In this document: positions 1 through 64,000 of the stretch, piece by piece
How the letters are laid out: each line of letters opens with the position of its first letter
How positions within the stretch are numbered: position 1 is the first letter of the stretch
Source: Amphiscolops sp. MND2022
Taxonomy: Eukaryota
Length of the DNA: 64,000 nt
Assembly (NCBI GenBank): GCA_964187785.1
Contig: OZ076409.1
Coordinates: 57,290,001 to 57,354,000, forward strand
Reading direction: 5' to 3'
Translations under genes and position numbers: made by a program
Notes under the pieces: model-generated
Databases searched by the model: none
What the model was told of the DNA's origin: nothing
Seen by the model: the letters and a program-made list of their open reading frames with translations, nothing else

Positions 1-2
1 GC

Positions 3-275
3 TCCCAGAACGACGAACACAGGTTCGAGAAGATCAGTAACATAATAAAACAGTTCAAACTGAGTTGCACCAAACTGGCAGACAATTTCAGCAGCATCGA
101 AGTGCGCAATTCCAGCTTCTCCGCCTTCATAGAGCAGTTCACTACCAACACATACATCATGGTTGTCATGAGCGACACCCGCATAACTTCAGCCGCAGTG
201 CTCATGAACATACGCAACGTCAGGGGACTGTTCGAAAAAATAGAATCCAGTGACAGAAGTATTGCTCGCAGATGA
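3..275 (+). CDS. RRAGA: Rag GTPase A/B (Gtr1 family), C-terminal roadblock region; gene starts upstream of window
   Basis: Frame from nt 3 reads [58 protein letters not shown]...[15 protein letters not shown]...RR*, closely matching the RagA/B C-terminus ([17 protein letters not shown]). TGA at 273-275. Not in the ORF track because it has no start codon. Confidence 0.93.
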
Positions 276-666
276 AACCAACACTCCCGATTCCTGACAA
301 CAATTCATTGAAATTAATTTTCTTTTCTCCATGTGAAACTTCGTAGAAAACATATTTCAGAGTTGGTACTCTAAGATACCAACTTGCATTCCATCAGCTT
401 TCGAAAGGTTTCACGGGCTGAGAGAAGAAAGTTAAAAATTATCGTCTCCGTTAATCAAGAAACACAAATTTTGAGAAAATAGTTTTGAATTTTAGTGGAA
501 TTTAATATCATAGAAGTTTATCTTATTTTTGCTAAGTTATCATTACCATGATTCATCGTCAATTTGAATTGTAATCTTTTTTCGATTGATCCAATTTTTT
601 GTCGAAGAAGAGTTACTTTTATACCTACTGATACCAGGCAAATGAATAAGCTTTTTGTAGTCGGAG

Positions 667-1252
667 TTTTTAGTCGGCGCGTTTTCCTTTTAAGGAAAAA
701 TGCCCGACTATAGCAGTGACCTTTTTTTTCTTCAGACTACAATCCTCACACTGATCGGTCCACTTTTCTTACAATTCTTGCAATCTTAAATTCTTACAAT
801 TCTTACTTAGCAAATTTAAATAAAATACTTTAAAAGCTTGCGAAGTAGTATTTTTACATCATCTAAGAAACTCAAAGGGACCAAAGGGACTTAGGGTATT
901 TTCGGCTCTGTGAGACCTTTTTTCGAAAAAAAAAATTTTCCCAAAGGGTCCCTCCTTCAATTTTTTTGGAGTTTTCCGACAGAACGGATGTTGAAAAATC
1001 CCAAAGGGTCCCCCCTTTCAGTTTTTCGGCATTGTGAGACTTTAAAAAAAAATTTCACCAAAAGTGCCCCTCCTTCAATTTTTTTGATGATTTGCGACAG
1101 AATGGATGAAAAATTTCAAAGTGTCGCTTCTGGTGTGCCAATTCGGTTCAACTTTTGGGTTTTTCCGGTACCGTAGAAGAGAATACTTGGAAGTCCTTTT
1201 GCTGTTTTTGAGCCTTAGATATGGCGCCGACTTGGGCCGTTCCCGGCTTGTT
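667..1252 (+). mobile_element. Non-autonomous Helentron/HINE-like element, family A
   Basis: 5' TTTTAGTCGGCGC plus a short inverted repeat; 3' GGCGCCGACTT (inverse of the 5' motif) followed by hairpin GCCG-TTCC-CGGC and TTGTT; internal AAAGGGTCCCCC modules. Confidence 0.7.
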
Positions 1253-1488
1253 ATTTGTTACTAAAAGTGCCCGACTCTTGCAGTGGCAAGTTTTTTGTCA
1301 GATGACAGACCTCTTATACTGAAGGTCCTTTTTTGAACAGTTTGTTCACGCCGGTTACTTCGCCTAGTAGTTAGGATGCGCGCTTGCCAAGCAGAAGTGG
1401 TTCGAACCCGGCCGAGGACAAATTTTTCAATGGTTGCAAATCTTGGGTCAACGGTGGTTTTCGGCACTTAACAACTTTTAGATTAGAA

Positions 1489-1960
1489 GCAAGCCGGGAC
1501 CGGTCCAAGTCGGCTCCCTATCTAAGGCTCAAAAATAGCAAAAGGACTTCAAAATGTCAAAGTATTGGTGAATTTAGAACCTTTTATGGAAAATTTTTAA
1601 AAGTCTCACAATGCCGAAAAAAAACTGAAAGGGAGGACCCTTTGGGATTTTTCAACATCCATTCTGTTGCAAAACTCCAAAAAATTGAAGGGGGACCCTT
1701 TGGTGGAAAAAAATTGAAAAGTCGCACAGTGCCGAAAAAAATCTAAAAGGGGGACCCTTTGGTCTCGTCCGGTATTGTATGTTTCGCGGGATACCTTTTT
1801 GGTTTAGTTCCTTGGGCCAACAGGTACAATTTGGCGTCTTCTCAAAATTTTGTAGAACTTTTGGTAGAACTATTTTGGTCACTTCATGTGGTCTTAAAAA
1901 AACACTGACGAAAAGCCATGACTATAGTCGACTCTTTTCTTAGGAAAAGCGTCGACTAAA
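1489..1960 (-). mobile_element. HINE-like family A copy (inverted)
   Basis: Reverse-complement termini CAAGCCGGGACCGGTCCAAGTCGGC at the left and GTCGACTAAAA at the right. Confidence 0.65.
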
Positions 1961-2625
1961 AAATCATTTCACCAAAGGGTGTCCCTTCGGTCTCCTCCCT
2001 GTTTTAGCCATAGAAAAGACGTTTTGCGAGGCCAAAGGGTCCCATCTTCGAATGTTTTGGTTTTATGCGACTTTGTTCGGTAGAAATTTCACTTTGCTTC
2101 CCGATATATCGTTTATAATGGTTAAAAATGTGCTATTCCCGATTTATCGACGTTATTACCGAATTATTTCAGGTCTGACCAAAAAAGCAAGGAAAATACT
2201 TTTTTAGTTGGCGCGAAAAGAAATTGAAGTCGACTATAACAGTAGCTTTTCGTCAGTTTTTTTCATCTTTTCAAACCTGCCGATGTGGCCAAAAAACTTT
2301 CTACTAAAGCGTAACTGAACAAGCCAAGGTGTCCAATTTCCAAGATTTTCTTATTTTTGCAAGAGACACGAAACTATGAGACAAGGGACCTGTTTAGTTT
2401 TTAAAAATGTATCGAATTCTGTATCATCAGCTTCTGATGGTTATAATTTTTCTCAGATGTTTTCAGGTTCTCAAAGACTTTTCTAATCTCAAAAGGTCCT
2501 GCTGTTCCTTTGATTTATTAAACACTTTGCGACTAAGTATTTAGGCTGAACGTTTCACAGGTACTTTCTATTTTGATAGTCTGCGCTTTGAGAAAAAACA
2601 AACAGCCCTTTGGGCTTAAGAGCTG

Positions 2626-3499
2626 TTTTTAGTCGGCGTTTTCGAAGAAAATCCCGACTCTTACTGTGGCTAGTTTTTTGTCCGTTCAACGCGATTGGTC
2701 CACTTTTTGTGCATTATGCACTTTTACCATATGTACTTATTACTTCAATTTCAACGCATCCAAAGCCTCTAACATGAGATAAAAAGCCCTTACAAAGCAG
2801 AAGGGTCCCCATTTCCACTTTTTTTGACACTATGAGAATTTTCCCCCTTTTCGGCACTGAGACTGTTCAAATTTCTCATTTTTTCCTATTTTTTTATTGC
2901 TTCAAAGGGTCCCCCATCAATTTTTCGATATTTTGCAACAGAATGGATGTTCAAAAAATCCCAAAGGGTCCCCCCTTTTACACTTTTCGGCACTATTTGA
3001 CACTTACCGGAGACTTCAAAAAAATCGGAAAAATGTTTTCCTCAATTTTTAGTTTTTTGAGAGCTATTGTTGTCTCCAGTTGTAGAAAAAGCGGTTTTCG
3101 AGTCTTATTGAGCCTTAGATATGGCGCTGACTTGGGCCGTTCCCGGCTTGTTAGTCCTTAAGGAAAAAAGCCCGACTATTACAGTGGGTAGTTTTTTTCA
3201 GTTCACTTAGTGATCCTTTTTTGTTCAACTTTTCGTTCAAAGAGATATTTTAGTTCGGATATTACGTTTCAAAGTTCGGATGTAACGTTTTCAAAGTTAA
3301 AGTTCGCGGATGTTACGTTTTCAAAGTTCGGATATAACGTTTTCAAAGTTCGGATAAAACGTTTTCAAAGTTTGGATGTAACGTTTCAAAGTTCGTATAT
3401 AACGTTTTCATCTCTCGTATAACCTAATAGATTTTCCCCAATTTTCACAATTTGTTGAGCCTTAGTTATGGCGCCGACTTGGGCCGTTCCCGGCTTGTT
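2626..3499 (+). mobile_element. Two adjacent HINE-like family A copies (2626-3152, ~3153-3499)
   Basis: Each ends in GAGCCTTAG.TATGGCGC.GACTTGGGCCGTTCCCGGCTTGTT. Confidence 0.65.
3253..3410. repeat. ~21-22 bp minisatellite (TTTCAAAGTTCGGATATAACG-like) inside a HINE copy
   Basis: About 7 degenerate tandem units visible. Confidence 0.8.
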
Positions 3500-4812
3500 C
3501 AATCTTAAAATATCGAAAAATCAAGGGGACTTGATTTTTTCTCGAAAAATAGTCGCACCGTTCCGAAAATGACGCTTAATGTTTAAAATGTGAACGGGTA
3601 GACACTTTCAATCAATTTGAATTTTTGTAGAAATGTAGAAAGCTTATGGTCACTTCGGATGGATTGGAAAAAATTATAATAGTCTCGTTTCATTTCCCTC
3701 TCAAAGAAAGGATTATTGCGGACTGCCGAAAGAACGTTTCTTTGATTGTTGCGATTGACCAAACGCGGTTTTGGCAAAAACCCGTCCTTGTTTATTTATA
3801 TTTATTCTCTGCCCATAATAATGGCGGAGGAAAATCATAATCTGTGTTGCATTTTTTCCCAAATTCTGCCAAATCTCCACGATCTCCATCCACTTAACTA
3901 TTTTAGTTACTTGACTATTTTAGGTACTTGTTTATCTTGTTTAGTCTTTTTGTGATCTACAAATATGACTAAAAACTACTCTTCTGACGAAAATAGCTTT
4001 GGACGTTAAAATTCAATTCGAAAGCCTCGAAATGTAATTTCTTCAGTTGTTGCATTAGATCCTACTCGAGTATGAAAAAAATCCTCCGTGTTTTTTTAAA
4101 AACATGTTAAAATGTTGGTGAAGTTTAGCCTTTCAGACACTCCGAATCATGTGCGCTTAATTTCTGTCTAGTTGCCGAAAGAACCTATTTTCAATGGTTG
4201 AAGTGGTCGTCCGGTCATTGTAAAAACCCGGCCTCGGTTGTTTTTTTTTTGGATGAAAGTTTTGTTATATGATGTTAAACTACCAGTAAAAATGCATTTT
4301 TTGTCGAATTGCCGGAAAAACGTTTTTATTCAACTGTGAAATATACAGTTTTCTATTATGATGAAAAAATGGTCTGGATTTTCTTCATTTTTTTGCGTTT
4401 TTGAAAGGTTGGAAAACATTGCATTTCTTGAAGTTCGAACGCCTTGGTATTTATTATGGAAATTACTTTCTACTTGTAACTTAGTAACCTCTAACTGCTA
4501 ATTGGCCTAGTGGTTACTGCAGTGGGAGGGACAGTGGCTGGGAATCAGTTAACGTTTGTGCGAACCTTGCGCTGGACCGAATTTTTTCATACTCACTAAA
4601 ATAGTGTGGAGATCAAAGACACCCCCCTTTTGGGGTTTTTAGACACACCTGAAGTTTTTAAGACCGAAGTGCCCACTTTGATTTTTAACAAAAACGATGT
4701 TTTGCGAGGATATAGGTCCCCTTGGGGTTTTTCGTCACTATGCGACATATCGAAGAGGTTTTGAAAGAAAAATTTGATAATTTTTGGAATTTTTTTTTGA
4801 TTTTTTCGCACT

Positions 4813-7060
4813 TTTTAGTCGGCGCTTCCGTAGAAAACGCAGACTATAGCACTGGCTTTTTTAAAGACAAACGAAGTGACAGATTTTATAAGCTGTAAGG
4901 TATACCGGATATGACGTTTCTTGGAGAATTTTTCAATGTTGCAAAAGGGTCCCCCTTTGGAATTTTCTGGCGCAAACCAGATATAACTAATTCCGGATAT
5001 TACGTATACCGGATATAGCGTGTCTTTTTTTAAGACCGGCGTTTTTTCGGAACTGTGCGACTTTTTACGAATTTGTTTATCGAAGCCGAACGGCGTTCAA
5101 TTTTTACAAGAAACCAAAAGTTTTGCGAGCGTAAAGGACTCCTTACGGTTTTCGGCACTATGCAACATACCGGAGACATTTTTTGAAAAAAACTAATTTT
5201 TTAATTTTGTCGTTTTTTAGTCGGCTCTTCATGAAGTGAAACGCGACTATTATTACCGGGCGAGGCTAAAGAGTCCCCCTTGCAGTTTTTTTGGCATTGT
5301 GAGACTTCTCTTGCGAATTTTTTTTCCTCCTCAAAGGGTCCGCCTTCATTTTTTTGGATGCTTGGCGACAGAATGGATGTTGAAAAGTCCCAAAGGGTCC
5401 CTCCTTTCAGTTTTGTTTCGGCATCGTGAGAATTTTTTTCGAGAAAAAAATTTCCCCAAAGGGTCACCCCTTCAATTTTTTGATGCTTTGGATGTTAACT
5501 GGATGTTAAAAGATCCGAGAGGGTCCCCCTTTTTGTGCGCCAGGGGCCCGCTAGCAGGCCCCCGGCGCGTCAATTCGGTTCATCTTTTGGGTTTTCGGGT
5601 ACTGTAAAAGAATACTTGACACTTTGAAGTCCTTTTGCTATTTTTGAGCCTTAGATATGGCGCCGACTTGTTCCCGGCTTGTTGATATTTTCTGCCACAC
5701 AAGATTTTTGCTATTTCCAGTTGGGGAAAATAGTTTTCAAGCCTTTTGCATATTTCTTCGAGTATTTTTGGCACTAAATTTGATGAAATTTCAAAAATGG
5801 TCTACTTTGCATATTTAAAAAACCTTTTTTTGAAACTTGAGCGGGGTGCCGACTTGGGCCGTTCCCAGCTCGTTGGTTTTTGTAGTTTTCTGTTAGAGAA
5901 AACCGTTTTCCGAGTCTTAAGGGTAACATCTTCGGCAATTTTCAGTTGGCGCTTTCGTAGAAAGACGACAATAGCACTGGCTTTTCTTAAGACCGACCAG
6001 GTTTTAATGTGACAGATTTTATAAGCTGTTGCTTCTACCTACTGCAACTGCTACACTAAACTTGTAACTTCTACTGCCACTTGGCACAGGGTTTAATCAG
6101 GATTTTTGAGGTCTGCGGAGCAAAAAGACGTGGGTTTGAGTCTCACTTGTCTAAAGTTTTTTCTGCATGTTTTTTCGGCTTTGTGAGACTTTTTTCGCTA
6201 TTTTTTTTATCTTCAAAGGGCCCCCTTCAATTTTTTCGATATCTCGCATCAAATTGGATTTTCAAAAAGCCCAAAGCCGCCCTTAAAATTTTTGGCATAG
6301 TGGTGTTTTTCCAATTTCTGTCTTGAAATTTTCTCAGGTTTTCTCAGCACGCTATAACCGAATTTTGTTTTTAACAACTGCGTTTGGTCTATGCGACTTT
6401 TTATTCAATTGTTTTTGTCGAACCCCCCTCGAAATTTTTTTTGAAAACGAAACGTTTTGCGAGCATATGGGACTACTTAGGGTTTTTGGTACTATGCGAC
6501 TTACCGGAGACTTCATAAAATTTCGAAAAAATTTTTTAGAGGTTTTGTGGTCTCCAGTTTGTGAAAAAGTGGTTTTCGAGTCTTCTGCGTTTCCCTTGAG
6601 GTATATTTTGCCACTGTAAAATTGATGAAATTTTAACGACAATGTACTTTTGCATATGTAAAAACCTTTACTTTTTGAACCTTGAGCGGGGCGCCATTCC
6701 CGGCTTGTTTGGTCATGTGAGAGTTGTCTCGTTAATTGTGAAAGACAAAGATTTTTTGGCACTGTGCAACGTTTTGGAAAAAAATTTTTGGTCAAAGTGT
6801 ACCTGTTTCTTTTTTTAAAAAAGATTTCCTGCTTTGAAAAAGCGTTTTGCAAACCTAAATGGAGAATTTTCCAAAAATTGGTCTTTTTGATGTTTCTAGT
6901 TAAGGAAAAAGTGGTTTTCAAGTCTTGGGTATCCCTTTCGGTATTTCGGCTCTGTAAGTTTGCTAGATTTTTTCGCGATTGTGTCCCTTTGCATCTTAAA
7001 GCACTTTACTCTGTTTGAGCCTTGAGCGGGGCGCCGACTTGGACCGTTCTCGTCTTGTTA
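4813..7060 (+). mobile_element. Cluster of nested or fragmented HINE-like family A copies
   Basis: Several TTTTAGTCGGC starts (4813, 5216, ~5940) and GCGCCGACTT-hairpin ends (~5680, ~5870, ~6710, ~7060). Confidence 0.6.
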
Positions 7061-7382
7061 GACATTGCAAGACTTTAGCACATAACTTCCTTCCATGTCA
7101 AACAAGAGATGGTGGAAGGTCCCCATATTTTCTTGAAGCGTATTAGCAGCAATTACGAAATATGTCGCAGTGCCATTGTGCCTCTTGCATATCAATAATT
7201 CGGTATCTTGGCGATATCACACACTTTTTGATTGAACTGAATCGCTCTAAACTTCGAATTTTTCATTCACCATGAATAAAGGACTGCTCTTGAAAATATA
7301 CTCATAAGCTATTTGAAATATTGAACCCCCATATTCATTTTCCGGCTCATTTTGAACTAGAGATAATGGTTTTGCTTTTTCA

Positions 7383-7790
7383 ATTTCTGAGATAGCAGGA
7401 ATAATATTGAAATCTGAATTATTGAAGTTTTTTCAGTTCAATTTTCGTCGTGATAACGTGTGCCTACTGAAAAATTCAGATATTTTGTTCGGCAGTGAGT
7501 ATAAGCGTGAGATTTGAATTTCTCAAGCCGCCGACAAAAATTCGTTTCTCGTGCGATGGAACGAGCGAGTCGTAATTATGCTTTCGCACGCTGAGTTATT
7601 GAGATGATGCGAACGAGTGTTAAATATTCGTTCACCGAGAGCTTTCGCCTGTATTCAAATGCGAATGCGAAACTTCGTCTACGCTCAGTAGTTATATTTT
7701 CTTTAGTCCGAGAAGATTTATAGGCGGTGTAAACTGGTAGTGATTAATTGTGCGCTATATAAATGATTAAGATATGCTTCTATTAATACA
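7383..7790 (+). mobile_element. HINE-like family B copy 1 (body); a probable 3' tail lies at ~8640-8676 beyond a family A insertion
   Basis: Shares CAGATATTTTGTTCGGCAGTGA, GCGATGGAACGAGCGAGT and TAATTGTGCGCTA blocks with the copies at 13.4, 29.1 and 31.6 kb. Confidence 0.65.
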
Positions 7791-7879
7791 CTTGCGATAA
7801 GCAAGTGTTATGGTAAAGTGGGAGTGCTTTTTTTCGGGCGATAACTCTCTTGTTTCAGTCCGCAAGTCGCATAGTTCAG

Positions 7880-7952
7880 GCGTTCGTGGTCTAGTGGTAA
7901 GATGCTTGCTTTTCAACCCAGAGGGTTCGTGTTCGAACCCATGCGGTTGCGC
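7880..7952 (+). pseudogene. tRNA-derived (Gly-like) sequence embedded in a family A repeat
   Basis: GCGTTCGTGGTCTAGTGGTAAGATG (A box) ... GTTCGAACCC (B box); poor acceptor-stem pairing. Confidence 0.55.
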
Positions 7953-8701
7953 TAATTTTTTTTACAACTGTTCCGAAGCAGAAGGTTTTCTTTTTTTTTC
8001 GCATTATGAGACCCCCTTTTTGGGCTTTGAGAGACTTTTTTCTCGAAATTTTTTCAAAGACTCCAAAGGGTCCCCTTTCAATTTTTTGAAAATTTGTAAC
8101 AAAATGGATGTTTAAAAATCTCAAAGGGCCCCCTTTTACAGTTTTCGGCATTGTGAGATTTTTCAAAGGAATAATTTTTGTCTTAAAATTAGGTTTTCTC
8201 AGGCCCAGCACGCTATATTCGATTTTTGTTTTCTTTAAAGATCGGTGTTTTTTCTATGCGACTTTTTTTAAAACTTGTTTTCATCGAAGCACCCGTAACG
8301 TTTTACGAGCGTGAAGGCCTCCTCAAGGTTTTCGCCACAAAGCGACCTACCGGAGATCTTCATCAAGATAATTTTCAAAATTTTCTTCAATTTTCTGTTT
8401 TTTTAAAGGTTTTCCGTTGAGAAAGATGGTTTTTTGCTGTTTCCAGTTGGGGAAGAATGGTTGTCGAGACTTATGCGTATCCCTTCGGGTATTTTTTGCG
8501 CTGTAAAATTCATGATGGAAACAATGTCCTTTTACCCTTGGTTCTCCGTATGATATTGCTTATTTGGTCTTCTGCAAAAGTTCGCAAGTGTTTGCGAAGC
8601 ACGACTTCACCTCTGTGTTGAACATGAAAGCCTAAAAAAAACAAATAATACTGTGCCCCGCATGATCCTATTTTTAGATGTAGAAATGACGGAAAAACTT
8701 C

Positions 8702-11700
8702 GGACAACGCAGTTCAGGGGCGTCAACATTACTGCCTGACAAACAGAAGTCCCCGCACTTGAATACTTCTGCCTCGACCAATGGTGAAGTGAACACAGCT
8801 TTCAACTCTACGCAAAACTCAATTCGACCTGGGAACCTTTCATTACCCGGCACAAGGACCAGTCCTGCTTCTTTTCATCTTTTCCCGTCAGGGCCGAATC
8901 CATACGTCGCTCCTACACCTGCCACTATGATGCCGCCATATGGAATGAATGCTTACTCAATGGGACCGATGCCCCCAATGGGGCCTGGTTGGAACCCGAT
9001 GTTTCAAGCTTCCCCTCATTGGTGCCCCTCTGCAGCACCCAACTATCCAGGTTACCCACATTATCCAATGGTGTCTTCACAGGGAAGTACAAATCAATCT
9101 GTTGCCGAAGCTAGTGAACCTGGAGTCTCTGTTGGCTACTCGGCTTCACAATCGATGGACGTAAAAGCTGCTAATTTGAATGTGTCTTCAGATATAACTG
9201 CAAACATTGTCTCGAGCTACAGTGAGCCTGAGAAGATAAACAAACGTGATTCTCAAAGCACCAATCACTCAAGAGGGCAGACCCCCGTGACTTTAAATGT
9301 GGCTCCTCGGTACCCGCAACATTCGTCACCTTTCAATGCTCATACCAATGTTCCGCCTTTGCCTCAAGCAGGAATGTCGCCATTCATCCATAGACCTCAA
9401 CCGTTGTATCCTCCAAGCATAGAATACGCTTATCATCAAATGTTTTCGCAATATCAAGGAATGTTGCGAGATTGGGGGAGTAGAATGAGTGAGTGGAGGC
9501 AGAAAAAACAAAGATTAAGTATAGGAAGCAAAAGTAACTTGATGGGGTCTCAAACGTCGCATAGGCGAAGACATTCAGTAAAAACCAATGAAGTCTACTC
9601 ACCAACCAGTCTTCAAAATCAGCACGATTCAGACGATGCTCAGTCTCGTAATGATGAGAATGACCCTGTAAAAGACTCTGCAGTAGTTGCGAGAGGTAGA
9701 TTTACTCCTGCGAAGTTTGTTCGACACTCTGTAGCTAAGTTTTCTCCCAATTTCTCTCTGCTTTGCACTGACTTGAATTACAAATTCTCACTTCTCATCT
9801 GTTCATCGAAGCATGATGAGCTTCCAGAGTTGCTGGAAACGTTACCCGGACCTCTGTATTGCCATTCTGGCAAGACTCAGAAAAATGAGGTCAAACGGTA
9901 CCTGTCGGCATTGATTAAAAGACACAAAACAAGTGCAATACCTGGAGAGAGAAAACAAGTGCAGGAGATGATTCTACTGAAGGTCTGACATTGCTTTTGA
10001 GCTATCTTCTGTGTCTTGTAATTAACAATGGTGAAGCAGAAGAAGTTGATATTCGAGATTTGTTGGCTGACAACCAAGATGAGAGTTCGCCGCCATCTGA
10101 TTTTGAAAATTCAGCCGAATTATCAAATTTGAACGATACTTTCATATCGCCTGCAAAGGCAGACAAAGTTGTGATGGAAAAATTGCGAAAACTGCTTTTA
10201 CTTGGTAAATGCAAAGAATTCGTGGAAATGGCCATGTCCGAAAGACTATGGGGTCTGGCTCTGAGATTTAGCAAGCTGATGAGTCATTCATTGTTTGTGG
10301 AAGTTTGTCATAAGTTCGATACTGAGCACTTTAATGCCGTTGATCCTATACAAGCGTATATCAATGTGAAGACCGGGACTCAGCTAAACGTTGCTCATAT
10401 CGAGGAAGCTTCAAATTTTGACTGGAAGCGACACCTTAATGTAATTTTAGCGAACTCGGAAAGTGAAAAACAGAGACAATTTTATTGTTCTGAACTGGGA
10501 AGTATTTTAGCAGCCAGGGGAAAATACTTTGCTTCTCAGCTTTGCTATCTGGTTGGTAACTCTCCTTTCGGAATGCCCTCCGAAAACTTGACTCATTTAG
10601 TGCTGATTGGCCTGGGCCCAACTAGGTCTGAAAACTTGGGCTTCAAAAACGTTACGCAAAATTATTTTTGCATAATTTTGACCATGATTTACGAATACGC
10701 TGTGAGAAATAATTACCCTGATTTTTTCATTCCTTTTTTGCAGTATTGTAAGTTTTTCGTTGCACGTAGATATGTCGATTGTGGTCATTACGAAATGGCG
10801 TATCGCTTTTGTGACAGTATAGCTGTTAACGTTAAACGTGAACCCAGTAGATTTGACATGACCTTCATCTCACAGCTCAAAGAGCTGTCTCGGATGCTGA
10901 TGTTCAAACTTTCAAGACATGAAGATCAATGGATGAGAAACTTGGAGAGTGTGTCATCAAACAGTTCATCTCAATCTGTTGAATTATTCTCATCTGTTGT
11001 GGACTGTACGTCAAGTCGGGTAGAAAAAGGATCCTCGACCGGGCCTCTAATGGCATCTTGGGATGAAAGTACTTCAAACTGCCAAACCCCGTTTGCTTCA
11101 TCCACAGTCGTAAATCATTCCAAACAATCTTCACCCGTAGTCCACACTTCTCGTAAGGATTCGGACTCAGTTGACAAACCCAGTCCAGCTGTTATCGATT
11201 TCTTCTCTATTGATTCTCAGAAAGATGATTCAAAAGCTCAAAGAGAATTGAATGCTGCATCTAGCCCTAAAAACCAGAAGAATAATATGGCGCTGCCAAG
11301 CTTTCCAACAGAGGTTTCGAGCCAAAATCTAGACCCGAGACCGGGTCCTGCTGTTCCAGAGGACGAAGAATGTGCTGAGACAGAAGGAGCTTCCAATTCA
11401 TACCTCAACTCTGGAAGTTATACACAATTCAACCCTGTAAGTAATCATCTACCAGAAACTGCACAAAACGAGAGCTCTATTAATGGACCATTTTCGGACC
11501 CAAACTCAAACTATGGCCATATTCACTCCTATAGCCATTTCGATCATAATTATTCGAACCCAAACCAAGAATTGGAAGCAGAGTTGGAAGGTGCATCCAC
11601 TGATGACCGCTCTATCAATGACTCGACACTTGTAAGTAGTCAACAGTTCTCGGAATCATTCCCTCAAGTTCCGCCACCTCCTGAAGAGCCATTTCCTTAT

Positions 11701-12861
11701 TCTTACTCTTCAAACTTGAGTACTCAAAGGACTAACACCAATATATACGAACAATCCATGAACATCAGATCATCTGCGCAACACAACTTTCTAATGAATC
11801 CTGATCATGTTTTGGAACTAGGAGAACCCACTGATTTCTATTCTGAACAACAGATGTTCGGAGCTCAAAATACTGAAGAAAGTAGAGTCCATAGTTCCAA
11901 GAATAGTGGTCACCGTTCGAGTCTTAAATCTAAGAGTTCGTTCAAAAACAGTGAAGCATGCAGTGGCTCATGCGAGTCTGCGGAATCTTCCGAAAGTGAA
12001 GTGGAAGATAAGGATGAAGAAGACATGACTACAGATTTGACTACCACTAAGGAAAGTGGTTTGGTGTCATCTTTGGAAAATTTAACAAATGCGTCACAGT
12101 CGCCCAAACATAGGTTCTCAAAAGCTGCCAATCAAGGACTTGCTACTGCTCATAATAAATCTAAAATCAATTTTGTAGCTCCTGTGAATGATTTTAATGC
12201 CAGTCTTGATCAAAATAGTTTCATCACTGCAGCCCCACCGCCTGGTGACCTTAGTAGTTACTCGATGAGTCATATTTCTTCAATGAACAAGGAAGCTGGC
12301 CTTAAAAGTCAGCAGGTAAGTCCAAAAGTACCACCCCCCATTGACGGTGCTCCCAACCCTTTTTCAAGGAGTGCAAATAGCAACAAGTTGAATCAATACA
12401 AGCAATATCCCAATGCTTTCAAAATTAGTGAGGCGGCTAACATTGCACCACCATCTTTTCCCACACCACAACATATGTATGAGCCGTCATTGGTGCCTCA
12501 AAATCAAGAGAATTTCACAGCTCCAAGTGTTCCTCAAAGTTCTCAGACAGCCACTGAACCCGATGCTGCTCCTATTGAACCCAGGAGTAATTTTTACGGG
12601 GCTCCTAATTCCGGTCACTCAATTAGCGCGAACTCTGTGGAACCAGCAGATGAATCTAATTTTGTTCCTGTCATTCCCACCTTTTTCAACCCCAAAAGTT
12701 TCAAAAGTCAGTCTTGTTCCAGCCCTCAAATCCGGTTGACCAAGATACGCACTCACAAAGGTCTCAACCGCCAATGCATGTCCCTGTTAAGACTTGAAAA
12801 AGCTTATGGCTTCTATTTGTTTTCAAATGCACACTCCCCAACAAATTGGGCTTGGAATTAG
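8702..12861 (+). CDS. SEC16: Protein transport protein Sec16 (COPII/ER exit site scaffold); one large coding block interrupted by a frameshift near 9950; true start uncertain
   Basis: Sec16 central conserved domain motifs: LPGPLY..GKTQKNEV; LLLSYLLCLVINNG; LRKLLLLGKCKEFVEMAMSERLWGLAL; DPIQ; DWKRHLNVILAN; LGSILAARG..ASQLCYL. Flanked by Pro/Ser-rich disordered regions, with PTFFNP near the C-terminus and AATAAA at ~12969. Confidence 0.85.
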
Positions 12862-13395
12862 TATACCACTGGTGGCCAATCGTCATCTATTGGCAATAGA
12901 TGACGATTCGCCATTTAATGAGATGATATTTATAATGGTTTAATGAGATGTATATTTGTTTATTGTTGAATAAAAGATGAACGATTCGAAATTCAAAATG
13001 TTGAATTCATATCAGAAGCGTTTATTGTAATTATATTGTGTTAGTGATTTGAAATGCACTAATAAAGAATTAATAACGAATTTTTCAAATCTCTGTGGAA
13101 AGGAGTTCGCGTTAGTCCTGACTTTCGAAATGCCGAAATTGCTACTGAATCGCACAATGTTTCTCAGTTCGAAATTTTCCTAGACACCGCGTTGTAAAAG
13201 CAATTTCATCAGCATTGATTCCCTGTTTTTCGGGTCAGTATCAGTGTATTGACTCGCTAAAAAATTCTATAACCGGTAACCTCGCTTTTTAGATGTACAC
13301 TTGTAGCTTCTTTAATTTACCGGTTAGCGGTCGCCAATGAAAAAACGTGTTTCGAGATATTTGACATCACTGAAATTTTAGAAATTGATTTTTAA

Positions 13396-13938
13396 TATTT
13401 CTGCTTTAGCAGGAATATTATTGTAACCTCAAACTTTCTACTTATTTTTTTTCAGTACAATTTTTCGGACGATCTGAATAATTCAGATCAGATATTTTGT
13501 TCGGCAGTGACTGTAAGCGTGGGAAAGCTGCCGACAACAATTCAATTCTAGTGCGATGGAACGAGCGAGTGGTAATTATCCATTCGTATGCTGACGTCAT
13601 TGAGATGAAGCGAGCGAATGTTCGTATTTGTGCTTCCGTTGCCCCGAGTTATTGAGATGAAGCGAATGAGTGTTAATTATTCGTTCGTTGAGAGCTTCGC
13701 CTGCATTCAAATGCGAATGCGAAACTTCGTCTACGCTTAGTAGTTACATTTTCTTTGGTCCGAGAAGAATTAAAGGCGGTGTAAACTTGTACAGTGATTA
13801 CATGTAATTGTGCGCTAAATAATGATTGAACAAGAGTGTATTGGAATTCCAGATATGATTCTTTTATTAATGATTTTTTGTTGTTTAAAAAAAAAGATTA
13901 AAGCAGAAATAGTACTGAGCCCCGGAGGGGCCTATTTT
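13396..13938 (+). mobile_element. HINE-like family B copy 2 (complete)
   Basis: 5' TATTTCTGCTTTA (13396-13408) is the exact reverse complement of 3' subterminal TAAAGCAGAAATA (13899-13911), followed by hairpin GCCCC-GGA-GGGGC (13919-13931) and TATTTT. Confidence 0.7.
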
Positions 13939-15737
13939 CAGATTTAACATAAGCAACAAGATTTAACAATCTTCAATTGTCTTGCAGTCGATTTCGTTGG
14001 ATAGTCAGGATTATTCCGCTTGCCGAGAAAAGTTTTTCGACTGTGGCCTGATACGCTAAGAGTTTTCTCGAAACCACTTTTCTATCTAATGGAGACAATT
14101 TTGCTATCTTAGAATTCGAATTGCGCTAAATTTGATTCTCGTGCCACTTATCCACTACCGTTAAAGTTAGGCATCGCTTCCGCTTGGTATGTAAATATTC
14201 GAAGTCTTTACGCTTTGTAAAAGAACAGCGTTATTCAAATGTTTTCAGCACGGTCTGTTGGCTCGTTTTTTCTGTAAATCTATAAGTTAGCTATCCTTTT
14301 AGTCGGCGCATTATGAAATGACGTCGGCCTTTCATAGCTTGACATTTTTATGCGAATTGCAAAGTTGGATATGGTAAGCTTTGTATGTGCTTATCAAAAT
14401 GCGATAATTGAAATGATGCGGCCCTTGCTAGAGATGTGGCTTGTCAGTAAATAGGCGTGGATTGCGATACGCTGCAACCTGCAGAGCCTTTTTACAGTGT
14501 CAGTGACAGCCCTGCCAAATTGATTTTGAAAACCTCGCACTAATCTATGAACCAAAACAGCAAATCACAAAGTAGGTGATCGTTTGAAAAAAGTATCGCA
14601 TTTTTATTGCTCGTCATTGAATTGTTGAGAGCCTCCCTTCTACAATAGCGTTCATAGATGATTCAGTCTGGGTGATGTGGCATTTTAGAGATCTACATTC
14701 TCTAATAAACAGAATCGGGGTTCTCAGGGTTGCGCTTGGCTCTGTTTTCTCGCTTAACTTGAGCGCGAGTCGTGTCATGATTTTCGTAATACCTTCCCTT
14801 CACTAAACTACTCCATCGAATAATTCTGCAGAAGTATTTGAGCAGAAATTTTCCACATCCCAGCGTGTCATTGCACGTTCGAGTGATGAAAGTAAAACCA
14901 GTTTGTGTTTTCGTCTCGCCTAACTATATATTACTGTGAAGCACATAAAAAACTATTTTTTTCACGGTCTCTTACTTTTCGTTTCATTCGTCTGTATAAG
15001 TGCGTCGGTAGTATTTTTGAAGTGTAATGCTGTATAATATGCGATGTTACGTGCATTCACTTCCTGATGCCGTTTTTGTCTCGTTATTTCACTGGTTAGC
15101 ACATTAACATGTTGGAGAAATCATATGCATATATGCCTGTGCTGTCTTGATATCACGTGATGTGGCTATATAACTACTTTGAAAAACTAGTTAGCGCATC
15201 TGCTGAAACGGAGTGAAAAAAGTTGCACATGTTATTATTCCGTTTTTTTTGCAGACTGAATGCTTAGGCTGACGATTGTTGGTAACAAAGGAAACTAATT
15301 GACGGCGATCCTTTGCACGGTTTAGTTGCAGTCTTTTATGCCTGCAATTGATGGAAAGTTCTATGTGATGAATTGATTGTACCTCATTATTATTACATAT
15401 CTTGCATACATATTCTACTTACATATCTACTTACATCATTTTCTCGCTCCTGACTTTATACCCAGTTGAAGCGATTTCCTATTGATAGTTCTCTGTTGCG
15501 CGTCAATGTAAATATCATCAGAGCGCAATTTTTTTGACGTATTGAAAAGTTTAGTCATTATCATCATTACTGAACCATCGGTGCAAGTTCAATAGACTGA
15601 ATATTGTTATATTTTCGCTGTTGCTTTCGATTTTTCCATTTAGATACCCCATCAACAGTAGCTTTCGTTGCAAAATTACTCTGGCCCATTTCAGTTAGAC
15701 CCAACTTTAACTTCAGTTACATAATCTACTAACGAAA

Positions 15738-18700
15738 ATGGCACCAATATTTGGGACCACGTTTATTCTTTATTCGATGGTTTTGTTTATTTGCGTTTAC
15801 TCAGAAGTCCTTGTTTCGACACAAAATGAGAGTAAGGTGGACCCCAACGTAATTTTCTTTGATGGCTTTACGGAGACTCCTAATAGGATGGTGGAAATGG
15901 AAGCTTCCGAGGCACTTGGAGCGGTTGTCATGGAAAAACTGGACGCAGACACTGACAAAAACTTCCCCAAATCTTGTTTTCAACAATGCACTCAAAAGAC
16001 AAGTGAGTCAGAATGAAAGTTAAGTTATTTCTAATTCTTTTTACAACCAAAAAAAGTCCACGAGAGAAATTTCCGAAGGAATGTCTGTTTAACAATATTC
16101 AGGAAAGTGTTCTGTCGAGGAAGTATCTTTTTCAAGTGCATTTTGCCTCTAATTTTGAGATTTTTGATATTGAATTTGCTAAAGCATAACATGGGATGAC
16201 ATGTTGATATGTTTTGTGATTTTATTCATCAAATTTTGGCAAAAATGAAAATTGGCTTATTGCGTGAATTGTGAAGCACTTCCGTTTTCTGGACTAGTGA
16301 TTTAGATTTGACACTTGAAGTGTTTACAGCGTGTGACTTGGTGATCATCTGGACGGAGACTAACCAGTGTGTGCTCATGTCTTGCAGACCCGCTGATCAG
16401 ACTGTGTGCCAGTTCGCCAATGAAGGAGCTATTGGATTCAAAATGTTTTTGAAAAGTAACTACTGTATTCTGTTTTCATTATTTTCATCCACTCACATAG
16501 TGCACTATTATTGAACAGTAATTTGAACAAAGGCTTTAAAGCTTCATGCGATCCTAAAATCCTCATTTGGTCTCCTTTCCACTTTTTCAGTAAAATTGAA
16601 AAAAACGGTTTCAGTCGGAAAAGGTTTTCTTTGCAACCGATTATTGAGTGTTAAAAGCTCATGCCATTTGAGTTTCCCTTTTTCGCGCGCATTGCTTCCA
16701 AGAAAGTTTCAGTTTTATAATGATTTTTTTTTCAGATTCATACGAACTGGAAACGTCTGAAACGACAACCGATCCCATATCGTTCCCTGAAGGTTTTATA
16801 ATTTCATTTCGTGAAATCTATGCTGAGCAAATGGATGATGGCCTCTGTAAAAATGATTTGTTTCCATTTCAGCCGAATATGGACAAAATGGAATAGACTT
16901 TGAAGATGACCCAGAAGACAGCAAAAAAGGTAATTAATTCTAAAATTTTACACAACACCTCCATGTTTCTATGGGAAACAATTTTCTTGAAAGTTGAATA
17001 TTCCAATGTGATAAATTTTCCGTCCAGTTCAAGATTGGTTCTGATTAATTTCATCATTCACCAAATGGTTCTTTTTCAGTGCCTGTTTGTGAGCAACCCA
17101 AACGAGTTGGCCCTTGCAGAGCTGCTTTCCCTCGGTTTTTCTTCAACAAGGCTACCCTGACATGTGAGCCATTCATCTACGGAGGATGTAGACCCAATGA
17201 CAACAACTTTAAAACCAAGGAAGAATGCCTCGCAACATGTAGTCAAAACAAACCCAAGCCTGAGAAGTCTGAAAAGGTTGCCAACGAAGAGCAAGTCAAA
17301 GAAGATATCGAAGTAGAACGGAAGGAAAATATTCAAAATGGTAGGTTTTAGCTCATGAAGTTTACTCGAGCCCCCGAAGCAGTTTCTTTCAGTTGTTTTT
17401 CTAGAGCTGTTAAAACTGAAAGCAATTGAGTTTATGCAATATTCAACGATATTCAACAGTGTTCAACTAGCTATCTATTGCATATTTATAATCCTACTTT
17501 CTCGCTTTTCAAATTTTCTGTGATTATTTTTTGTTAACTTTGAGCCTCTAAAACATTCAACATTCACTGAGTATGGAATATATGGCACAGTTCTTGAGAA
17601 GTTTTGAATGCGTTTCTAGTTCCAATTTGCGAGCAACCCAAAGAAGTTGGTATCTGCAAAGCATCCTTGCGCCGTTTTTACTTCAACCAGAAGACCAAGT
17701 TGTGTGAGAATTTCATCTACGGGGGCTGCAAAGGCAACAAAAACAATTTCAAGACGGAAGAAGACTGTGTTGCTGCTTGTGTCGAGAATGTGTTGACTGT
17801 AACGGAGACATCCCACGAATCTTCTAACGAGACAGTGTCACTAAATGGTAATCTACATTCTATTACTTGATCAGATTGCTTCAAACATGCAAGGAGTATG
17901 TACATTTCTAGCTGTTCTATCAGCTATATGCGTCATGGAATGAATAGTAGGTAGGTCGAGACCTTTAAATATCTCCGGGCCGGGATATTTTTGTCTAACA
18001 TTGTCGAGGAATCATTGAAGTACCTGGAAAGCATTTAATTGGAGGCCAGGTTCTAACCCATGTTCTGTTGTGTCAGAAGCAGTTGAAACATTGTGGCATC
18101 AAAATTAGTAATTTTATCCAAAAAGGAAAAATCCGGAGGCCTCGAAGGCTTACTTGAGACGTTAAATACGTGATTGAATGCGCAAATTTTTATTTGGTTA
18201 CTGTTCTCAAGCTTCAGACACGAAAATCAACTTTTGTCTACCTCTCAGTCTTATCGGGTCGAAACCAATGTTTATGGAAGTGCACTGCATGGGTTGGAGC
18301 CCCCGAGTCTACTGAGGTTATTTCGAAGCTATGAAACTGACATTTCATCACAGGAAAAAGCGAATTATTTGTTTGGTACGTGTTGTAGCAGACATATTAT
18401 TTGAAAATTATTTTTAGCCAAAATCTATCAGCCAAAAAAGATGTTAAAAAGGCGATGAAGTATATCCAAATAAAATTAAAAACCACTTATATAATAATCA
18501 TAACCGTAATAGCTGCCGGTGTCTGTAAGATGCATTAGCTGATCCTTGTGCGACCAAGCTTGTGTTTCAGTTGACCCGTTCCACAGTGCACACAGGCAGA
18601 CGTTTGGTCACGAGGGCGAGCGGGGTATGCAGATGATGAGTGCAACCTACCAGCTGGAGGCAGTGGTACCCCTTATCGTAGGAGCCCTCATCTCCATGGC

Positions 18701-21000
18701 CATGCTCATCCTCGTCATCTACAGGTGAGTTAATTGTTCATGCTTGTTGTATTTGGGAAATCTGGCAAAAAAAAATGTTTTTTTTGGCAACTTGAAATCT
18801 TCATCGTCTTTAACTTGACGCAATCATAGACTTCTCATAATTGTAAATCAAGAACTACGGAGTGTTCATTCTATTTGAAGCAGTCTCATTTCCCCCTTTC
18901 ATCCATTTTTAGAAAATTGCAACATGAACATTTTTCTTGGAGTGTTGATTTCATTTTCCGACGATGCGACTTTTTGTCTGGAGGCATCAAAGTAAACTGC
19001 CACACGGCTATGAGAGTGAATGTGTTATAGCGTAGCTTATATAGTTAACCTGTGCTGGTGTGAATTTTCCAATCATTTGGCGTCCATAATTTTATTGATG
19101 AAAGAGAATCTTTGTAATAGTAACTGTTCTTTTCCGTTCTTAACCCTGAATGCACCAGGACATTTCCGGATCCATCCACCATGGTCCATTTACGAAATCG
19201 TACCATGGTCCATTTAGGGTTAAGTGCCTATAGGAAATTTAACCCCAATTGACCTGGGCGTTTTTTAAAATTTTCAAAACTTGCCAAAAAAATCAATCAT
19301 CAATATCTCCACAACTACGCGTACCAGAGGAACGAACTATAGCGCGCTTGAAAGGTCTGATATTGGGCTTTCATTTTGGTCAGGTGAGCCCCTGTCGCCG
19401 CGCGCCCCTTCATTCAGAATTTTAGTCTTTTTCCGGTACTTCGTGCGGCCCGCTGCGCGGGGGGGGGGGGTTACCAGACAAAAGCGCCCAAAAAACACAG
19501 TCAAAAGCACCCCAATTGCATACGTCTCAGGATTTAATTGCCTTGATTTTGTCTCACGAACTAATTAAATGTCTTGGTTCAATGCTTGGTATTGAAATGT
19601 CGATTACGTAATGAAATTGTTTGAATCAAATGACTCATTTTATAAGTCACTTCAAAACTCATCCTATTAAGACTGGATAGCTCAGTGGTCAAAACTTTAG
19701 TTGTTGACTATTAGTCATCGAGTTCGAAACTAACTACATGGAAATTTTTCATGAAAAAGTCTCATTCAATTACCCGTTGGAAGGATACGACGGTAGGGTC
19801 GGTCCTGACTCGACGGTAAGAAATCGCCGAGCTGCCAAAATAACACTCTTGGGTTTTTCTTCGGTTAACACTGCTCGTGTTTTAAGTTCAGCACGGAATA
19901 ATTTCTCTTCTACTTTTTCGGGTTGTGGCTCATGCCAATGCTCACTCACACTTTTGATCTCGTTGCCAACGTTAATGCGGCCCCGGCAGTTTTTATTCAG
20001 ACAACTCCATGACTCCGTTCCGTTTTTGAGGTCCCTTGCTTCTCTGTATAAATACCCGCAGTGGGTCATAATGTCTTGGTTTTTCTTGCTTTTAAGAGCG
20101 GTGATTTCCATTTGGCTGATAGATTGAATTTTTTAACAGGTAAATCAGCTTGCCTTAGAAAAGCGTCTTCTGAATTAACAGGTTGACTGCTTTTAAACAC
20201 GTGAAATTGTCACCCTCGGCAATATCCGGCTACGCGTACTGCCAATTAATTATGTGCAGTTGATAGAAATTAGGTGTGGAATCATTACAATTATTCGCAA
20301 GACGCATCTGGTTGGGGCGCTTTTGTCTGTGTAAAATGGGCGCTTTTGTCTGTACACGGCGCGGGGCTTTTAGTAACAACAGAATATTATAGGGGTTTGT
20401 TGCACCAGGACATGTTGTGGAAAGGTATGTGGTTGGTTTTTTCTATTGATCAAAGACTTTTGAGAAAACTGGATTTCGTCAAAAACTGAACTTTGAGAAA
20501 ATATAACTTTTTGTGCAAAAAAAAACATTTTTCTCAGCTTTGGAGATATATTCCCTTTTTCTAATGCTTGTGCCATTCAACTCAATCTAGGTACCAATTA
20601 CTAGTTTAAAAAATTGTGCTAGAGAAAATGGGCTACTGGCAGAAGGAATCAGAATTTGGAAAAAAAGGTAGGCTGCTTTAAAGCACCACTAGGTTCATTG
20701 GGGTTAAAGACCATTCAAATGTGTCACATTCAAAGTCATTTTTAAGTGCGAGTGTCGTAATATTAACCTGGTCTTTCAGGCTATCGTAATTTTTGTTGGG
20801 ATAAATGAGAAATAGTTTAATTTATGTTGATAAGCAAGATGTCCATGAAGTTTGCATCTATTTCTAATGACTGTTCCAGGTGTCATGTGAACAGACAGAC
20901 TGGCCCCAAGAGGTTGCACAAAATTGTGTACGACGGACCCCCTCCTACCGTGGGAGAGCTTCACAGCGATGATGAAGTGGTCAACGGAATGTACACTTGA
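15738..21000 (+). CDS. Type I membrane protein: signal peptide - MANEC domain - 2 Kunitz/BPTI domains - TM - NGMY tail (SPINT1/LRP11/MANSC-like); 8 exons
   Basis: Phase-consistent GT-AG exons: 15738-16002, 16330-16455, 16736-16792, 16873-16929, 17080-17340, 17620-17847, 18571-18724, 20880-21000. Kunitz signatures [33 protein letters not shown] and [53 protein letters not shown]-terminus [10 protein letters not shown]. Confidence 0.85.
19144..19219. mobile_element. 76-bp piggyBac-like MITE
   Basis: TTAA on both sides; termini CCCTGAATGCACCA / TGGTCCATTTAGGG (14-bp TIR, 2 mismatches). Confidence 0.6.
19243..20703. mobile_element. Non-autonomous piggyBac-like element in intron 7 of the Kunitz gene
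   Basis: TTAA TSDs (19239-42, 20704-07); termini CCCCAATTGACCT / AGGTTCATTGGGG. Confidence 0.65.
19463..20358 (-). mobile_element. Nested MULE-like remnant with a FLYWCH zinc-finger fragment (ORF 20111-19770)
   Basis: Inverted CAGACAAAAGCGCCC / GGGCGCTTTTGTCTG ends; candidate TSD GCGCGGGG; ORF GYLY...[11 protein letters not shown]...HWH.P matches the FLYWCH pattern. Confidence 0.6.
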
Positions 21001-21870
21001 GTGGATTAAAAATTAAATTTACAATATTTGCACACTCAATCAAGGAATGAATCAAACTAAAGAAGCCTTTCTTGGTTAACCGTGACCAAGAAAAATTTTC
21101 GAAAGGCGTTTTTGAATACAAACGTTAAAGTGGCGTTTTACGATTACATCGGTGAATACTCGTTTTCAGCTATGAACTTTCAGTCAAAGCACACGCTGTT
21201 AAAATCTTCATAGGTTCATTTTTTATCATTACAAACTCGCAGTTCACTTCCGATTATTTCAAAAGCGGTTGGAAATTTTTCTTTTACGGCTCCAAGTAAC
21301 TTTCCCTTGTGCCTTGCTGTCTTTACCTTCTTCGTTCTGGAAAGCTATTTGAAGCGAAATCTCAATCTTAGTAAATGACGATGTAATGTACTTTATTTTG
21401 TATTACATGTTCTATTTTGTAGAAATTACCCCACTTAATAAATACTTCGAAAAATTTTTGGTTTACTGTTATTTAGATGTTCAATGTAAAGATGCCTAAT
21501 CAGATTTATCGGTGTAGGGTTAAATGAATCTAAAAAGATGATATGATACCTTGAATAAATAATTTTCATTTGGTTTTGCAACTTAGAAGTTTACTTGTTC
21601 ACAACCCTTTTTATATCGAGAGAAATAGGCAACGCTAGAGACCGACAATCGAGCTTCATTTGAATAAAGTTCAGCGTCAATTTCTCTTCAGTCTTTTGTT
21701 GAGATTTTTCTTAGAGTATGTTGAGCTTTTCAGAACGTATTTGCCACCTTTCACAAGAAGAAAAGCTAATGGCCAATTAGACCTGTTTTTACACAGCTTG
21801 TCCGGAAAAGTTTCGACATTGTCTGTAGACCATGAACTTGGCGGTTACTGATAGCATTGAAAGAAGAGTA

Positions 21871-22014
21871 ATGCCAAATGTGGTACTAAAACCTGTTGTC
21901 AAGAAGAGTCCTGTCATCACTTTTTCTGAGAAGATTCCCATTTTCAACACATTTTGCAAACCCTTTGCTGATGAACCATCCGAGAATCATTTGTCCTGCA
22001 ATGATGACGATTTA
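21871..22014 (+). CDS. Possible first coding exon of an unknown small gene
   Basis: ATG CCA AAT... open frame ending at a strong phase-0 GTAAGT donor; non-repetitive sequence. Confidence 0.35.
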
Positions 22015-22199
22015 GTAAGTCGTTCAATGAGTGTTGAACTCTTTTCCACAATTCTTTTCCATTCTTACTAAAAATTCTTTTCCACAGAACTAAGAAAACT
22101 CTTCAGTTCCACAGGATCAAAAATTAACAAAGAGGTCACCCTCAAGACTCGGGAATCATACAGAAAACCTCAAAAAAAAACAAAAATTGTGAAAAAAAA

Positions 22200-25100
22200 T
22201 CCCAAAAAATTATTTCAAATTTAGTGCGGTAAGTCGGTCCATAGTTCCGAAAGAACTAAAAGGCCATCTATGCTCGCAAAACGCTTTGTTTCTGCTGAAA
22301 ATCGAGGGAGGCTGTGAGAAGTTACTAACTTTGCCCAAATTGAATTTATTTTGTAAAATTATTTTGACAGATTCAGGTGTATCGAGAATAAAACTGACGA
22401 AAAGCCATGACTAGTCGACTCTTGTCTAAAGAAAATCGCCGAATAAAAAAATCACTACTATAGTTTGCGTCTTCTATCAAAAGCGCCGACTAATCACATT
22501 ATGCATGGCTTCGTGGCTTGTATGGAATTTGTACCTGACAATGCTTAGAATTGATTTATTTTCCCAATAAAAGGATATTTATTTGTTATAAAGAACTGAG
22601 GACCGTTTTCTGCGGGTGATACAAGCAATTTAGAAAAAATACATGGAGAAAACGCCAGTCTTAAAAAAAAACAAAATTCAGATATAGCCTGCTGATAAAA
22701 CCTAATTTTAGACGAAAAATGATGATTTTGAAAAATCTCACAATGCCGAAAATTGGAAAAGGGGATCCTAGGAATTTTCGAAGATCCAATTTGTTGCAAA
22801 ATATCGAAAAAAGTGAAGGGGGACCTTTTGGAGACATTTAAAAATTTTTCGAGAAAAATCAGAAATTTGAATAGTCTCATAGTGCCGAAAAATGTAAGAG
22901 GGGGGACCATTTGGGATTTATTGACATTCATTCTGTTGCAAAATATCATAAAAGTGAAACGGGACCCTTTGGTGCAATCAAAAAATTTTCGAAAAAAAAG
23001 TCATAGTGCCGAAAAAAATTGAAAGGGGGGACCCTTTGTTGTTAAAATCCAAGTTTAAAAAAATCCAAGTTAAAAACACCAAAATAGCCAAAGTCTTTAG
23101 TATGTTGTCGAAGTTCTGGACGTTGGTTTTGTTTTTTTGCTTGGGAGGTCGCTCTGACGTTTCGAGTTCGAGTATGTTTTGAACATTCAAGTTGTTGAAC
23201 AAATGAACAAAAAAGTGAACCTCACGCGTCTAAAAAAACTACCCTCAGTAAGTGTCGGGCACTTTTCTTCAAAAGCGCCGACTAAAAGGAGCCAAAAAAG
23301 GGTAAAATGTTCTCGTGTTTTTACATTTTTATTTTGAGAACAGAACTGACTTTTCCACGAAAACGTGCAATCAATGTTCCAAATTCTTGAAATTCCAGAT
23401 ATGTTCCTCAAACAGCAATCGTCTACAATTGATTACTGTATGCATTCAGCTTAAAATTAGTTGAATCATTTCCTCGCCATGGGTAGAAAGGTTTCGACAG
23501 CTATATCAGGGCGATATATATCATGAAGTACAAAACATGTGTCTCGTAAATTTTTCTTGAAGGTGTCATTCCATGAATTGACGAAATGACGTGAGGTGTT
23601 TCGTGGGGGGATATAAATTGCGTCACTTTGATTTTTGTCTTTTTGTCAGCCGTTTGCTTCCTGTAGTTTGATATTTCTTAGAGACGATGCCGTCCACTAA
23701 CCGAGAAGTTGCTTCAGAAAGCATACATTTAGAAAATTAAATGATGGTATCATTGCAACTTGAAGGGCTTTGCTATTGGCATGAACTGTGCTGTGACCTC
23801 GATGTACCTCAAAAATCAATCCGGGCTTTTTAGTCGGCGCATTTTATGAGAAAATGGGCCGACTATATCACAGTTTTTAGTACGCCACACATTGAGTGCG
23901 AATGATCCACTTTTTAAGAAAGTTTTCATACCCCAGAGTTTGAAGCACAGTAGTTATGCGCGCTTCCCAAGCAGACAGCTGTCAGTTCGATGACTCCCTA
24001 GGATTGGATATCTTTGTTTGCAAACTTTTGGGGTTTTTCCGGCACTGCAATTTTTTCCAAAAAAATTTTATTTCATCTATTTGGGTATTTTTTGGCGTTT
24101 CCATAAAAAATAAAGCGTTTTTAGAGGCCGTAGATCGCCCCTTTGAATATTTTTACCACTCTGAAAGTTGTGAAAAATTCCCAAAAACCACCCTGGGGCA
24201 TTTTAAGACAGTTTTTCGAGCGTTGAGAGGAGCGCCGACTTTAGACGTTCCCATCTTGTTTGCGTATTGAAATTCAACGGTTTACTTCCCATTCATGGCG
24301 GCATTACAAATAAGTCACATAGAGAGGGAAGTTATCACTAAAGCCAAAACCTATCGGAGCAAAGTTCCTTACCGAAATAAAAACAAGACGAGAACGTCTA
24401 AAGTCGGCGCTATATCTAAGGCTCAGAAAGCGCAAAACATTATTTTTGAAAAAACTAACATACATTCTGTTACAAAATATCAAAGAAACTGAAGGGGGAC
24501 TCTTTGGAGGAATTTTTTTTTAAAAAAGTCTCACAATGCCGAAAAACTGAAAGGGGGGACCCTTTGAGGTTTTTCAACCTCCATTCTGTCGCAAAACATG
24601 AAAAAATTGAAGAATTTTTTTTTATTTTCGGGAAAAAATCTCACAATGCCGAAAACTGGAAGGAGGGACCCTTTGGGATTTTTCAACATCCATTCTGTTG
24701 CAAAACATTAAAAAAATGCAGGGGGGCCTATGGGGAAAAAATTCCGAAAAAATGTCTCGCAGTGCCGAAAAAAATTGAAAGGGGGGACCCTTTGTTGTTG
24801 CCCGGTATGGTATGTTACGCGGAAAAACAGGGAAAACCTTTTTGGTCCAGTTCGCTAGTCCAAATGGTGCAATTTGACACCATAATGTTTGGTAGAACTT
24901 TCAAGAACTATTTTGGTCAGTTCGTGTGTATAGAAAAAAAGAGTCACTATGATAGTCGCGTTTCACTTCATGAAGCGCCGACTAAAATTGGATGAAAAAT
25001 TCTATTTCAAATCTACTTTCTACTAATTCTTGACTAAAAGTTGCAATGATTTTTAGTCGGCGCTTTTCGAAGAAAAACGCAGACAATAGTAGTGACTTCT

Positions 25101-25608
25101 TTTTTTTTAAGACCAACGAACTGACAGATTTTATAAAGAGTTATAAATAGCTGAGCTGACTTCACTGCACTAACAGTAACTGCAACGCTAGCTATCACTG
25201 CTGGCACTTGGCATAGAGGTTAATTAAGCTTTTTGAGGTCTGCCAAGCAGAAGGACGTGGGTTCGAGTCCCGTCCTTGATCAAATTTTTTTGTGCAGGTT
25301 GTTTTCGGCTTTGTGAGACTTTTTTCGCAAATTTTTTTAATGTCTCCAAAGGGTCCACCCTTCATTTTTTTTCTATTTTGCATAAGAATGGATGTTCAAA
25401 ACCTCCCAAAGGGCCCCTTTTACAATTTTTCGGCACTATGCGACTTACCGGAGACCAAAAAATTTCGAAAAAAATGCAAAAAAAATTCGGATTTTTTTAA
25501 ATTTTTCCTCACGCGGGTACTGTAGAAGAGAATACTTGACACTTTGAAGTCCTTTTGCTATTTTTGAGCCTTAGATATGGCGCCGACTTGGGCCGTTCCC
25601 GGCTTGTT
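22200..25608. mobile_element. Cluster of HINE-like family A copies (-: ~22600-23287 and 24381-24987; +: 23828-24262 and 25050-25608)
   Basis: Same AGTCGGCGC / GCGCCGACT subterminal inverted motifs and 3' hairpins. Confidence 0.65.
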
Positions 25609-26630
25609 CATTTTTCATTTTCGTAAAATATGAAATTGTTGGATACAGTGCTGTTATCTTTTTCCGACAATTCCTCAAAAACCTTACTTCAAGTGATAAA
25701 CTTGAATGTGGTCTAGTGATTACTGATACCGCTTTCTATTCCACGTATATAAGGTAATTTATTTCGAATCTATCGTCAAAAATTCGTGTATAGTGCATAT
25801 TCTTCAGTTCATTGTTTCTTGTCAGTTAGGGCCCGAGGACTAGAATCTAGCCAACGTCAAACGCTCCTATCATTCCAAGTTAAACTCTACTAGCAAAATT
25901 TTCTGATGTGGCACTTACCTAAAAAGTTGAGTTATATACATTGTATCTGAAAAACGTATTGCAATAGTTCAATTAGTAAAAGTGCAAAAGTTTAGCGCTT
26001 TGCAACTGCTCTGTCCAGAAGGGGTGTTCGAATCTAACGTTGAATGTCAGCAAATTAAATATCGGAAATGTGGCAGACTTTGAGGGCAACTTCACATTTT
26101 CTCGGCAATGTGAAACTAATTAGAAGCACTATTGCTATTTTTGTCAGAAATTTCGGAACTTTTTCCTCTTCCCCCTCACACTTTTCAATATGATGTTTTT
26201 GCAATTAATTATATCTCGATTGCTTTTCCAATGAAACAGTTCAGTTTTAAATTCATGCTCAGGATGATAGTTTAGGATCAGATACAAACTTTGTTCACAC
26301 TTTTTCCCTATGTAGTTACGAATTTTTGATGAAATCAACAGCTTCCTGTTTTGAGTCATCAATGAACACTCAATACGAACATGATTATAGTCAAATTGTG
26401 TGAACAATGTTTTGTTCAAGCGGAAAACTACTCTAATAAGGTGGGGACAACAAAACAAAGGAAAAGACTTATTCGAAGAAATATTGAATGATATAGTCAA
26501 ATATAATCCTCTATGTTGAGTTTGTTTTCTTTAAAAAGTATGAGGGGGGGGGGAAGGAAAAAGAGCCGAAATTTCTCATTAAGACACTTTGTTGATTACA
26601 CTGATTGCTTCAGCATGGCTAATTAGCCTG

Positions 26631-27241
26631 ATGGGAGAAGACCAATACAATAGACCAGAGCCCAACTGATGAACGGATGCTGTCTGCAATGGTTAAAACT
26701 GAAGTACAAATAAATGTTATCACTGCTGGATCAGTCAGACCTTTGAGCACTTTTGGTAACGTTGAAAATTCACGGAAGCTACTTTCTATTCATTTCAATC
26801 TAACGATTCGTCGCAACAAATGATGTTCAAAATAAACCTTTTTGGTGAAGGAATGTGAAGTGAATGGCTGTTAACTCAGGAAGCCTCGGAAATATTCCAA
26901 AATCCGAGCACGTGACAAACCGCTGACGGTAGATCCTGGACAGTTGAAAGTTTAGCTTAATCCATTAATCGTTAAAAAAACCGGTTTAATCAGTTAACAG
27001 CCATTCACTTCACATTCCTTCACCAAAAAGGTTTATTTTGAACGAGCATTTGTTGCGACGAATCGTTAGATTGAATTGAATAGAAAGTAGCTTCCGTGAA
27101 TTTTCAACGTTACCAAAAGTGCTCAAAGGTCTGACTGATCCAGCAGTGATAACCTTTATTTGTACTTCAGTTTTTTTAACCATTGCAGACAGCATCCGTT
27201 CATCAGTTGGGCTCTGGTCTATTGTATTGGTCTTCTCCCAT
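26631..27241. repeat. Long inverted repeat (foldback/MITE-like), ~245-bp arms, ~115-bp spacer
   Basis: 26631-26876 is the near-exact reverse complement of 26992-27241. Confidence 0.9.
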
Positions 27242-27999
27242 TCGAATTTTTTGAATCGGTCACGAAATAATTAATTGGTTATTCGATTAACTGTTCCGGG
27301 CTCTACCAGAAAGTCCCTGAGACAAAATATTGTCGCGTGAAAAATAAGAAGTTGTAGAGAATACTTTGGTTTCCTTTATTGATAAAAAAGATCTGAAGTG
27401 AAGAGACGGCCATTTTTTTGCACATTTTGAATTAAATACACCAACTGTAGTATAATTGAATTCAAACAATCAATTAACAACGTGTTAGTAGTCCTTCAAT
27501 CACACAAACTTAAGCTAAAAGGTCTTTTCTGGATGCATTTTTTGACAAAATAGATCGAAAAGTGTCAAACAATGTGGTTTTCAGCAATCATTGATCACCC
27601 TGGAATCCCATTACCAACCATATATCCTTCAAACAAGTTTCAACTCCGTGGAGGCATTTTTGTAGTTAGAAAAGTTACTTTCTTTTTGCTAATGCGTGTT
27701 CAGGTGTGGGGGAAATGTTTGAAATTTTTTCAATCAAAAAAAAAGAAAATTTACAACTTGCAATTTTTGGCAAAACACAAGCGAATTGGAACTTTCAAAT
27801 TTTCATAAGTTCAAAAAAATACAACTATTACAAAATTCTGAATTTTGAATTTTTGGTCGAAGGTTTTCGCTTTTTTGAAATCTCCACTTAATTACTCCAT
27901 CAAGTATGTGCATATTTTAGTCACCGTGGGTCAGTCGGTGGTGCGTCCGCCTGGCAGACAGGAGGTCGTGGGTTCGAACCAGGGCTGGAGCCTAAAAAT

Positions 28000-28345
28000 A
28001 TTGCGCTATATCCGACTTTTTGACCTTATATCAGAACTAAATTGCGTTTTACCTAGGCAGATGTTCGACAAATAGCGCTCCCATTTGTCCCAGTACGCTA
28101 TATCCGAACTTTCAACGTTATATCTGAAGTAAAATGCGTTTTATTAAAGAGGAGGCAGAGGTTCAAAAAAGCGCTCCCATTTGTTTCAGCACGCTATATC
28201 GAAATTTTGACGTCATATCCGAATAAGATTGCGTTTTACTAAGGAGGAGGCAGAGGTTCGAATCTAGTAATTTCAATGTTTCGTTTCCTGTTGAAATCGA
28301 AAAAAAACATCCTATCTGAATTTCGACGTTATATTTGAAGTAATG
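28000..28345 (+). repeat. Three to four ~90-100 bp tandem units (CGCTATATCCGA...TTATATC.GAA..AA.TGCGTTTTA) following a tRNA-like head
   Basis: Direct repeats visible by eye. Confidence 0.6.
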
Positions 28346-28459
28346 AATATTTCGGGTGAGAATAAATGCAATAACGCCTATTAGGCCGGAACGGGTCCTT
28401 TTTTTCATGCCCTCTCCGAAGTTGTTTTCATGCTTACAAAGGTACAGGAAAGAGTAGGG

Positions 28460-29097
28460 TTTTTAGTCGGCGCTTCATGAAGTGAAACGCGACTATTATA
28501 GTGACTTTTTTTCTATCCACACGAACTGACCAAAATAGTTCTACAAAAGTTCTACAAAATATTATTGCATCAAAATGCACTTTTTGGTCTAGCGAACTGA
28601 ACCAAAAAGGTTTTTTCTGTTTTTCCCGGTAACATACCATACCGGGCGAGACCAAAGACTCCCCCCTTTCATTTTTTTCGGCACTGCGAGACTTTTTTTT
28701 CGAAAAAAATTTTCCCCAAAGGGCCCCCCTGCATTTTTTTGATGTTTTGCGACAGAATGGATGTTGAAAAAGCCCAAAGGGTCCCCCCTTTCTGTTTTTT
28801 TTCGGCATTGTGAGATTTTTTCCCGAAAATGACAATTTTTGTTTTCTTCAATTTTTTTGTTTTGCGACAGAATGGATGTTGAAAAACCTCAAAGGGTCCC
28901 CCCTTTCAGTTTTTCGGCATTGTGAGACTTTAGCGCGCCACTCGGTCCATTTTTTTGAGTATGTAATTTTTTCGAAAAAATTTTTTTCAAAAAATTTCGA
29001 TTTTCGAGTACTGTTAAAAAGTACTTGACACTTGGAAGTCTTTTTGCTATTTTTGAGCCTTGGATATGGCGCCGACTTGGGCCGGTCCCGGCTTGTT
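28460..29097 (+). mobile_element. HINE-like family A copy
   Basis: TTTTAGTCGGCGCTTCATGAAG start; GGCGCCGACTTGGGCCGGTCCCGGCTTGTT end. Confidence 0.7.
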
Positions 29098-29555
29098 ATT
29101 ATTTCTGTGATAGCAGGAATATTATTGAAACCTCATGATGTCAACTTTTTTCAGTAAAATTCTTGGCATGATACTGAATAATTCAGATATTTTGTTCGGC
29201 AGTGACTAAGCGACAGAATTAAATTTCTCAAGCTCTCGAAGACAATTCAATTCTCGTGCGATGGAACGAGCGAGTGGTAATTATGCATTCGTACGCCGAT
29301 TCATTGAGATGAAGCGAATGAGTGTAAATTTTTTGTTCGCCGAGTGCTTCGCCTGCATTTAAATGCGAATGCGAAACTTTGTCTATGCTAAGTAGTTATA
29401 TTTGTTTTAGTCCGAGATTTAAAGGCGGTATAAACTGGTACAGCGATTAATTGTGCGCTAAATAATGATCAAGCAGGAGTGTATTGGTATTCCAAATATG
29501 ATTCTTTTAATTAATGAAAGATTGAAGCAGAATAGTGTGCCCCCGAGGGTTTTTT
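29098..29555 (+). mobile_element. HINE-like family B copy 3
   Basis: Homologous to 13396-13938. Confidence 0.65.
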
Positions 29556-30133
29556 TTTCGAAAGAGGCTTTTTTGTCAATATGCGATTTTTTGTCCGATT
29601 TTTTTACTGAAGCCGTCCTTCCATTTTTAGCAGAATCAAAACGATTTGCGGGTATGCAAGACCCCTTAGAGTTTTGTGGTTGAAAAAAAATTGATTTGAA
29701 AACAAAAGTTGTTGAAAGTTTTTGAGGTTTTCTGTTGAATGAAAAGTTTTCCAAGCCATAAAGGTGACATCTTTGGTTATTTTCCGTCCTGTGTGACTAA
29801 TGAGCATTCCTGTGAAAATTACCTGTGGAAAAGATCAACGGTTTTATCGAAACTGCGACGTTTTTTCAAAAATTCATTTGGTGAAAGGGTTGCCCCAAAG
29901 TGAACCCCTTCACTTACTAAAAACCGTTTTACAATTTTAGACTCTTCTTTTGCTTTTTTCGACCCTATAAGACTTCGTTTGACAGCAAAAAAAAACAACG
30001 TTTTTCCAGTATTCGGGTTTTTCTGATATTTCCAGTTTAGAAAAAGCCATTTTCGAGTCTCAAGGGACCCTCCGCTTAGCGGGCGTCCCCGTTGTAAAAC
30101 ACTGTAAACGTTTTCAGACGTCCCTGTGCTTAG

Positions 30134-30664
30134 GACACGAAACCCGATTTGACACAACAAAGTTACCAGGACTTTTCCTCCCGAAGAACTAAACGACATC
30201 ATAACTGTCAAGAAGATGATAACTTTGTCATTCCTGTGAAAAAAAAGAAAGTTCAGTTTTCTGAACATCTGACTGAGACCAAAATCTTTTGCCACACAGT
30301 CTCGCCTCTGTCTTTTCGAGAACAAAATTGGCCCCAAAATTCCACTGCAATCGAACTTGAAGCTGAATCCCCGATTCTGAAGCTGCGCCCGATTCTGAAA
30401 AAAGTACCAAAACCTAAAAAGGAAGAGTTAAGTCGATGGATGCAAGAATGTGACTCGTCTGCTAATGTCAAAAGTCATCCGTCCATTAATCAAACGGTTC
30501 ACCAAACAAACTTTACTTCCCTGGATCAATGTGAAAACTTTGTTGATTTTGCCGCGCTGGTGAAAAACAGGTTCGAGGACGAAACACTATCAGATATGAG
30601 TTGCGATAAGACCGAAAACTCCTCGGATATAGCAACTGTTGTTGATGAATTCAATTCTCTTTGA
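30134..30664 (+). CDS. Probable terminal coding exon of an unknown protein with an RVxF-type motif (KKKVQFS)
   Basis: Open frame of ~175 codons in unique sequence; possible phase-0 acceptor CTTAG at 30133, compatible with the 21871-22014 exon; no recognised domain. Confidence 0.4.
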   Translation, partial: DTKPDLTQQSYQDFSSRRTKRHHNCQEDDNFVIPVKKKKVQFSEHLTETKIFCHTVSPLSFREQNWPQNSTAIELEAESPILKLRPILKKVPKPKKEELSRWMQECDSSANVKSHPSINQTVHQTNFTSLDQCENFVDFAALVKNRFEDETLSDMSCDKTENSSDIATVVDEFNSL

Positions 30665-31642
30665 AAGCTACCACCCGGTGCGGACAATCAAGGCAAAAAC
30701 TACTTCTCTTCCAACACTTGCTCTTTTTGGGTGCTCGGATTTCAGATTTAGTGCATCTTGCTAAAGCAGTAGATTGTTCGAATTTTGAGCGAATTTAGAC
30801 AATCAGACAAGACAAAGATATAAAGTTATTGAGTTTGTAAATTTTTAGTAGTTTCTGTGCTTCCAAAAATTTCCTGCGCTGTTAGGCTGTAGGGTTTTCA
30901 AGTCGCTACCTTAAGAATAATTCCAGTTCATACATGAGTTGATATTTCTATTATGGATCACGTGTTGTTTGAAAACGTAGAATTTTACAAAAGTATTTTT
31001 TCCATCTGGTTTTTTTACAAAGGTGATCTGGCTAAAATTTTGAACTATGTATTAGTGAAGATATCTGAATTTTTGAAGTGCTTAAAATGAAAAGTGTCCG
31101 AAACCTTTTTAAAAGCATTTCCGACCGTTTTATGCAATTTTGGTACAACGTTTGCATGGCTTGGTGGATATAAATATTCACAGAGCTCAACGACAAAACA
31201 AATAGCTGATTAGCACATTTTTGGAGAAAAATCTGAGTTACCAATATTTTGCTTCCAAATCTTTTACAAAGCAGGCTTGAATTATCTTTTGTCTGGGCCT
31301 TCAAGCGAATTTGAAGGAACCGCAAACAATGGATTTCCTCATTATTATTATCATCAACAAAAGCCTATGGGATGATGTTTTCCCAAATTTGATTCTGATA
31401 GTGCCTTTTAGTCGTGCGACTTTTCAGAAATCTTTTTAGAGGAAAGCATGTTTCGAGCCTCAAGATTTCATTAATGATCGTTTTTTCAACAATTGTCCTC
31501 GAGCAAAAAAAATGCTCCTTTTTGAGCCTTTAGTGGTGTGGAGGCTTGGGCCGTTCCCTGCTTGTTTGACTTCTCAAGTCAATGCAGGTCCTGGTATTGG
31601 GAAGGTGTGTGACGATGGATTTGATAAGGCTGGTTCTGTTTT

Positions 31643-32163
31643 TATTATTTCTTCTTTAGCAGGAATATTGAAATCTCAAAATGTGTACTTTTTTTTCAGT
31701 ACAATTCTTGGCACGATACTGAATAATTCAGATATTTTGTTCGGCAGTGACTATAAGTGACTATAATTTCTCAAGCTGCCGACGACAATTCAATTCTCAT
31801 GTGATGGAACGAGCGAGTGGTGATTATGTATTCGTAAGCTGACGTCATTGAGATGCAGCGAGCGAATGTTCGTAATAGTGCTTTCGTTGCGCCGAGTTAT
31901 TGAGATGAAGCGAATGAGTGTTACTTTCGCGGAGAGCTTCGCCTGCATTCGAATATATATTTGCTTTAGTCTGAGATTTACTACTACTACTACTACTAAA
32001 AAACTGAATTGATTCTAGTCAACAAAAAGGAAATACTTGATGATATTTACGTGTACAGATATTTTGACCAACAGATTTAAAGGCGGTATAAACTGGTACA
32101 GTGATTAATTGTGCGCTAAATAATGATTAAACAGGAGTGTATCGGTATTCCAGATATGATTCT
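31643..32163 (+). mobile_element. HINE-like family B copy 4, left part, split by the giant LTR element; right part at 52143-52199
   Basis: Sequence resumes after the right LTR with ATTATTAATGA..TAAAGCAGAAATAATAGTGTGC, as in the other copies. Confidence 0.75.
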
Positions 32164-32613
32164 TGAGCTGTTAAAAATGAGTGATATTGTATTTCTTATC
32201 TCTTTTATAGAGTACATAAGAAGTCTAAGGTTCTTAACAGCAAATTCGTCTGAGGTACCAAGTTTACTGACTAGCTAGCTATTTCCAATATCCCTGAGAT
32301 CTCAGCTAAGTACTTCTTTCAGATAGAAACCGTTCTTCAGTTAATACTCTAATTTTCTTCAAGTAGACATACTCTACAAATTCGTCAATGATTACAATGT
32401 TATATTGACATGCTAACTAATCAATAGCGACAACAGTAAGAAGAGTTAGATGGGTTACTAATTATATTGTCACAAGGCATTATTAAGTTATTTTCAAATG
32501 TCATCAATCTAGTCAACTTCAGTTAACTATAAATGAAGTGAGATCTGTCTCTCTCAAGTTGGGTGACTTCGAGATATTCGAAAGTTCTTGAGGACATCTA
32601 TCATGGCATCACA
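32164..32613 (-). repeat. 3' LTR
   Basis: Direct repeat of 51687-52138 with scattered substitutions. Confidence 0.92.
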
Positions 32614-33589
32614 ATCAACTGGGAATTTTTGAAAGTTTAAACTATATATCTGCACTTTGGAAGTGTGGAGTTCTGAAGTTTTGTTTTGCATGAATTTTTG
32701 TTCTAGAAGCGTACCATACTTAAGGAGTGAGAACAACCTAAGACGATTTGACTTCTTACGTAAGTGACGTTTCAAATTGGTGCAAAATTTCAGTTTTCTT
32801 GACTGACAGTTGTGTTCAAGTTATTGATTGACAACTTGTTTACTACTTTGTGTTAATTTTTCGTTTCTGCGTATCTGCCATCGGCTCATTTGAAAAATCC
32901 ATTGTACATCAACATGAGTTATTCTGAATTGAAAACTTTTCATGTTGAAGAAAGATTCTACGAAGTTGTCAATGAGTTGTGAACAGTGGCGGGTGTTTGA
33001 ACCAAAAGTGAAGAAGTTTTGAAAAGTCTAGGTTCGAAGTGAAGTTCATTTTCAACAAAAGTGACTAGTGAACGGATGCAAAGAGTTTGTTCTTGTTCCA
33101 CAGTTGAAAAGTTTCAAAAGTTTGAAAAGTTGTTGTACCAAATGATAATGAGAAAAATTGTTAGTTTTTCATTCACATTTATGGGGTGAAAATTTTTCAA
33201 GTGGAAATTTTGAAAGAATTAGGAAATTCAATTGCATGGGCGAAGAAGAAAATTTTAGTGTACTGTAAAAAAAACCTTAGAAAACTTTTGTTCCATAAGG
33301 ACTTGTGTACTGTAAAAGAAAGATGGATAATAGTTGTATTATAAAGTGGGTATTATAAAAGAGCGTATATAAGAGTATACACAGACAATTGTTGCGGTTA
33401 GAGAGTAATTATAGGAGGGTATTATTACGATTATAAAGCACTAATTATGGGGGGTTATGCGAAAATAAGTATGACTACAAGATTACAATAGACATCGATT
33501 ATAAGAATACAATAAATATACAAGTTTATTTTGAGTTAGTTAATGTTAATACAGTCTTTGAGTTAGTTAATGGTCGTACAGTCGAGTTT

Positions 33590-34553
33590 TAAAGTTTGAA
33601 ACATTCATCTGCGTTGATCGACGAGTACCAGTTGGCAGTTGAAAGTGAAGAGAAGGTAGATGTGGAGTTGACAAAGTCCAGTTGAAGTTGAGTCAGCGAA
33701 GTTGATGCGGCAAGGATCAGTTGGAGTGGGTGCTGCAAAAACCAGTTGAAGAAGTGAGACGAAGGGTGTTGTGGACCAATCGATGAGGAGTTGAAATTGC
33801 TGCAACGCAGTGATGAAAGCTTGCTGTGTGGTGTGGAGGAAGAGCAGTGAAGGTTTTCACTCAATAACATTCATTTGGAGAAGATGAATAGTTTAAAATG
33901 TTGAGATGAAGATCAGTGAAGAGAATCATTTTTTAAGGTTAGTATAGAGGGTGCTGTCGCGGAGCATATGTTTTGTGGCGTTTAGGATCGTAAACCTCTA
34001 TTTTTTGAGTGTATCCAAATTCAAGGAGTACTTTATTAAAAGCTTCACAAGCTTCGTCTATGGCTACTCTAAAGTAGTTATCTTTTGTTGTGAACGAGGA
34101 GTTGAGAACAAAAACCGCGTTTGAAGCAGTTTCGCAGATAGCAACGTTAGGGCCATCGAGGTGAAGACGAGCGTACTATTCTTCTTTTTTTATTTTGCAT
34201 ACATTATAGAGCACTTTCAGAAATGAGCGTTTCGTAGAAGGTGTAATTTGATCATTGTTTATCTCGAGTGAAAGTTTAAAGGCCATCGTGTGAAATATGG
34301 CTGCTTTAAGACTGTGGGCTGTAGTAGAAAGACTTAATTTTGTTTGATATGTTTTAGAACCTTGCGGAGCCATTTTGTGAAGATCGATGAGGAAGAGTTG
34401 ATGTTCGAGCAGAAAAATTTTGCGAGAAGTTCTGATAATATGGCTTAACGAATGATGGTTTGAAGAAGGCAAGGAAGAAGGAGGAAGAAAAATAGATGTT
34501 TCTGAAACAAAGAAGTTGTGAAAAAGTCAAGAATGTTCAACTTATGTTCCATA
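33590..34553 (-). pseudogene. Accessory ORFs 5 (~34553-33939) and 6 (~33930-33590) of the LTR element, unknown function
   Basis: Long reading frames on the element sense strand broken by isolated stops (e.g. ...KIKKEE*YARLHLDGPNVAICETASNAVFVLNSSF...HPLY*). Confidence 0.45.
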
Positions 34554-34852
34554 AGGTTTGGTGCTAATTAGTATCAACTTGGGGTGCTAGTATATTTGTA
34601 CTGTACATTGTTTGTGAACCTCTTTGTTAGTGAACGTCTTGTACTGTATTTAAGGAAAACTTTTGCATGTGTGTAAGATTAAACAAGAAAGTTATATGTA
34701 CCAAAAAGTTGAGAAAAAGGAGTCTTAATAAACATGTAGGTAGAGAAAGTTCGAAAGGTAAATTAGAAAAGCATTACCTGTATTAAAATTGAAAACATAA
34801 TTGTTCCATAGAAGAGAAAATTAAAAAAATTATGTATTACCTGTATGAAGAT

Positions 34853-36143
34853 TTAATGAACATTAGCTGAGTTAAAAAGAGTAGTCATGGATTCAAGAGC
34901 AGACTGTATTGCTTGTGAGGATTGTGTTATGCGTTGTGAGTCTAAGTCAAGTGATTGCAGGAGTTTGTGTGTTCTGTCATAGCAATGTATTTTATGTGTG
35001 AGAGTGGTGATGAGAGTGTCAGAGGAATTTCGTTTATACGGGTCCAATAGGTGTGTTATATCTTTAATAGTACGACTATTGAGAACTGATGAAAGTTTTT
35101 CAGGAGTATTTCGAATTGGTGAGCTATGTTCAATAGGAGGTGGTTTATGTTTTGCTTTTTGTTCTGGTTGTACCATGTAAGAAAAAAATTTGGCAGAAAT
35201 GAGGAGTAATTCGTTGTATGAATGCGATTGTTTAGCGAGAGCAGTATAGTATGATTTGTCTTTATCATCTAGTGGACAAGAAGCAAAGTGTTCGATTACT
35301 GTAAGAGGTTTGGCAATTCGTGTGGGAATATTGCAAGGCAACAGAAAATCATCGAAATGAATGAGATTTTCTTGAGGTACAATAAGTGGTCGTGATGTGT
35401 CATTGTAAGGAAATAGACAGAAGTATTGTTTGATAGGGTCATAGTTACGAAGGTAGCCGGTTATGCGAGAGTGGTTTATGGTATATAAATGTGTCATATT
35501 GAATGGAGAACAATATTTGTAGTTGACAAAAAGATAGTTCTGTGGGTTTGTGTGTTGTAAAAATTTAGTGTATGTTTGATGATGAGAAGCTTTTTGTGAC
35601 AGTGAGAGAAAGGAAGGATCAGATTCGTCTGTTTTCGAATCATAAATAGATGGGCGTAAAAAATTGAACTGAAGAAAGAAAATTTTAACGCCATTGTCGA
35701 GCCAATATTGGTATGGAGCCATGATTTTTGAAATGGATGTGAAAAAATCTTGATTTTTATCGTTTAGACGAAATGTGTAGTCTGTAGGATGCATATAGAG
35801 AGAAGTTAGTTGTGCTTTGAACGTGAAATTATCTTGTGATAGAATTGGGATCAAGTGATCATCACGAGTTGTAGAAAGTCATGGTTGAGAAGGTAGTTTA
35901 GGTGAGGAAAGAAAGACAGGATCTTTCATTCTTCGGAGGCGGTGGTACTTCATGTGTACTATCAGGAGGAGTGTGAACTTTTGTGGGTGTAGTATGTTCG
36001 ATTTGTTCAACTTCTTCCGCAGGATGAGCATTTACTTGGTCAATATTTTCAAGGAAGAGAACAGGAGAGTCGTTAAAAAGAGGTTGTGTGGTGAGATCAG
36101 AGGATGATGGTTCTAGTTAAAGATCAAGGTGTGCTTGTGTCAT
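34853..36143 (-). pseudogene. Accessory ORF4 downstream of env, unknown function
   Basis: 333-codon open stretch 35854-34853, extendable through lesions to an ATG at 36143 preceded by a TCTTTCAG acceptor. Confidence 0.6.
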
Positions 36144-36352
36144 TGTGAAAAAAGCTGAAAGATATATAAGATTTACTAACGAGTGGCTCTATTTACTTTG
36201 GTTGATGTTTGATTTATCACGCGGATTGTTACCGTTGGATGAGGTGGGTGGTGAATTTGAATTTGGAGATCAATCGTGAAGAGTAGTTGAGAAACGTTAG
36301 AGTTGGAAGGCAAGTGTTCTATATCAGTTTTGAGAGCAGAATGATATCAGTT

Positions 36353-39341
36353 CTAGAAAGATGGCGGAGGAAAAGGATAATTTGTTTTAGAATAAACTTT
36401 GGTAGGAGTTTCCGTACCATTTTTGACAGAAGTGTTATCAGCTCAATTGTCATGTCGAGTGGTTAAATTGTCATGTTGATTTGGATAATTGTCATGTTGA
36501 GTTGCATTGGTAGTAGAATAATTAGGTAGAGGTGGATTTTGTTGTTGTGAGGAAGGAAGTATAGGGATTCGATAATTAATTGTGGGTTGAGAAAGTGGTG
36601 ATCGTTTTTGGAAATAATTTAAATCTTGTCAAACGAAATTTGTTGGGACGTTTTGTATAGAAAGGTGAATGGGAAGTAATACCATTTGTTTCGTTAATTG
36701 AAGGTGTTTGATTGTCAGAAAAAGGATTTAAAGTGTCAGAAAAGTTATCTTGTGATTTAGAGGTTGGAAATGCTAACCTGGGCTTTTTTCGATGTGTATG
36801 ATTTTGGTCATTCACCATTTCAGGTGTGAGAATATTAAAGAAGCCATGTGCTATTGAACTAAATAAAGTAATGTTTTGTTTAAGAATATATTTAATTGCT
36901 GACGAAGTCAATGTGCATTGCAGTCCAGCTAAGTAAGTTTTTTTCCACAATAGTCAACTTCATTATGAGCGCCTTTTAGAAAAAAGCAAAAACCCCAGAG
37001 AGATTCGAACCTGCAGCCTCCCGATTGCACGGCATAAGTGTTGACCACTGTGCCATAGGGACGTCATTGAACAAAGTTGAACTGTTGAATATATACGCAT
37101 GCGATTAAAATAATATATTTACGCATATTAAAATAATCGATGTCTTCGTCATGTGTTGCGAAGCACCGCTTCGCCACTGTGTGGAAATTGTTTTGTATAT
37201 TTTTACAATGAGTGAGAGAGTTGCTTGTACGAAAAGAAATGTAGAAAAATGTATTCCACATTGAGTTAAAATACAACATGGTTATCCGAACAATGAAATG
37301 AAAGCATCTGAAAACCATGTAGGTGTAAAAAGAGCAGTAAGATTTATAAGTTTGTCATGTAACCCAATACGTAATGTATTGTTTGGATTTTCATGAGGAG
37401 ACTTTGTTTCATAGTTAGGTGTATTAGAAGAAATAAAGGAGTAACGAAGAGTTTTTTCCAAAGTTGAAGTGTGGAATCAGAATGTTTCGAAAATAGAATT
37501 CTCTTCCAAAATTGATGAAGTTCAGCATTAGAATATATGCCAGCATCTTGAGCTGTGAAAGTGTTAGGACGTATTGTAGTTTTATTTGAGAAGGTGTGAA
37601 CATTAATGGTGGTTTTCGTTTAATAGGTTCTGGTCCAAGATTGTAAAAATCTTGATCATCAGAATCAGGATCTAGTTCATTAATGTTCTTTGGAATATTA
37701 TCACATGCGAAAGAAGTTGCATAGTCATAAGTTTGTCTTGTAATTGGATCAACGTACATAAGAGTATTTTGAAGTGTATAGGTATACGATCAAAGCATCG
37801 GTCAGCTTTGTATAAAGGAGAATGAAAGTGTGGACAATCATAGAGCCAAGCAGTTGAACCTTCAACATATAAGAAGTTACTTCTGTTTCCTGTTAAAAGG
37901 AAGCCAGCAAGTTTAGGATTTTGAACTGTCATTGCTAGTATTGTAAGGAGCTGGTTTCATTCCAATTCGCAGACTGTTTGAAGAGTATTAAGTTCTTGTA
38001 CTGTAATTGAACGAAAAACATGGTTAATAGTGTAATCATTTTTTGTAATTATATGGGCGTCATAATCTATTGGTGCAAAGTTGTTTGAAACATTTGTTGC
38101 AGGAAAAATAATTTTGTTATTAGAGTTGTCTAGTACATTTTAACCAGAAATATATTCGTTAATCATAAGATTGGGGATTTGGTTGTCCTGTATGCTTATT
38201 AAAACCATCTGTATAGGTTTCAAAGAGGTCAGAATATTTTGTAGAATAAAGGGGGTCAGGTTTACCACAGAAAGTTTGAGCATTTGGAAATACTTCAAAA
38301 CGTGAAAGACTTGGGTTATTTGGGTTTTGTGTATGTGGAGCTTGTACATTAGGGTGTATTGTACCTTTAATACCAGAAGTTGCCTCAGGTTTTGTTGAGT
38401 GTGAAGAGTGTACAAAACAATCAGTTTCAATCCAATAGCGATCTTGAAGTTTTGTCATTCGTCCAATAAAGTCTTGTAGTGTAAAAATTAAACAAAAATC
38501 ATCACTAAACCAAACAAGGGTGAAAGAAGTTTTGGTAGTTGGTTTGCAAAAAACATCTGCAAAATTGCAGGGTAAGGTATGTCCATCTATTATCATAACG
38601 TTTTCTGTATCGTCATATGTAAGTTCAAGTTCAGAAACTTCTAGTCGCCAACTGACTAGATTTACTTCGTATCGATGATGAGCGGGACAGTTGTGATAAG
38701 GGTTTCTATTTAGGTCATCTATCCAATCTTCGTCACCAGGCATAAAGGTGAAGACCTGTGTACATTTTGTTCAATTTGTATACTGATTTATATACTGTAA
38801 AAGGGGTCTGAAATTGTTCTAAACGTTCGTGAAAGTAGTGGTCTTCTAAAAGTGTAAAAGTTTTGTTGTAGTGTAAATTGTTTGATATTTTTTTATTTGT
38901 ACCATTTAGATGTCTAATAATATTCTTGCATTCTAACGGATCAAGGGTAACAAGAAGTGGCATAGTGTTATGGTTCCATACAGTTCTATCAACACGTCGA
39001 TATTTGACTGAGCCTTGAAAACAAGTTTTTTTTCCTTTTGGCATAGGCGACACATTGGTAGGCTTTAATGCGTTTAGCTTTTGCTCTGACATAGACTCGG
39101 GCTTCAACACTGGCGTGTTGTGTGTTTGAAGGAGCTTCTGTACATTGTTTCACATTGAGTAATTTAAATTGTCTTAAATTATATTACTTGGCGCAATCAT
39201 AATGGGAAACCATAAGGTTTGTAGTATTTGGATCGTCTGATGGGAGCTAGTCGTCTGTATCTGTTGATGATATAGATACAGAAGTTGTAGAAGTTATTAG
39301 GTATGAATAGAGTAATATATTAGTTGTATAGAGGAATACAT
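36353..39341 (-). pseudogene. env: env-like glycoprotein, probably class III fusion type (chuvirus G / herpes gB-like)
   Basis: Hydrophobic leader; VSHYDC..YNLRQFKLLNVKQC; VTLDPLECKN; TVCELE.NQLLTILAM.VQNPKLAGFLL; AWLYDC; RCFDRIPI..YVDPITRQ; C-terminal hydrophobic anchor and cytoplasmic tail. Confidence 0.7.
36898..37183 (+). mobile_element. 286-bp Helitron2/HINE-like insertion (family C) interrupting env; carries a tRNA-like unit on the minus strand (~37062-36990)
   Basis: 5' TGACGAAGTCA vs 3' TGTCTTCGTCA inverted motif; perfect hairpin GCGAAGC-ACC-GCTTCGC; removing it rejoins env as KTIS|IKYIL; no TSD. Confidence 0.65.
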
Positions 39342-39346
39342 AAAGT

Positions 39347-42300
39347 CTAAAATGAAGTTGTGTATTTAGGTCCAGAATAGGGGTCGTAAAACACGATTTT
39401 GCCATATGTCAAAAAGGGAATATTAGGATCTCGTTCAAAATCTATGTGTACACTTTCAAAAAGAGCAGGAGTAGTATTGTGTTCTATTTTAGCAACGTGA
39501 AATACTGGATGCGGGTTGAAACCTTGAAATGTGACTTTAACTTCAAACTTTATTTCTAGATTTGGATTGAGAAGTCATTTAAGTTCTGTTTCTTTTCTTT
39601 CGTGTGAAAGCAAATTGTTATTTGCAATAAAGCGTTCTGTGAGGATTGGAAAACGGGGATCGTGTGATGGATCGTATATAGTAGTTCCGTCAACTCGAAT
39701 GGGGTAATCTGCAAAATTAGGAGTTGGAGGTCTAGAGTGTTCTGCAGTATAATATTCAGGTCTTCTAATATGTGCAGGTACAGGAGTAGGTATTAAAACT
39801 TCAGAAAAAAAGTTTCCTGAAAGGAAAGCAGTTTGAGCGTCCGATGATAGTAATGAAGCGGTATCTAGACCAAATGTAAAATATGATTAGGGATCAAATT
39901 CCGAAGGGAGCGTTTCGGAAGTTAGAGGTTGAGCGTGTTGTCTTGCAAGTCGTAGAGCAGAATTACCTAAGAGCAGAAAAATTAGGTGTTGAAGTGTCTG
40001 TACTAAGTCGACGTGAAGGGAGGTTTCTGAGGTTATATCTATGATGTGGGACAAAAAGTGAACTTGTGGATTCTTGTTACGGTATGTATTCAGAAGTATT
40101 GTCTAAAAGGTTACATAGTGATGTAGACGGTTTGCAAAGTGGTTTCAGTGGCGGTTATAGTTTTGAAGAGGTTGTACTGATTTCTGATGGCAATTGTAAT
40201 GGAGGTTATTGTGTGTATTCAGTATCGGGAATATGTACAAGATTGAGTTGAGGTTGAAGTCTACGAGTTTTAATATCGGTAGAATGTTTGTAATTTACGT
40301 TCAACAGATGGTTTGGTATGTGTACTAAAGGAGTATTACTGGGTGATGTTTGAGAACGGGAAGTAATAGGAATTTCGGTTATTGGTGCTCGGCTTGTAAT
40401 AGATGAAGATGATACAGAAGATGTGTCAGTGTCAGTGATTAGTGATCTTGTTCTTTTACAAGGTGGTAGAGGAGTTACATTGCGAGTTTGGGATGTAGTA
40501 GTGATTTGAGATTCAGTATTAGAAGATAGACTTGGAGCTGAAGGAGATGTATCAGAAGAAGAATCCAGGATTATAGTGTATACTTGAAATGTCTTCACCT
40601 AGGGTATGTTCAGTTTCAAGTTTCGATCATTTTCGGTCGACTAGTTTTCATTGAGTTAGAAGAGTGAATGGTTATTTGTAGAGTTTTGAAGGTGGTATAT
40701 AGAGTCTGTAATCCATTTGTGGTTGACGTCTCAGAGTGTAATGAGTTTTGGTAGTTCTGTCTATTGGAGAAGGAAGTAAATTAGATTGGTCTTGGGATAA
40801 GTGTCGGGATATGTCAATAGAGACGTCAGTCTGAGGAGTATTACTTATCTATTTGAAAGGTGAGTTGTCTTAGAGTTTGTTAGGTGAGTTGTCATTTGAG
40901 GAAGGAGTTGGACATTCGTAATTTGATGTATTTAATGGTGTCGTAGGTTTTTGAAGTGATTCATCATCAGAAGTTGATTCGTCGGAATTAAAAGGGGGAG
41001 AGTCACTATTTGCATATTTAATAGGTTTTGGAATGTGAAATTGAGTGGAGTCTGAGAAACGCATGAAACTACGCAAATGTGGGTACAAAAGTTGGTTCTT
41101 CTGGGTAGTAAGGGATTGAGTGGTTTCTGTGAACGTGTCCTGTGGAGCCATCTTGTGAAAGAAGTTCATAGGTGACGTCAGATAATCTATCAAGAATTTT
41201 GTATGATCCTATCCGAAGCGGTTTTAGTTTACCAGAGTATTGAACGTGAGAGAAGTTTCGTTTTAAAACAAATGTACCAAAAGGGAGTGGTTTACCTTCG
41301 TGGTAAGTTTTTGTAATATATGCATGTGAGGTAATTTTTTGAGACTGTTTTCATATACTGTAGAATATATTTGTAACAGCAGTCTCTACAGCAAGAAACC
41401 ATTGTGGAATGGGTTTTGACAAAGTTCTATAGAAGAAAGGGTTCAAATCTGTTTTGTCATAATGGGAGTGTTCTGGAAGATGAGAACAATATGTAGAGAT
41501 ACATGTTTTAGAAGTATTACGGTTGAGGTTCAAGTCAAAGGTAAGAGGAATTCTGGGTAGTGTGTGAAAGACAATTTCATGAGAAGAAACATTGAGTTCT
41601 GAAAGTGGTTGTGAATTATGTTCATAAGCATACATGTGAACTATGAAAGCCCAACCTTTAGGAGTGTCGTGGAGAAACATTCGAAGGTGTGTGCCAAGAT
41701 TTCTGGGTTGTACTTCTACAAGACCATTTGTCCAAGGAGAATAAGCTGTTCTGGGAGAGTGTTTAATTTCCAAAGGCGTACCAAGATGTGCCATTTCTTT
41801 ATTAGCATATTCTGAACCTCGATCAGTAACAAGATATATGAGTGGTCCAAATTTAATGATCCAATGATGTAACAGAGTTTTTATAGCAGTTTTGGCGTTA
41901 TTTGATTTGATTGGTATTGTAACCACAAAGAGTCTGAAGGCGTCAATTATGACATGAATGTAAGATTTGTTGTGTGAAGGGGGATTGATAGGTCCTTTTG
42001 TATCCATAGCAATACGGCAGTTGAAGATGGAGCATGTTCTGAAAAAAATTGTGTTGGAGCAGTTTGGATTTTCATATTGAAGTGATTGTTCCGTTGACAT
42101 TCTTTAGAGTCATGGATGAAAATTGAGAGCCATTTTTCAAGGAATGGGATGTAGTAATATTGAGAAAATGTATTGTATGTGATTTTGATTTTTTTGTGAG
42201 AGTGGTCATGGAGTTTATTGAAGACTGTTCGAAATATGCGAAATGGAAGACAGATTCGGATTGTATCACGTATGATAATTGGAGAAGAGGTTTGATTTGT

Positions 42301-45300
42301 TGCAGGAGAATTCGCATTTGTTGTGTAAAAGCTAATGAGATTTGTGGAGTTTTCTCTGGATAGTTGTGAAAATCGCTTGTAATATGCATGTAAAAAAGGA
42401 GTGCCAGTGATGAGGAGATTAAGAAGTTCTGGCTTGTCATTACGAGTTAACCAAGAATATACAGTTCGAAGAACTGGGTCTTGGGATTGTTGTTGTTGAA
42501 GAGTTTTGAGGTCTAATGAATAATCGTCAGGGAGAAAGAAACCTTGAAAATACTTTTTGCATTTGAAAAAGGATGTATCATAGAATGGTATTATTTGTGA
42601 ACAATGGGTGGTAGGGCGAGAATGTGATAGTACAATTATTGCTGATGCAGATGGTGGACATTGGTGTTTTTATATTTGAGTAACTTTCAGTTTTATCATG
42701 TAAAGTGTTATCTGAAGTTAAAGATTAGTCTTGTTTTGGAATTTTGGTATATATATGTTCTTCATCATTACTTCTAATATCAGTATCATTGAGTAAAAGA
42801 GATTGTTGATGAAGTGATTTGTTGTCCTTTTTGACAGGTGCCTTAAATTTTGTTTGAAATGTAGTTACAGATTTGAATGAAAAGGAGTTTAAGGGTTTGA
42901 CGATAATATCTTTTCCCTTGTTATTTATTCGTATCGAAAATTGGTCTGTTCCATAATCAGCAAGTATTGGATGGGAGTCATTTTTTTGATGTGGTAAAAC
43001 TTCATGTTCAATTAAGTAATGTTCGGGTTCGAGTGTACCATCTTGTAATATAGCAAAATCGATTTGTTGTGGAAGTTGTTTGTGTTTCAATTGGTTAAGT
43101 TGAAGTTCAGCTTTCGCAAAAGAATGACTCAACATGTCGGTTTTGAAAACTTTGTTAATTGCATTTGAGCTCTATAAAAACGTGGACCGAGGTTACTTTT
43201 TTTGTAAAGCAATGTGGTTTGTGATCAGTGAAGACTTGTATTGGATGTGGGGAACCAATAATAAGAAAACTGTATATCTGAAAAGCGTGTACTATACCAA
43301 GGAGTTCACGATCGAGTGTAGAAAGTTTTTGTTCTTGTGGGTTCAATATACGAGAGTTGTAAGATATAACTTTCGTTTTATTTTCTTCGTTCAATTGGAA
43401 AAGAACAGCACCTATTCCAATAAGTGAAGTGTCTACTGTAATGAAAAATGGATGTTTTTTATTTGGTTTGGTAAGTTCTGTGTCAGAAGTGAGAGACGTT
43501 TTGAGATTTTGGAAAAGCGTTTCGTGTTCATCTGTCCATTTCCATGGGGTATTTTCATGTAAAAGATCGTAAAATGGTTTGAGATTAAGGTGTAGTTTTT
43601 CAATAATTTTTGTGTAGAAGTTAAGTGCACCAATGAAACTCATGAGAGCGACTTTTCCAGTAGAAGAAGGAATTTTGTGGATACCTGCACATTTTCTCAA
43701 GTTTCCTTTAGGTATAATAATGAGAGGGTTTAGATAAGTTGTACCATAAACTGGTTTGTCTTGTGGTGATGGACCAATTTGTTTTAAAATGTTATATTTT
43801 TCAAGTTCTTCAAGAAGAGCATTGAGTTAATCAGGGTAATGAATTGGTACTTTGGAAGGACGTTAGTTAATAAGTTGTGCATTGTGTTTCAATCGAATTC
43901 GAAAGGGAGTTGCAATTTTGCCAATATCATTTTTATGTGTTGCATAACATGTTTTGTATTTAAGTAGTAAGTTGCAAAGTGTAATGTACTCGGTATCGGT
44001 AAGGTCAGAGAACTGAAAGTTTACTTTGGTAATAAATTTGAGCTTTTCCGTAGTATATGATAGTGATGGGAAAACTTGATGTTTGGATGTATGTGAAGTA
44101 GGTTGTACGTTATATAGAGAAGTGTTTGTCTGGTTATATAGAATCATTGTTTGGTTGTGTAGTTTGTTGTGGTTGGAGTTCTTGAGTTGTAAGCGTATTT
44201 GATGTATATAGTGTAAAGGTATTGTCCTGATTTGTATAATGAATGGTGTCATTAGGAGTTTGATCATTTACGTGAGTTTGTGTTATGTTGTGAACTGGAT
44301 ATTGTATAATATTTGAACCATCAGTTATTGTAATACTTTGTGGATTATTCGTGGTTTCCTCAGAGAACTCTGTTACATTTTGTATTGTAGCTGTTTCAAA
44401 AGGGTCTGGCATGTTGTTGAAGTGTGTAGTTTCTGGGATTTGAAATATTTCTGTAGTGTCATCTTGATTGGTAAAAAAAAATTCTGTCCAGTATCATGTT
44501 GTAATATATGAGGGATATGTTCATCAGGCAAAGGTTCAGAAGTGAAAATAGGATTAGTATAAGGACGATTATCCGATGTTTGAGAATGTTTTATAATGAA
44601 ATTAGTATTATAATTGGTTAGTTCAAAATAAGTTATGTTAAATGAAAGAGGATCTCTATAGTAACAATGATTTTTGTATTTTTAATTATGAATGGTATCA
44701 ATTCAGTTTCTGGTAATGCCTTTGGGAAGTTAATGTAGGCATTCTGGTCTTGTTGTTTCCATATTAATTGGTAATTAAACCGGAAGAATTACAACAGGAT
44801 GTGTGAAAAGACTTTTTTTGTGGTATTGTATCTTCATTAGGTATAATGTTTTGGAAGAATCTGTATTGAAATTGTTTAATTTGTGCTTTATCTTGTTGTA
44901 ATCGATGATGAGGTTTATTGTGTCGTGTTATTGTGGTTTCGAGATCTGGTACTTCAAAATATTCATGTTTTCCTTTAAGACTTTCTAGGTGAGAAAGAAG
45001 ATTTACTGGTGTTTCTAGATTTTCATTACGTTCTATAAGTTCATGTATGTAATGAAAACTTCTTGTATAGATAAAGCTATATTTTGTGGATGGATTGTTC
45101 TATAATATGTTCCTGTATTTAAAACTTGAACTGGGTTTAAAATGATAGCGTGTACTATACCAAGGAGTTCACGATCGATTGTAGAAAGTTTTTGTTCTTG
45201 TGGGGTCAATATACGAGAGTTGTAAGATAAAACTTTCGTTTTATTTTCTTCATTCAATTGGAAAAGAACAGCACCTAATCCAATAAGTGAAGTGTCTACT

Positions 45301-47470
45301 GTAATGAAAAATGGATGTTTTGTATTTGGCATGGTAAGTTCTGTGTCAGAAGTGAGAGACGTTTTGAGATTTTGGAAAAGCGTTTCGTGTTCATCTGTCC
45401 ATTTCCATGGGGTATTTTCATGTAAAAGATCGTAAATTGGTTTGAGATTAATGTGTAGTTTTTCAATAAGTTTTGTGAAGAAGTTAAGTGCACCAATGAA
45501 ACTCATGAGAGCGACTTTTCCAGTAGAAGAAGGAATTTTGTGGATAGCTGCAATTTTTGAGCGATAAGGTTTAATTGTATTGTAACCAATTTCATGTCCA
45601 ACGAATTTAACCTTAAGAAGCATGAAAAAAGATTTTTCTGGGGCCAACTTGAGGTTGTTTTTTGTACTGATAATTTGGAGTTGTTCTATAAGTTGAAACA
45701 TGTGTTCTTTAGAGTTTGATAAAAGTAAAATATCGTTAATATGAACTAGAGCAAGACCTTGTTCGATAAGAGTTTTGAAGAAGGTTGACATTTGTTTTGT
45801 GAAAAAATTTGGAAGTCTTTCGAGACCAAAAAAGCCTCGTACGAAAGCGAAGAATTTATCACCAGATGAGAAACTTGTAAGTTTTATGGTTTCTTCGTCA
45901 AGGGGTGTTTGTGCATAGACGTACTTGAGGTCAATTGCACATTTATACTTTTTATTTGCGCGTGCTAATTGGGGAGCAAGATGTTCAATACGCCATGATT
46001 CATCAGATTGTTCTGTGTTTGAGTTAAGATGTCGAGCGTCTAATACACATTTTCTCAAGTCTCCTTCAGGTATAATAATGAGAGGGTTTAGATAAGTTGT
46101 ACCATAAACTGGTTTGTCTTGTGGTGATGGACCAATTTGTTTTATAATGTTATATTTTTCAAGTTCTTCAAGAAGAGCATTAAGTTAATCAGGGTAATGA
46201 ATTGGTACTTTGGAAGGACGTTAGTTAATAAGTTGTGCATTGTGTTTTAATCGAATTCGAAAGGGAGTTGCAATTTTGCCAACATCATTTTTATGTGTTG
46301 CATAACATGTTTTGTATTTAAGTAGTAAGTTGCAAAGTGTAATGTACTCGGTATCGGTAAGGTCAGAGAACTGAAAGTTTACTTTGGTAATAAATTTGAG
46401 CTTTTCCGTAGTATATGGTAGTGATGGGAAAACTCAATGTTTGGATGTATGTGAAGTAGGTTGTACGTTATATAGAGAAGTGTTTGTCGGTATATCATGA
46501 TGTGTCATGTACAATTGGTGTAGCGAAAAATGATGGAAAAGGGTTGTATCATCTTTATATTGTGAGGAGTATTTAGTTTGTCGAATAATTTCTGTAATTT
46601 CAAAATGGATTGTATGGGTGACATTATGTATTAAAGTGTTAATATCAGTAACATGATAATATTTGGGTTTTTAGTTTGTAACTGGAATTTCAATATATCC
46701 AATGTGTCCTGTAGGTAGTGTTGCAATATGATTTGTAGATTTTTGTATAAGAGTTGATCATGTGTCTGGTTTGTCTTCTGTGAAAATTTCTATAAAGTTG
46801 AATGTTGTACGAAATTTAGTAGAAAACTGTGTGGAACTGTAGGAACGAGTTGATTTTGTGGTGTAGTTTGAAAACGTAAATAATAGTAGTTCTTTATTGG
46901 GAAGTGTGCAATTTTGGAAGAGTTGGGTTTCAAACTTATTTGTGTTTTAGAACTAGTTCTACAAATGTAAGAAAAGTATGGGTAATCTTTTGATAAATAC
47001 GATGAAAATTTTGTATAGTTAGGATATGCTGTTGAATTGTGTTTAAATTGTAATGTAAAGTCTTGTATGTTTATATTTTGTATGTTTTCCTCAAAGAAGG
47101 GTGTTCCAAGAATATTGTATGTTATATCTGCTGTTTCAAACGGTATTGTAAATTGACGACAATCGTCTTCAATCGTTGTATTTAAGGTGATAGTAACATA
47201 GTGTAGGATGGGTACTTCAGTTTGGTTTGCGACAGTTAATGTTTTTGAAGGGTTGGGTGTACTGTTTTAATTAATATTTAGGAGTCTTGCAATAGTATTA
47301 TATTTGGGATAGTTTAATACCGATATAGAAGCACCACTATCTAAAAGAAATGATTTTTCTAATCTGGATGGATTTCCACGTTGAATCTGAGTTGATGGTG
47401 TATGGGTATAAAAAGAATAGAACCAACTTGTAGGTGTTACGGCATTTGCCATCTCAGTTGGGTGATACAT
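39347..47470 (-). pseudogene. pol: pol: protease, RT, RNase H (partly duplicated), integrase and long C-terminal extension
   Basis: LLDSGASISVL (PR); CVLDARHLN, AIDL, degenerate HINDILL (RT); FITVDTSLIGLGAVLFQ and ELLGIVHA (RH); AMDTKGP, IIDAF, LVTDRGSEY, SPWTNGLVE and a GPY-like motif (IN). Confidence 0.88.
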
Positions 47471-47479
47471 GTGTACTTC

Positions 47480-50400
47480 AAATTTAAATGGGTCTGTTTG
47501 ATGTTGTGATTGTATTGTATCAAGTTCATTTCTTGTATTTGAATGTGAACGTGATCTAGAATATCTAGAATCTCGTGGTCTTTAAGGTTGTCTATAGGAC
47601 GATGTGTATCTTGTAAAATTGTTGTTATTTCTTGAATAGGAACGTGATCTATATCGATGACGAGAGTCTTGTCTATAAGGAGATCTATAAGAAGATCTAT
47701 AAGGAGAACAGTATGATCGGGAATCTCTTCTGTAGTTGTCATATCGTGATCGAGTGTTTTGTGGAGTAGTATTTTTGTCATAGCTGAATCGCTCTCTTGA
47801 TGTAGAGCGATATCTGTTTTGTGAGTTTGTTTTTGTTATAAAAATTAGTTCGTGACGTACTTCTGTTTCTTTAGCGTTTATCATGTCTTTCTGTTCTATC
47901 GTTAGAGGGCGAACCAAAGTACTGAACAAATGATTTTTGAGGAGATTTCGATCGAGCGTAAGCATCTCGTTTATCTTCATATTCTCGTTGTTTTTTGAAA
48001 CAGGCAGAGATGGAGTGGTTTGTTCTATGACAGTAAGAACAATATTTTTTATAGGCAGGTTTATTATTATTATTTGGGTCGCGAGGTTGTGTAAACATAA
48101 GTTGTTCTTGTTGAGAAGAGTCAAGAGTTTGAGTTTGTAATTGATTTGTAATGTTCAGTTCTAGTGCAAGATCATGTGTTCTAGTTTTATCATTCGCGAT
48201 GTCTTCGGCATCAAAGAGTTTTACGAGTGTATGAAAGGGAAGAGAGGGTTCTAAAACAGTAGAGGTGTGTTTCACTTGTCGTTTGTTATCAAAGTCTTCA
48301 AGGTTTTGAGGAAGTCTTTTTGTGAATATTTCGTTACATTTCAAATTAATTGTAGATGCATTCTCTTTACACCAGCCTTTTTCAACTAGCTGTGCAAAAT
48401 GACGTACTGTTTCGTTATCTTTTTTAGTAAGGTTGAGGGCTTCAACTTGAGCATAGTAGGCGTATTTCTGTGATGAAAATTGCTTGTTAAAAGCTTGTAC
48501 AAAGGCGTGCCAATCTTGTTTAGAAGTGTCGTTTAAACGGATATACCAGCTTAGAGCTGTACCTGTTAAAGAGCATTGTATGAAAGCCATTCTTCGAGCG
48601 TGCCAAAATATATATTCGTGGTCAGACGTAAGTTGTAAACCCAAGGAGAATGTTACACGTGCTTCAATATGTTGTAAGTATTCTTCAGGTGTATAGTTAT
48701 GATTTTGGCCATCAAAGGGTTTAATAGGTTCAGAAATTGATGTAGAAGAATTTATGTATGTTGGTTGTGAAATTGTAGGTTGAGATATTGTAGATGGGGG
48801 AATTGTATTGTATGTAGGTATATTGGAGGTGTTAGACGGTATATTTGGTGGATTTATAACAGGTTGTCAATATGTGGCATTTATGTAAGGATCAGTTCTA
48901 ATAGTTGTGGATGGAGGATTGGGTATCTGAATTTGAGTGTTATGTAATCTTCGTAATGTATTTGATTGTGGAGATGTGGAAGAAAGATTTAGAGTTTTGG
49001 GCTCGTTGTTGTTTGTTATAGTTGGTTGTATGTTATTAGGGTTTGTACTAATGAGACTATACGATAAGGGGTTAGTTGGGATAGTTTGTAATGGAGGTCT
49101 AGAAAGATATCTAGAGGTAGTATAGTTGGGCAACGGATTAGACTGGAGAAGAATTTTTTGTTAATGCAGGTTGCAGATTTCGTGTTTGAGTAGTTAGAGC
49201 TGGGGTCTATGCTAACGTTGGTACTTCTGGTTGTGTTGTAGGAGTTGTTGTTTGAAATTGTACAGTATTTGTGACTTGAGTATTGGAAGATCCTTGTTGA
49301 GTAGAATTATGTGGAGTAGTTAGAGGAGAATATTGTGAAGGAGGAGGAGGAGGATCATTGTTTGGTTGTGTAGTTTGTTGTGGTTGGAGTTCTTGAGTTG
49401 TAAGCGTATTTGATGTATATAGTGTAGAGGTATTGTCCTGATTTGTATAATGAATGGTGTCATTAGGATTTTGATCATTTACGTGAGTTTGTAGTATGTT
49501 GTGAACTGGATTTTGTATAATATTTGAACCATCAGTTATTGTAATACTTTGTGGAATTTTCGTGGTTTCCTCAGAGAACTCTGATACATTTTGTGTTGTA
49601 GCTGTTTCAGAAGGGTCTGGCATGTTGTTGAAGTGTGTAGTTTCTGGGATTTGAAATAATTCTGTAGTGTCATCTTGATTGGTAAAAAAATAATCTGTCC
49701 AGTATCATGTTGTGATATATGAGGGTTATGTTCATCAGCCAAAGATTCAGAAGTGAAATTAGGATTAGTATGAGGACGATTATCTGATGTGTGAGAATGT
49801 TTTATAATGAAACTAGTATTATAATTGATTAGTTCAAAATAAGTTTTGTTAAATGAAAGAGGATCTCTATAGTAACAATATTTTTTGTATTTTTAATTAT
49901 GAATGGTAGTAATTCAGTTTCTGGTAATGCCTTTGGGAAGTTAATGTAGGCATTCTGGTCTTGTTGTTCCCATATTAATTGGTAATTAAATCGGAAGAAT
50001 TACAACAGGATGTGTGAAAAGACTTTTTTGTGGTATTGTATCTTCATTAGGTATAATGTTTTTAAAGAATCTGTATTGAAATTGTTTAATTTGTGCTTTA
50101 TCTTGTTGTAATCAATGATGAGGTTTATTATGTCGTGTAATTGTGGTTTCGAGATCTGGTACTTCAAAATATTCATGTTTTCCTTTAAGACTTTCTAGGT
50201 GAGAAAGAAGATTTACTGGTGTTTCTAGATTTTCATTACGTTCTACAAGTTCTTGTATGAAATGAAAACTTCTTGTATAGATAAAGCTATATTTTGTGGA
50301 TGGATTGTTCTTTAATATGTTCCTGTATTTATATCTTGATCTGGGTTTAAAATGATTTGGAATGGATTTTGGGAACGTAAAGGTTCTAGTGTTTTGTATG

Positions 50401-50958
50401 GGAAGTAATATAAATAAGAGTCACAATGTTCTCTTACCAAAGGAATAGTATCTATATGATGAGGTTCTGTTTCAAATGAGAGTGGGTTGGTGTACTGAAA
50501 TATGATGTTATTGAGAAATAGTATTACATCTCGACGTTGGTAAGTAGATAGTAAAATTGGAAGAGGAAGCATTGTAGTATTATATGTTTAGTTAGTAAAA
50601 TTGGTTTGCCATAAAGGGTATATTTAGTGTATAATAAGAAATTTTGTATTAAATTTGGAGTTATATGGTAAGATTTGATCTACAAAAACAATTTGGAGGA
50701 ATATTGTAAGTATTGTACAAAGAAGAGAGAGGAGTTTATTCTGAATGTAAGGTATAAGTGTGGAAAAAGTATGGTATATACTGAGAAGTCCAAAAAGAGG
50801 TAGTATTATACTTGTAAACATAAAGAAGAGAGTTATATTCTAAAACTTAGGTATGAAAAGTACTAAAAATTTATCAAAGAAAAGAGCAATACCAGCAAGG
50901 AATGCAAAAGCGAACCAAAAAAACTGATAAACTTAACTATATCATCAGCTGAAGGCAT
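47480..50958 (-). pseudogene. gag: gag with a long N-terminal extension (hydrophobic segments, T/Q/P-rich spacer, capsid, CCHC knuckle, RS-rich tail)
   Basis: FIQCSLTGTALSWY..WHAFVQAF (retrotransposon gag); CSYCHRTNHSISAC zinc knuckle; RSRS/SPYR repeats. Confidence 0.8.
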
Positions 50959-51668
50959 TTATATATGGAACGAGAAAGTAGTATTTTAGAAATCGTAATA
51001 AAGTATATATTATAGTGAAGTATAGGGATTGAAAGTTATTTCATAGATTAGGTTAAATGTTTATGTAAAATATTTGGATCCGTTGGACTTTGTTTTGGAA
51101 AAGTGTTGTCTATAAAGTCTACTGAAAGTTTTTCGAAAGATGATGTGTACTAAAATAAAGTGTTATCGTTTTATGTACTCTAGGTGTGGCAACTTTAAAG
51201 TTGATCCAAGAGGCTAGAGCCAAAGCATTTTTACTAGCAGGAATTGCTGGATAGCACTGTAGAAGGGCCAACACGTATCGCACGTCTGCAGTTGGAACGG
51301 AAAAAGGAGGAGAAAACACCAACACGAATTCACTCAATGGTGGTTGGAACGAAAAATTTTCAACTGACAGGAATTACGTGGAAGACGCAGTCAGAACCAA
51401 AGAAATTTAACTGACAGGAATTACGTTTGTTAGGCAGTCAGAACCGAAGAATATAAATTGACAGGAATTACGTTTTGTAACGTGGTCAGAACCATAGCAA
51501 CACGGATCAATTTCGTAAGAAATTGGTTGCAACGTTGAGTTAGTAGCTCTGTACTATACAGAGAGGAGGAGAGACAGTGTGTCGAACAAAGAGATTACTG
51601 ATGAAAACGTCGAGAAAGGATGTACAACAAGGGTGAATTTGGGGTACTAGAGGTAGAGAAAAGAGAAT

Positions 51669-51684
51669 TTTCGTGATCGCACCA
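51669..51684 (-). promoter_or_regulatory. Primer binding site TGGTGCGATCACG
   Basis: TGG 2 nt inside the 5' LTR end; complementary to a tRNA ending ...GCACCA (Gly-type acceptor possible, unverified). Confidence 0.75.
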
Positions 51685-51686
51685 AT

Positions 51687-52138
51687 TGAGCTGTTAAAAA
51701 TGTGTTCAATTGTATTTCGTATTTCTTTTATAGAGTACATAAGAAGTCTTAGATTCTTAACAACAAATTTGTCTGAGGTACCAAGTTTACTGACTAGCTA
51801 GCTATTTCCAATATCTCTGAGATCTCAGCTAAGTACTTCTTTCAGATAGAAACCGTTCTTCAGTTATTACTCTATTTTTCTCCAAGTAGATTCACTCTAC
51901 AAATTCGTCAAGGATTACAATTAGTTAAATTGACATGCTAATTAATCAATAGCGACAACGGTAAAAAGAGTTAGATGGGTTACTAATTATTTTGTCACAA
52001 GGCATTATTAAGTTATCTTCAAATGTCATCAATCTAGTCAACTTCAGTTAACTATAAATGAAGTGAGATCTGTCTCTCTAAAGTTGGGTGACTTCGAGAT
52101 ATTCGAAAGTTCTTGAGGACATGTATCATGGCATCACA
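51687..52138 (-). repeat. 5' LTR
   Basis: Direct repeat of 32164-32613, adjacent to the PBS. Confidence 0.92.
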
Positions 52139-52698
52139 TTCTATTATTAATGAGAGGTTAAAGCAGAAATAATAGTGTGCATCGGAGGGTCCTATTTTTA
52201 TCATTGGTTTCAACTTTCGAGGAATCAAGGCGCGAAAATTGGAGGATCTGAAACCTGTGTGGAATACATATTCAAGGCTTTTTGGTGTGCTCTTGGGTCT
52301 TTGTATCTTTTTAAACCAAAAACAAAACTTAGATTTTGACCTTTCATCCTTTTGCTGCAGTGAATTACACATTGTTGGTCTCGCGTTTTTTCAGTGTGGT
52401 CTGGAAACGAATTTTCTTGGGTTCATTTTTTAAAAAGTTTGTACCAAGTATTATTTTCCAGCATATTCCGATTAGGAAAAAATACAGTCTTGTTTTCCCC
52501 CAAAATTTGCCATGTCTCCAATTTGTTCTCTACAGAAACCGGGGTTTTCCTCAGAAGTCAACGACGAAAAAGCGCATGAATGTTCATAGCTCACGCGTTT
52601 GTCAAAAAGAGCCAGAATTGTGTTTTTTTTTCAATTGTTCATTATATGCAATTTTGGTTGAATTTCATATGGAAAAGGAAAATATTCAAATCCAACGT

Positions 52699-55100
52699 TT
52701 TTAGTCGGCGCTTTTCCTTTAAGGGAAAATTGCCCGATCATAGCAGTGACTGTTTTTTTAGGAGTCGGAAAAATGTTCGACTACTTATGCAATCGTGTCG
52801 TTTTTATCCCGACCTTTTCATGAAAATTTCAAATTTCTCAAAAACTGTCCATACGATTTTCATAAAATTTTGCAGTCATTCTACACTCAAAAGGGCCCCT
52901 GCGTGCTCAAAGGCATCAAAATCGTATGACTAGAATGTGAGAAACATAGCCAAAGTTAGCCCAAAAAGGGCCAAAAAACTCATTTTTCGACTTTTTTGAT
53001 TTTTGCAAAAACTGTCTATACGATTTGAACAAAAATTTCTACAGTCATTTTCTACACCATAGTATGGTCTATATGTGCAGTTTCAATAAATTCGTATAAC
53101 TTGGATTGGAGCGAGTCAGAAGGAAAAAGGCCTAAGCCGACTCCTTTACCGCATATGCGGCTCTTGTTTTTAGTCGGCGCTTTTCCTTTAAGGGAAAAAT
53201 GCCGACTATAGCAGTGAGTGTTTTTAGTCGGCGCCTTTTCCCTTAAGGAAAAAAGCTCGACTATTACAGTGGGTAGCTCTTTTTCGTTTTCAGTTGCCAA
53301 CCTCACTCTGAATGGTCCACTTTTCTTACAATCTTTGTTCATTTGTTCAACTAATTTTCTGAGAAGCAGGAGATCGTGGGTTCGATTCTCGCACTAAACG
53401 ACAAATTTCTTTATGCTTCCAAAAGTAGATGCGAGACCAAAGGTTTTTTCGTTCGGTTTTTTGTTTGATTTTGTGTTTGGTTTTTTTTGTTTGTTTTTTT
53501 TTCGGACTATGCGACTTTTTTTCGAAAATTATCGGATTCTATCAAAGGTACCCCCTTGCAATTTTTTGAAGTTTTCAGTTTGTTATTTTGCAACAGAATG
53601 CAAGTTTATAAATCAAAAAGGGTCCCCCTTTTACCTTTTTTGGCACTGTGCGACAATTTCCGAGAGAAAAAAAAATTCGAAAGTTTCAAGTTTTTTTCCA
53701 AAAAAAATGTTTTGCGATTTTTGAGCCTCAGAATAGCGCCGACTTTAGACGTTCTTGTCTTGTTTTTACAAACTTTGTTAAGCAACAGAGTTATATCCAA
53801 GTTAAAGGATATCACCCATAGAATTCAACTGACGTAAAACTAGTATCAGACGTTATGTTTTGAAGAAACTTTTTTTCAAATTTGGTGCCTTAGAATGTTG
53901 AAATGGAAAAATGCCTCTAATTCAGACTAAAATTGAAAAAGTTCCAACAAATTCAGTTTTTGTACGTTTTTCTGCAATTTTTGTCAAATTCTCGATAAAC
54001 TTGCTGGCTTAGAATGTTGAAAACGTCCATCGAGGAAAGAATTCGATTTCCAAGAGGCTTCTTTGAAGAGATAAATACAGTTTTTCAATGAAAAAAGGCT
54101 CAAATTACGACCGGACATAAAAATTTCAAAATTTACCGATTTTTCATGTTTCTGTGCAACTTCTGCCAACTTTTCAAGAGATTTCGCAGACCAGAACGTT
54201 GAAACGTTCAACAACGATAGCACTCGTTGTCCAATAGGATTGTTCGGGGAGTAAAATGCAGCTGTGTAAAAAAATGCACAATGACCCCAAATTGGTGACA
54301 AAATCCAATTTTTCACAATGTTTGATTATTCTAACGCAATTTTAGTATATTTTTTAACGTTTTCATGAATTAGAAATTTTTCGAGAAATTTCCATCATTG
54401 GAAGAATGGAAATGTTCAAAAGCGAGCAAATGTGCTATTGAGTAGGCCTTTTGAAGGTCAATTGCAGTTTCACGTTAGAAAAGAGCCTCAAAATGACCCC
54501 AAAGTAGTCGGAAACAAGCCGGGAGCGGCCCAAGTCGGCGTCATATCCAAAGTTCAAAAATGTTCAAGGAAAAACTTGTAAAATTTTTCAATAATCACAC
54601 TGTGTCGAAAAAGACTCGATAGGGTTTTCTTCCCCGAAACTCGAAATCAGCTTTTTTTTGAACTGGAAACATCAAAAAAAAGCTAATTTGCCTTTGAAAA
54701 AAAATTTGAAAAAAAGTATTTGATATAAAAAGTCGCATTTTGTCGAAAAACTCGAGTAGAGACCCTGCAGGCTCATAAAACGTTTTTACAATCCCAGAAA
54801 ATTTCGAAAAAAATCAAGGGGTAGCCTTTGATACAATTCAAAAATTTTCCGAAAAAAGTCGCATCGCTCCGAAAAAATCCAAAGGGCGACCCTTTAGTCT
54901 CCACTTTACTTTTGGAAGCATAAGAAAGTTTTGTGGTTTAGTGCGAGACCCGAGCCTTTGCTCTCCTTCTTCTCAGACCCCAGGAAATTAGTCGGCCAAG
55001 AAGTTAACAAATGGACAAAAAAGGACCGATCGCGTTGAACTGACGAAAAAAACTAGCCTCTATAAAAGTCGTGCATTTTTTTCGAAAACGCCGAATAAAA
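52699..55100. mobile_element. Cluster of HINE-like family A copies (+: 52699, 53168, 53221-53763; -: 54513-55100)
   Basis: Repeated TTTTAGTCGGCGCTTTTCCTTTAAGGGAAAA..CCGACTA heads and GCGCCGACT-hairpin tails. Confidence 0.6.
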
Positions 55101-55375
55101 ATCAAACTTGCCAAGTGTTTGACAATTTTGTGACTTTTCAATAAATTTTACCAAAGTTTCTTGAAATTCGAACTTTCTAAACTTTTTAAGTAGGCATGCA
55201 GAAAGTTTTAAAAAGAAGTTTACAAGTTTTAATGTGAGAAGTTCGTCAGAGCGACTGAAATTATTTTTTCCAAACTTTTCTTGTTTTTGAATTTTTTATA
55301 TACTTTTTTGTAAACCTTTCGTGCATTTTCGTAATTGAATAACGACTGAACCCGGTATCCACTGGATATAATTAC

Positions 55376-55553
55376 TTTTAAAAATTTTTGATTTTTCGAC
55401 AACTTTGCGGTCATTTCAGACTTCTCTAGGAAACTGCAGATGTCTTTTCAAAAAACAGATATTGGCAATATCTGTTTTTGAAAAGACATCTGCAGTTTCC
55501 TAGAGAAGTCTGAAATGACCGCAAAGTTGTCGAAAAATCAAGAATTTTTAAAA
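55376..55553. repeat. Near-perfect palindrome, ~88-bp arms, 1-nt loop at 55465
   Basis: ...CAGATATTG G CAATATCTG...; arms differ by about one substitution and one A/T-run length. Confidence 0.92.
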
Positions 55554-56759
55554 TTTTTGACGTTTTCGCGAATTTTTGTGCAAAATTATAAAAATTGCTC
55601 GGTCAGGTTTTAGTGTCCAGACAGGCCGACAACAAAAGAAACAGGTGTTTAGTGTGGCCTCGAAGTGTTTCCTTCTGAAATGGGATGGTGTCAAAACTTT
55701 TTTTCATCAAACTTCTATGCGTTTTTATAGTGCAAAAATTACTCTTGAGCCTCAAATATTTGTCGTTGCTAGAACAATTAGAGGGAAATTAACCTGCTTG
55801 TTGGCGGGCGCCTTGTTTTAGTGGGTATGATATTCCATGGACTTCAGCAACAAAACAATCAGCTACTTATTAGCCTTCTTTTTCATACACTTTTTTCCCA
55901 AAAAAAGTCTAAAATGAACAATTTTCCTTTCAAAATATTTGTTTCGTGGTTTTTGACTACTGTCTAGCCTCCAAAATGTGTTGACTCTTGGGGAACTAAT
56001 AACGGAAAATATCTAGTTGCTGAGTGGGCATCTTTTTCATAGAATAATATTTCAATTCATTCGATTAAAGAAACATACTTTTCCAGGTTCAAAAAGTGGT
56101 TTCCGAGACATCTGCCTGGCATTGTAATATTTGCTTCAACTTTAATTTTCAAAACGTTATCTCAGTAAACCTATCAAAATGATGAGACACTTGGAATGCA
56201 TTTGAAATTTATACAGTTGCAGCAACATCACTGTCCTTAAGGGCCATTTTCTGTACAGCGGCAGTGAACAAAAAATTAACACCCTTAAAATTATTGAGGC
56301 TAATTATCCACTCCTAGACTTCCTTGACAACAAATCTCTGTTCAAGATAAAATACTTGTTCAAGTCACTGAGATCTAGCGCTCTGACAAAAGAGTTGTGA
56401 ACAAATAAGTTTTGTTGTTTGATACTTTGTCAGCAAAACTAGTAAATTTTGTGGCGTAATTCGTCACGAAGGTCGTGAAGTATGAAAGTTTGATTGGTAT
56501 ACTTTCTTATTGTCTCACTCTTTACCAACACAGTCACATTGGCATTAGGGAATAAATGTAGTGCCCGTATAGTATGTGGATGACTTGAACTCCGGCTCAA
56601 GCAATTTAGCTCTAAAACAAAGCGAAGTTAGTCATGTGAAATTTGCATTCTTTGAAACTTGCAATGAAATTTGCGGGTACAGAAATGTGAAATAAGCGGC
56701 CAAAATCAATTTTGCGGATAATCTTTTTGAATTCTAGTCATCAAGTTAGGGCCAAAAGA

Positions 56760-57585
56760 ATGAAATCTTTGCAACTTCCTGAGGACAAAAAAGTTAGGAT
56801 CTCAAATTCTTTGCCAGATTTGGCCCACGTAGAATCCGTTTCTCCCACTGAAGATCTAATCTTGCCAAAAAGTAAACCTGTCCACCAAAAGCGCGAAAAT
56901 ACCGGGCACTACTTTCAATCCTTGTTCAGATTAAACTCAAAACGCTCCACCACGGAAATGAACGAAGGCGAACACAACGTTACCCTGTACCATGTCAGCA
57001 AATCTAGCGCTACTACGTACACAGAAATATCTGGGCAGCAATCGTGGAACAGTAGGCACAATACTCAGGAAAGTAAGACGCCTCAGGTTGAGTGGTCATA
57101 CAGCGAAAGACGGAGAAAAAACTCAACTTTCAGTTTCATAGATGAAAGAAGGAAATCCAAAATTTTCAATTTGAGTCTACTTGTCTTACTGGTTACCGGC
57201 GTGGGTTTTGTGATATCCTTTTTATTGAGTAACAATATTTCACACTTGTATGGTTACAGCGGAAGTGACGGGTTATCGTTCAACAAAGGACCCGTCGTTA
57301 ACTGCACCCCATTGGCTAAAAACGAGTTTCCACCGGACTTGTTTTCACAGAGTGAGCGAAGATCTGGAGCTTTGTTTTTACATTTCGCCCTTGTAGCTTA
57401 TACTTTTCTAGCACTCGCCATAGTTTGTGATGACTTCTTTGTACCTGCTTTGGAAGCTATCTCTGACAGGCTGAAACTCAATCCGGATGTAGCGGGAGCC
57501 ACCTTGATGGCAATCGGCAGCTCTACTCCAGAATTGTTCACGTCTGTGGCCGGTGTTTTCATCGCAGAAAGTGATATTGGAGTTG
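56760..57585 (+). CDS. SLC24A: K+-dependent Na+/Ca2+ exchanger (SLC24/NCKX3-5-like), first coding exon; the rest lies beyond the window
   Basis: CTPLAKNEFPPDLFS..ERRSGA..LH....YTFLALAIVCDDFFVPALEAIS..LKL.PDVAGATLMAIGSSTPELFTS (alpha-1 repeat); donor G|GTTAGT at 57585/6. Confidence 0.9.
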
Positions 57586-57744
57586 GTTAGTCCGTTGTAG
57601 TGTTAAAACGTAAAATATGTTTCTTTGAAGTCACTTGCACAAAGTTTAATGCAAAATGGAGAGCCAGAATCAAGCATTAATGTCTTGAAGCTACAGTTTC
57701 GCATGAGCATCGTTCAACATTTGTATGTCTTATCAAAATTTGTT

Positions 57745-57873
57745 ACATAAACCGCACTAATGCTGAAAATAATGTATGAAACTGTGACTAGCAATGCCTG
57801 ACTTTGACGGTCAAAGTCAAGCATTGCTAGCCGCAGTTTTATACAATATTTTTAGCATGAGTGCGGTTTATGT
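57745..57873. repeat. 129-bp imperfect hairpin (MITE-like) in the NCKX intron
   Basis: ACATAAACCGCAC...CTTTGAC G GTCAAAG...GTGCGGTTTATGT. Confidence 0.85.
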
Positions 57874-58570
57874 TTTGATTTTAATTTAGGGTTTTTATTT
57901 CGAAAAAGAGCCTAGAGTGTACCCTTTTTGAGTTTTTCTGCCTCATGCATCTTTGGGGATTTTCTTTCAAAAGTGAGGACTTTTTCTTTGACTTTCTGAG
58001 TTTCTTTGCCCTCAAGCAGGTCGCCGACTTCTCGTCTTGTTTGCATTTCAATCACTATATCTGAGTCAGTGCTTTCGACTAACTGTGATTACTTTAGTCT
58101 GTTTATGGCACTCTAAGTTCTAGTCGATACGTTTTGGAACAAAAAGTGTCCAACTTTTACTTTTCTTCGTTGGTTTTTTCTTCATCAGACCATAGACCTC
58201 ACACTGAATGGTCTTTATAGTCTTTACTGTCTTTACACACTGCTTAGTTTTTCCGCCTAAATTCTAAAGGGTTCCAAGGAGTCTAAAAGGTACTCTTCTC
58301 TTTGAGTTTTTCATAGTATTTGCCGTATCTTTGAAAGTATTTGGTCTCGAAGGGTCCCCTCTCAGGGTTTTTTGGCCGTAATTTTCCAGATAGAGCAAAA
58401 CGTTTCAACGTAAAGGGCCCCCTTCAACTTCGGCATCTGCGGATTTTATTGGAAAACAATTTCAGGGTAAAATGTTCGCAAAAGTTGTATTTTTGAAGTT
58501 TTCAGGACCAAAGGCCCCTGAGATGAAGATGCCATTCATATGGCCATTTAAGTTCGAAGTACCTGCCCAT

Positions 58571-60476
58571 AGAAACATCCTTACCACATAACATTTAGCG
58601 CTGGTGCTACTTTTGAAAACAGTTGATCGTATAGTATACTCGAAACTTGTTACGTTCTTTGTTGTGAGATTCTAAAAGAGACTAAATATACTATAACTAC
58701 ATCTGAAGGGAAAACAATACACGAAAAACTAGCGTCAAAACCGATAAAGTTTCAGCTTTCAAGAAAACCGGAAGAAAGACGGAAACCAACAAACAGATGC
58801 CGCAGATGTGGAAAATTCTGCCAAGGAGAATTCTGCGACACACACAAGAGAGTCTACGGAATCCCAAAAAGCCCACAAGAACCGTGTAGTAGTTACACCC
58901 TACCGACAATGCCGCAGAAACGATCCACATATGGTGACATTATCACAGCTCATGCAGAAACGGACGCTCCAGAACCACAAGCCGCCACACCAGCGGACTA
59001 ACAACACGAAGAACAAATCTCCACTGCAGAGGAAACACAACCGAATGAAGACAACACATCCGAAGCAAATACACCGCTACCTACCACACCGATCCAATGT
59101 AGTACCAGCCATTGTCCGCGTCCGTCCCAGAGGGAAGATGAACAACAGACCACACCGATACGAGCAACCGTTTTTGCCGAAGGGACGTCGGAAACGGAAA
59201 TACCAAACAAAGAAAAAGGTAAAACCGAGATTAAAGAGATAATGTTGAAAAGTAATAAAGTAACATTTGAACAATCAATTGATCTTCGTAGATCAAACAG
59301 GACAAAGGGCGCTAGACGAACCGAGAAATTAGGAGGGGTAGAGTATTTCTAATATTGGTCGTTAAGGAATCATCTCCAGCCCACTTCGAAGATTCCTTAC
59401 AACTCCCTTTCCGAGACTAAAGGAGGGCACACAACAAACGGTACAAATTACCAAGAAACCCTCCGGAAGTCAGAAACATCCTTACCACATAACATTTAGC
59501 GCTGGTGCTACTTTTGAAAACAGTTGATCGTATAGTATACTCGAAACTTGTTACGTTCTTTGTTGTGAGATTCTAAAAGAGACTAAATATACTATAACTA
59601 CATCTGAAGGGAAAACAATACACGAAAAACTAGCGTCAAAACCGATAAAGTTTCAGCTTTCAAGAAAACCGGAAGAAAGACGGAAACCAACAAACAGATG
59701 CCGCAGATGTGGAAAATTCTGCCAAGGAGAATTCTGCGACACACACAAGAGAGTCTACGGAATCCCAAAAAGCCCACAAGAACCGTGTAGTAGTTACACC
59801 CTACCGACAATGCCGCAGAAACGATCCACATATGGTGACATTATCACAGCTCATGCAGAAACGGACGCTCCAGAACCACAAGCCGCCACACCAGCGGACT
59901 AACAACACGAAGAACAAATCTCCACTGCAGAGGAAACACAACCGAATGAAGACAACACATCCGAAGCAAATACACCGCTACCTACCACACCGATCCAATG
60001 TAGTACCAGCCATTGTCCGCGTCCGTCCCAGAGGGAAGATGAACAACAGACCACACCGATACGAGCAACCGTTTTTGCCGAAGGGACGTCGGAAACGGAA
60101 ATACCAAACAAAGAAAAAGGTAAAACCGAGATTAAAGAGATAATGTTGAAACGTAATAAAGTAACATTTGAACAATCAATTGATCTTCGTAGATCAAACA
60201 GGACAAAGGGCGCTAGACGAACCGAGAAATTAGGAGGGGTAGAGTATTTCTAATATTGGTCGTTAAGGAATCATCTCCAGCCCACTTCGAAGATTCCTTA
60301 CAACTCCCTTTCCGAGACTAAAAGAGGGCACACAACAAACGGTACAAATTACCAAGAAACCCTCCGGAAGTCAGAAACATCCTTACCACATAACATTTAG
60401 CGCTGGTGCTACTTTTGAAAACAGTTGATCGTATAGTATACTCGAAACTTGTTACGTTCTTTGTTGTGAGATTCTA
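58571..60476 (+). repeat. 901-bp tandem duplication (2.1 units) of retrotransposon 3'-end/LTR sequence
   Basis: Units start at 58571, 59472 and 60373; near-identical (two substitutions noticed). Confidence 0.92.
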
Positions 60477-63400
60477 GTTTTTATTTCAACTTCTTACTTA
60501 TCCCATTGGTCAATTACATGGCGCAGTCAGCAATCTAATAGACACCCACTTAGACACGAATACTTCGGTACAAGCGGCCCAACTGGCCGTGAATCAAACG
60601 ATGATGAACCAGACAACAGCAGACCGAACGAAGAATACAATGGGAATACCGAACGGGAATAAATACAAAATCCCGATTTTATCGGACAGAGAGACTGATT
60701 TGACAAAAATAAACCCACGAATGTTGTGGGAGCAAATTTCCGAGTACATACATCTTACGTACAATCGGAATTTGGACGAAATTATGGATCAAGGCACCGA
60801 TCAAATGGACCCACACACCGTGTATCACATCAAGGGAGATGTTATTTGGGCACTAGGTCCCAAAGCCAAACACTTTGGGAGAGGCCAAAACACATTTTGA
60901 GAAGGCAAGAGGGCAGAGAGCTGAAGGACGTCGATCAATCAGAACTATTGAAACTATTCAAGAAAACATTCATACCCGCGTTTTCCACAGTCGAGCCCAA
61001 TTCTTCAATATCAGACAAGAGGACAACGAAACACTAGATGAATACTGGAAAAGACTCGATGACATCGAAAGAAAATGCGAATTCAATAGAATCACACCAG
61101 AAGCGATTATCACGTACAAATTCGCAGCAACCATCAATTACTAAAACACCCGAGACAAATTCATAAAAGGGCCATTAAAACTCCAAATGGTCCTTGAAAC
61201 CATCGAACAAGATAACTACAACCGCAAATACGGAGATAAGAAGCAGAACAAAAAACACAGAAAACTTCCCTCCGATAGCTCGTCAAGCGAAGAACAAGTC
61301 GCTTACGCACACCCAACACGGAATCGAAAGGTAACTGAAACGGGGAAGAAAAAGCTATTAGAACCGTAACTGTCAATTCTGCGGCTAACCAAATTGGTCA
61401 TTGGAACACAGCTGCCCAGCACGGCGAGCACAATGTAATAACTGCAAGAAAATGGGACATTTTGCCAAAATGTGCAAATCCAAGACCGTTAGTCGGATCC
61501 AGAAAGAACAAACAACGGACAGTAACACCGAATCATGGCCAGAAATTGACCACATTCAATCCGTCAACGGCATCAACCGGATTGACTTCTACAAAGCGAT
61601 ACTATTGGTCCAGGGACCGCGAATGGATATCGTTTTTGACACTGGCTCTCCCGTGACGATAATACCGCCGATAATTAGTCCAGTACAAGTACACAAAACC
61701 ACAAAACAAAACGCTTTGTAGATGTAAACAAAAACCCGATAAAAATCAAAGGTGAGGCCATGGTGGAAGTGAAAACGGAAAAAGCAAAGAAGTCATACAC
61801 ATACTAATTACCGAAAACAAAAACAGCCAACCCCTGCTGGGATTGGATTTGTTGGACAAATTGGAAATTGGATTACGAGGAAACAAAAACACGAATATTA
61901 TCCGACATATCGAAACTGACGAAAGACGACAGAAGACCATAAACGAATACGAAGACCTATTCAAAAACAACCACACAATCAAAGACACAAAACCGATACA
62001 ACAAAAGGGACGGCCTGTACCAATACATATTCAAAAATCGGTCAAACATGAATTGGAAAAGCTAATTGAAAAAGGACACCTAGAAAAAGCGGACAAAACC
62101 ACGGAAAATTGTTTCATCTCACCGGCCGTTATCATAATAAAAAAGGACAAATCCGTGAAAATAGCACTTGAGTCAAGAAAGCTACACGAGGCATGTTTCA
62201 AGAGAAAGGCGGCAATGCCAAACATGGAAGAACTAATCAGTAAAAGATCGGCAGAATTTACAAAAAAAGACAACGAGGAAGTTTGGATGTCTAAAATCGA
62301 CTTGGATTACGTTTATGGGCAGGCAAAACTATCCAAAGAAGCGGTAAAACATTGCGTTTTCTCAATAATTGGAGGAGACTTCATTGGCCATTACCGATTC
62401 AATAAAGGCTTTTATGGGCTGTCGGGTATCCCAACCGTATTCCAAGAACATATTGACAAAGTGCTGGAATTAAAAACAACGGTCTGGCTAGATGACATCA
62501 TCTGTAAAACCAACGGAACAAATGACGAACACGAACGAGAAGTACGGGAAGTACTCAGCAAGTTACAAAACGCTGGATACAGAGCAAGCGAAAAGAAAAC
62601 TGAACTCTTTAGATAAGAACTAACTTGGTTGGGTTACCATTAAAATCAAAGTGGAGTAAAGCCGATAAAAGACAAGACAGAAGCAAAAACAAAATTGAGC
62701 GCCCCAAAGAATGCCAAAGAACTCAAATCCTTCCTGGGTTCGATACAACATTTGTCAAAAATTATAAACAACTTATCCAAGAAGACCGACAGAATGAGAA
62801 AATTGTTGAAGAAAGAAATTCGTTTGGAGTGGACACCCAAAATAGATGAAGATTTCGAGAATCTGAAGAAAGAGATAACAGAATCGCCATGCCTTGCCCA
62901 CTTCGACCCAAATAAAGACAACTATGTGACGACAGACGCTTGCAATACGGGGCTCGGGGCAACACTCTGGCAAAAAGAAGGAGAAATATTCAGAACAGTC
63001 GCATTCGCTAGTAGATTCCTCACTGATTGTGAGAGGAAATACGCTATTAATGAGCTAGAATTACTAGGAGCGTTATGGGGGTTGGAGTATTTCAGATATT
63101 ACGTTTACGGGAAGAAAGTCAACTTGTTAACCGATCATCAATCACTCCAACCGTTGTTCAAAAGAAATAGGGCGCACAAGCAGTATAGCGCTAGGCTAAC
63201 ACGGTGGTTGGATAGATTGAGCCACTTCGATGTAAACGTGCCGTATACTGCTGGAAAAAACATTCCGCTGACGGATTACTTAAGCCGACATCCGATCGTA
63301 AACACCGCTGAGAACGAAACGCAGAGGTCAAACCGAAACGGAATCCGAAGAAGAATTCGTGATAAATCAAATACACGGCGTATTCGATTTTATTCAAACG

Positions 63401-64000
63401 AACGGAAGCATAAAGAGATTCACGGAGCGGACCAAATCGAGACAAAAAGTTGACCAATCACAGCACGACATACGCAAGCGTGAACAGAACAAACAAAATC
63501 ATTCGCTCGAAGCCTCACTATCATTGAACGGTGCTAATCCAACTTCTTCGACAAAACTTTTAAATCTCAATCAATCCGCACCAGAAGCTAAAATGGACAA
63601 AGTCAATGGCATTGACATGCAATTTATTTATAAAAAGAGGGGCCACGCCCCGGATACTTACCGACTCTGGACGGAAAGAAAAGGTCTCCTAAACCCGGAA
63701 AAGACTAGAACAGTCGAAAAAGGAAGCGACCATGAAAGATCACAAGAATACCTGCCCCCACTGCAAGCACGAAAACGGATAGTGAAATTGAACATACAAA
63801 TATACAATCGCTTCTTCCACTACTGCGAAACCTGAGGAACAACACTGCTGAAAAATATCAACAAAACAACTACGAGTCATGGATCATCCAAAACTTATCC
63901 GATAATGAGAGTCAAGTGAGCATCATACGACAAAAAAATGCCCCACCGACGCACTCAAGAAATTCCGCCAGAATGAAACCGTCAATCTGATCCGGTTGAA
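60245..64000 (+). mobile_element. Second Ty3/gypsy LTR retrotransposon (degenerate, runs off window); LTR ~60245-60518, PBS 60519
   Basis: LTR ends ...TTACA then PBS TGGCGCAGTCAG; gag knuckle CNNCKKMGHFAKMC; PR VFDTGSPVTII; RT WLDDII; RH TTDACNTGLGATLWQ and ELELLG; multiple frameshifts and stops; LTR 5' boundary approximate. Confidence 0.88.

Follow-up and report, generated by a model that had tools for sequence, protein, structure and literature searches.

The envelope-carrying Ty3/gypsy elements known as "errantiviruses" have been surveyed with three ORFs considered, and the main text of the survey, searched by term, makes no mention of accessory genes, of splicing, of anything downstream of env, or of an ORF4 (PMC13524379). 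Its HSV/gB-type members have LTRs, a primer site, gag, pol, and env, the domain order of gypsy, an env of the chuvirus/gB-like family, and many near-identical copies. All these traits are found in an element of Amphiscolops sp. MND2022, which adds to them a gene between pol and env and two genes after env. The first filter of the survey, which for non-insects capped the distance from pol to env at 1,000 nt and the total at 10 kb, would tend to exclude such an element. Among gypsy-type elements, the precedents that we found are single cases: CERV, the small ORFs of MDG1, and the ORF3s of rotifers. Cer1, an LTR retrotransposon of C. elegans, makes a spliced RNA encoding the novel protein CERV, which is needed for export of the unspliced genomic RNA (PMC10309623). 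Spliced RNA and novel accessory proteins are common to both elements, but the single accessory gene of Cer1 encodes a G-protein-like domain along with a Cys loop, whereas here there are several genes, in which no such motif was seen. The LTR elements of bdelloid rotifers also have extra ORFs after pol (the varied ORF3), with one captured enzyme or env each, whereas several orphan genes accompany env here (PMC5408684). In the literature searched, outside which most subscription papers fall, the layout was not found described for gypsy-type elements.

The window, which is the whole stretch of DNA analyzed (64,000 nt of contig OZ076409.1), contains a decayed copy of a Ty3/gypsy element of ~18 kb with a class III-type env, lying on the minus strand. 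The following features were identified:
51686..52141, minus strand: 5′ LTR, 93.6% identical to the 3′ LTR
51667..51684, minus strand: primer-binding-site-like motif starting with TGG, directly after the 5′ LTR and also present in the second family
50840..50958 (low end approximate), minus strand: leader ORF1, a 40-codon peptide in open copies, broken here
50624..50821, minus strand: leader ORF2, a hydrophobic peptide of ~79 codons in open copies
40700..50572 (low end approximate), minus strand: gag-pol, a single ORF of more than 2,600 codons in open copies
39347..40568, minus strand: ORF-X, 410 codons, Ser/Thr/Pro-rich, without AUG, broken here
36353..39405, minus strand: env, ~901 codons in open copies, with its ATG at 39405, broken here
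36181..36318, minus strand: small coding exon of ~47 codons without AUG, between env and ORF4
34853..36143, minus strand: ORF4, of 442 codons where open; in this copy the frame is interrupted near 35.9 kb
33939..34373, minus strand: ORF5, 150 codons in open copies, 144 here with one internal stop
32617..33087, minus strand: non-coding block directly before the 3′ LTR, with stops in all frames
32163..32616, minus strand: 3′ LTR, 93.6% identical to the 5′ LTR

An earlier note on this DNA had described an LTR element on the minus strand with env followed by ~3.7 kb, and this is confirmed, as env ends at 36353, 3.74 kb from the 3′ LTR. Copies with open frames are abundant and multiple ones are near-identical; open copies have LTR pairs 97.8–99.8% identical, and several copies are flanked by 4-bp target-site duplications. 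An ORF-X motif has 714 exact matches, a count that covers unspliced copies only. The Pfam families of gag, RT, RNase H, and integrase follow in this order within the single gag-pol ORF, which in the window copy is decayed and partly duplicated, and they are compatible with a Ty3/gypsy placement of RT. As for the polypurine tract, neither the aligned copies nor family B show a purine run immediately upstream of the 3′ LTR; the Rfam search returned nothing real and tRNA gene calling returned none. A second family (B), ~67% identical in env, repeats the layout and gene order, with an unrelated gene of 298 residues replacing ORF5 at its position. In family B, dN/dS is 0.12 for ORF-X, 0.08 for env, 0.07 for ORF4, and 0.27 for ORF5B. 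Wrong frames and spacers, used as controls for dN/dS, gave about 0.45–1.5 or more. The 20 young loci used were selected for an open ORF4.

The env gene, interrupted in the window copy by a 285-bp insertion at 37183–36899, encodes a signal peptide and membrane anchor helices, and has a dN/dS of 0.04–0.09. It matches the Pfam family Monjiviricetes_fusion (PF24664, E 1.9e-24; 86 and 96 bits for a cutoff of 27) and has no match among PDB sequences. It is not a retroviral class I env and belongs with the class III-type family. Upstream of gag, leader ORF1 (dN/dS 0.23) encodes one hydrophobic membrane helix, and a similar peptide is found at its position in family B; leader ORF2 has a dN/dS of 0.24. 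Two small selected ORFs before gag, one of them for a membrane peptide, are also found in MDG1 elements (sORF1 and sORF2; PMC11952523), which lack env and splicing, whereas the window element combines small ORFs with env.

ORF-X, the largest unusual gene and one overlooked by the earlier note, sits between pol and env, overlapping the start of the latter (dN/dS 0.01–0.30 in family A). A CUG at its start, in a strong context (A at −3, G at +4), is present in 63/63 young, 13/14 old, and 12/12 family B copies, and it is the sole CUG in ORF-X (CUG share of Leu codons, 0.8–1.7%). AUGs are depleted from ORF-X in both family A (2 vs. 10.5 expected, P 0.002) and family B (0 vs. 8.1 expected, P 0.0003), a depletion absent from env, ORF4, ORF5, and gag-pol. 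It is weaker when only out-of-frame AUGs are counted (P 0.08 and 0.02), and the low-complexity N-terminus of gag is likewise Met-poor (1 vs. 7.5). We consider it probable that ORF-X begins at the CUG and that env is reached on the same RNA, with leaky scanning through the AUG-poor ORF-X delivering ribosomes to env. The AG at 39347, previously proposed as the acceptor of env, belongs instead to the TAG stop codon of ORF-X inside the env frame, and it is present in 11/18 close and 1/31 other copies. A non-AUG first ORF, a long stretch cleared of AUGs, scanning to the next ORF, and splicing to express an accessory gene farther downstream are traits of rice tungro bacilliform virus (RTBV) and badnaviruses (PMC5902531) that the element would share. 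These are plant pararetroviruses with an AUU start and scanning toward the polyprotein (PMC5902531), whereas an LTR element would here use CUG and scan toward env; the likeness is one of sequence signature alone, namely a non-AUG start and an AUG-free upstream ORF.

An array of four accessory ORFs had been proposed after env, two of which prove to be coding. ORF4, put at ~430 codons with 333 open, is a real gene, slightly longer in open copies and open over 341 codons in the window. Its dN/dS is 0.07–0.19, it is stop-free in 116/117 other scored matches, and its identity is 36–50% across at least three lineages (36% for the family B homolog). ORF5 is real as well, with a dN/dS of 0.04–0.15 (0.14 pooled, dS being near saturation in several pairs) and 613 homologous proteins, but the ~200 codons attributed to it span stop to stop and exceed its actual length. 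Both genes therefore show the conservation (dN/dS < 1) by which the earlier note proposed to check them. Among young copies the frame is open in 20/20 for ORF4, for which they were selected, and in 18/20 for ORF5. The other two ORFs are not coding. Compared with 20 related copies, ORF6 (33592..33930, minus strand; ~110 codons) has a dN/dS of 0.71–1.11 whichever of the three frames is read, and its frame in copy L065 is open in 1/20 young copies, that one being L065 itself. The ORF placed near 33.2–32.8 kb lies in a region (33.2–32.6 kb) where young copies have stops in all frames, at 5.6–6.7 per 100 codons. A seventh ORF candidate was also rejected.

No membrane helix occurs in ORF4 or ORF5, and both contain a short run of basic residues. 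Neither has a match in Pfam, PDB sequences, or the ESM Atlas, nor an RNA-binding motif, and no sequence link was found between retroviral accessory proteins and the proteins of the element. The AlphaFold models are poor (pLDDT 37 and 52); fold searches gave no E < 0.001, the best Z scores (7.2 and 5.5) corresponding to common helical matches. Metagenome and viral contig scans yielded no confirmed relative, and a search for longer fused forms of ORF4 had no result, which is weak evidence. The best 150 of 584 representative homology matches are unnamed and for the most part fragments. The idea, prompted by a sequence pattern, that ORF4 contains an SH3/Tudor-like barrel found no support. P0296 is a distant relative of ORF4.

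Between env and ORF4, the small exon has one frame with 0–0.4 stops per 100 codons and dN/dS of 0.20 and 0.35, and its entry frame differs between two subfamilies. Lacking an AUG itself, it must depend on an exon upstream. The splice signals of the region are as follows:
36319..36320, minus strand: AG, candidate acceptor for the small exon and ORF4, in 7/7 close and 31/33 other copies
36175..36180, minus strand: donor D2 (GTTAGT), whose junction with the acceptor at 34502 skips ORF4
34502..34840, minus strand: intron of 339 nt, GT-AG, between ORF4 and ORF5, with donor D1 (CAG|GTAAT) and acceptor A5
33310..33311, minus strand: acceptor-like AG in 16/19 close and 29/29 other copies, with no conserved ORF behind it

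The AG at 36319 likely serves as acceptor for both the small exon and ORF4. The acceptor formerly assigned to ORF4, at 36155, is a private mutation, its AG being found in 0/20 close and 0/26 other copies. For ORF5, the TACAG at ~34845 has GTAAT after it and is instead a donor, those near 34780 and ~34650 have their AG in 8/17 and 5/15 copies, and the working acceptor is 34502. Of the acceptors suggested at 33260–33320, the AG at 33310 is conserved, but the probe for a leader junction there had 0 matches, and the AG at 33263 is restricted to the subfamily of the window (19/19 vs. 2/17).

Splicing is seen at the DNA level, in genomic copies from which introns are exactly absent. The intron 34840–34502 is missing in this way from 12 copies (L101–L112): among 40 natural-junction matches scored, 14 span the junction, 12 of them exact GT-AG losses and 2 not. 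The exact loss 36180–34502 occurs in three copies (L151, L152, and L187), which are 92–98% identical to the reference, and the GT of D2 is kept in 20/20 and 32/35 copies. Both introns were thus removed from RNA that was later reverse transcribed. Eleven junction copies were traced upstream and none had lost an additional intron; in nine of them pol, ORF-X, env, and ORF4 are colinear save for unrelated deletions. The five junction copies checked have paired LTRs, 96.0–99.8% identical. No junction copy was found in family B. The spliced mRNAs formerly postulated for the accessory proteins hence correspond to real splicing, with two donors (34840 and 36180) and one shared acceptor (34502), but the junction from the leader to an acceptor is found in no genomic copy.

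The exact deletions might instead stem from template switching by reverse transcriptase, or from one old deletion spread by recombination. The copies are indeed mosaic between subfamilies, the first junction has a microhomology of 2–3 nt (AG or CAG), and there are the two junction-spanning matches that are not intron losses. Yet microhomology is absent from the second junction, which shares its terminal AG with the first; both deletions begin at GT; and among 31 deletions of at least 40 nt in 20 old copies the only one with GT-AG ends is the intron 34840–34502 itself, the other 30 lacking such ends. Moreover, flanks track different unspliced relatives: junction copies are dispersed in the tree and 7/11 are nearer to an unspliced than to another spliced copy, which indicates that intron loss recurred. 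We regard this explanation as very improbable. A further reading, in which the ORFs arose by chance in debris captured from the host or a transposon, is scarcely credible at all: it holds for ORF6, the 33.2–32.8 kb frame, and the 285-bp env insertion, and no named relatives were found outside the family, but most young copies keep the frames of ORF4 and ORF5 open, with dN/dS well below 0.3, and ORF4 is at the same place in the second family.

The AUG of ORF5 is the first on RNAs spliced to 34502, so that ORF5 would be read from them, and the choice of the 36180 donor probably switches between ORF4 and ORF5. The downstream proteins likely come from subgenomic RNAs, but leader splicing would be dispensable if these RNAs began at an internal promoter, as those of foamy viruses do, or if ORF4 were reached after env by reinitiation or scanning. 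The best leader donor was joined to an acceptor in 0/11 candidates among genomic copies; its location in tandemly repeated sequence makes its conservation ambiguous. Of the candidates for a leader junction, 0/5 at 36319 and 0/2 at the candidate acceptor of ORF-X proved to be junctions, and the probes recovered point variants only, or nothing. In addition, the spacer between env and ORF4 is AUG-free in most copies, and in one copy of family B the 380 nt ahead of ORF4 contain no AG. Against this stands the conserved AG at 36319, which opens an AUG-less coding exon in need of an upstream one; and since leader-spliced RNAs would seldom be reverse transcribed, their absence from DNA is weak evidence. 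These RNAs may lack a packaging signal. We hold an internal promoter, reinitiation, or scanning to be rather unlikely.

Since most copies keep the introns, nuclear exit of the genomic RNA would as a rule have to precede any splicing. In this, ORF4 or ORF5 could act like Rev or CERV, with the 3′ block as the RNA element, a role that we suggest only tentatively. Between subfamilies, this block has 75–89% identity per 100-nt bin vs. 48–68% upstream, and it is likely a cis-acting element. Its folding is not unusually structured (z +1.5 and +0.5), and covariation analysis gave compensatory changes in 2/64 pairs. A donor-like GTAAGA at 32759 is conserved in 20/20 and 30/30 copies. With the same genes and introns, ORF4 and ORF5 may instead be transactivators, antagonists of host silencing, or particle components, with roles such as those of Tas, Bet, or Vif. 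This possibility has somewhat less than an even chance. Family B swaps ORF5 for an unrelated gene, as expected of a host-facing gene, and neither an RNA-binding motif nor a structured response element was found, but the retention of ORF4 at 36–50% identity across at least three lineages, under strong purifying selection, is more like that of a core gene than of one in an arms race.

Accessory layouts of this kind are those of the foamy viruses, of HIV with Rev (PMC10309623), of HERV-K with Rec, and of MMTV with Rem. Complex Retroviridae such as these (PMC7828637) resemble the window element in having additional genes on the 3′ side of env, ahead of the LTR, in joining alternative donors to a common acceptor, and in a short coding exon where env ends. 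The element has selected accessory genes and alternative splicing in its 3′ half as they do, but its pol is gypsy-type and its env class III-type, so the common layout would be convergent. Quite probably, then, this is an env-carrying Ty3/gypsy element with ORF4, ORF5, ORF-X, the small exon, and two leader peptides under selection and with alternative splicing, likely making subgenomic RNAs and a nuclear regulator. A bolder proposal, and a doubtful one, is that gypsy elements of an invertebrate arrived on their own at the entire programme of a complex retrovirus, with at least six accessory coding units around a class III env, a splice switch between ORF4 and ORF5, CUG initiation and leaky scanning that couple ORF-X to env, and an ORF4 protein of a new family serving as a Rev-like export switch on a 3′ response element. 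Accessory genes and alternative splicing are usually taken as the mark of complex vertebrate retroviruses, and the presence of the entire layout in a family both young and abundant would show this design arising independently in Metaviridae. The family also offers three orphan protein families for study, and its intron-less genomic copies provide a way to map the splicing of an element without RNA data.

The copy under study belongs to family A and occupies one interval of the window:

52141-32163, minus strand: LTR element, LTR pair 93.6% identical, with internal duplications

This element has Pfam matches to gag, RT, RNase H and integrase domains. The copy is decayed, and its env is broken up by a 285-bp insertion (37183-36899) missing from related copies. 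This insertion, which has tRNA-like motifs by eye and a 93% match inside another element copy, is probably a SINE; ARAGORN called no tRNA in it. Within gag-pol (43284-50356) there are large internal duplications, 96-98% identical, and other old copies show comparable tandem rearrangements. A DNA search of the 1.07-Gb genome gave old relatives at 76-93% identity. With the ORF4 protein, 118 of 7,867 candidates were scored, and 116 of the 117 besides the window have no stop within the match. Among these loci, twenty young ones (L061-L080), ~77% identical to the window, have their genes open: gag-pol as one ORF, ORF-X as a Met-free frame of 418 codons from stop to stop, env (~901 codons), ORF4, and ORF5. 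An ORF-X motif has exact matches at 714 places in the genome, and the LTR pairs of five copies are 97.8-99.8% identical. Copies L065 and L084 serve as coordinate references. Env matches Pfam Monjiviricetes_fusion (E = 1.9e-24). Gag has a very long N-terminal region (L084 2124-4100), ~680 residues ahead of the Pfam gag domain, that is under selection (dN/dS 0.22 over the first 260 codons).

The earlier note had proposed accessory genes between env and the 3′ LTR, and for ORF4 and ORF5 this is borne out. In pairs with L065, dN/dS is 0.07-0.19 for ORF4 (8 pairs) and 0.04-0.15 for ORF5 (8 of 12 pairs, the other 4 being saturated); the env ectodomain gives 0.04-0.09 and ORF-X 0.01-0.30. Pooling the window against 20 old copies gives 0.31 for the ORF4 core, 0.21 for its N-terminus, and 0.14 for ORF5. 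The frames are open in 16 (ORF-X), 10 (env), and 18 (ORF5) of the 20 young loci, and in all 20 for ORF4, a count biased by the choice of these loci on ORF4. The further frame, ORF6, does not hold up as a gene: its dN/dS is 0.22-1.41 in pairs with L065 and 0.71-1.11 pooled over the same old copies, and a similar frame is open in a single young locus. The 47 codons lying between env and ORF4 (dN/dS 0.20 and 0.35) are also coding, as are two small leader ORFs of hydrophobic character (0.23 and 0.24).

Splicing can be read from the genomic copies. In one old copy precisely the segment from 34840 (GT) to 34502 (AG) is missing, the only GT-AG case among 31 deletions of at least 40 nt in the 20 old copies (2 of the 31 are artefacts of the window's own insertion). 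When this natural junction was used as a probe, 40 of 424 candidate matches were scored and 14 span the junction, 12 of them by exact loss of the intron; of the remaining pair, one has a mutated donor and the other a microhomology deletion. No further intron is missing upstream in the junction copies, and the five checked for it have paired LTRs. The junction copies do not group as a single clade; an unspliced copy is nearer for 7/11 upstream and 6/11 downstream (n = 11, a coverage filter having excluded L101). Searching by pattern behind acceptor 34502 revealed a second donor, 36180, in two of three matches, and a third such copy was found afterwards; this junction cuts out ORF4 and has no microhomology. 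Donor 34840 is conserved in 16/20 close and 21/23 other copies, donor 36180 in 20/20 and 32/35, and the acceptor in 19/21 and 22/22. The first AUG past the acceptor is that of ORF5, and pooled dN/dS in the intron is 0.66-1.01 (window against the 20 old copies). Thus, spliced element RNA, as proposed, is supported by 12 copies for 34840-34502 and 3 for 36180-34502, whereas the proposed junctions from the 5′ leader were not found among the genomic copies probed. The individual acceptors fared worse: 36155 (for ORF4) is private to the window copy, 39347 (for env) is the ORF-X stop codon inside env, the TACAG at 34845 (for ORF5) is the donor, and the other TACAG motifs tested ahead of ORF5 are poorly conserved. 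The candidate acceptor 33310 is conserved, but its use was not seen. Between 33000 and 51500 the element has a strong strand bias, with a GC skew of +0.2 to +0.54 for the plus strand; since the sense RNA is G-poor, AG and GT sites are rare in it.

ORF-X is depleted of AUG in all frames (2 against 10.5 expected in family A, 0 against 8.1 in the related family B), while AUG counts are normal in the other ORFs; the out-of-frame depletion taken separately is weaker (P = 0.08 and 0.02). Near its start lies a CUG, the only one in ORF-X, with A at -3 and G at +4 in 63/63 young, 13/14 old, and 12/12 family B copies. We infer that ORF-X probably initiates at this CUG, with leaky scanning to env. This kind of signature, AUG loss with a non-AUG start, is described for rice tungro bacilliform virus (PMC5902531).

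Family B was reached through a distant ORF4 relative, P0296 (94 scored of 8,273 candidates), which has no identical match in the genome. Twelve loci share one gene order: leader ORFs, gag-pol, ORF-X (Met-free, 453-511 codons), env, ORF4 (~495), and a fifth ORF (~300), all under selection. ORF-X and ORF4 are homologous to those of family A (34% and 36%). The fifth ORF is not homologous to ORF5 of family A; in L175 (7525-8418) it encodes a Ser/Thr/Pro-rich protein of 298 residues that carries a Cys/His cluster as well as a basic patch. Some family B copies have a donor-like GT past ORF4 and an acceptor resembling 34502 ahead of the fifth ORF; a search for junction copies in this family found none.

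Downstream, block 33087-32617 is better conserved than its neighbours, yet it has stops in every frame in young copies and no folding signal was found in it; hence, it is likely a cis element. It contains a strong donor-like GTAAGA (32759; L065 8550), kept in 20/20 and 30/30 copies ~140-180 nt before the LTR, which could splice into flanking host sequence. No purine-rich tract directly precedes the 3′ LTR in either family (32630-32617; L065 8715-8730; L175 near 9720), so plus-strand priming may be atypical. Past the primer site, the leaders of both families carry ~47-nt tandem repeats (L084 1225-1320; L184 1120-1380), candidate packaging signals. Elsewhere in the window are host-like plus-strand ORFs at 8690-12861 and 56691-57590 (Pfam Sec16 TPR and Na/Ca exchanger), a tandem repeat of a 901-bp unit (58571-60476, copies 99.8% identical), a 610-bp inverted-repeat element (26631-27241), and, at 900-29100 and 53490-54900, numerous short dispersed repeats of either orientation built around CCC/GGG cores, probably miniature DNA transposons.

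Searches of Pfam, PDB sequences, and the ESM Atlas gave no name for ORF4, ORF5, or ORF-X. ORF4 and ORF5 are predicted to be soluble, each with short basic runs; their AlphaFold models are unreliable, and fold searches with them gave no hit with E below 0.001. Because most copies stem from unspliced RNA with working splice sites, a factor for export or splice control would be needed, or a cis element instead. Such a role for ORF4 or ORF5 is conceivable, if doubtful, by analogy with CERV, the export factor of the LTR retrotransposon Cer1 (PMC10309623); other host-facing roles have a slightly better chance, themselves short of even.

We found no comparable layout in the literature searched. By its anatomy, the element is a Ty3/gypsy of the gB-type env group (PMC13524379) and not a retrovirus, and it resembles complex retroviruses in gene layout and splicing.

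Follow-up and report, generated by a model that had tools for sequence, protein, structure and literature searches.

Our analysis has shown that the window (the whole stretch of DNA analysed, 64,000 nucleotides) harbors an old copy, dead and broken, of a Ty3/gypsy LTR element that is very abundant and has spread recently, and that this gypsy element almost certainly carries an envelope gene (env) of class III, the gB/chuvirus-G type. Considering env together with the genes around it, we find one overall explanation likely: the window holds a broken copy of an element whose env encodes a class III fusogen, leaky scanning past ORF2, itself started at a CUG, would give access to env, and a use of the fusogen in passing enveloped particles from one host cell to another is likely. 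The copy in the window measures 19,975 bp, lies on the minus strand and is flanked by a 4-bp target-site duplication (TSD). Its parts, in the direction of transcription, are as follows.

51687..52138, minus strand: 5′ LTR, 452 bp, TG...CA, with the TSD AGAA alongside; 424 of 450 aligned positions equal the 3′ LTR
51672..51684, minus strand: primer-binding site (PBS), a partial fit to the 3′ end of the host tRNA-Arg(TCG), with a 2-nt bulge after TGG
50836..50958, minus strand: uA, a small single-TM ORF 5′ of gag, frame broken; 3′ end inferred from other copies
50624..50821, minus strand: uB, a small hydrophobic ORF 5′ of gag; 65 codons open in the window copy
40681..50572, minus strand: gag-pol (gag, PR, RT, RNase H, IN), broken and internally rearranged
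43284..45146, minus strand: pieces of gag and pol duplicated within the element, with 96-98% identity to 49351-50356, 46046-46488 and 45147-45557
39347..40568, minus strand: ORF2, ~410 codons, AUG-less, S/T/P-rich, broken; probable CUG start at 40568
36353..39405, minus strand: env, predicted class III (gB/chuvirus-G type), broken; signal peptide, 14-Cys ectodomain, TM segment and ~165-aa tail
36901..37186, minus strand: insertion directly 3′ of the env TM segment; tRNA-like stretch and T-run, SINE-like by eye
34853..36143, minus strand: ORF4, 447 aa, no known family, broken
33942..34373, minus strand: ORF5, ~150 aa, no known family, broken
32164..32613, minus strand: 3′ LTR, 450 bp, with no canonical polypurine tract 5′ of it

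The decay of this copy was evident when its env was compared with that of L045, an unbroken natural copy. The two share 78.3% DNA identity, and the window env has suffered six internal in-register stops and eight frame-breaking indels, one of which is the insertion of ~290 bp. At the amino-acid level, unbroken natural env copies are ~80% identical to the window env. Despite this decay, all 14 ectodomain cysteines have been retained (14/14). The motifs quoted in the original prediction (YDC..LLNVKQC, LDPLECK, CELE..LLTILAM..P.LAGFLL, WLYDC, CFDRIPI and YVDPIT) were all found in minus-strand translations, where they are distributed among three frames, and the TM segment and tail said to follow them are also present. 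Env had been placed at 36353 to 39341. Its stop is indeed at 36353, but the conserved start lies at 39405, 64 nt upstream of 39341. Likewise, env is downstream of pol as proposed, but it does not directly adjoin pol because the 410-codon ORF2 lies between them. An Rfam scan across the element gave no matches, and ARAGORN made no tRNA calls in the window, the tRNA-like stretch of the env insertion included. As side observations, a strong GC skew marks the element out as a block in the window, and a Sec16-like gene is present there as well.

The intact copies that the original prediction had suggested looking for do exist. A search of the same genome, using a 203-aa fragment of the window env as the query, returned 6,936 first-look candidates. 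Among the 150 that were scored, non-self matches were 80-85% identical to the fragment, and ~84 (hand count) lay in open frames of at least 900 codons. A degenerate pattern for a 10-residue env motif produced 1,894 exact matches in the genome and 0 with a control. The full-length copies that were fetched, which were picked for long env frames and are not a random sample, are 17.3-18.2 kb long and have LTR termini of TG...CA. Their LTR pairs are 97.9-100% identical. Of 14 copies examined for a 4-bp TSD, 12 were evaluable and 11 of these had one. Based on the near-identity of these LTRs and the TSDs, the family was inserted recently; several near-identical intact copies are present in the genome. 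Full-length copies share the gene order LTR, PBS, uA, uB, gag-pol, ORF2, env, ORF4, ORF5, LTR. The TGG and 8 nt of the PBS pair with the host tRNA-Arg(TCG) only via a 2-nt bulge, and this tRNA was one of two matches to a search pattern that was itself derived from the PBS. A canonical polypurine tract is absent 5′ of the 3′ LTR in the 12 evaluable copies, all of which carry AAATTCCC(G/A)GTTGAT at this position, a sequence that is not purine-rich. A G-rich tract is present in the distant 821 family.

In young copies, gag-pol is a single frame of 2,734 codons in the order gag-PR-RT-RNase H-IN. Gag has an N-terminal extension of ~640 aa that matched no Pfam family, and a LLDSGAS protease motif occurs near aa 1107. 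The Pfam families of pol are ordered RVT_1, RT_RNaseH, Integrase_H2C2, rve and SH3_Tf2-1 (the last one below cut-off), and the best PDB match was Ty3 Gag-Pol (E 6e-52). These results confirm the predicted Ty3/gypsy identity with a PR-RT-RH-IN order. An Anakin-like BEL/Pao element and a Troyka element were considered as alternatives, given that chuvirus-like G proteins are carried by BEL/Pao elements (Dezordi et al. 2020, PMC7642597) and that the RT of our element diverges from named gypsy proteins. However, the gypsy-type Pfam set contains no BEL/Pao families and Ty3 is the best PDB match, which led us to reject BEL/Pao. Troyka was rejected since it has CG...CG ends and 3-bp duplications, as opposed to TG...CA and 4 bp (11/12) here. 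Either identity is extremely improbable. Anakin, a mosquito BEL/Pao element, shares with ours the same envelope class on an LTR retroelement (PMC7642597), but its pol is BEL/Pao whereas the pol described here is gypsy.

The RT is 39-49% identical to that of sister relatives and then at most 34% identical to other full-length matches. In a quick RT-RNase H tree (37 rows, 2 of 39 having been removed for length, midpoint root), the env-bearing families of this genome, five in number, grouped together with 16 relatives (SH-aLRT 100) on a long stem, away from named arthropod and nematode proteins. The five families split into (927, 952) and (821, (718, 752)), and the same topology was seen in an env tree, also a quick one, and in pairwise identities. 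Because the env and RT trees share this split, env seems to have been associated with its pol clade for a long time, pointing to a pairing that is old within the RT clade and to no fresh capture. The original prediction had suggested that a gypsy clade may have acquired the G of a chu-like virus independently, within its own lineage. The remoteness of the RT clade and its long stem are in keeping with such an event, and xinmo- and chu-like G proteins are the closest folds to Env. Nevertheless, viral G proteins are just 8-15% identical to Env in structural alignments, while the env proteins of the sister families are 26-54% identical to one another, and the two trees are congruent for all five families. 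Furthermore, the pairing is described as ancient and widespread in a survey of 1,512 env-carrying gypsy elements (Chary & Hayashi, eLife 2026, PMC13524379). We consider such a capture unlikely, although an ancient one may have occurred.

Several lines of evidence bear on the class of Env. The env of L045 encodes 901 aa from its Met, and the sole Pfam family above cut-off was Monjiviricetes_fusion (PF24664; 84.8 bits, E 5e-24). The window env matched this family weakly and below cut-off (E 0.0095), in one of five env fragments scanned. In copy C4, hydropathy peaks are located at aa 27 and 715-735 and are followed by a ~165-aa tail. Fourteen cysteines are conserved in 92-100% of non-gap rows across 30 full-length relatives. 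An AF2 monomer model was made for env residues 45-740 of a natural unbroken copy, with 60 natural relatives in the alignment. It reached a pLDDT of 74.7 and a pTM of 0.60, with 126 residues below pLDDT 50 and conformations mixed, and it includes the TM helix. Foldseek searches with this model returned herpesvirus gB in 31 of the 31 PDB matches listed (best E 1.5e-13), and xinmo- and chu-like G came out on top in BFVD (E 1e-26, 8-15% identity). VIA-align, run against 48,161 chains, placed gB or rhabdovirus G in its top 7 rows (Z 8.8-5.7), among them gB (Z 8.8, 393 aligned, rmsd 13.6), PRV gB domain IV (Z 6.4, rmsd 3.6) and Chandipura G (Z 6.0); the top gB rows have rmsd values of 13-15 Å and Z below 9. 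Global superposition was poor, with TM scores of 0.23-0.26 to gB and 0.34-0.42 to the top chu-like G, and these low scores may be due to a flexible monomer modeled in a mixed conformation. PDB sequence searches with env and env profile queries found no fusogen.

Taken together, the PF24664 match, the Foldseek hits to gB and chu/xinmo-like G, and the gB and rhabdovirus G rows of VIA-align agree with the chuvirus-G/gB class that had been proposed for this env, and the comparison with viral fusion proteins by AF2 and Foldseek came out in its favor. The class assignment is secure, and the class III fold is a predicted one. Two long hairpins are seen in the model, with low-confidence tips that carry F/Y/W; conserved aromatics were not seen at these tips in the gappy alignment. 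An env of the baculovirus-F type was ruled out by the class III assignment and by the absence of a furin-type R-x-K/R-R site (copy C4).

The region between pol and env suggests a route to Env expression. Env lies 1.3-1.7 kb downstream of pol. ORF2 overlaps the env start, and Met is missing from it in 24 of 26 rows. Of 31 copies, 30 have CTG as the putative start codon of ORF2, and A at -3 and G at +4 are present in 31/31; six of these copies come from the 952 family, where dS is saturated. Among Leu codons, CTG accounts for 0-4%, and the putative start is the sole CTG within ORF2 in the reference copy of each family. Conservation sets in sharply at the CTG, and frame-shifting gaps are found just 5′ of it. 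When the genome was searched with a pattern that left the choice of Leu codon free and accepted A, C or G in position -3, 1,451 matches were obtained, and each of the 100 listed first reads ATC or ACC, then CTG G. In this genome sample, certain synonymous sites that end in T close to the CTG are nearly as fixed, and for that reason the invariance of the CTG within the family is weak by itself, and the match across families weighs more. The presumed homology of the CTG sites in the two families rests on their position and an identical 9-nt context; the ORF2 N-termini of the two families were left unaligned by BLASTP.

Few AUGs occur between the CTG and env. The six copies from the 952 family have none at all (6.3 on average in shuffles, P 0.001), and the reference copy has two (5.8 on average in shuffles, P 0.046), both of them start-stop micro-ORFs closing within two codons. 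The remaining copies of the window's family have 0-4. Out-of-frame AUGs in pol and env exceed their shuffles. Frameshifting or readthrough from pol into ORF2 was tried as an explanation and rejected, because the spacer holds stops and varies in length. The simplest reading is a bicistronic ORF2-env RNA on which some ribosomes would initiate at a leaky CUG and others would scan on to env, and we consider a CUG start of ORF2 with leaky scanning to env reasonably likely.

Alternatively, ORF2 could be joined by splicing, as exon 2, to an upstream exon that supplies the AUG, with env having its own spliced message and ATCCTGGAT acting as an RNA or DNA signal instead of a start. The env of errantiviruses is commonly made from spliced RNA, and ATCCTGGAT is a near-palindrome. 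In addition, 15/15 aligned copies share an invariant AG ~90 nt 5′ of the CTG, which is a candidate splice acceptor. Many conserved GTs in the leader are possible splice donors, and none stands out. However, there is no conserved AG adjoining the onset of ORF2 conservation in the aligned copies, and frame-shifting gaps occur between the upstream AG and the CTG. Moreover, ~29 of the 100 matches listed read ACC-CTG-G, a variant in which the palindrome is lost and the Kozak purine preserved, and a separate env message would leave the depletion of AUGs unexplained. We therefore view splicing of this kind as rather improbable and the CUG start as the better account of ORF2.

Beyond gag-pol and env, five further frames (uA, uB, ORF2, ORF4 and ORF5) bear signs of selection at the protein level, and these accessory ORFs very probably encode real proteins. 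Pairwise dN/dS values within the family (Nei-Gojobori) were 0.04-0.15 for env, 0.05-0.17 for ORF2, 0.02-0.28 for ORF4 and 0-0.14 for ORF5; the pairs were drawn from copies with an open env, share one reference and are not independent. Against the 952 sister family, env, ORF2 and ORF4 gave 0.23-0.42 at a dS of at least 1.5. Among 10 copies, uA (40 aa) was found from Met in nine, and uB (mostly 77-79 aa) was found in all. Changes by codon position were 13/6/22 in uA and 39/18/71 in uB, a bias towards the third position, and the overlapping frames differ. Both possess a TM-like segment (KD19 2.7-2.9), and small hydrophobic ORFs of 48, 37 and 78 aa occur in the 952 family as well. The Drosophila MDG1 group similarly has two small selected ORFs before gag, sORF1 and sORF2, one of which has a TM segment (Voichek et al., PMC11952523). 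In contrast to our family, the MDG1 group is env-less, and the MGxxxS/T myristoylation motif and polybasic patch after the TM are absent from uA and uB.

No Pfam family was found for ORF2, ORF4 or ORF5. Homologues of ORF4 were detected, and the best 120 of 277 are 63-99% identical with none named; ORF4 had no usable Atlas match, and its AF2 model was unusable (pLDDT 38.6). ORF2 has a conserved C-terminal domain, and Atlas matches to its C-terminus (at most 0.81) serve as leads only. Between env and ORF4 lies a 44-codon frame with a degree of third-position bias, which was rejected as a gene, being startless and gapped. In four other sister families, a TRAF/MATH ORF follows env. Extra genes near the 3′ end are also known from gypsy-like LTR retrotransposons of bdelloids (Rodriguez et al. 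2017, PMC5408684). The bdelloid elements carry, as captured ORF3s, an F-like env, a GDSL esterase or a DEDDy exonuclease, whereas a class III env and ORFs of no known family are found here, with TRAF/MATH in the sister families.

Based on these observations, we propose the following life cycle. Genomic RNA would be primed by tRNA-Arg and would yield Gag-Pol from one frame. A shorter RNA would begin in the pol-ORF2 spacer, arising by cis- or trans-splicing or from an internal start. On this RNA, the CUG would be the first start to be used, and ribosomes scanning beyond it would cross 1.2-1.35 kb of AUG-poor sequence and initiate at env. A similar arrangement is described for the vpu-env mRNA of HIV-1, in which an accessory ORF lies over the env start and env is reached by leaky scanning (PMC2657110), as we propose here. 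The HIV-1 ORF starts at a weak AUG, in contrast to the strong-context CUG and long AUG-poor stretch of our element, and the proteins are unrelated. Env trimers would then fuse membranes through their domain I loops without furin cleavage, as is established for other class III fusogens. Through this fusion, particles may pass from somatic cells into the germ line, as happens with Drosophila errantiviruses, and uA, uB, ORF2, ORF4 and ORF5 would serve as accessory proteins.

Selection on env indicates that it has a function for the element; infection of cells by particles does not follow from this. With this in mind, we lean only slightly towards cell-to-cell infection by the element. Env might instead serve an intracellular or host-facing role, such as internal budding, cell-cell fusion or receptor interference, with the element spreading within germ cells. 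Such a role would be compatible with a high copy number reached without an infection step, and the survey calls the transmission mode of gB-type elements unknown (PMC13524379). Yet the layout of signal peptide, ectodomain and TM, the 14 conserved cysteines and a dN/dS of ~0.1 best suit an entry protein, and env has been kept along with pol in a young, expanding family. We consider an intracellular or host-facing role unlikely.

The original prediction had presented a gypsy element with a gB-type env as a potential novelty, but elements of this kind had already been published. In the survey, gB-type env is as common as F-type and occurs on gypsy elements across metazoans; the gB-type set was seeded by Chuviridae-like glycoproteins of mosquito BEL/Pao elements, and how gB-type elements express and use env is said to be unknown (PMC13524379). 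Our element and the gB-type errantiviruses described there have in common a gypsy pol, the order GAG-POL-ENV, a signal peptide, a TM and a class III fold, the lack of a conserved furin site, a multi-copy state and near-identical LTRs. A tRNA-Arg(UCG)-type PBS is also among the types reported, and the match here needs a bulge. The window's family differs in its length of 17-18 kb, its five additional selected ORFs, its AUG-less ORF2 and its ~1,900 env motif matches in one genome. In addition, its env begins 1.3-1.7 kb past pol, which is beyond the 1-kb gap of the survey's prefilter. The main text of the survey makes no mention of accessory ORFs, sORFs, splicing, CUG or TRAF, and Xenacoelomorpha is missing from its phylum list, with acoel-related terms in none of the seven readable supplements (PMC13524379). 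In the literature covered, which was mostly outside subscription journals and excluded Repbase, no CUG-started ORF before env and no TRAF in gypsy elements are described.

In conclusion, the pairing of gypsy and gB-type env is itself already known, and what our analysis adds is a complex set of genes together with a proposed non-AUG mechanism that can be tested. The family offers a precise and cheap prediction, namely that translation of ORF2 starts at a named CUG codon and that env is reached by leaky scanning. It also provides, in one genome, many young copies along with five selected accessory ORFs that have no known relatives. Screens that require env to be close to pol, or that require AUG starts, may overlook such elements. 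The host could be an acoel, a group whose genomes are reported to be LTR-rich, with trans-splicing described for ~30% of genes in one species (PMC9911081). If it is, its phylum would be a new host phylum for the gB-type gypsy class. More tentatively, these families could represent a deep-branching, 'complex' clade of invertebrate ERVs that is now infectious, perhaps in a phylum outside the survey. Such a clade would have arrived independently at a set of tools resembling that of lentiviruses: an accessory protein initiated at a CUG and co-translated with a class III Env, small membrane proteins encoded before gag, two novel proteins encoded after env and, in the sister families, a captured TRAF that tunes immunity. 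The gene set of this family suggests that accessory-gene complexity like that of lentiviruses arose among retrotransposons too.

Our analyses revealed that the class III env gypsy element of the window is not alone in its genome. At least six gypsy families with a class III env coexist there (G000), with env open frames of approximately 712, 718/731, 752, 821, 927 and 938/952 codons. In an RT tree that included five env-bearing families, the RTs of these families formed one clade. In four sister families, an ORF with a TRAF/MATH domain lies immediately 3′ of env (Pfam E 8e-23 to 4e-10). It was located in the following stretches fetched from the genome:

L056:3135-3905, TRAF/MATH-bearing sister family
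L058:3117-4163, TRAF/MATH-bearing sister family
L062:2980-3798, TRAF/MATH-bearing sister family
L064:3097-4119, TRAF/MATH-bearing sister family

This ORF is possibly a captured immune-signalling mimic. The linker between PR and RT in the 718/731 and 752 families (L061:736-1914) was taken by us, by eye from a motif, to be macro-domain-like; Pfam gave no macro-domain match for it. Elements of the 952 family were also seen as head-to-tail tandem copies with a common LTR (L127-L128, G000:C2).

Host genes and other repeats accompany the element in the window:

8690-12861, plus strand, host gene resembling Sec16 (TPR_Sec16, E 1e-29), spread over two long frames that overlap
56691-57590, plus strand, Na/Ca exchanger gene (Na_Ca_ex), its first coding exon
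58571-63835, plus strand, 901-bp tandem repeat, then a decayed gypsy pol of a different lineage
900-8200, 22700-29400 and 52700-54900, both orientations, plentiful dispersed repeats of ~60-nt units
26631-27241 and 55376-55553, inverted-repeat elements

The Sec16-like gene is highly divergent, with two database matches only. The 901-bp repeat carries a Cys-bearing frame, and the compared parts of its copies are 100% identical. Elsewhere in the genome, a tandem array (L065) holds 17 tRNA genes spaced ~174 bp apart, 16 of them called Arg(TCG).

A canonical polypurine tract upstream of the 3′ LTR is absent from the 952 family and from all copies of the window family (window 32614-32630); where one would be expected, before the 3′ LTR, a CCC(G/A)G motif is conserved in both. 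Further upstream, a local deletion has fused ORF2 and env into one 1,288-codon frame in a single natural copy (L008; L043-L044). An AUG-UAA start-stop (window ~40480) lies 88 nt downstream of the ORF2 CUG in 24 of 25 copies of the window family, and none follows this CUG in the 952 family. This start-stop may tune env translation.
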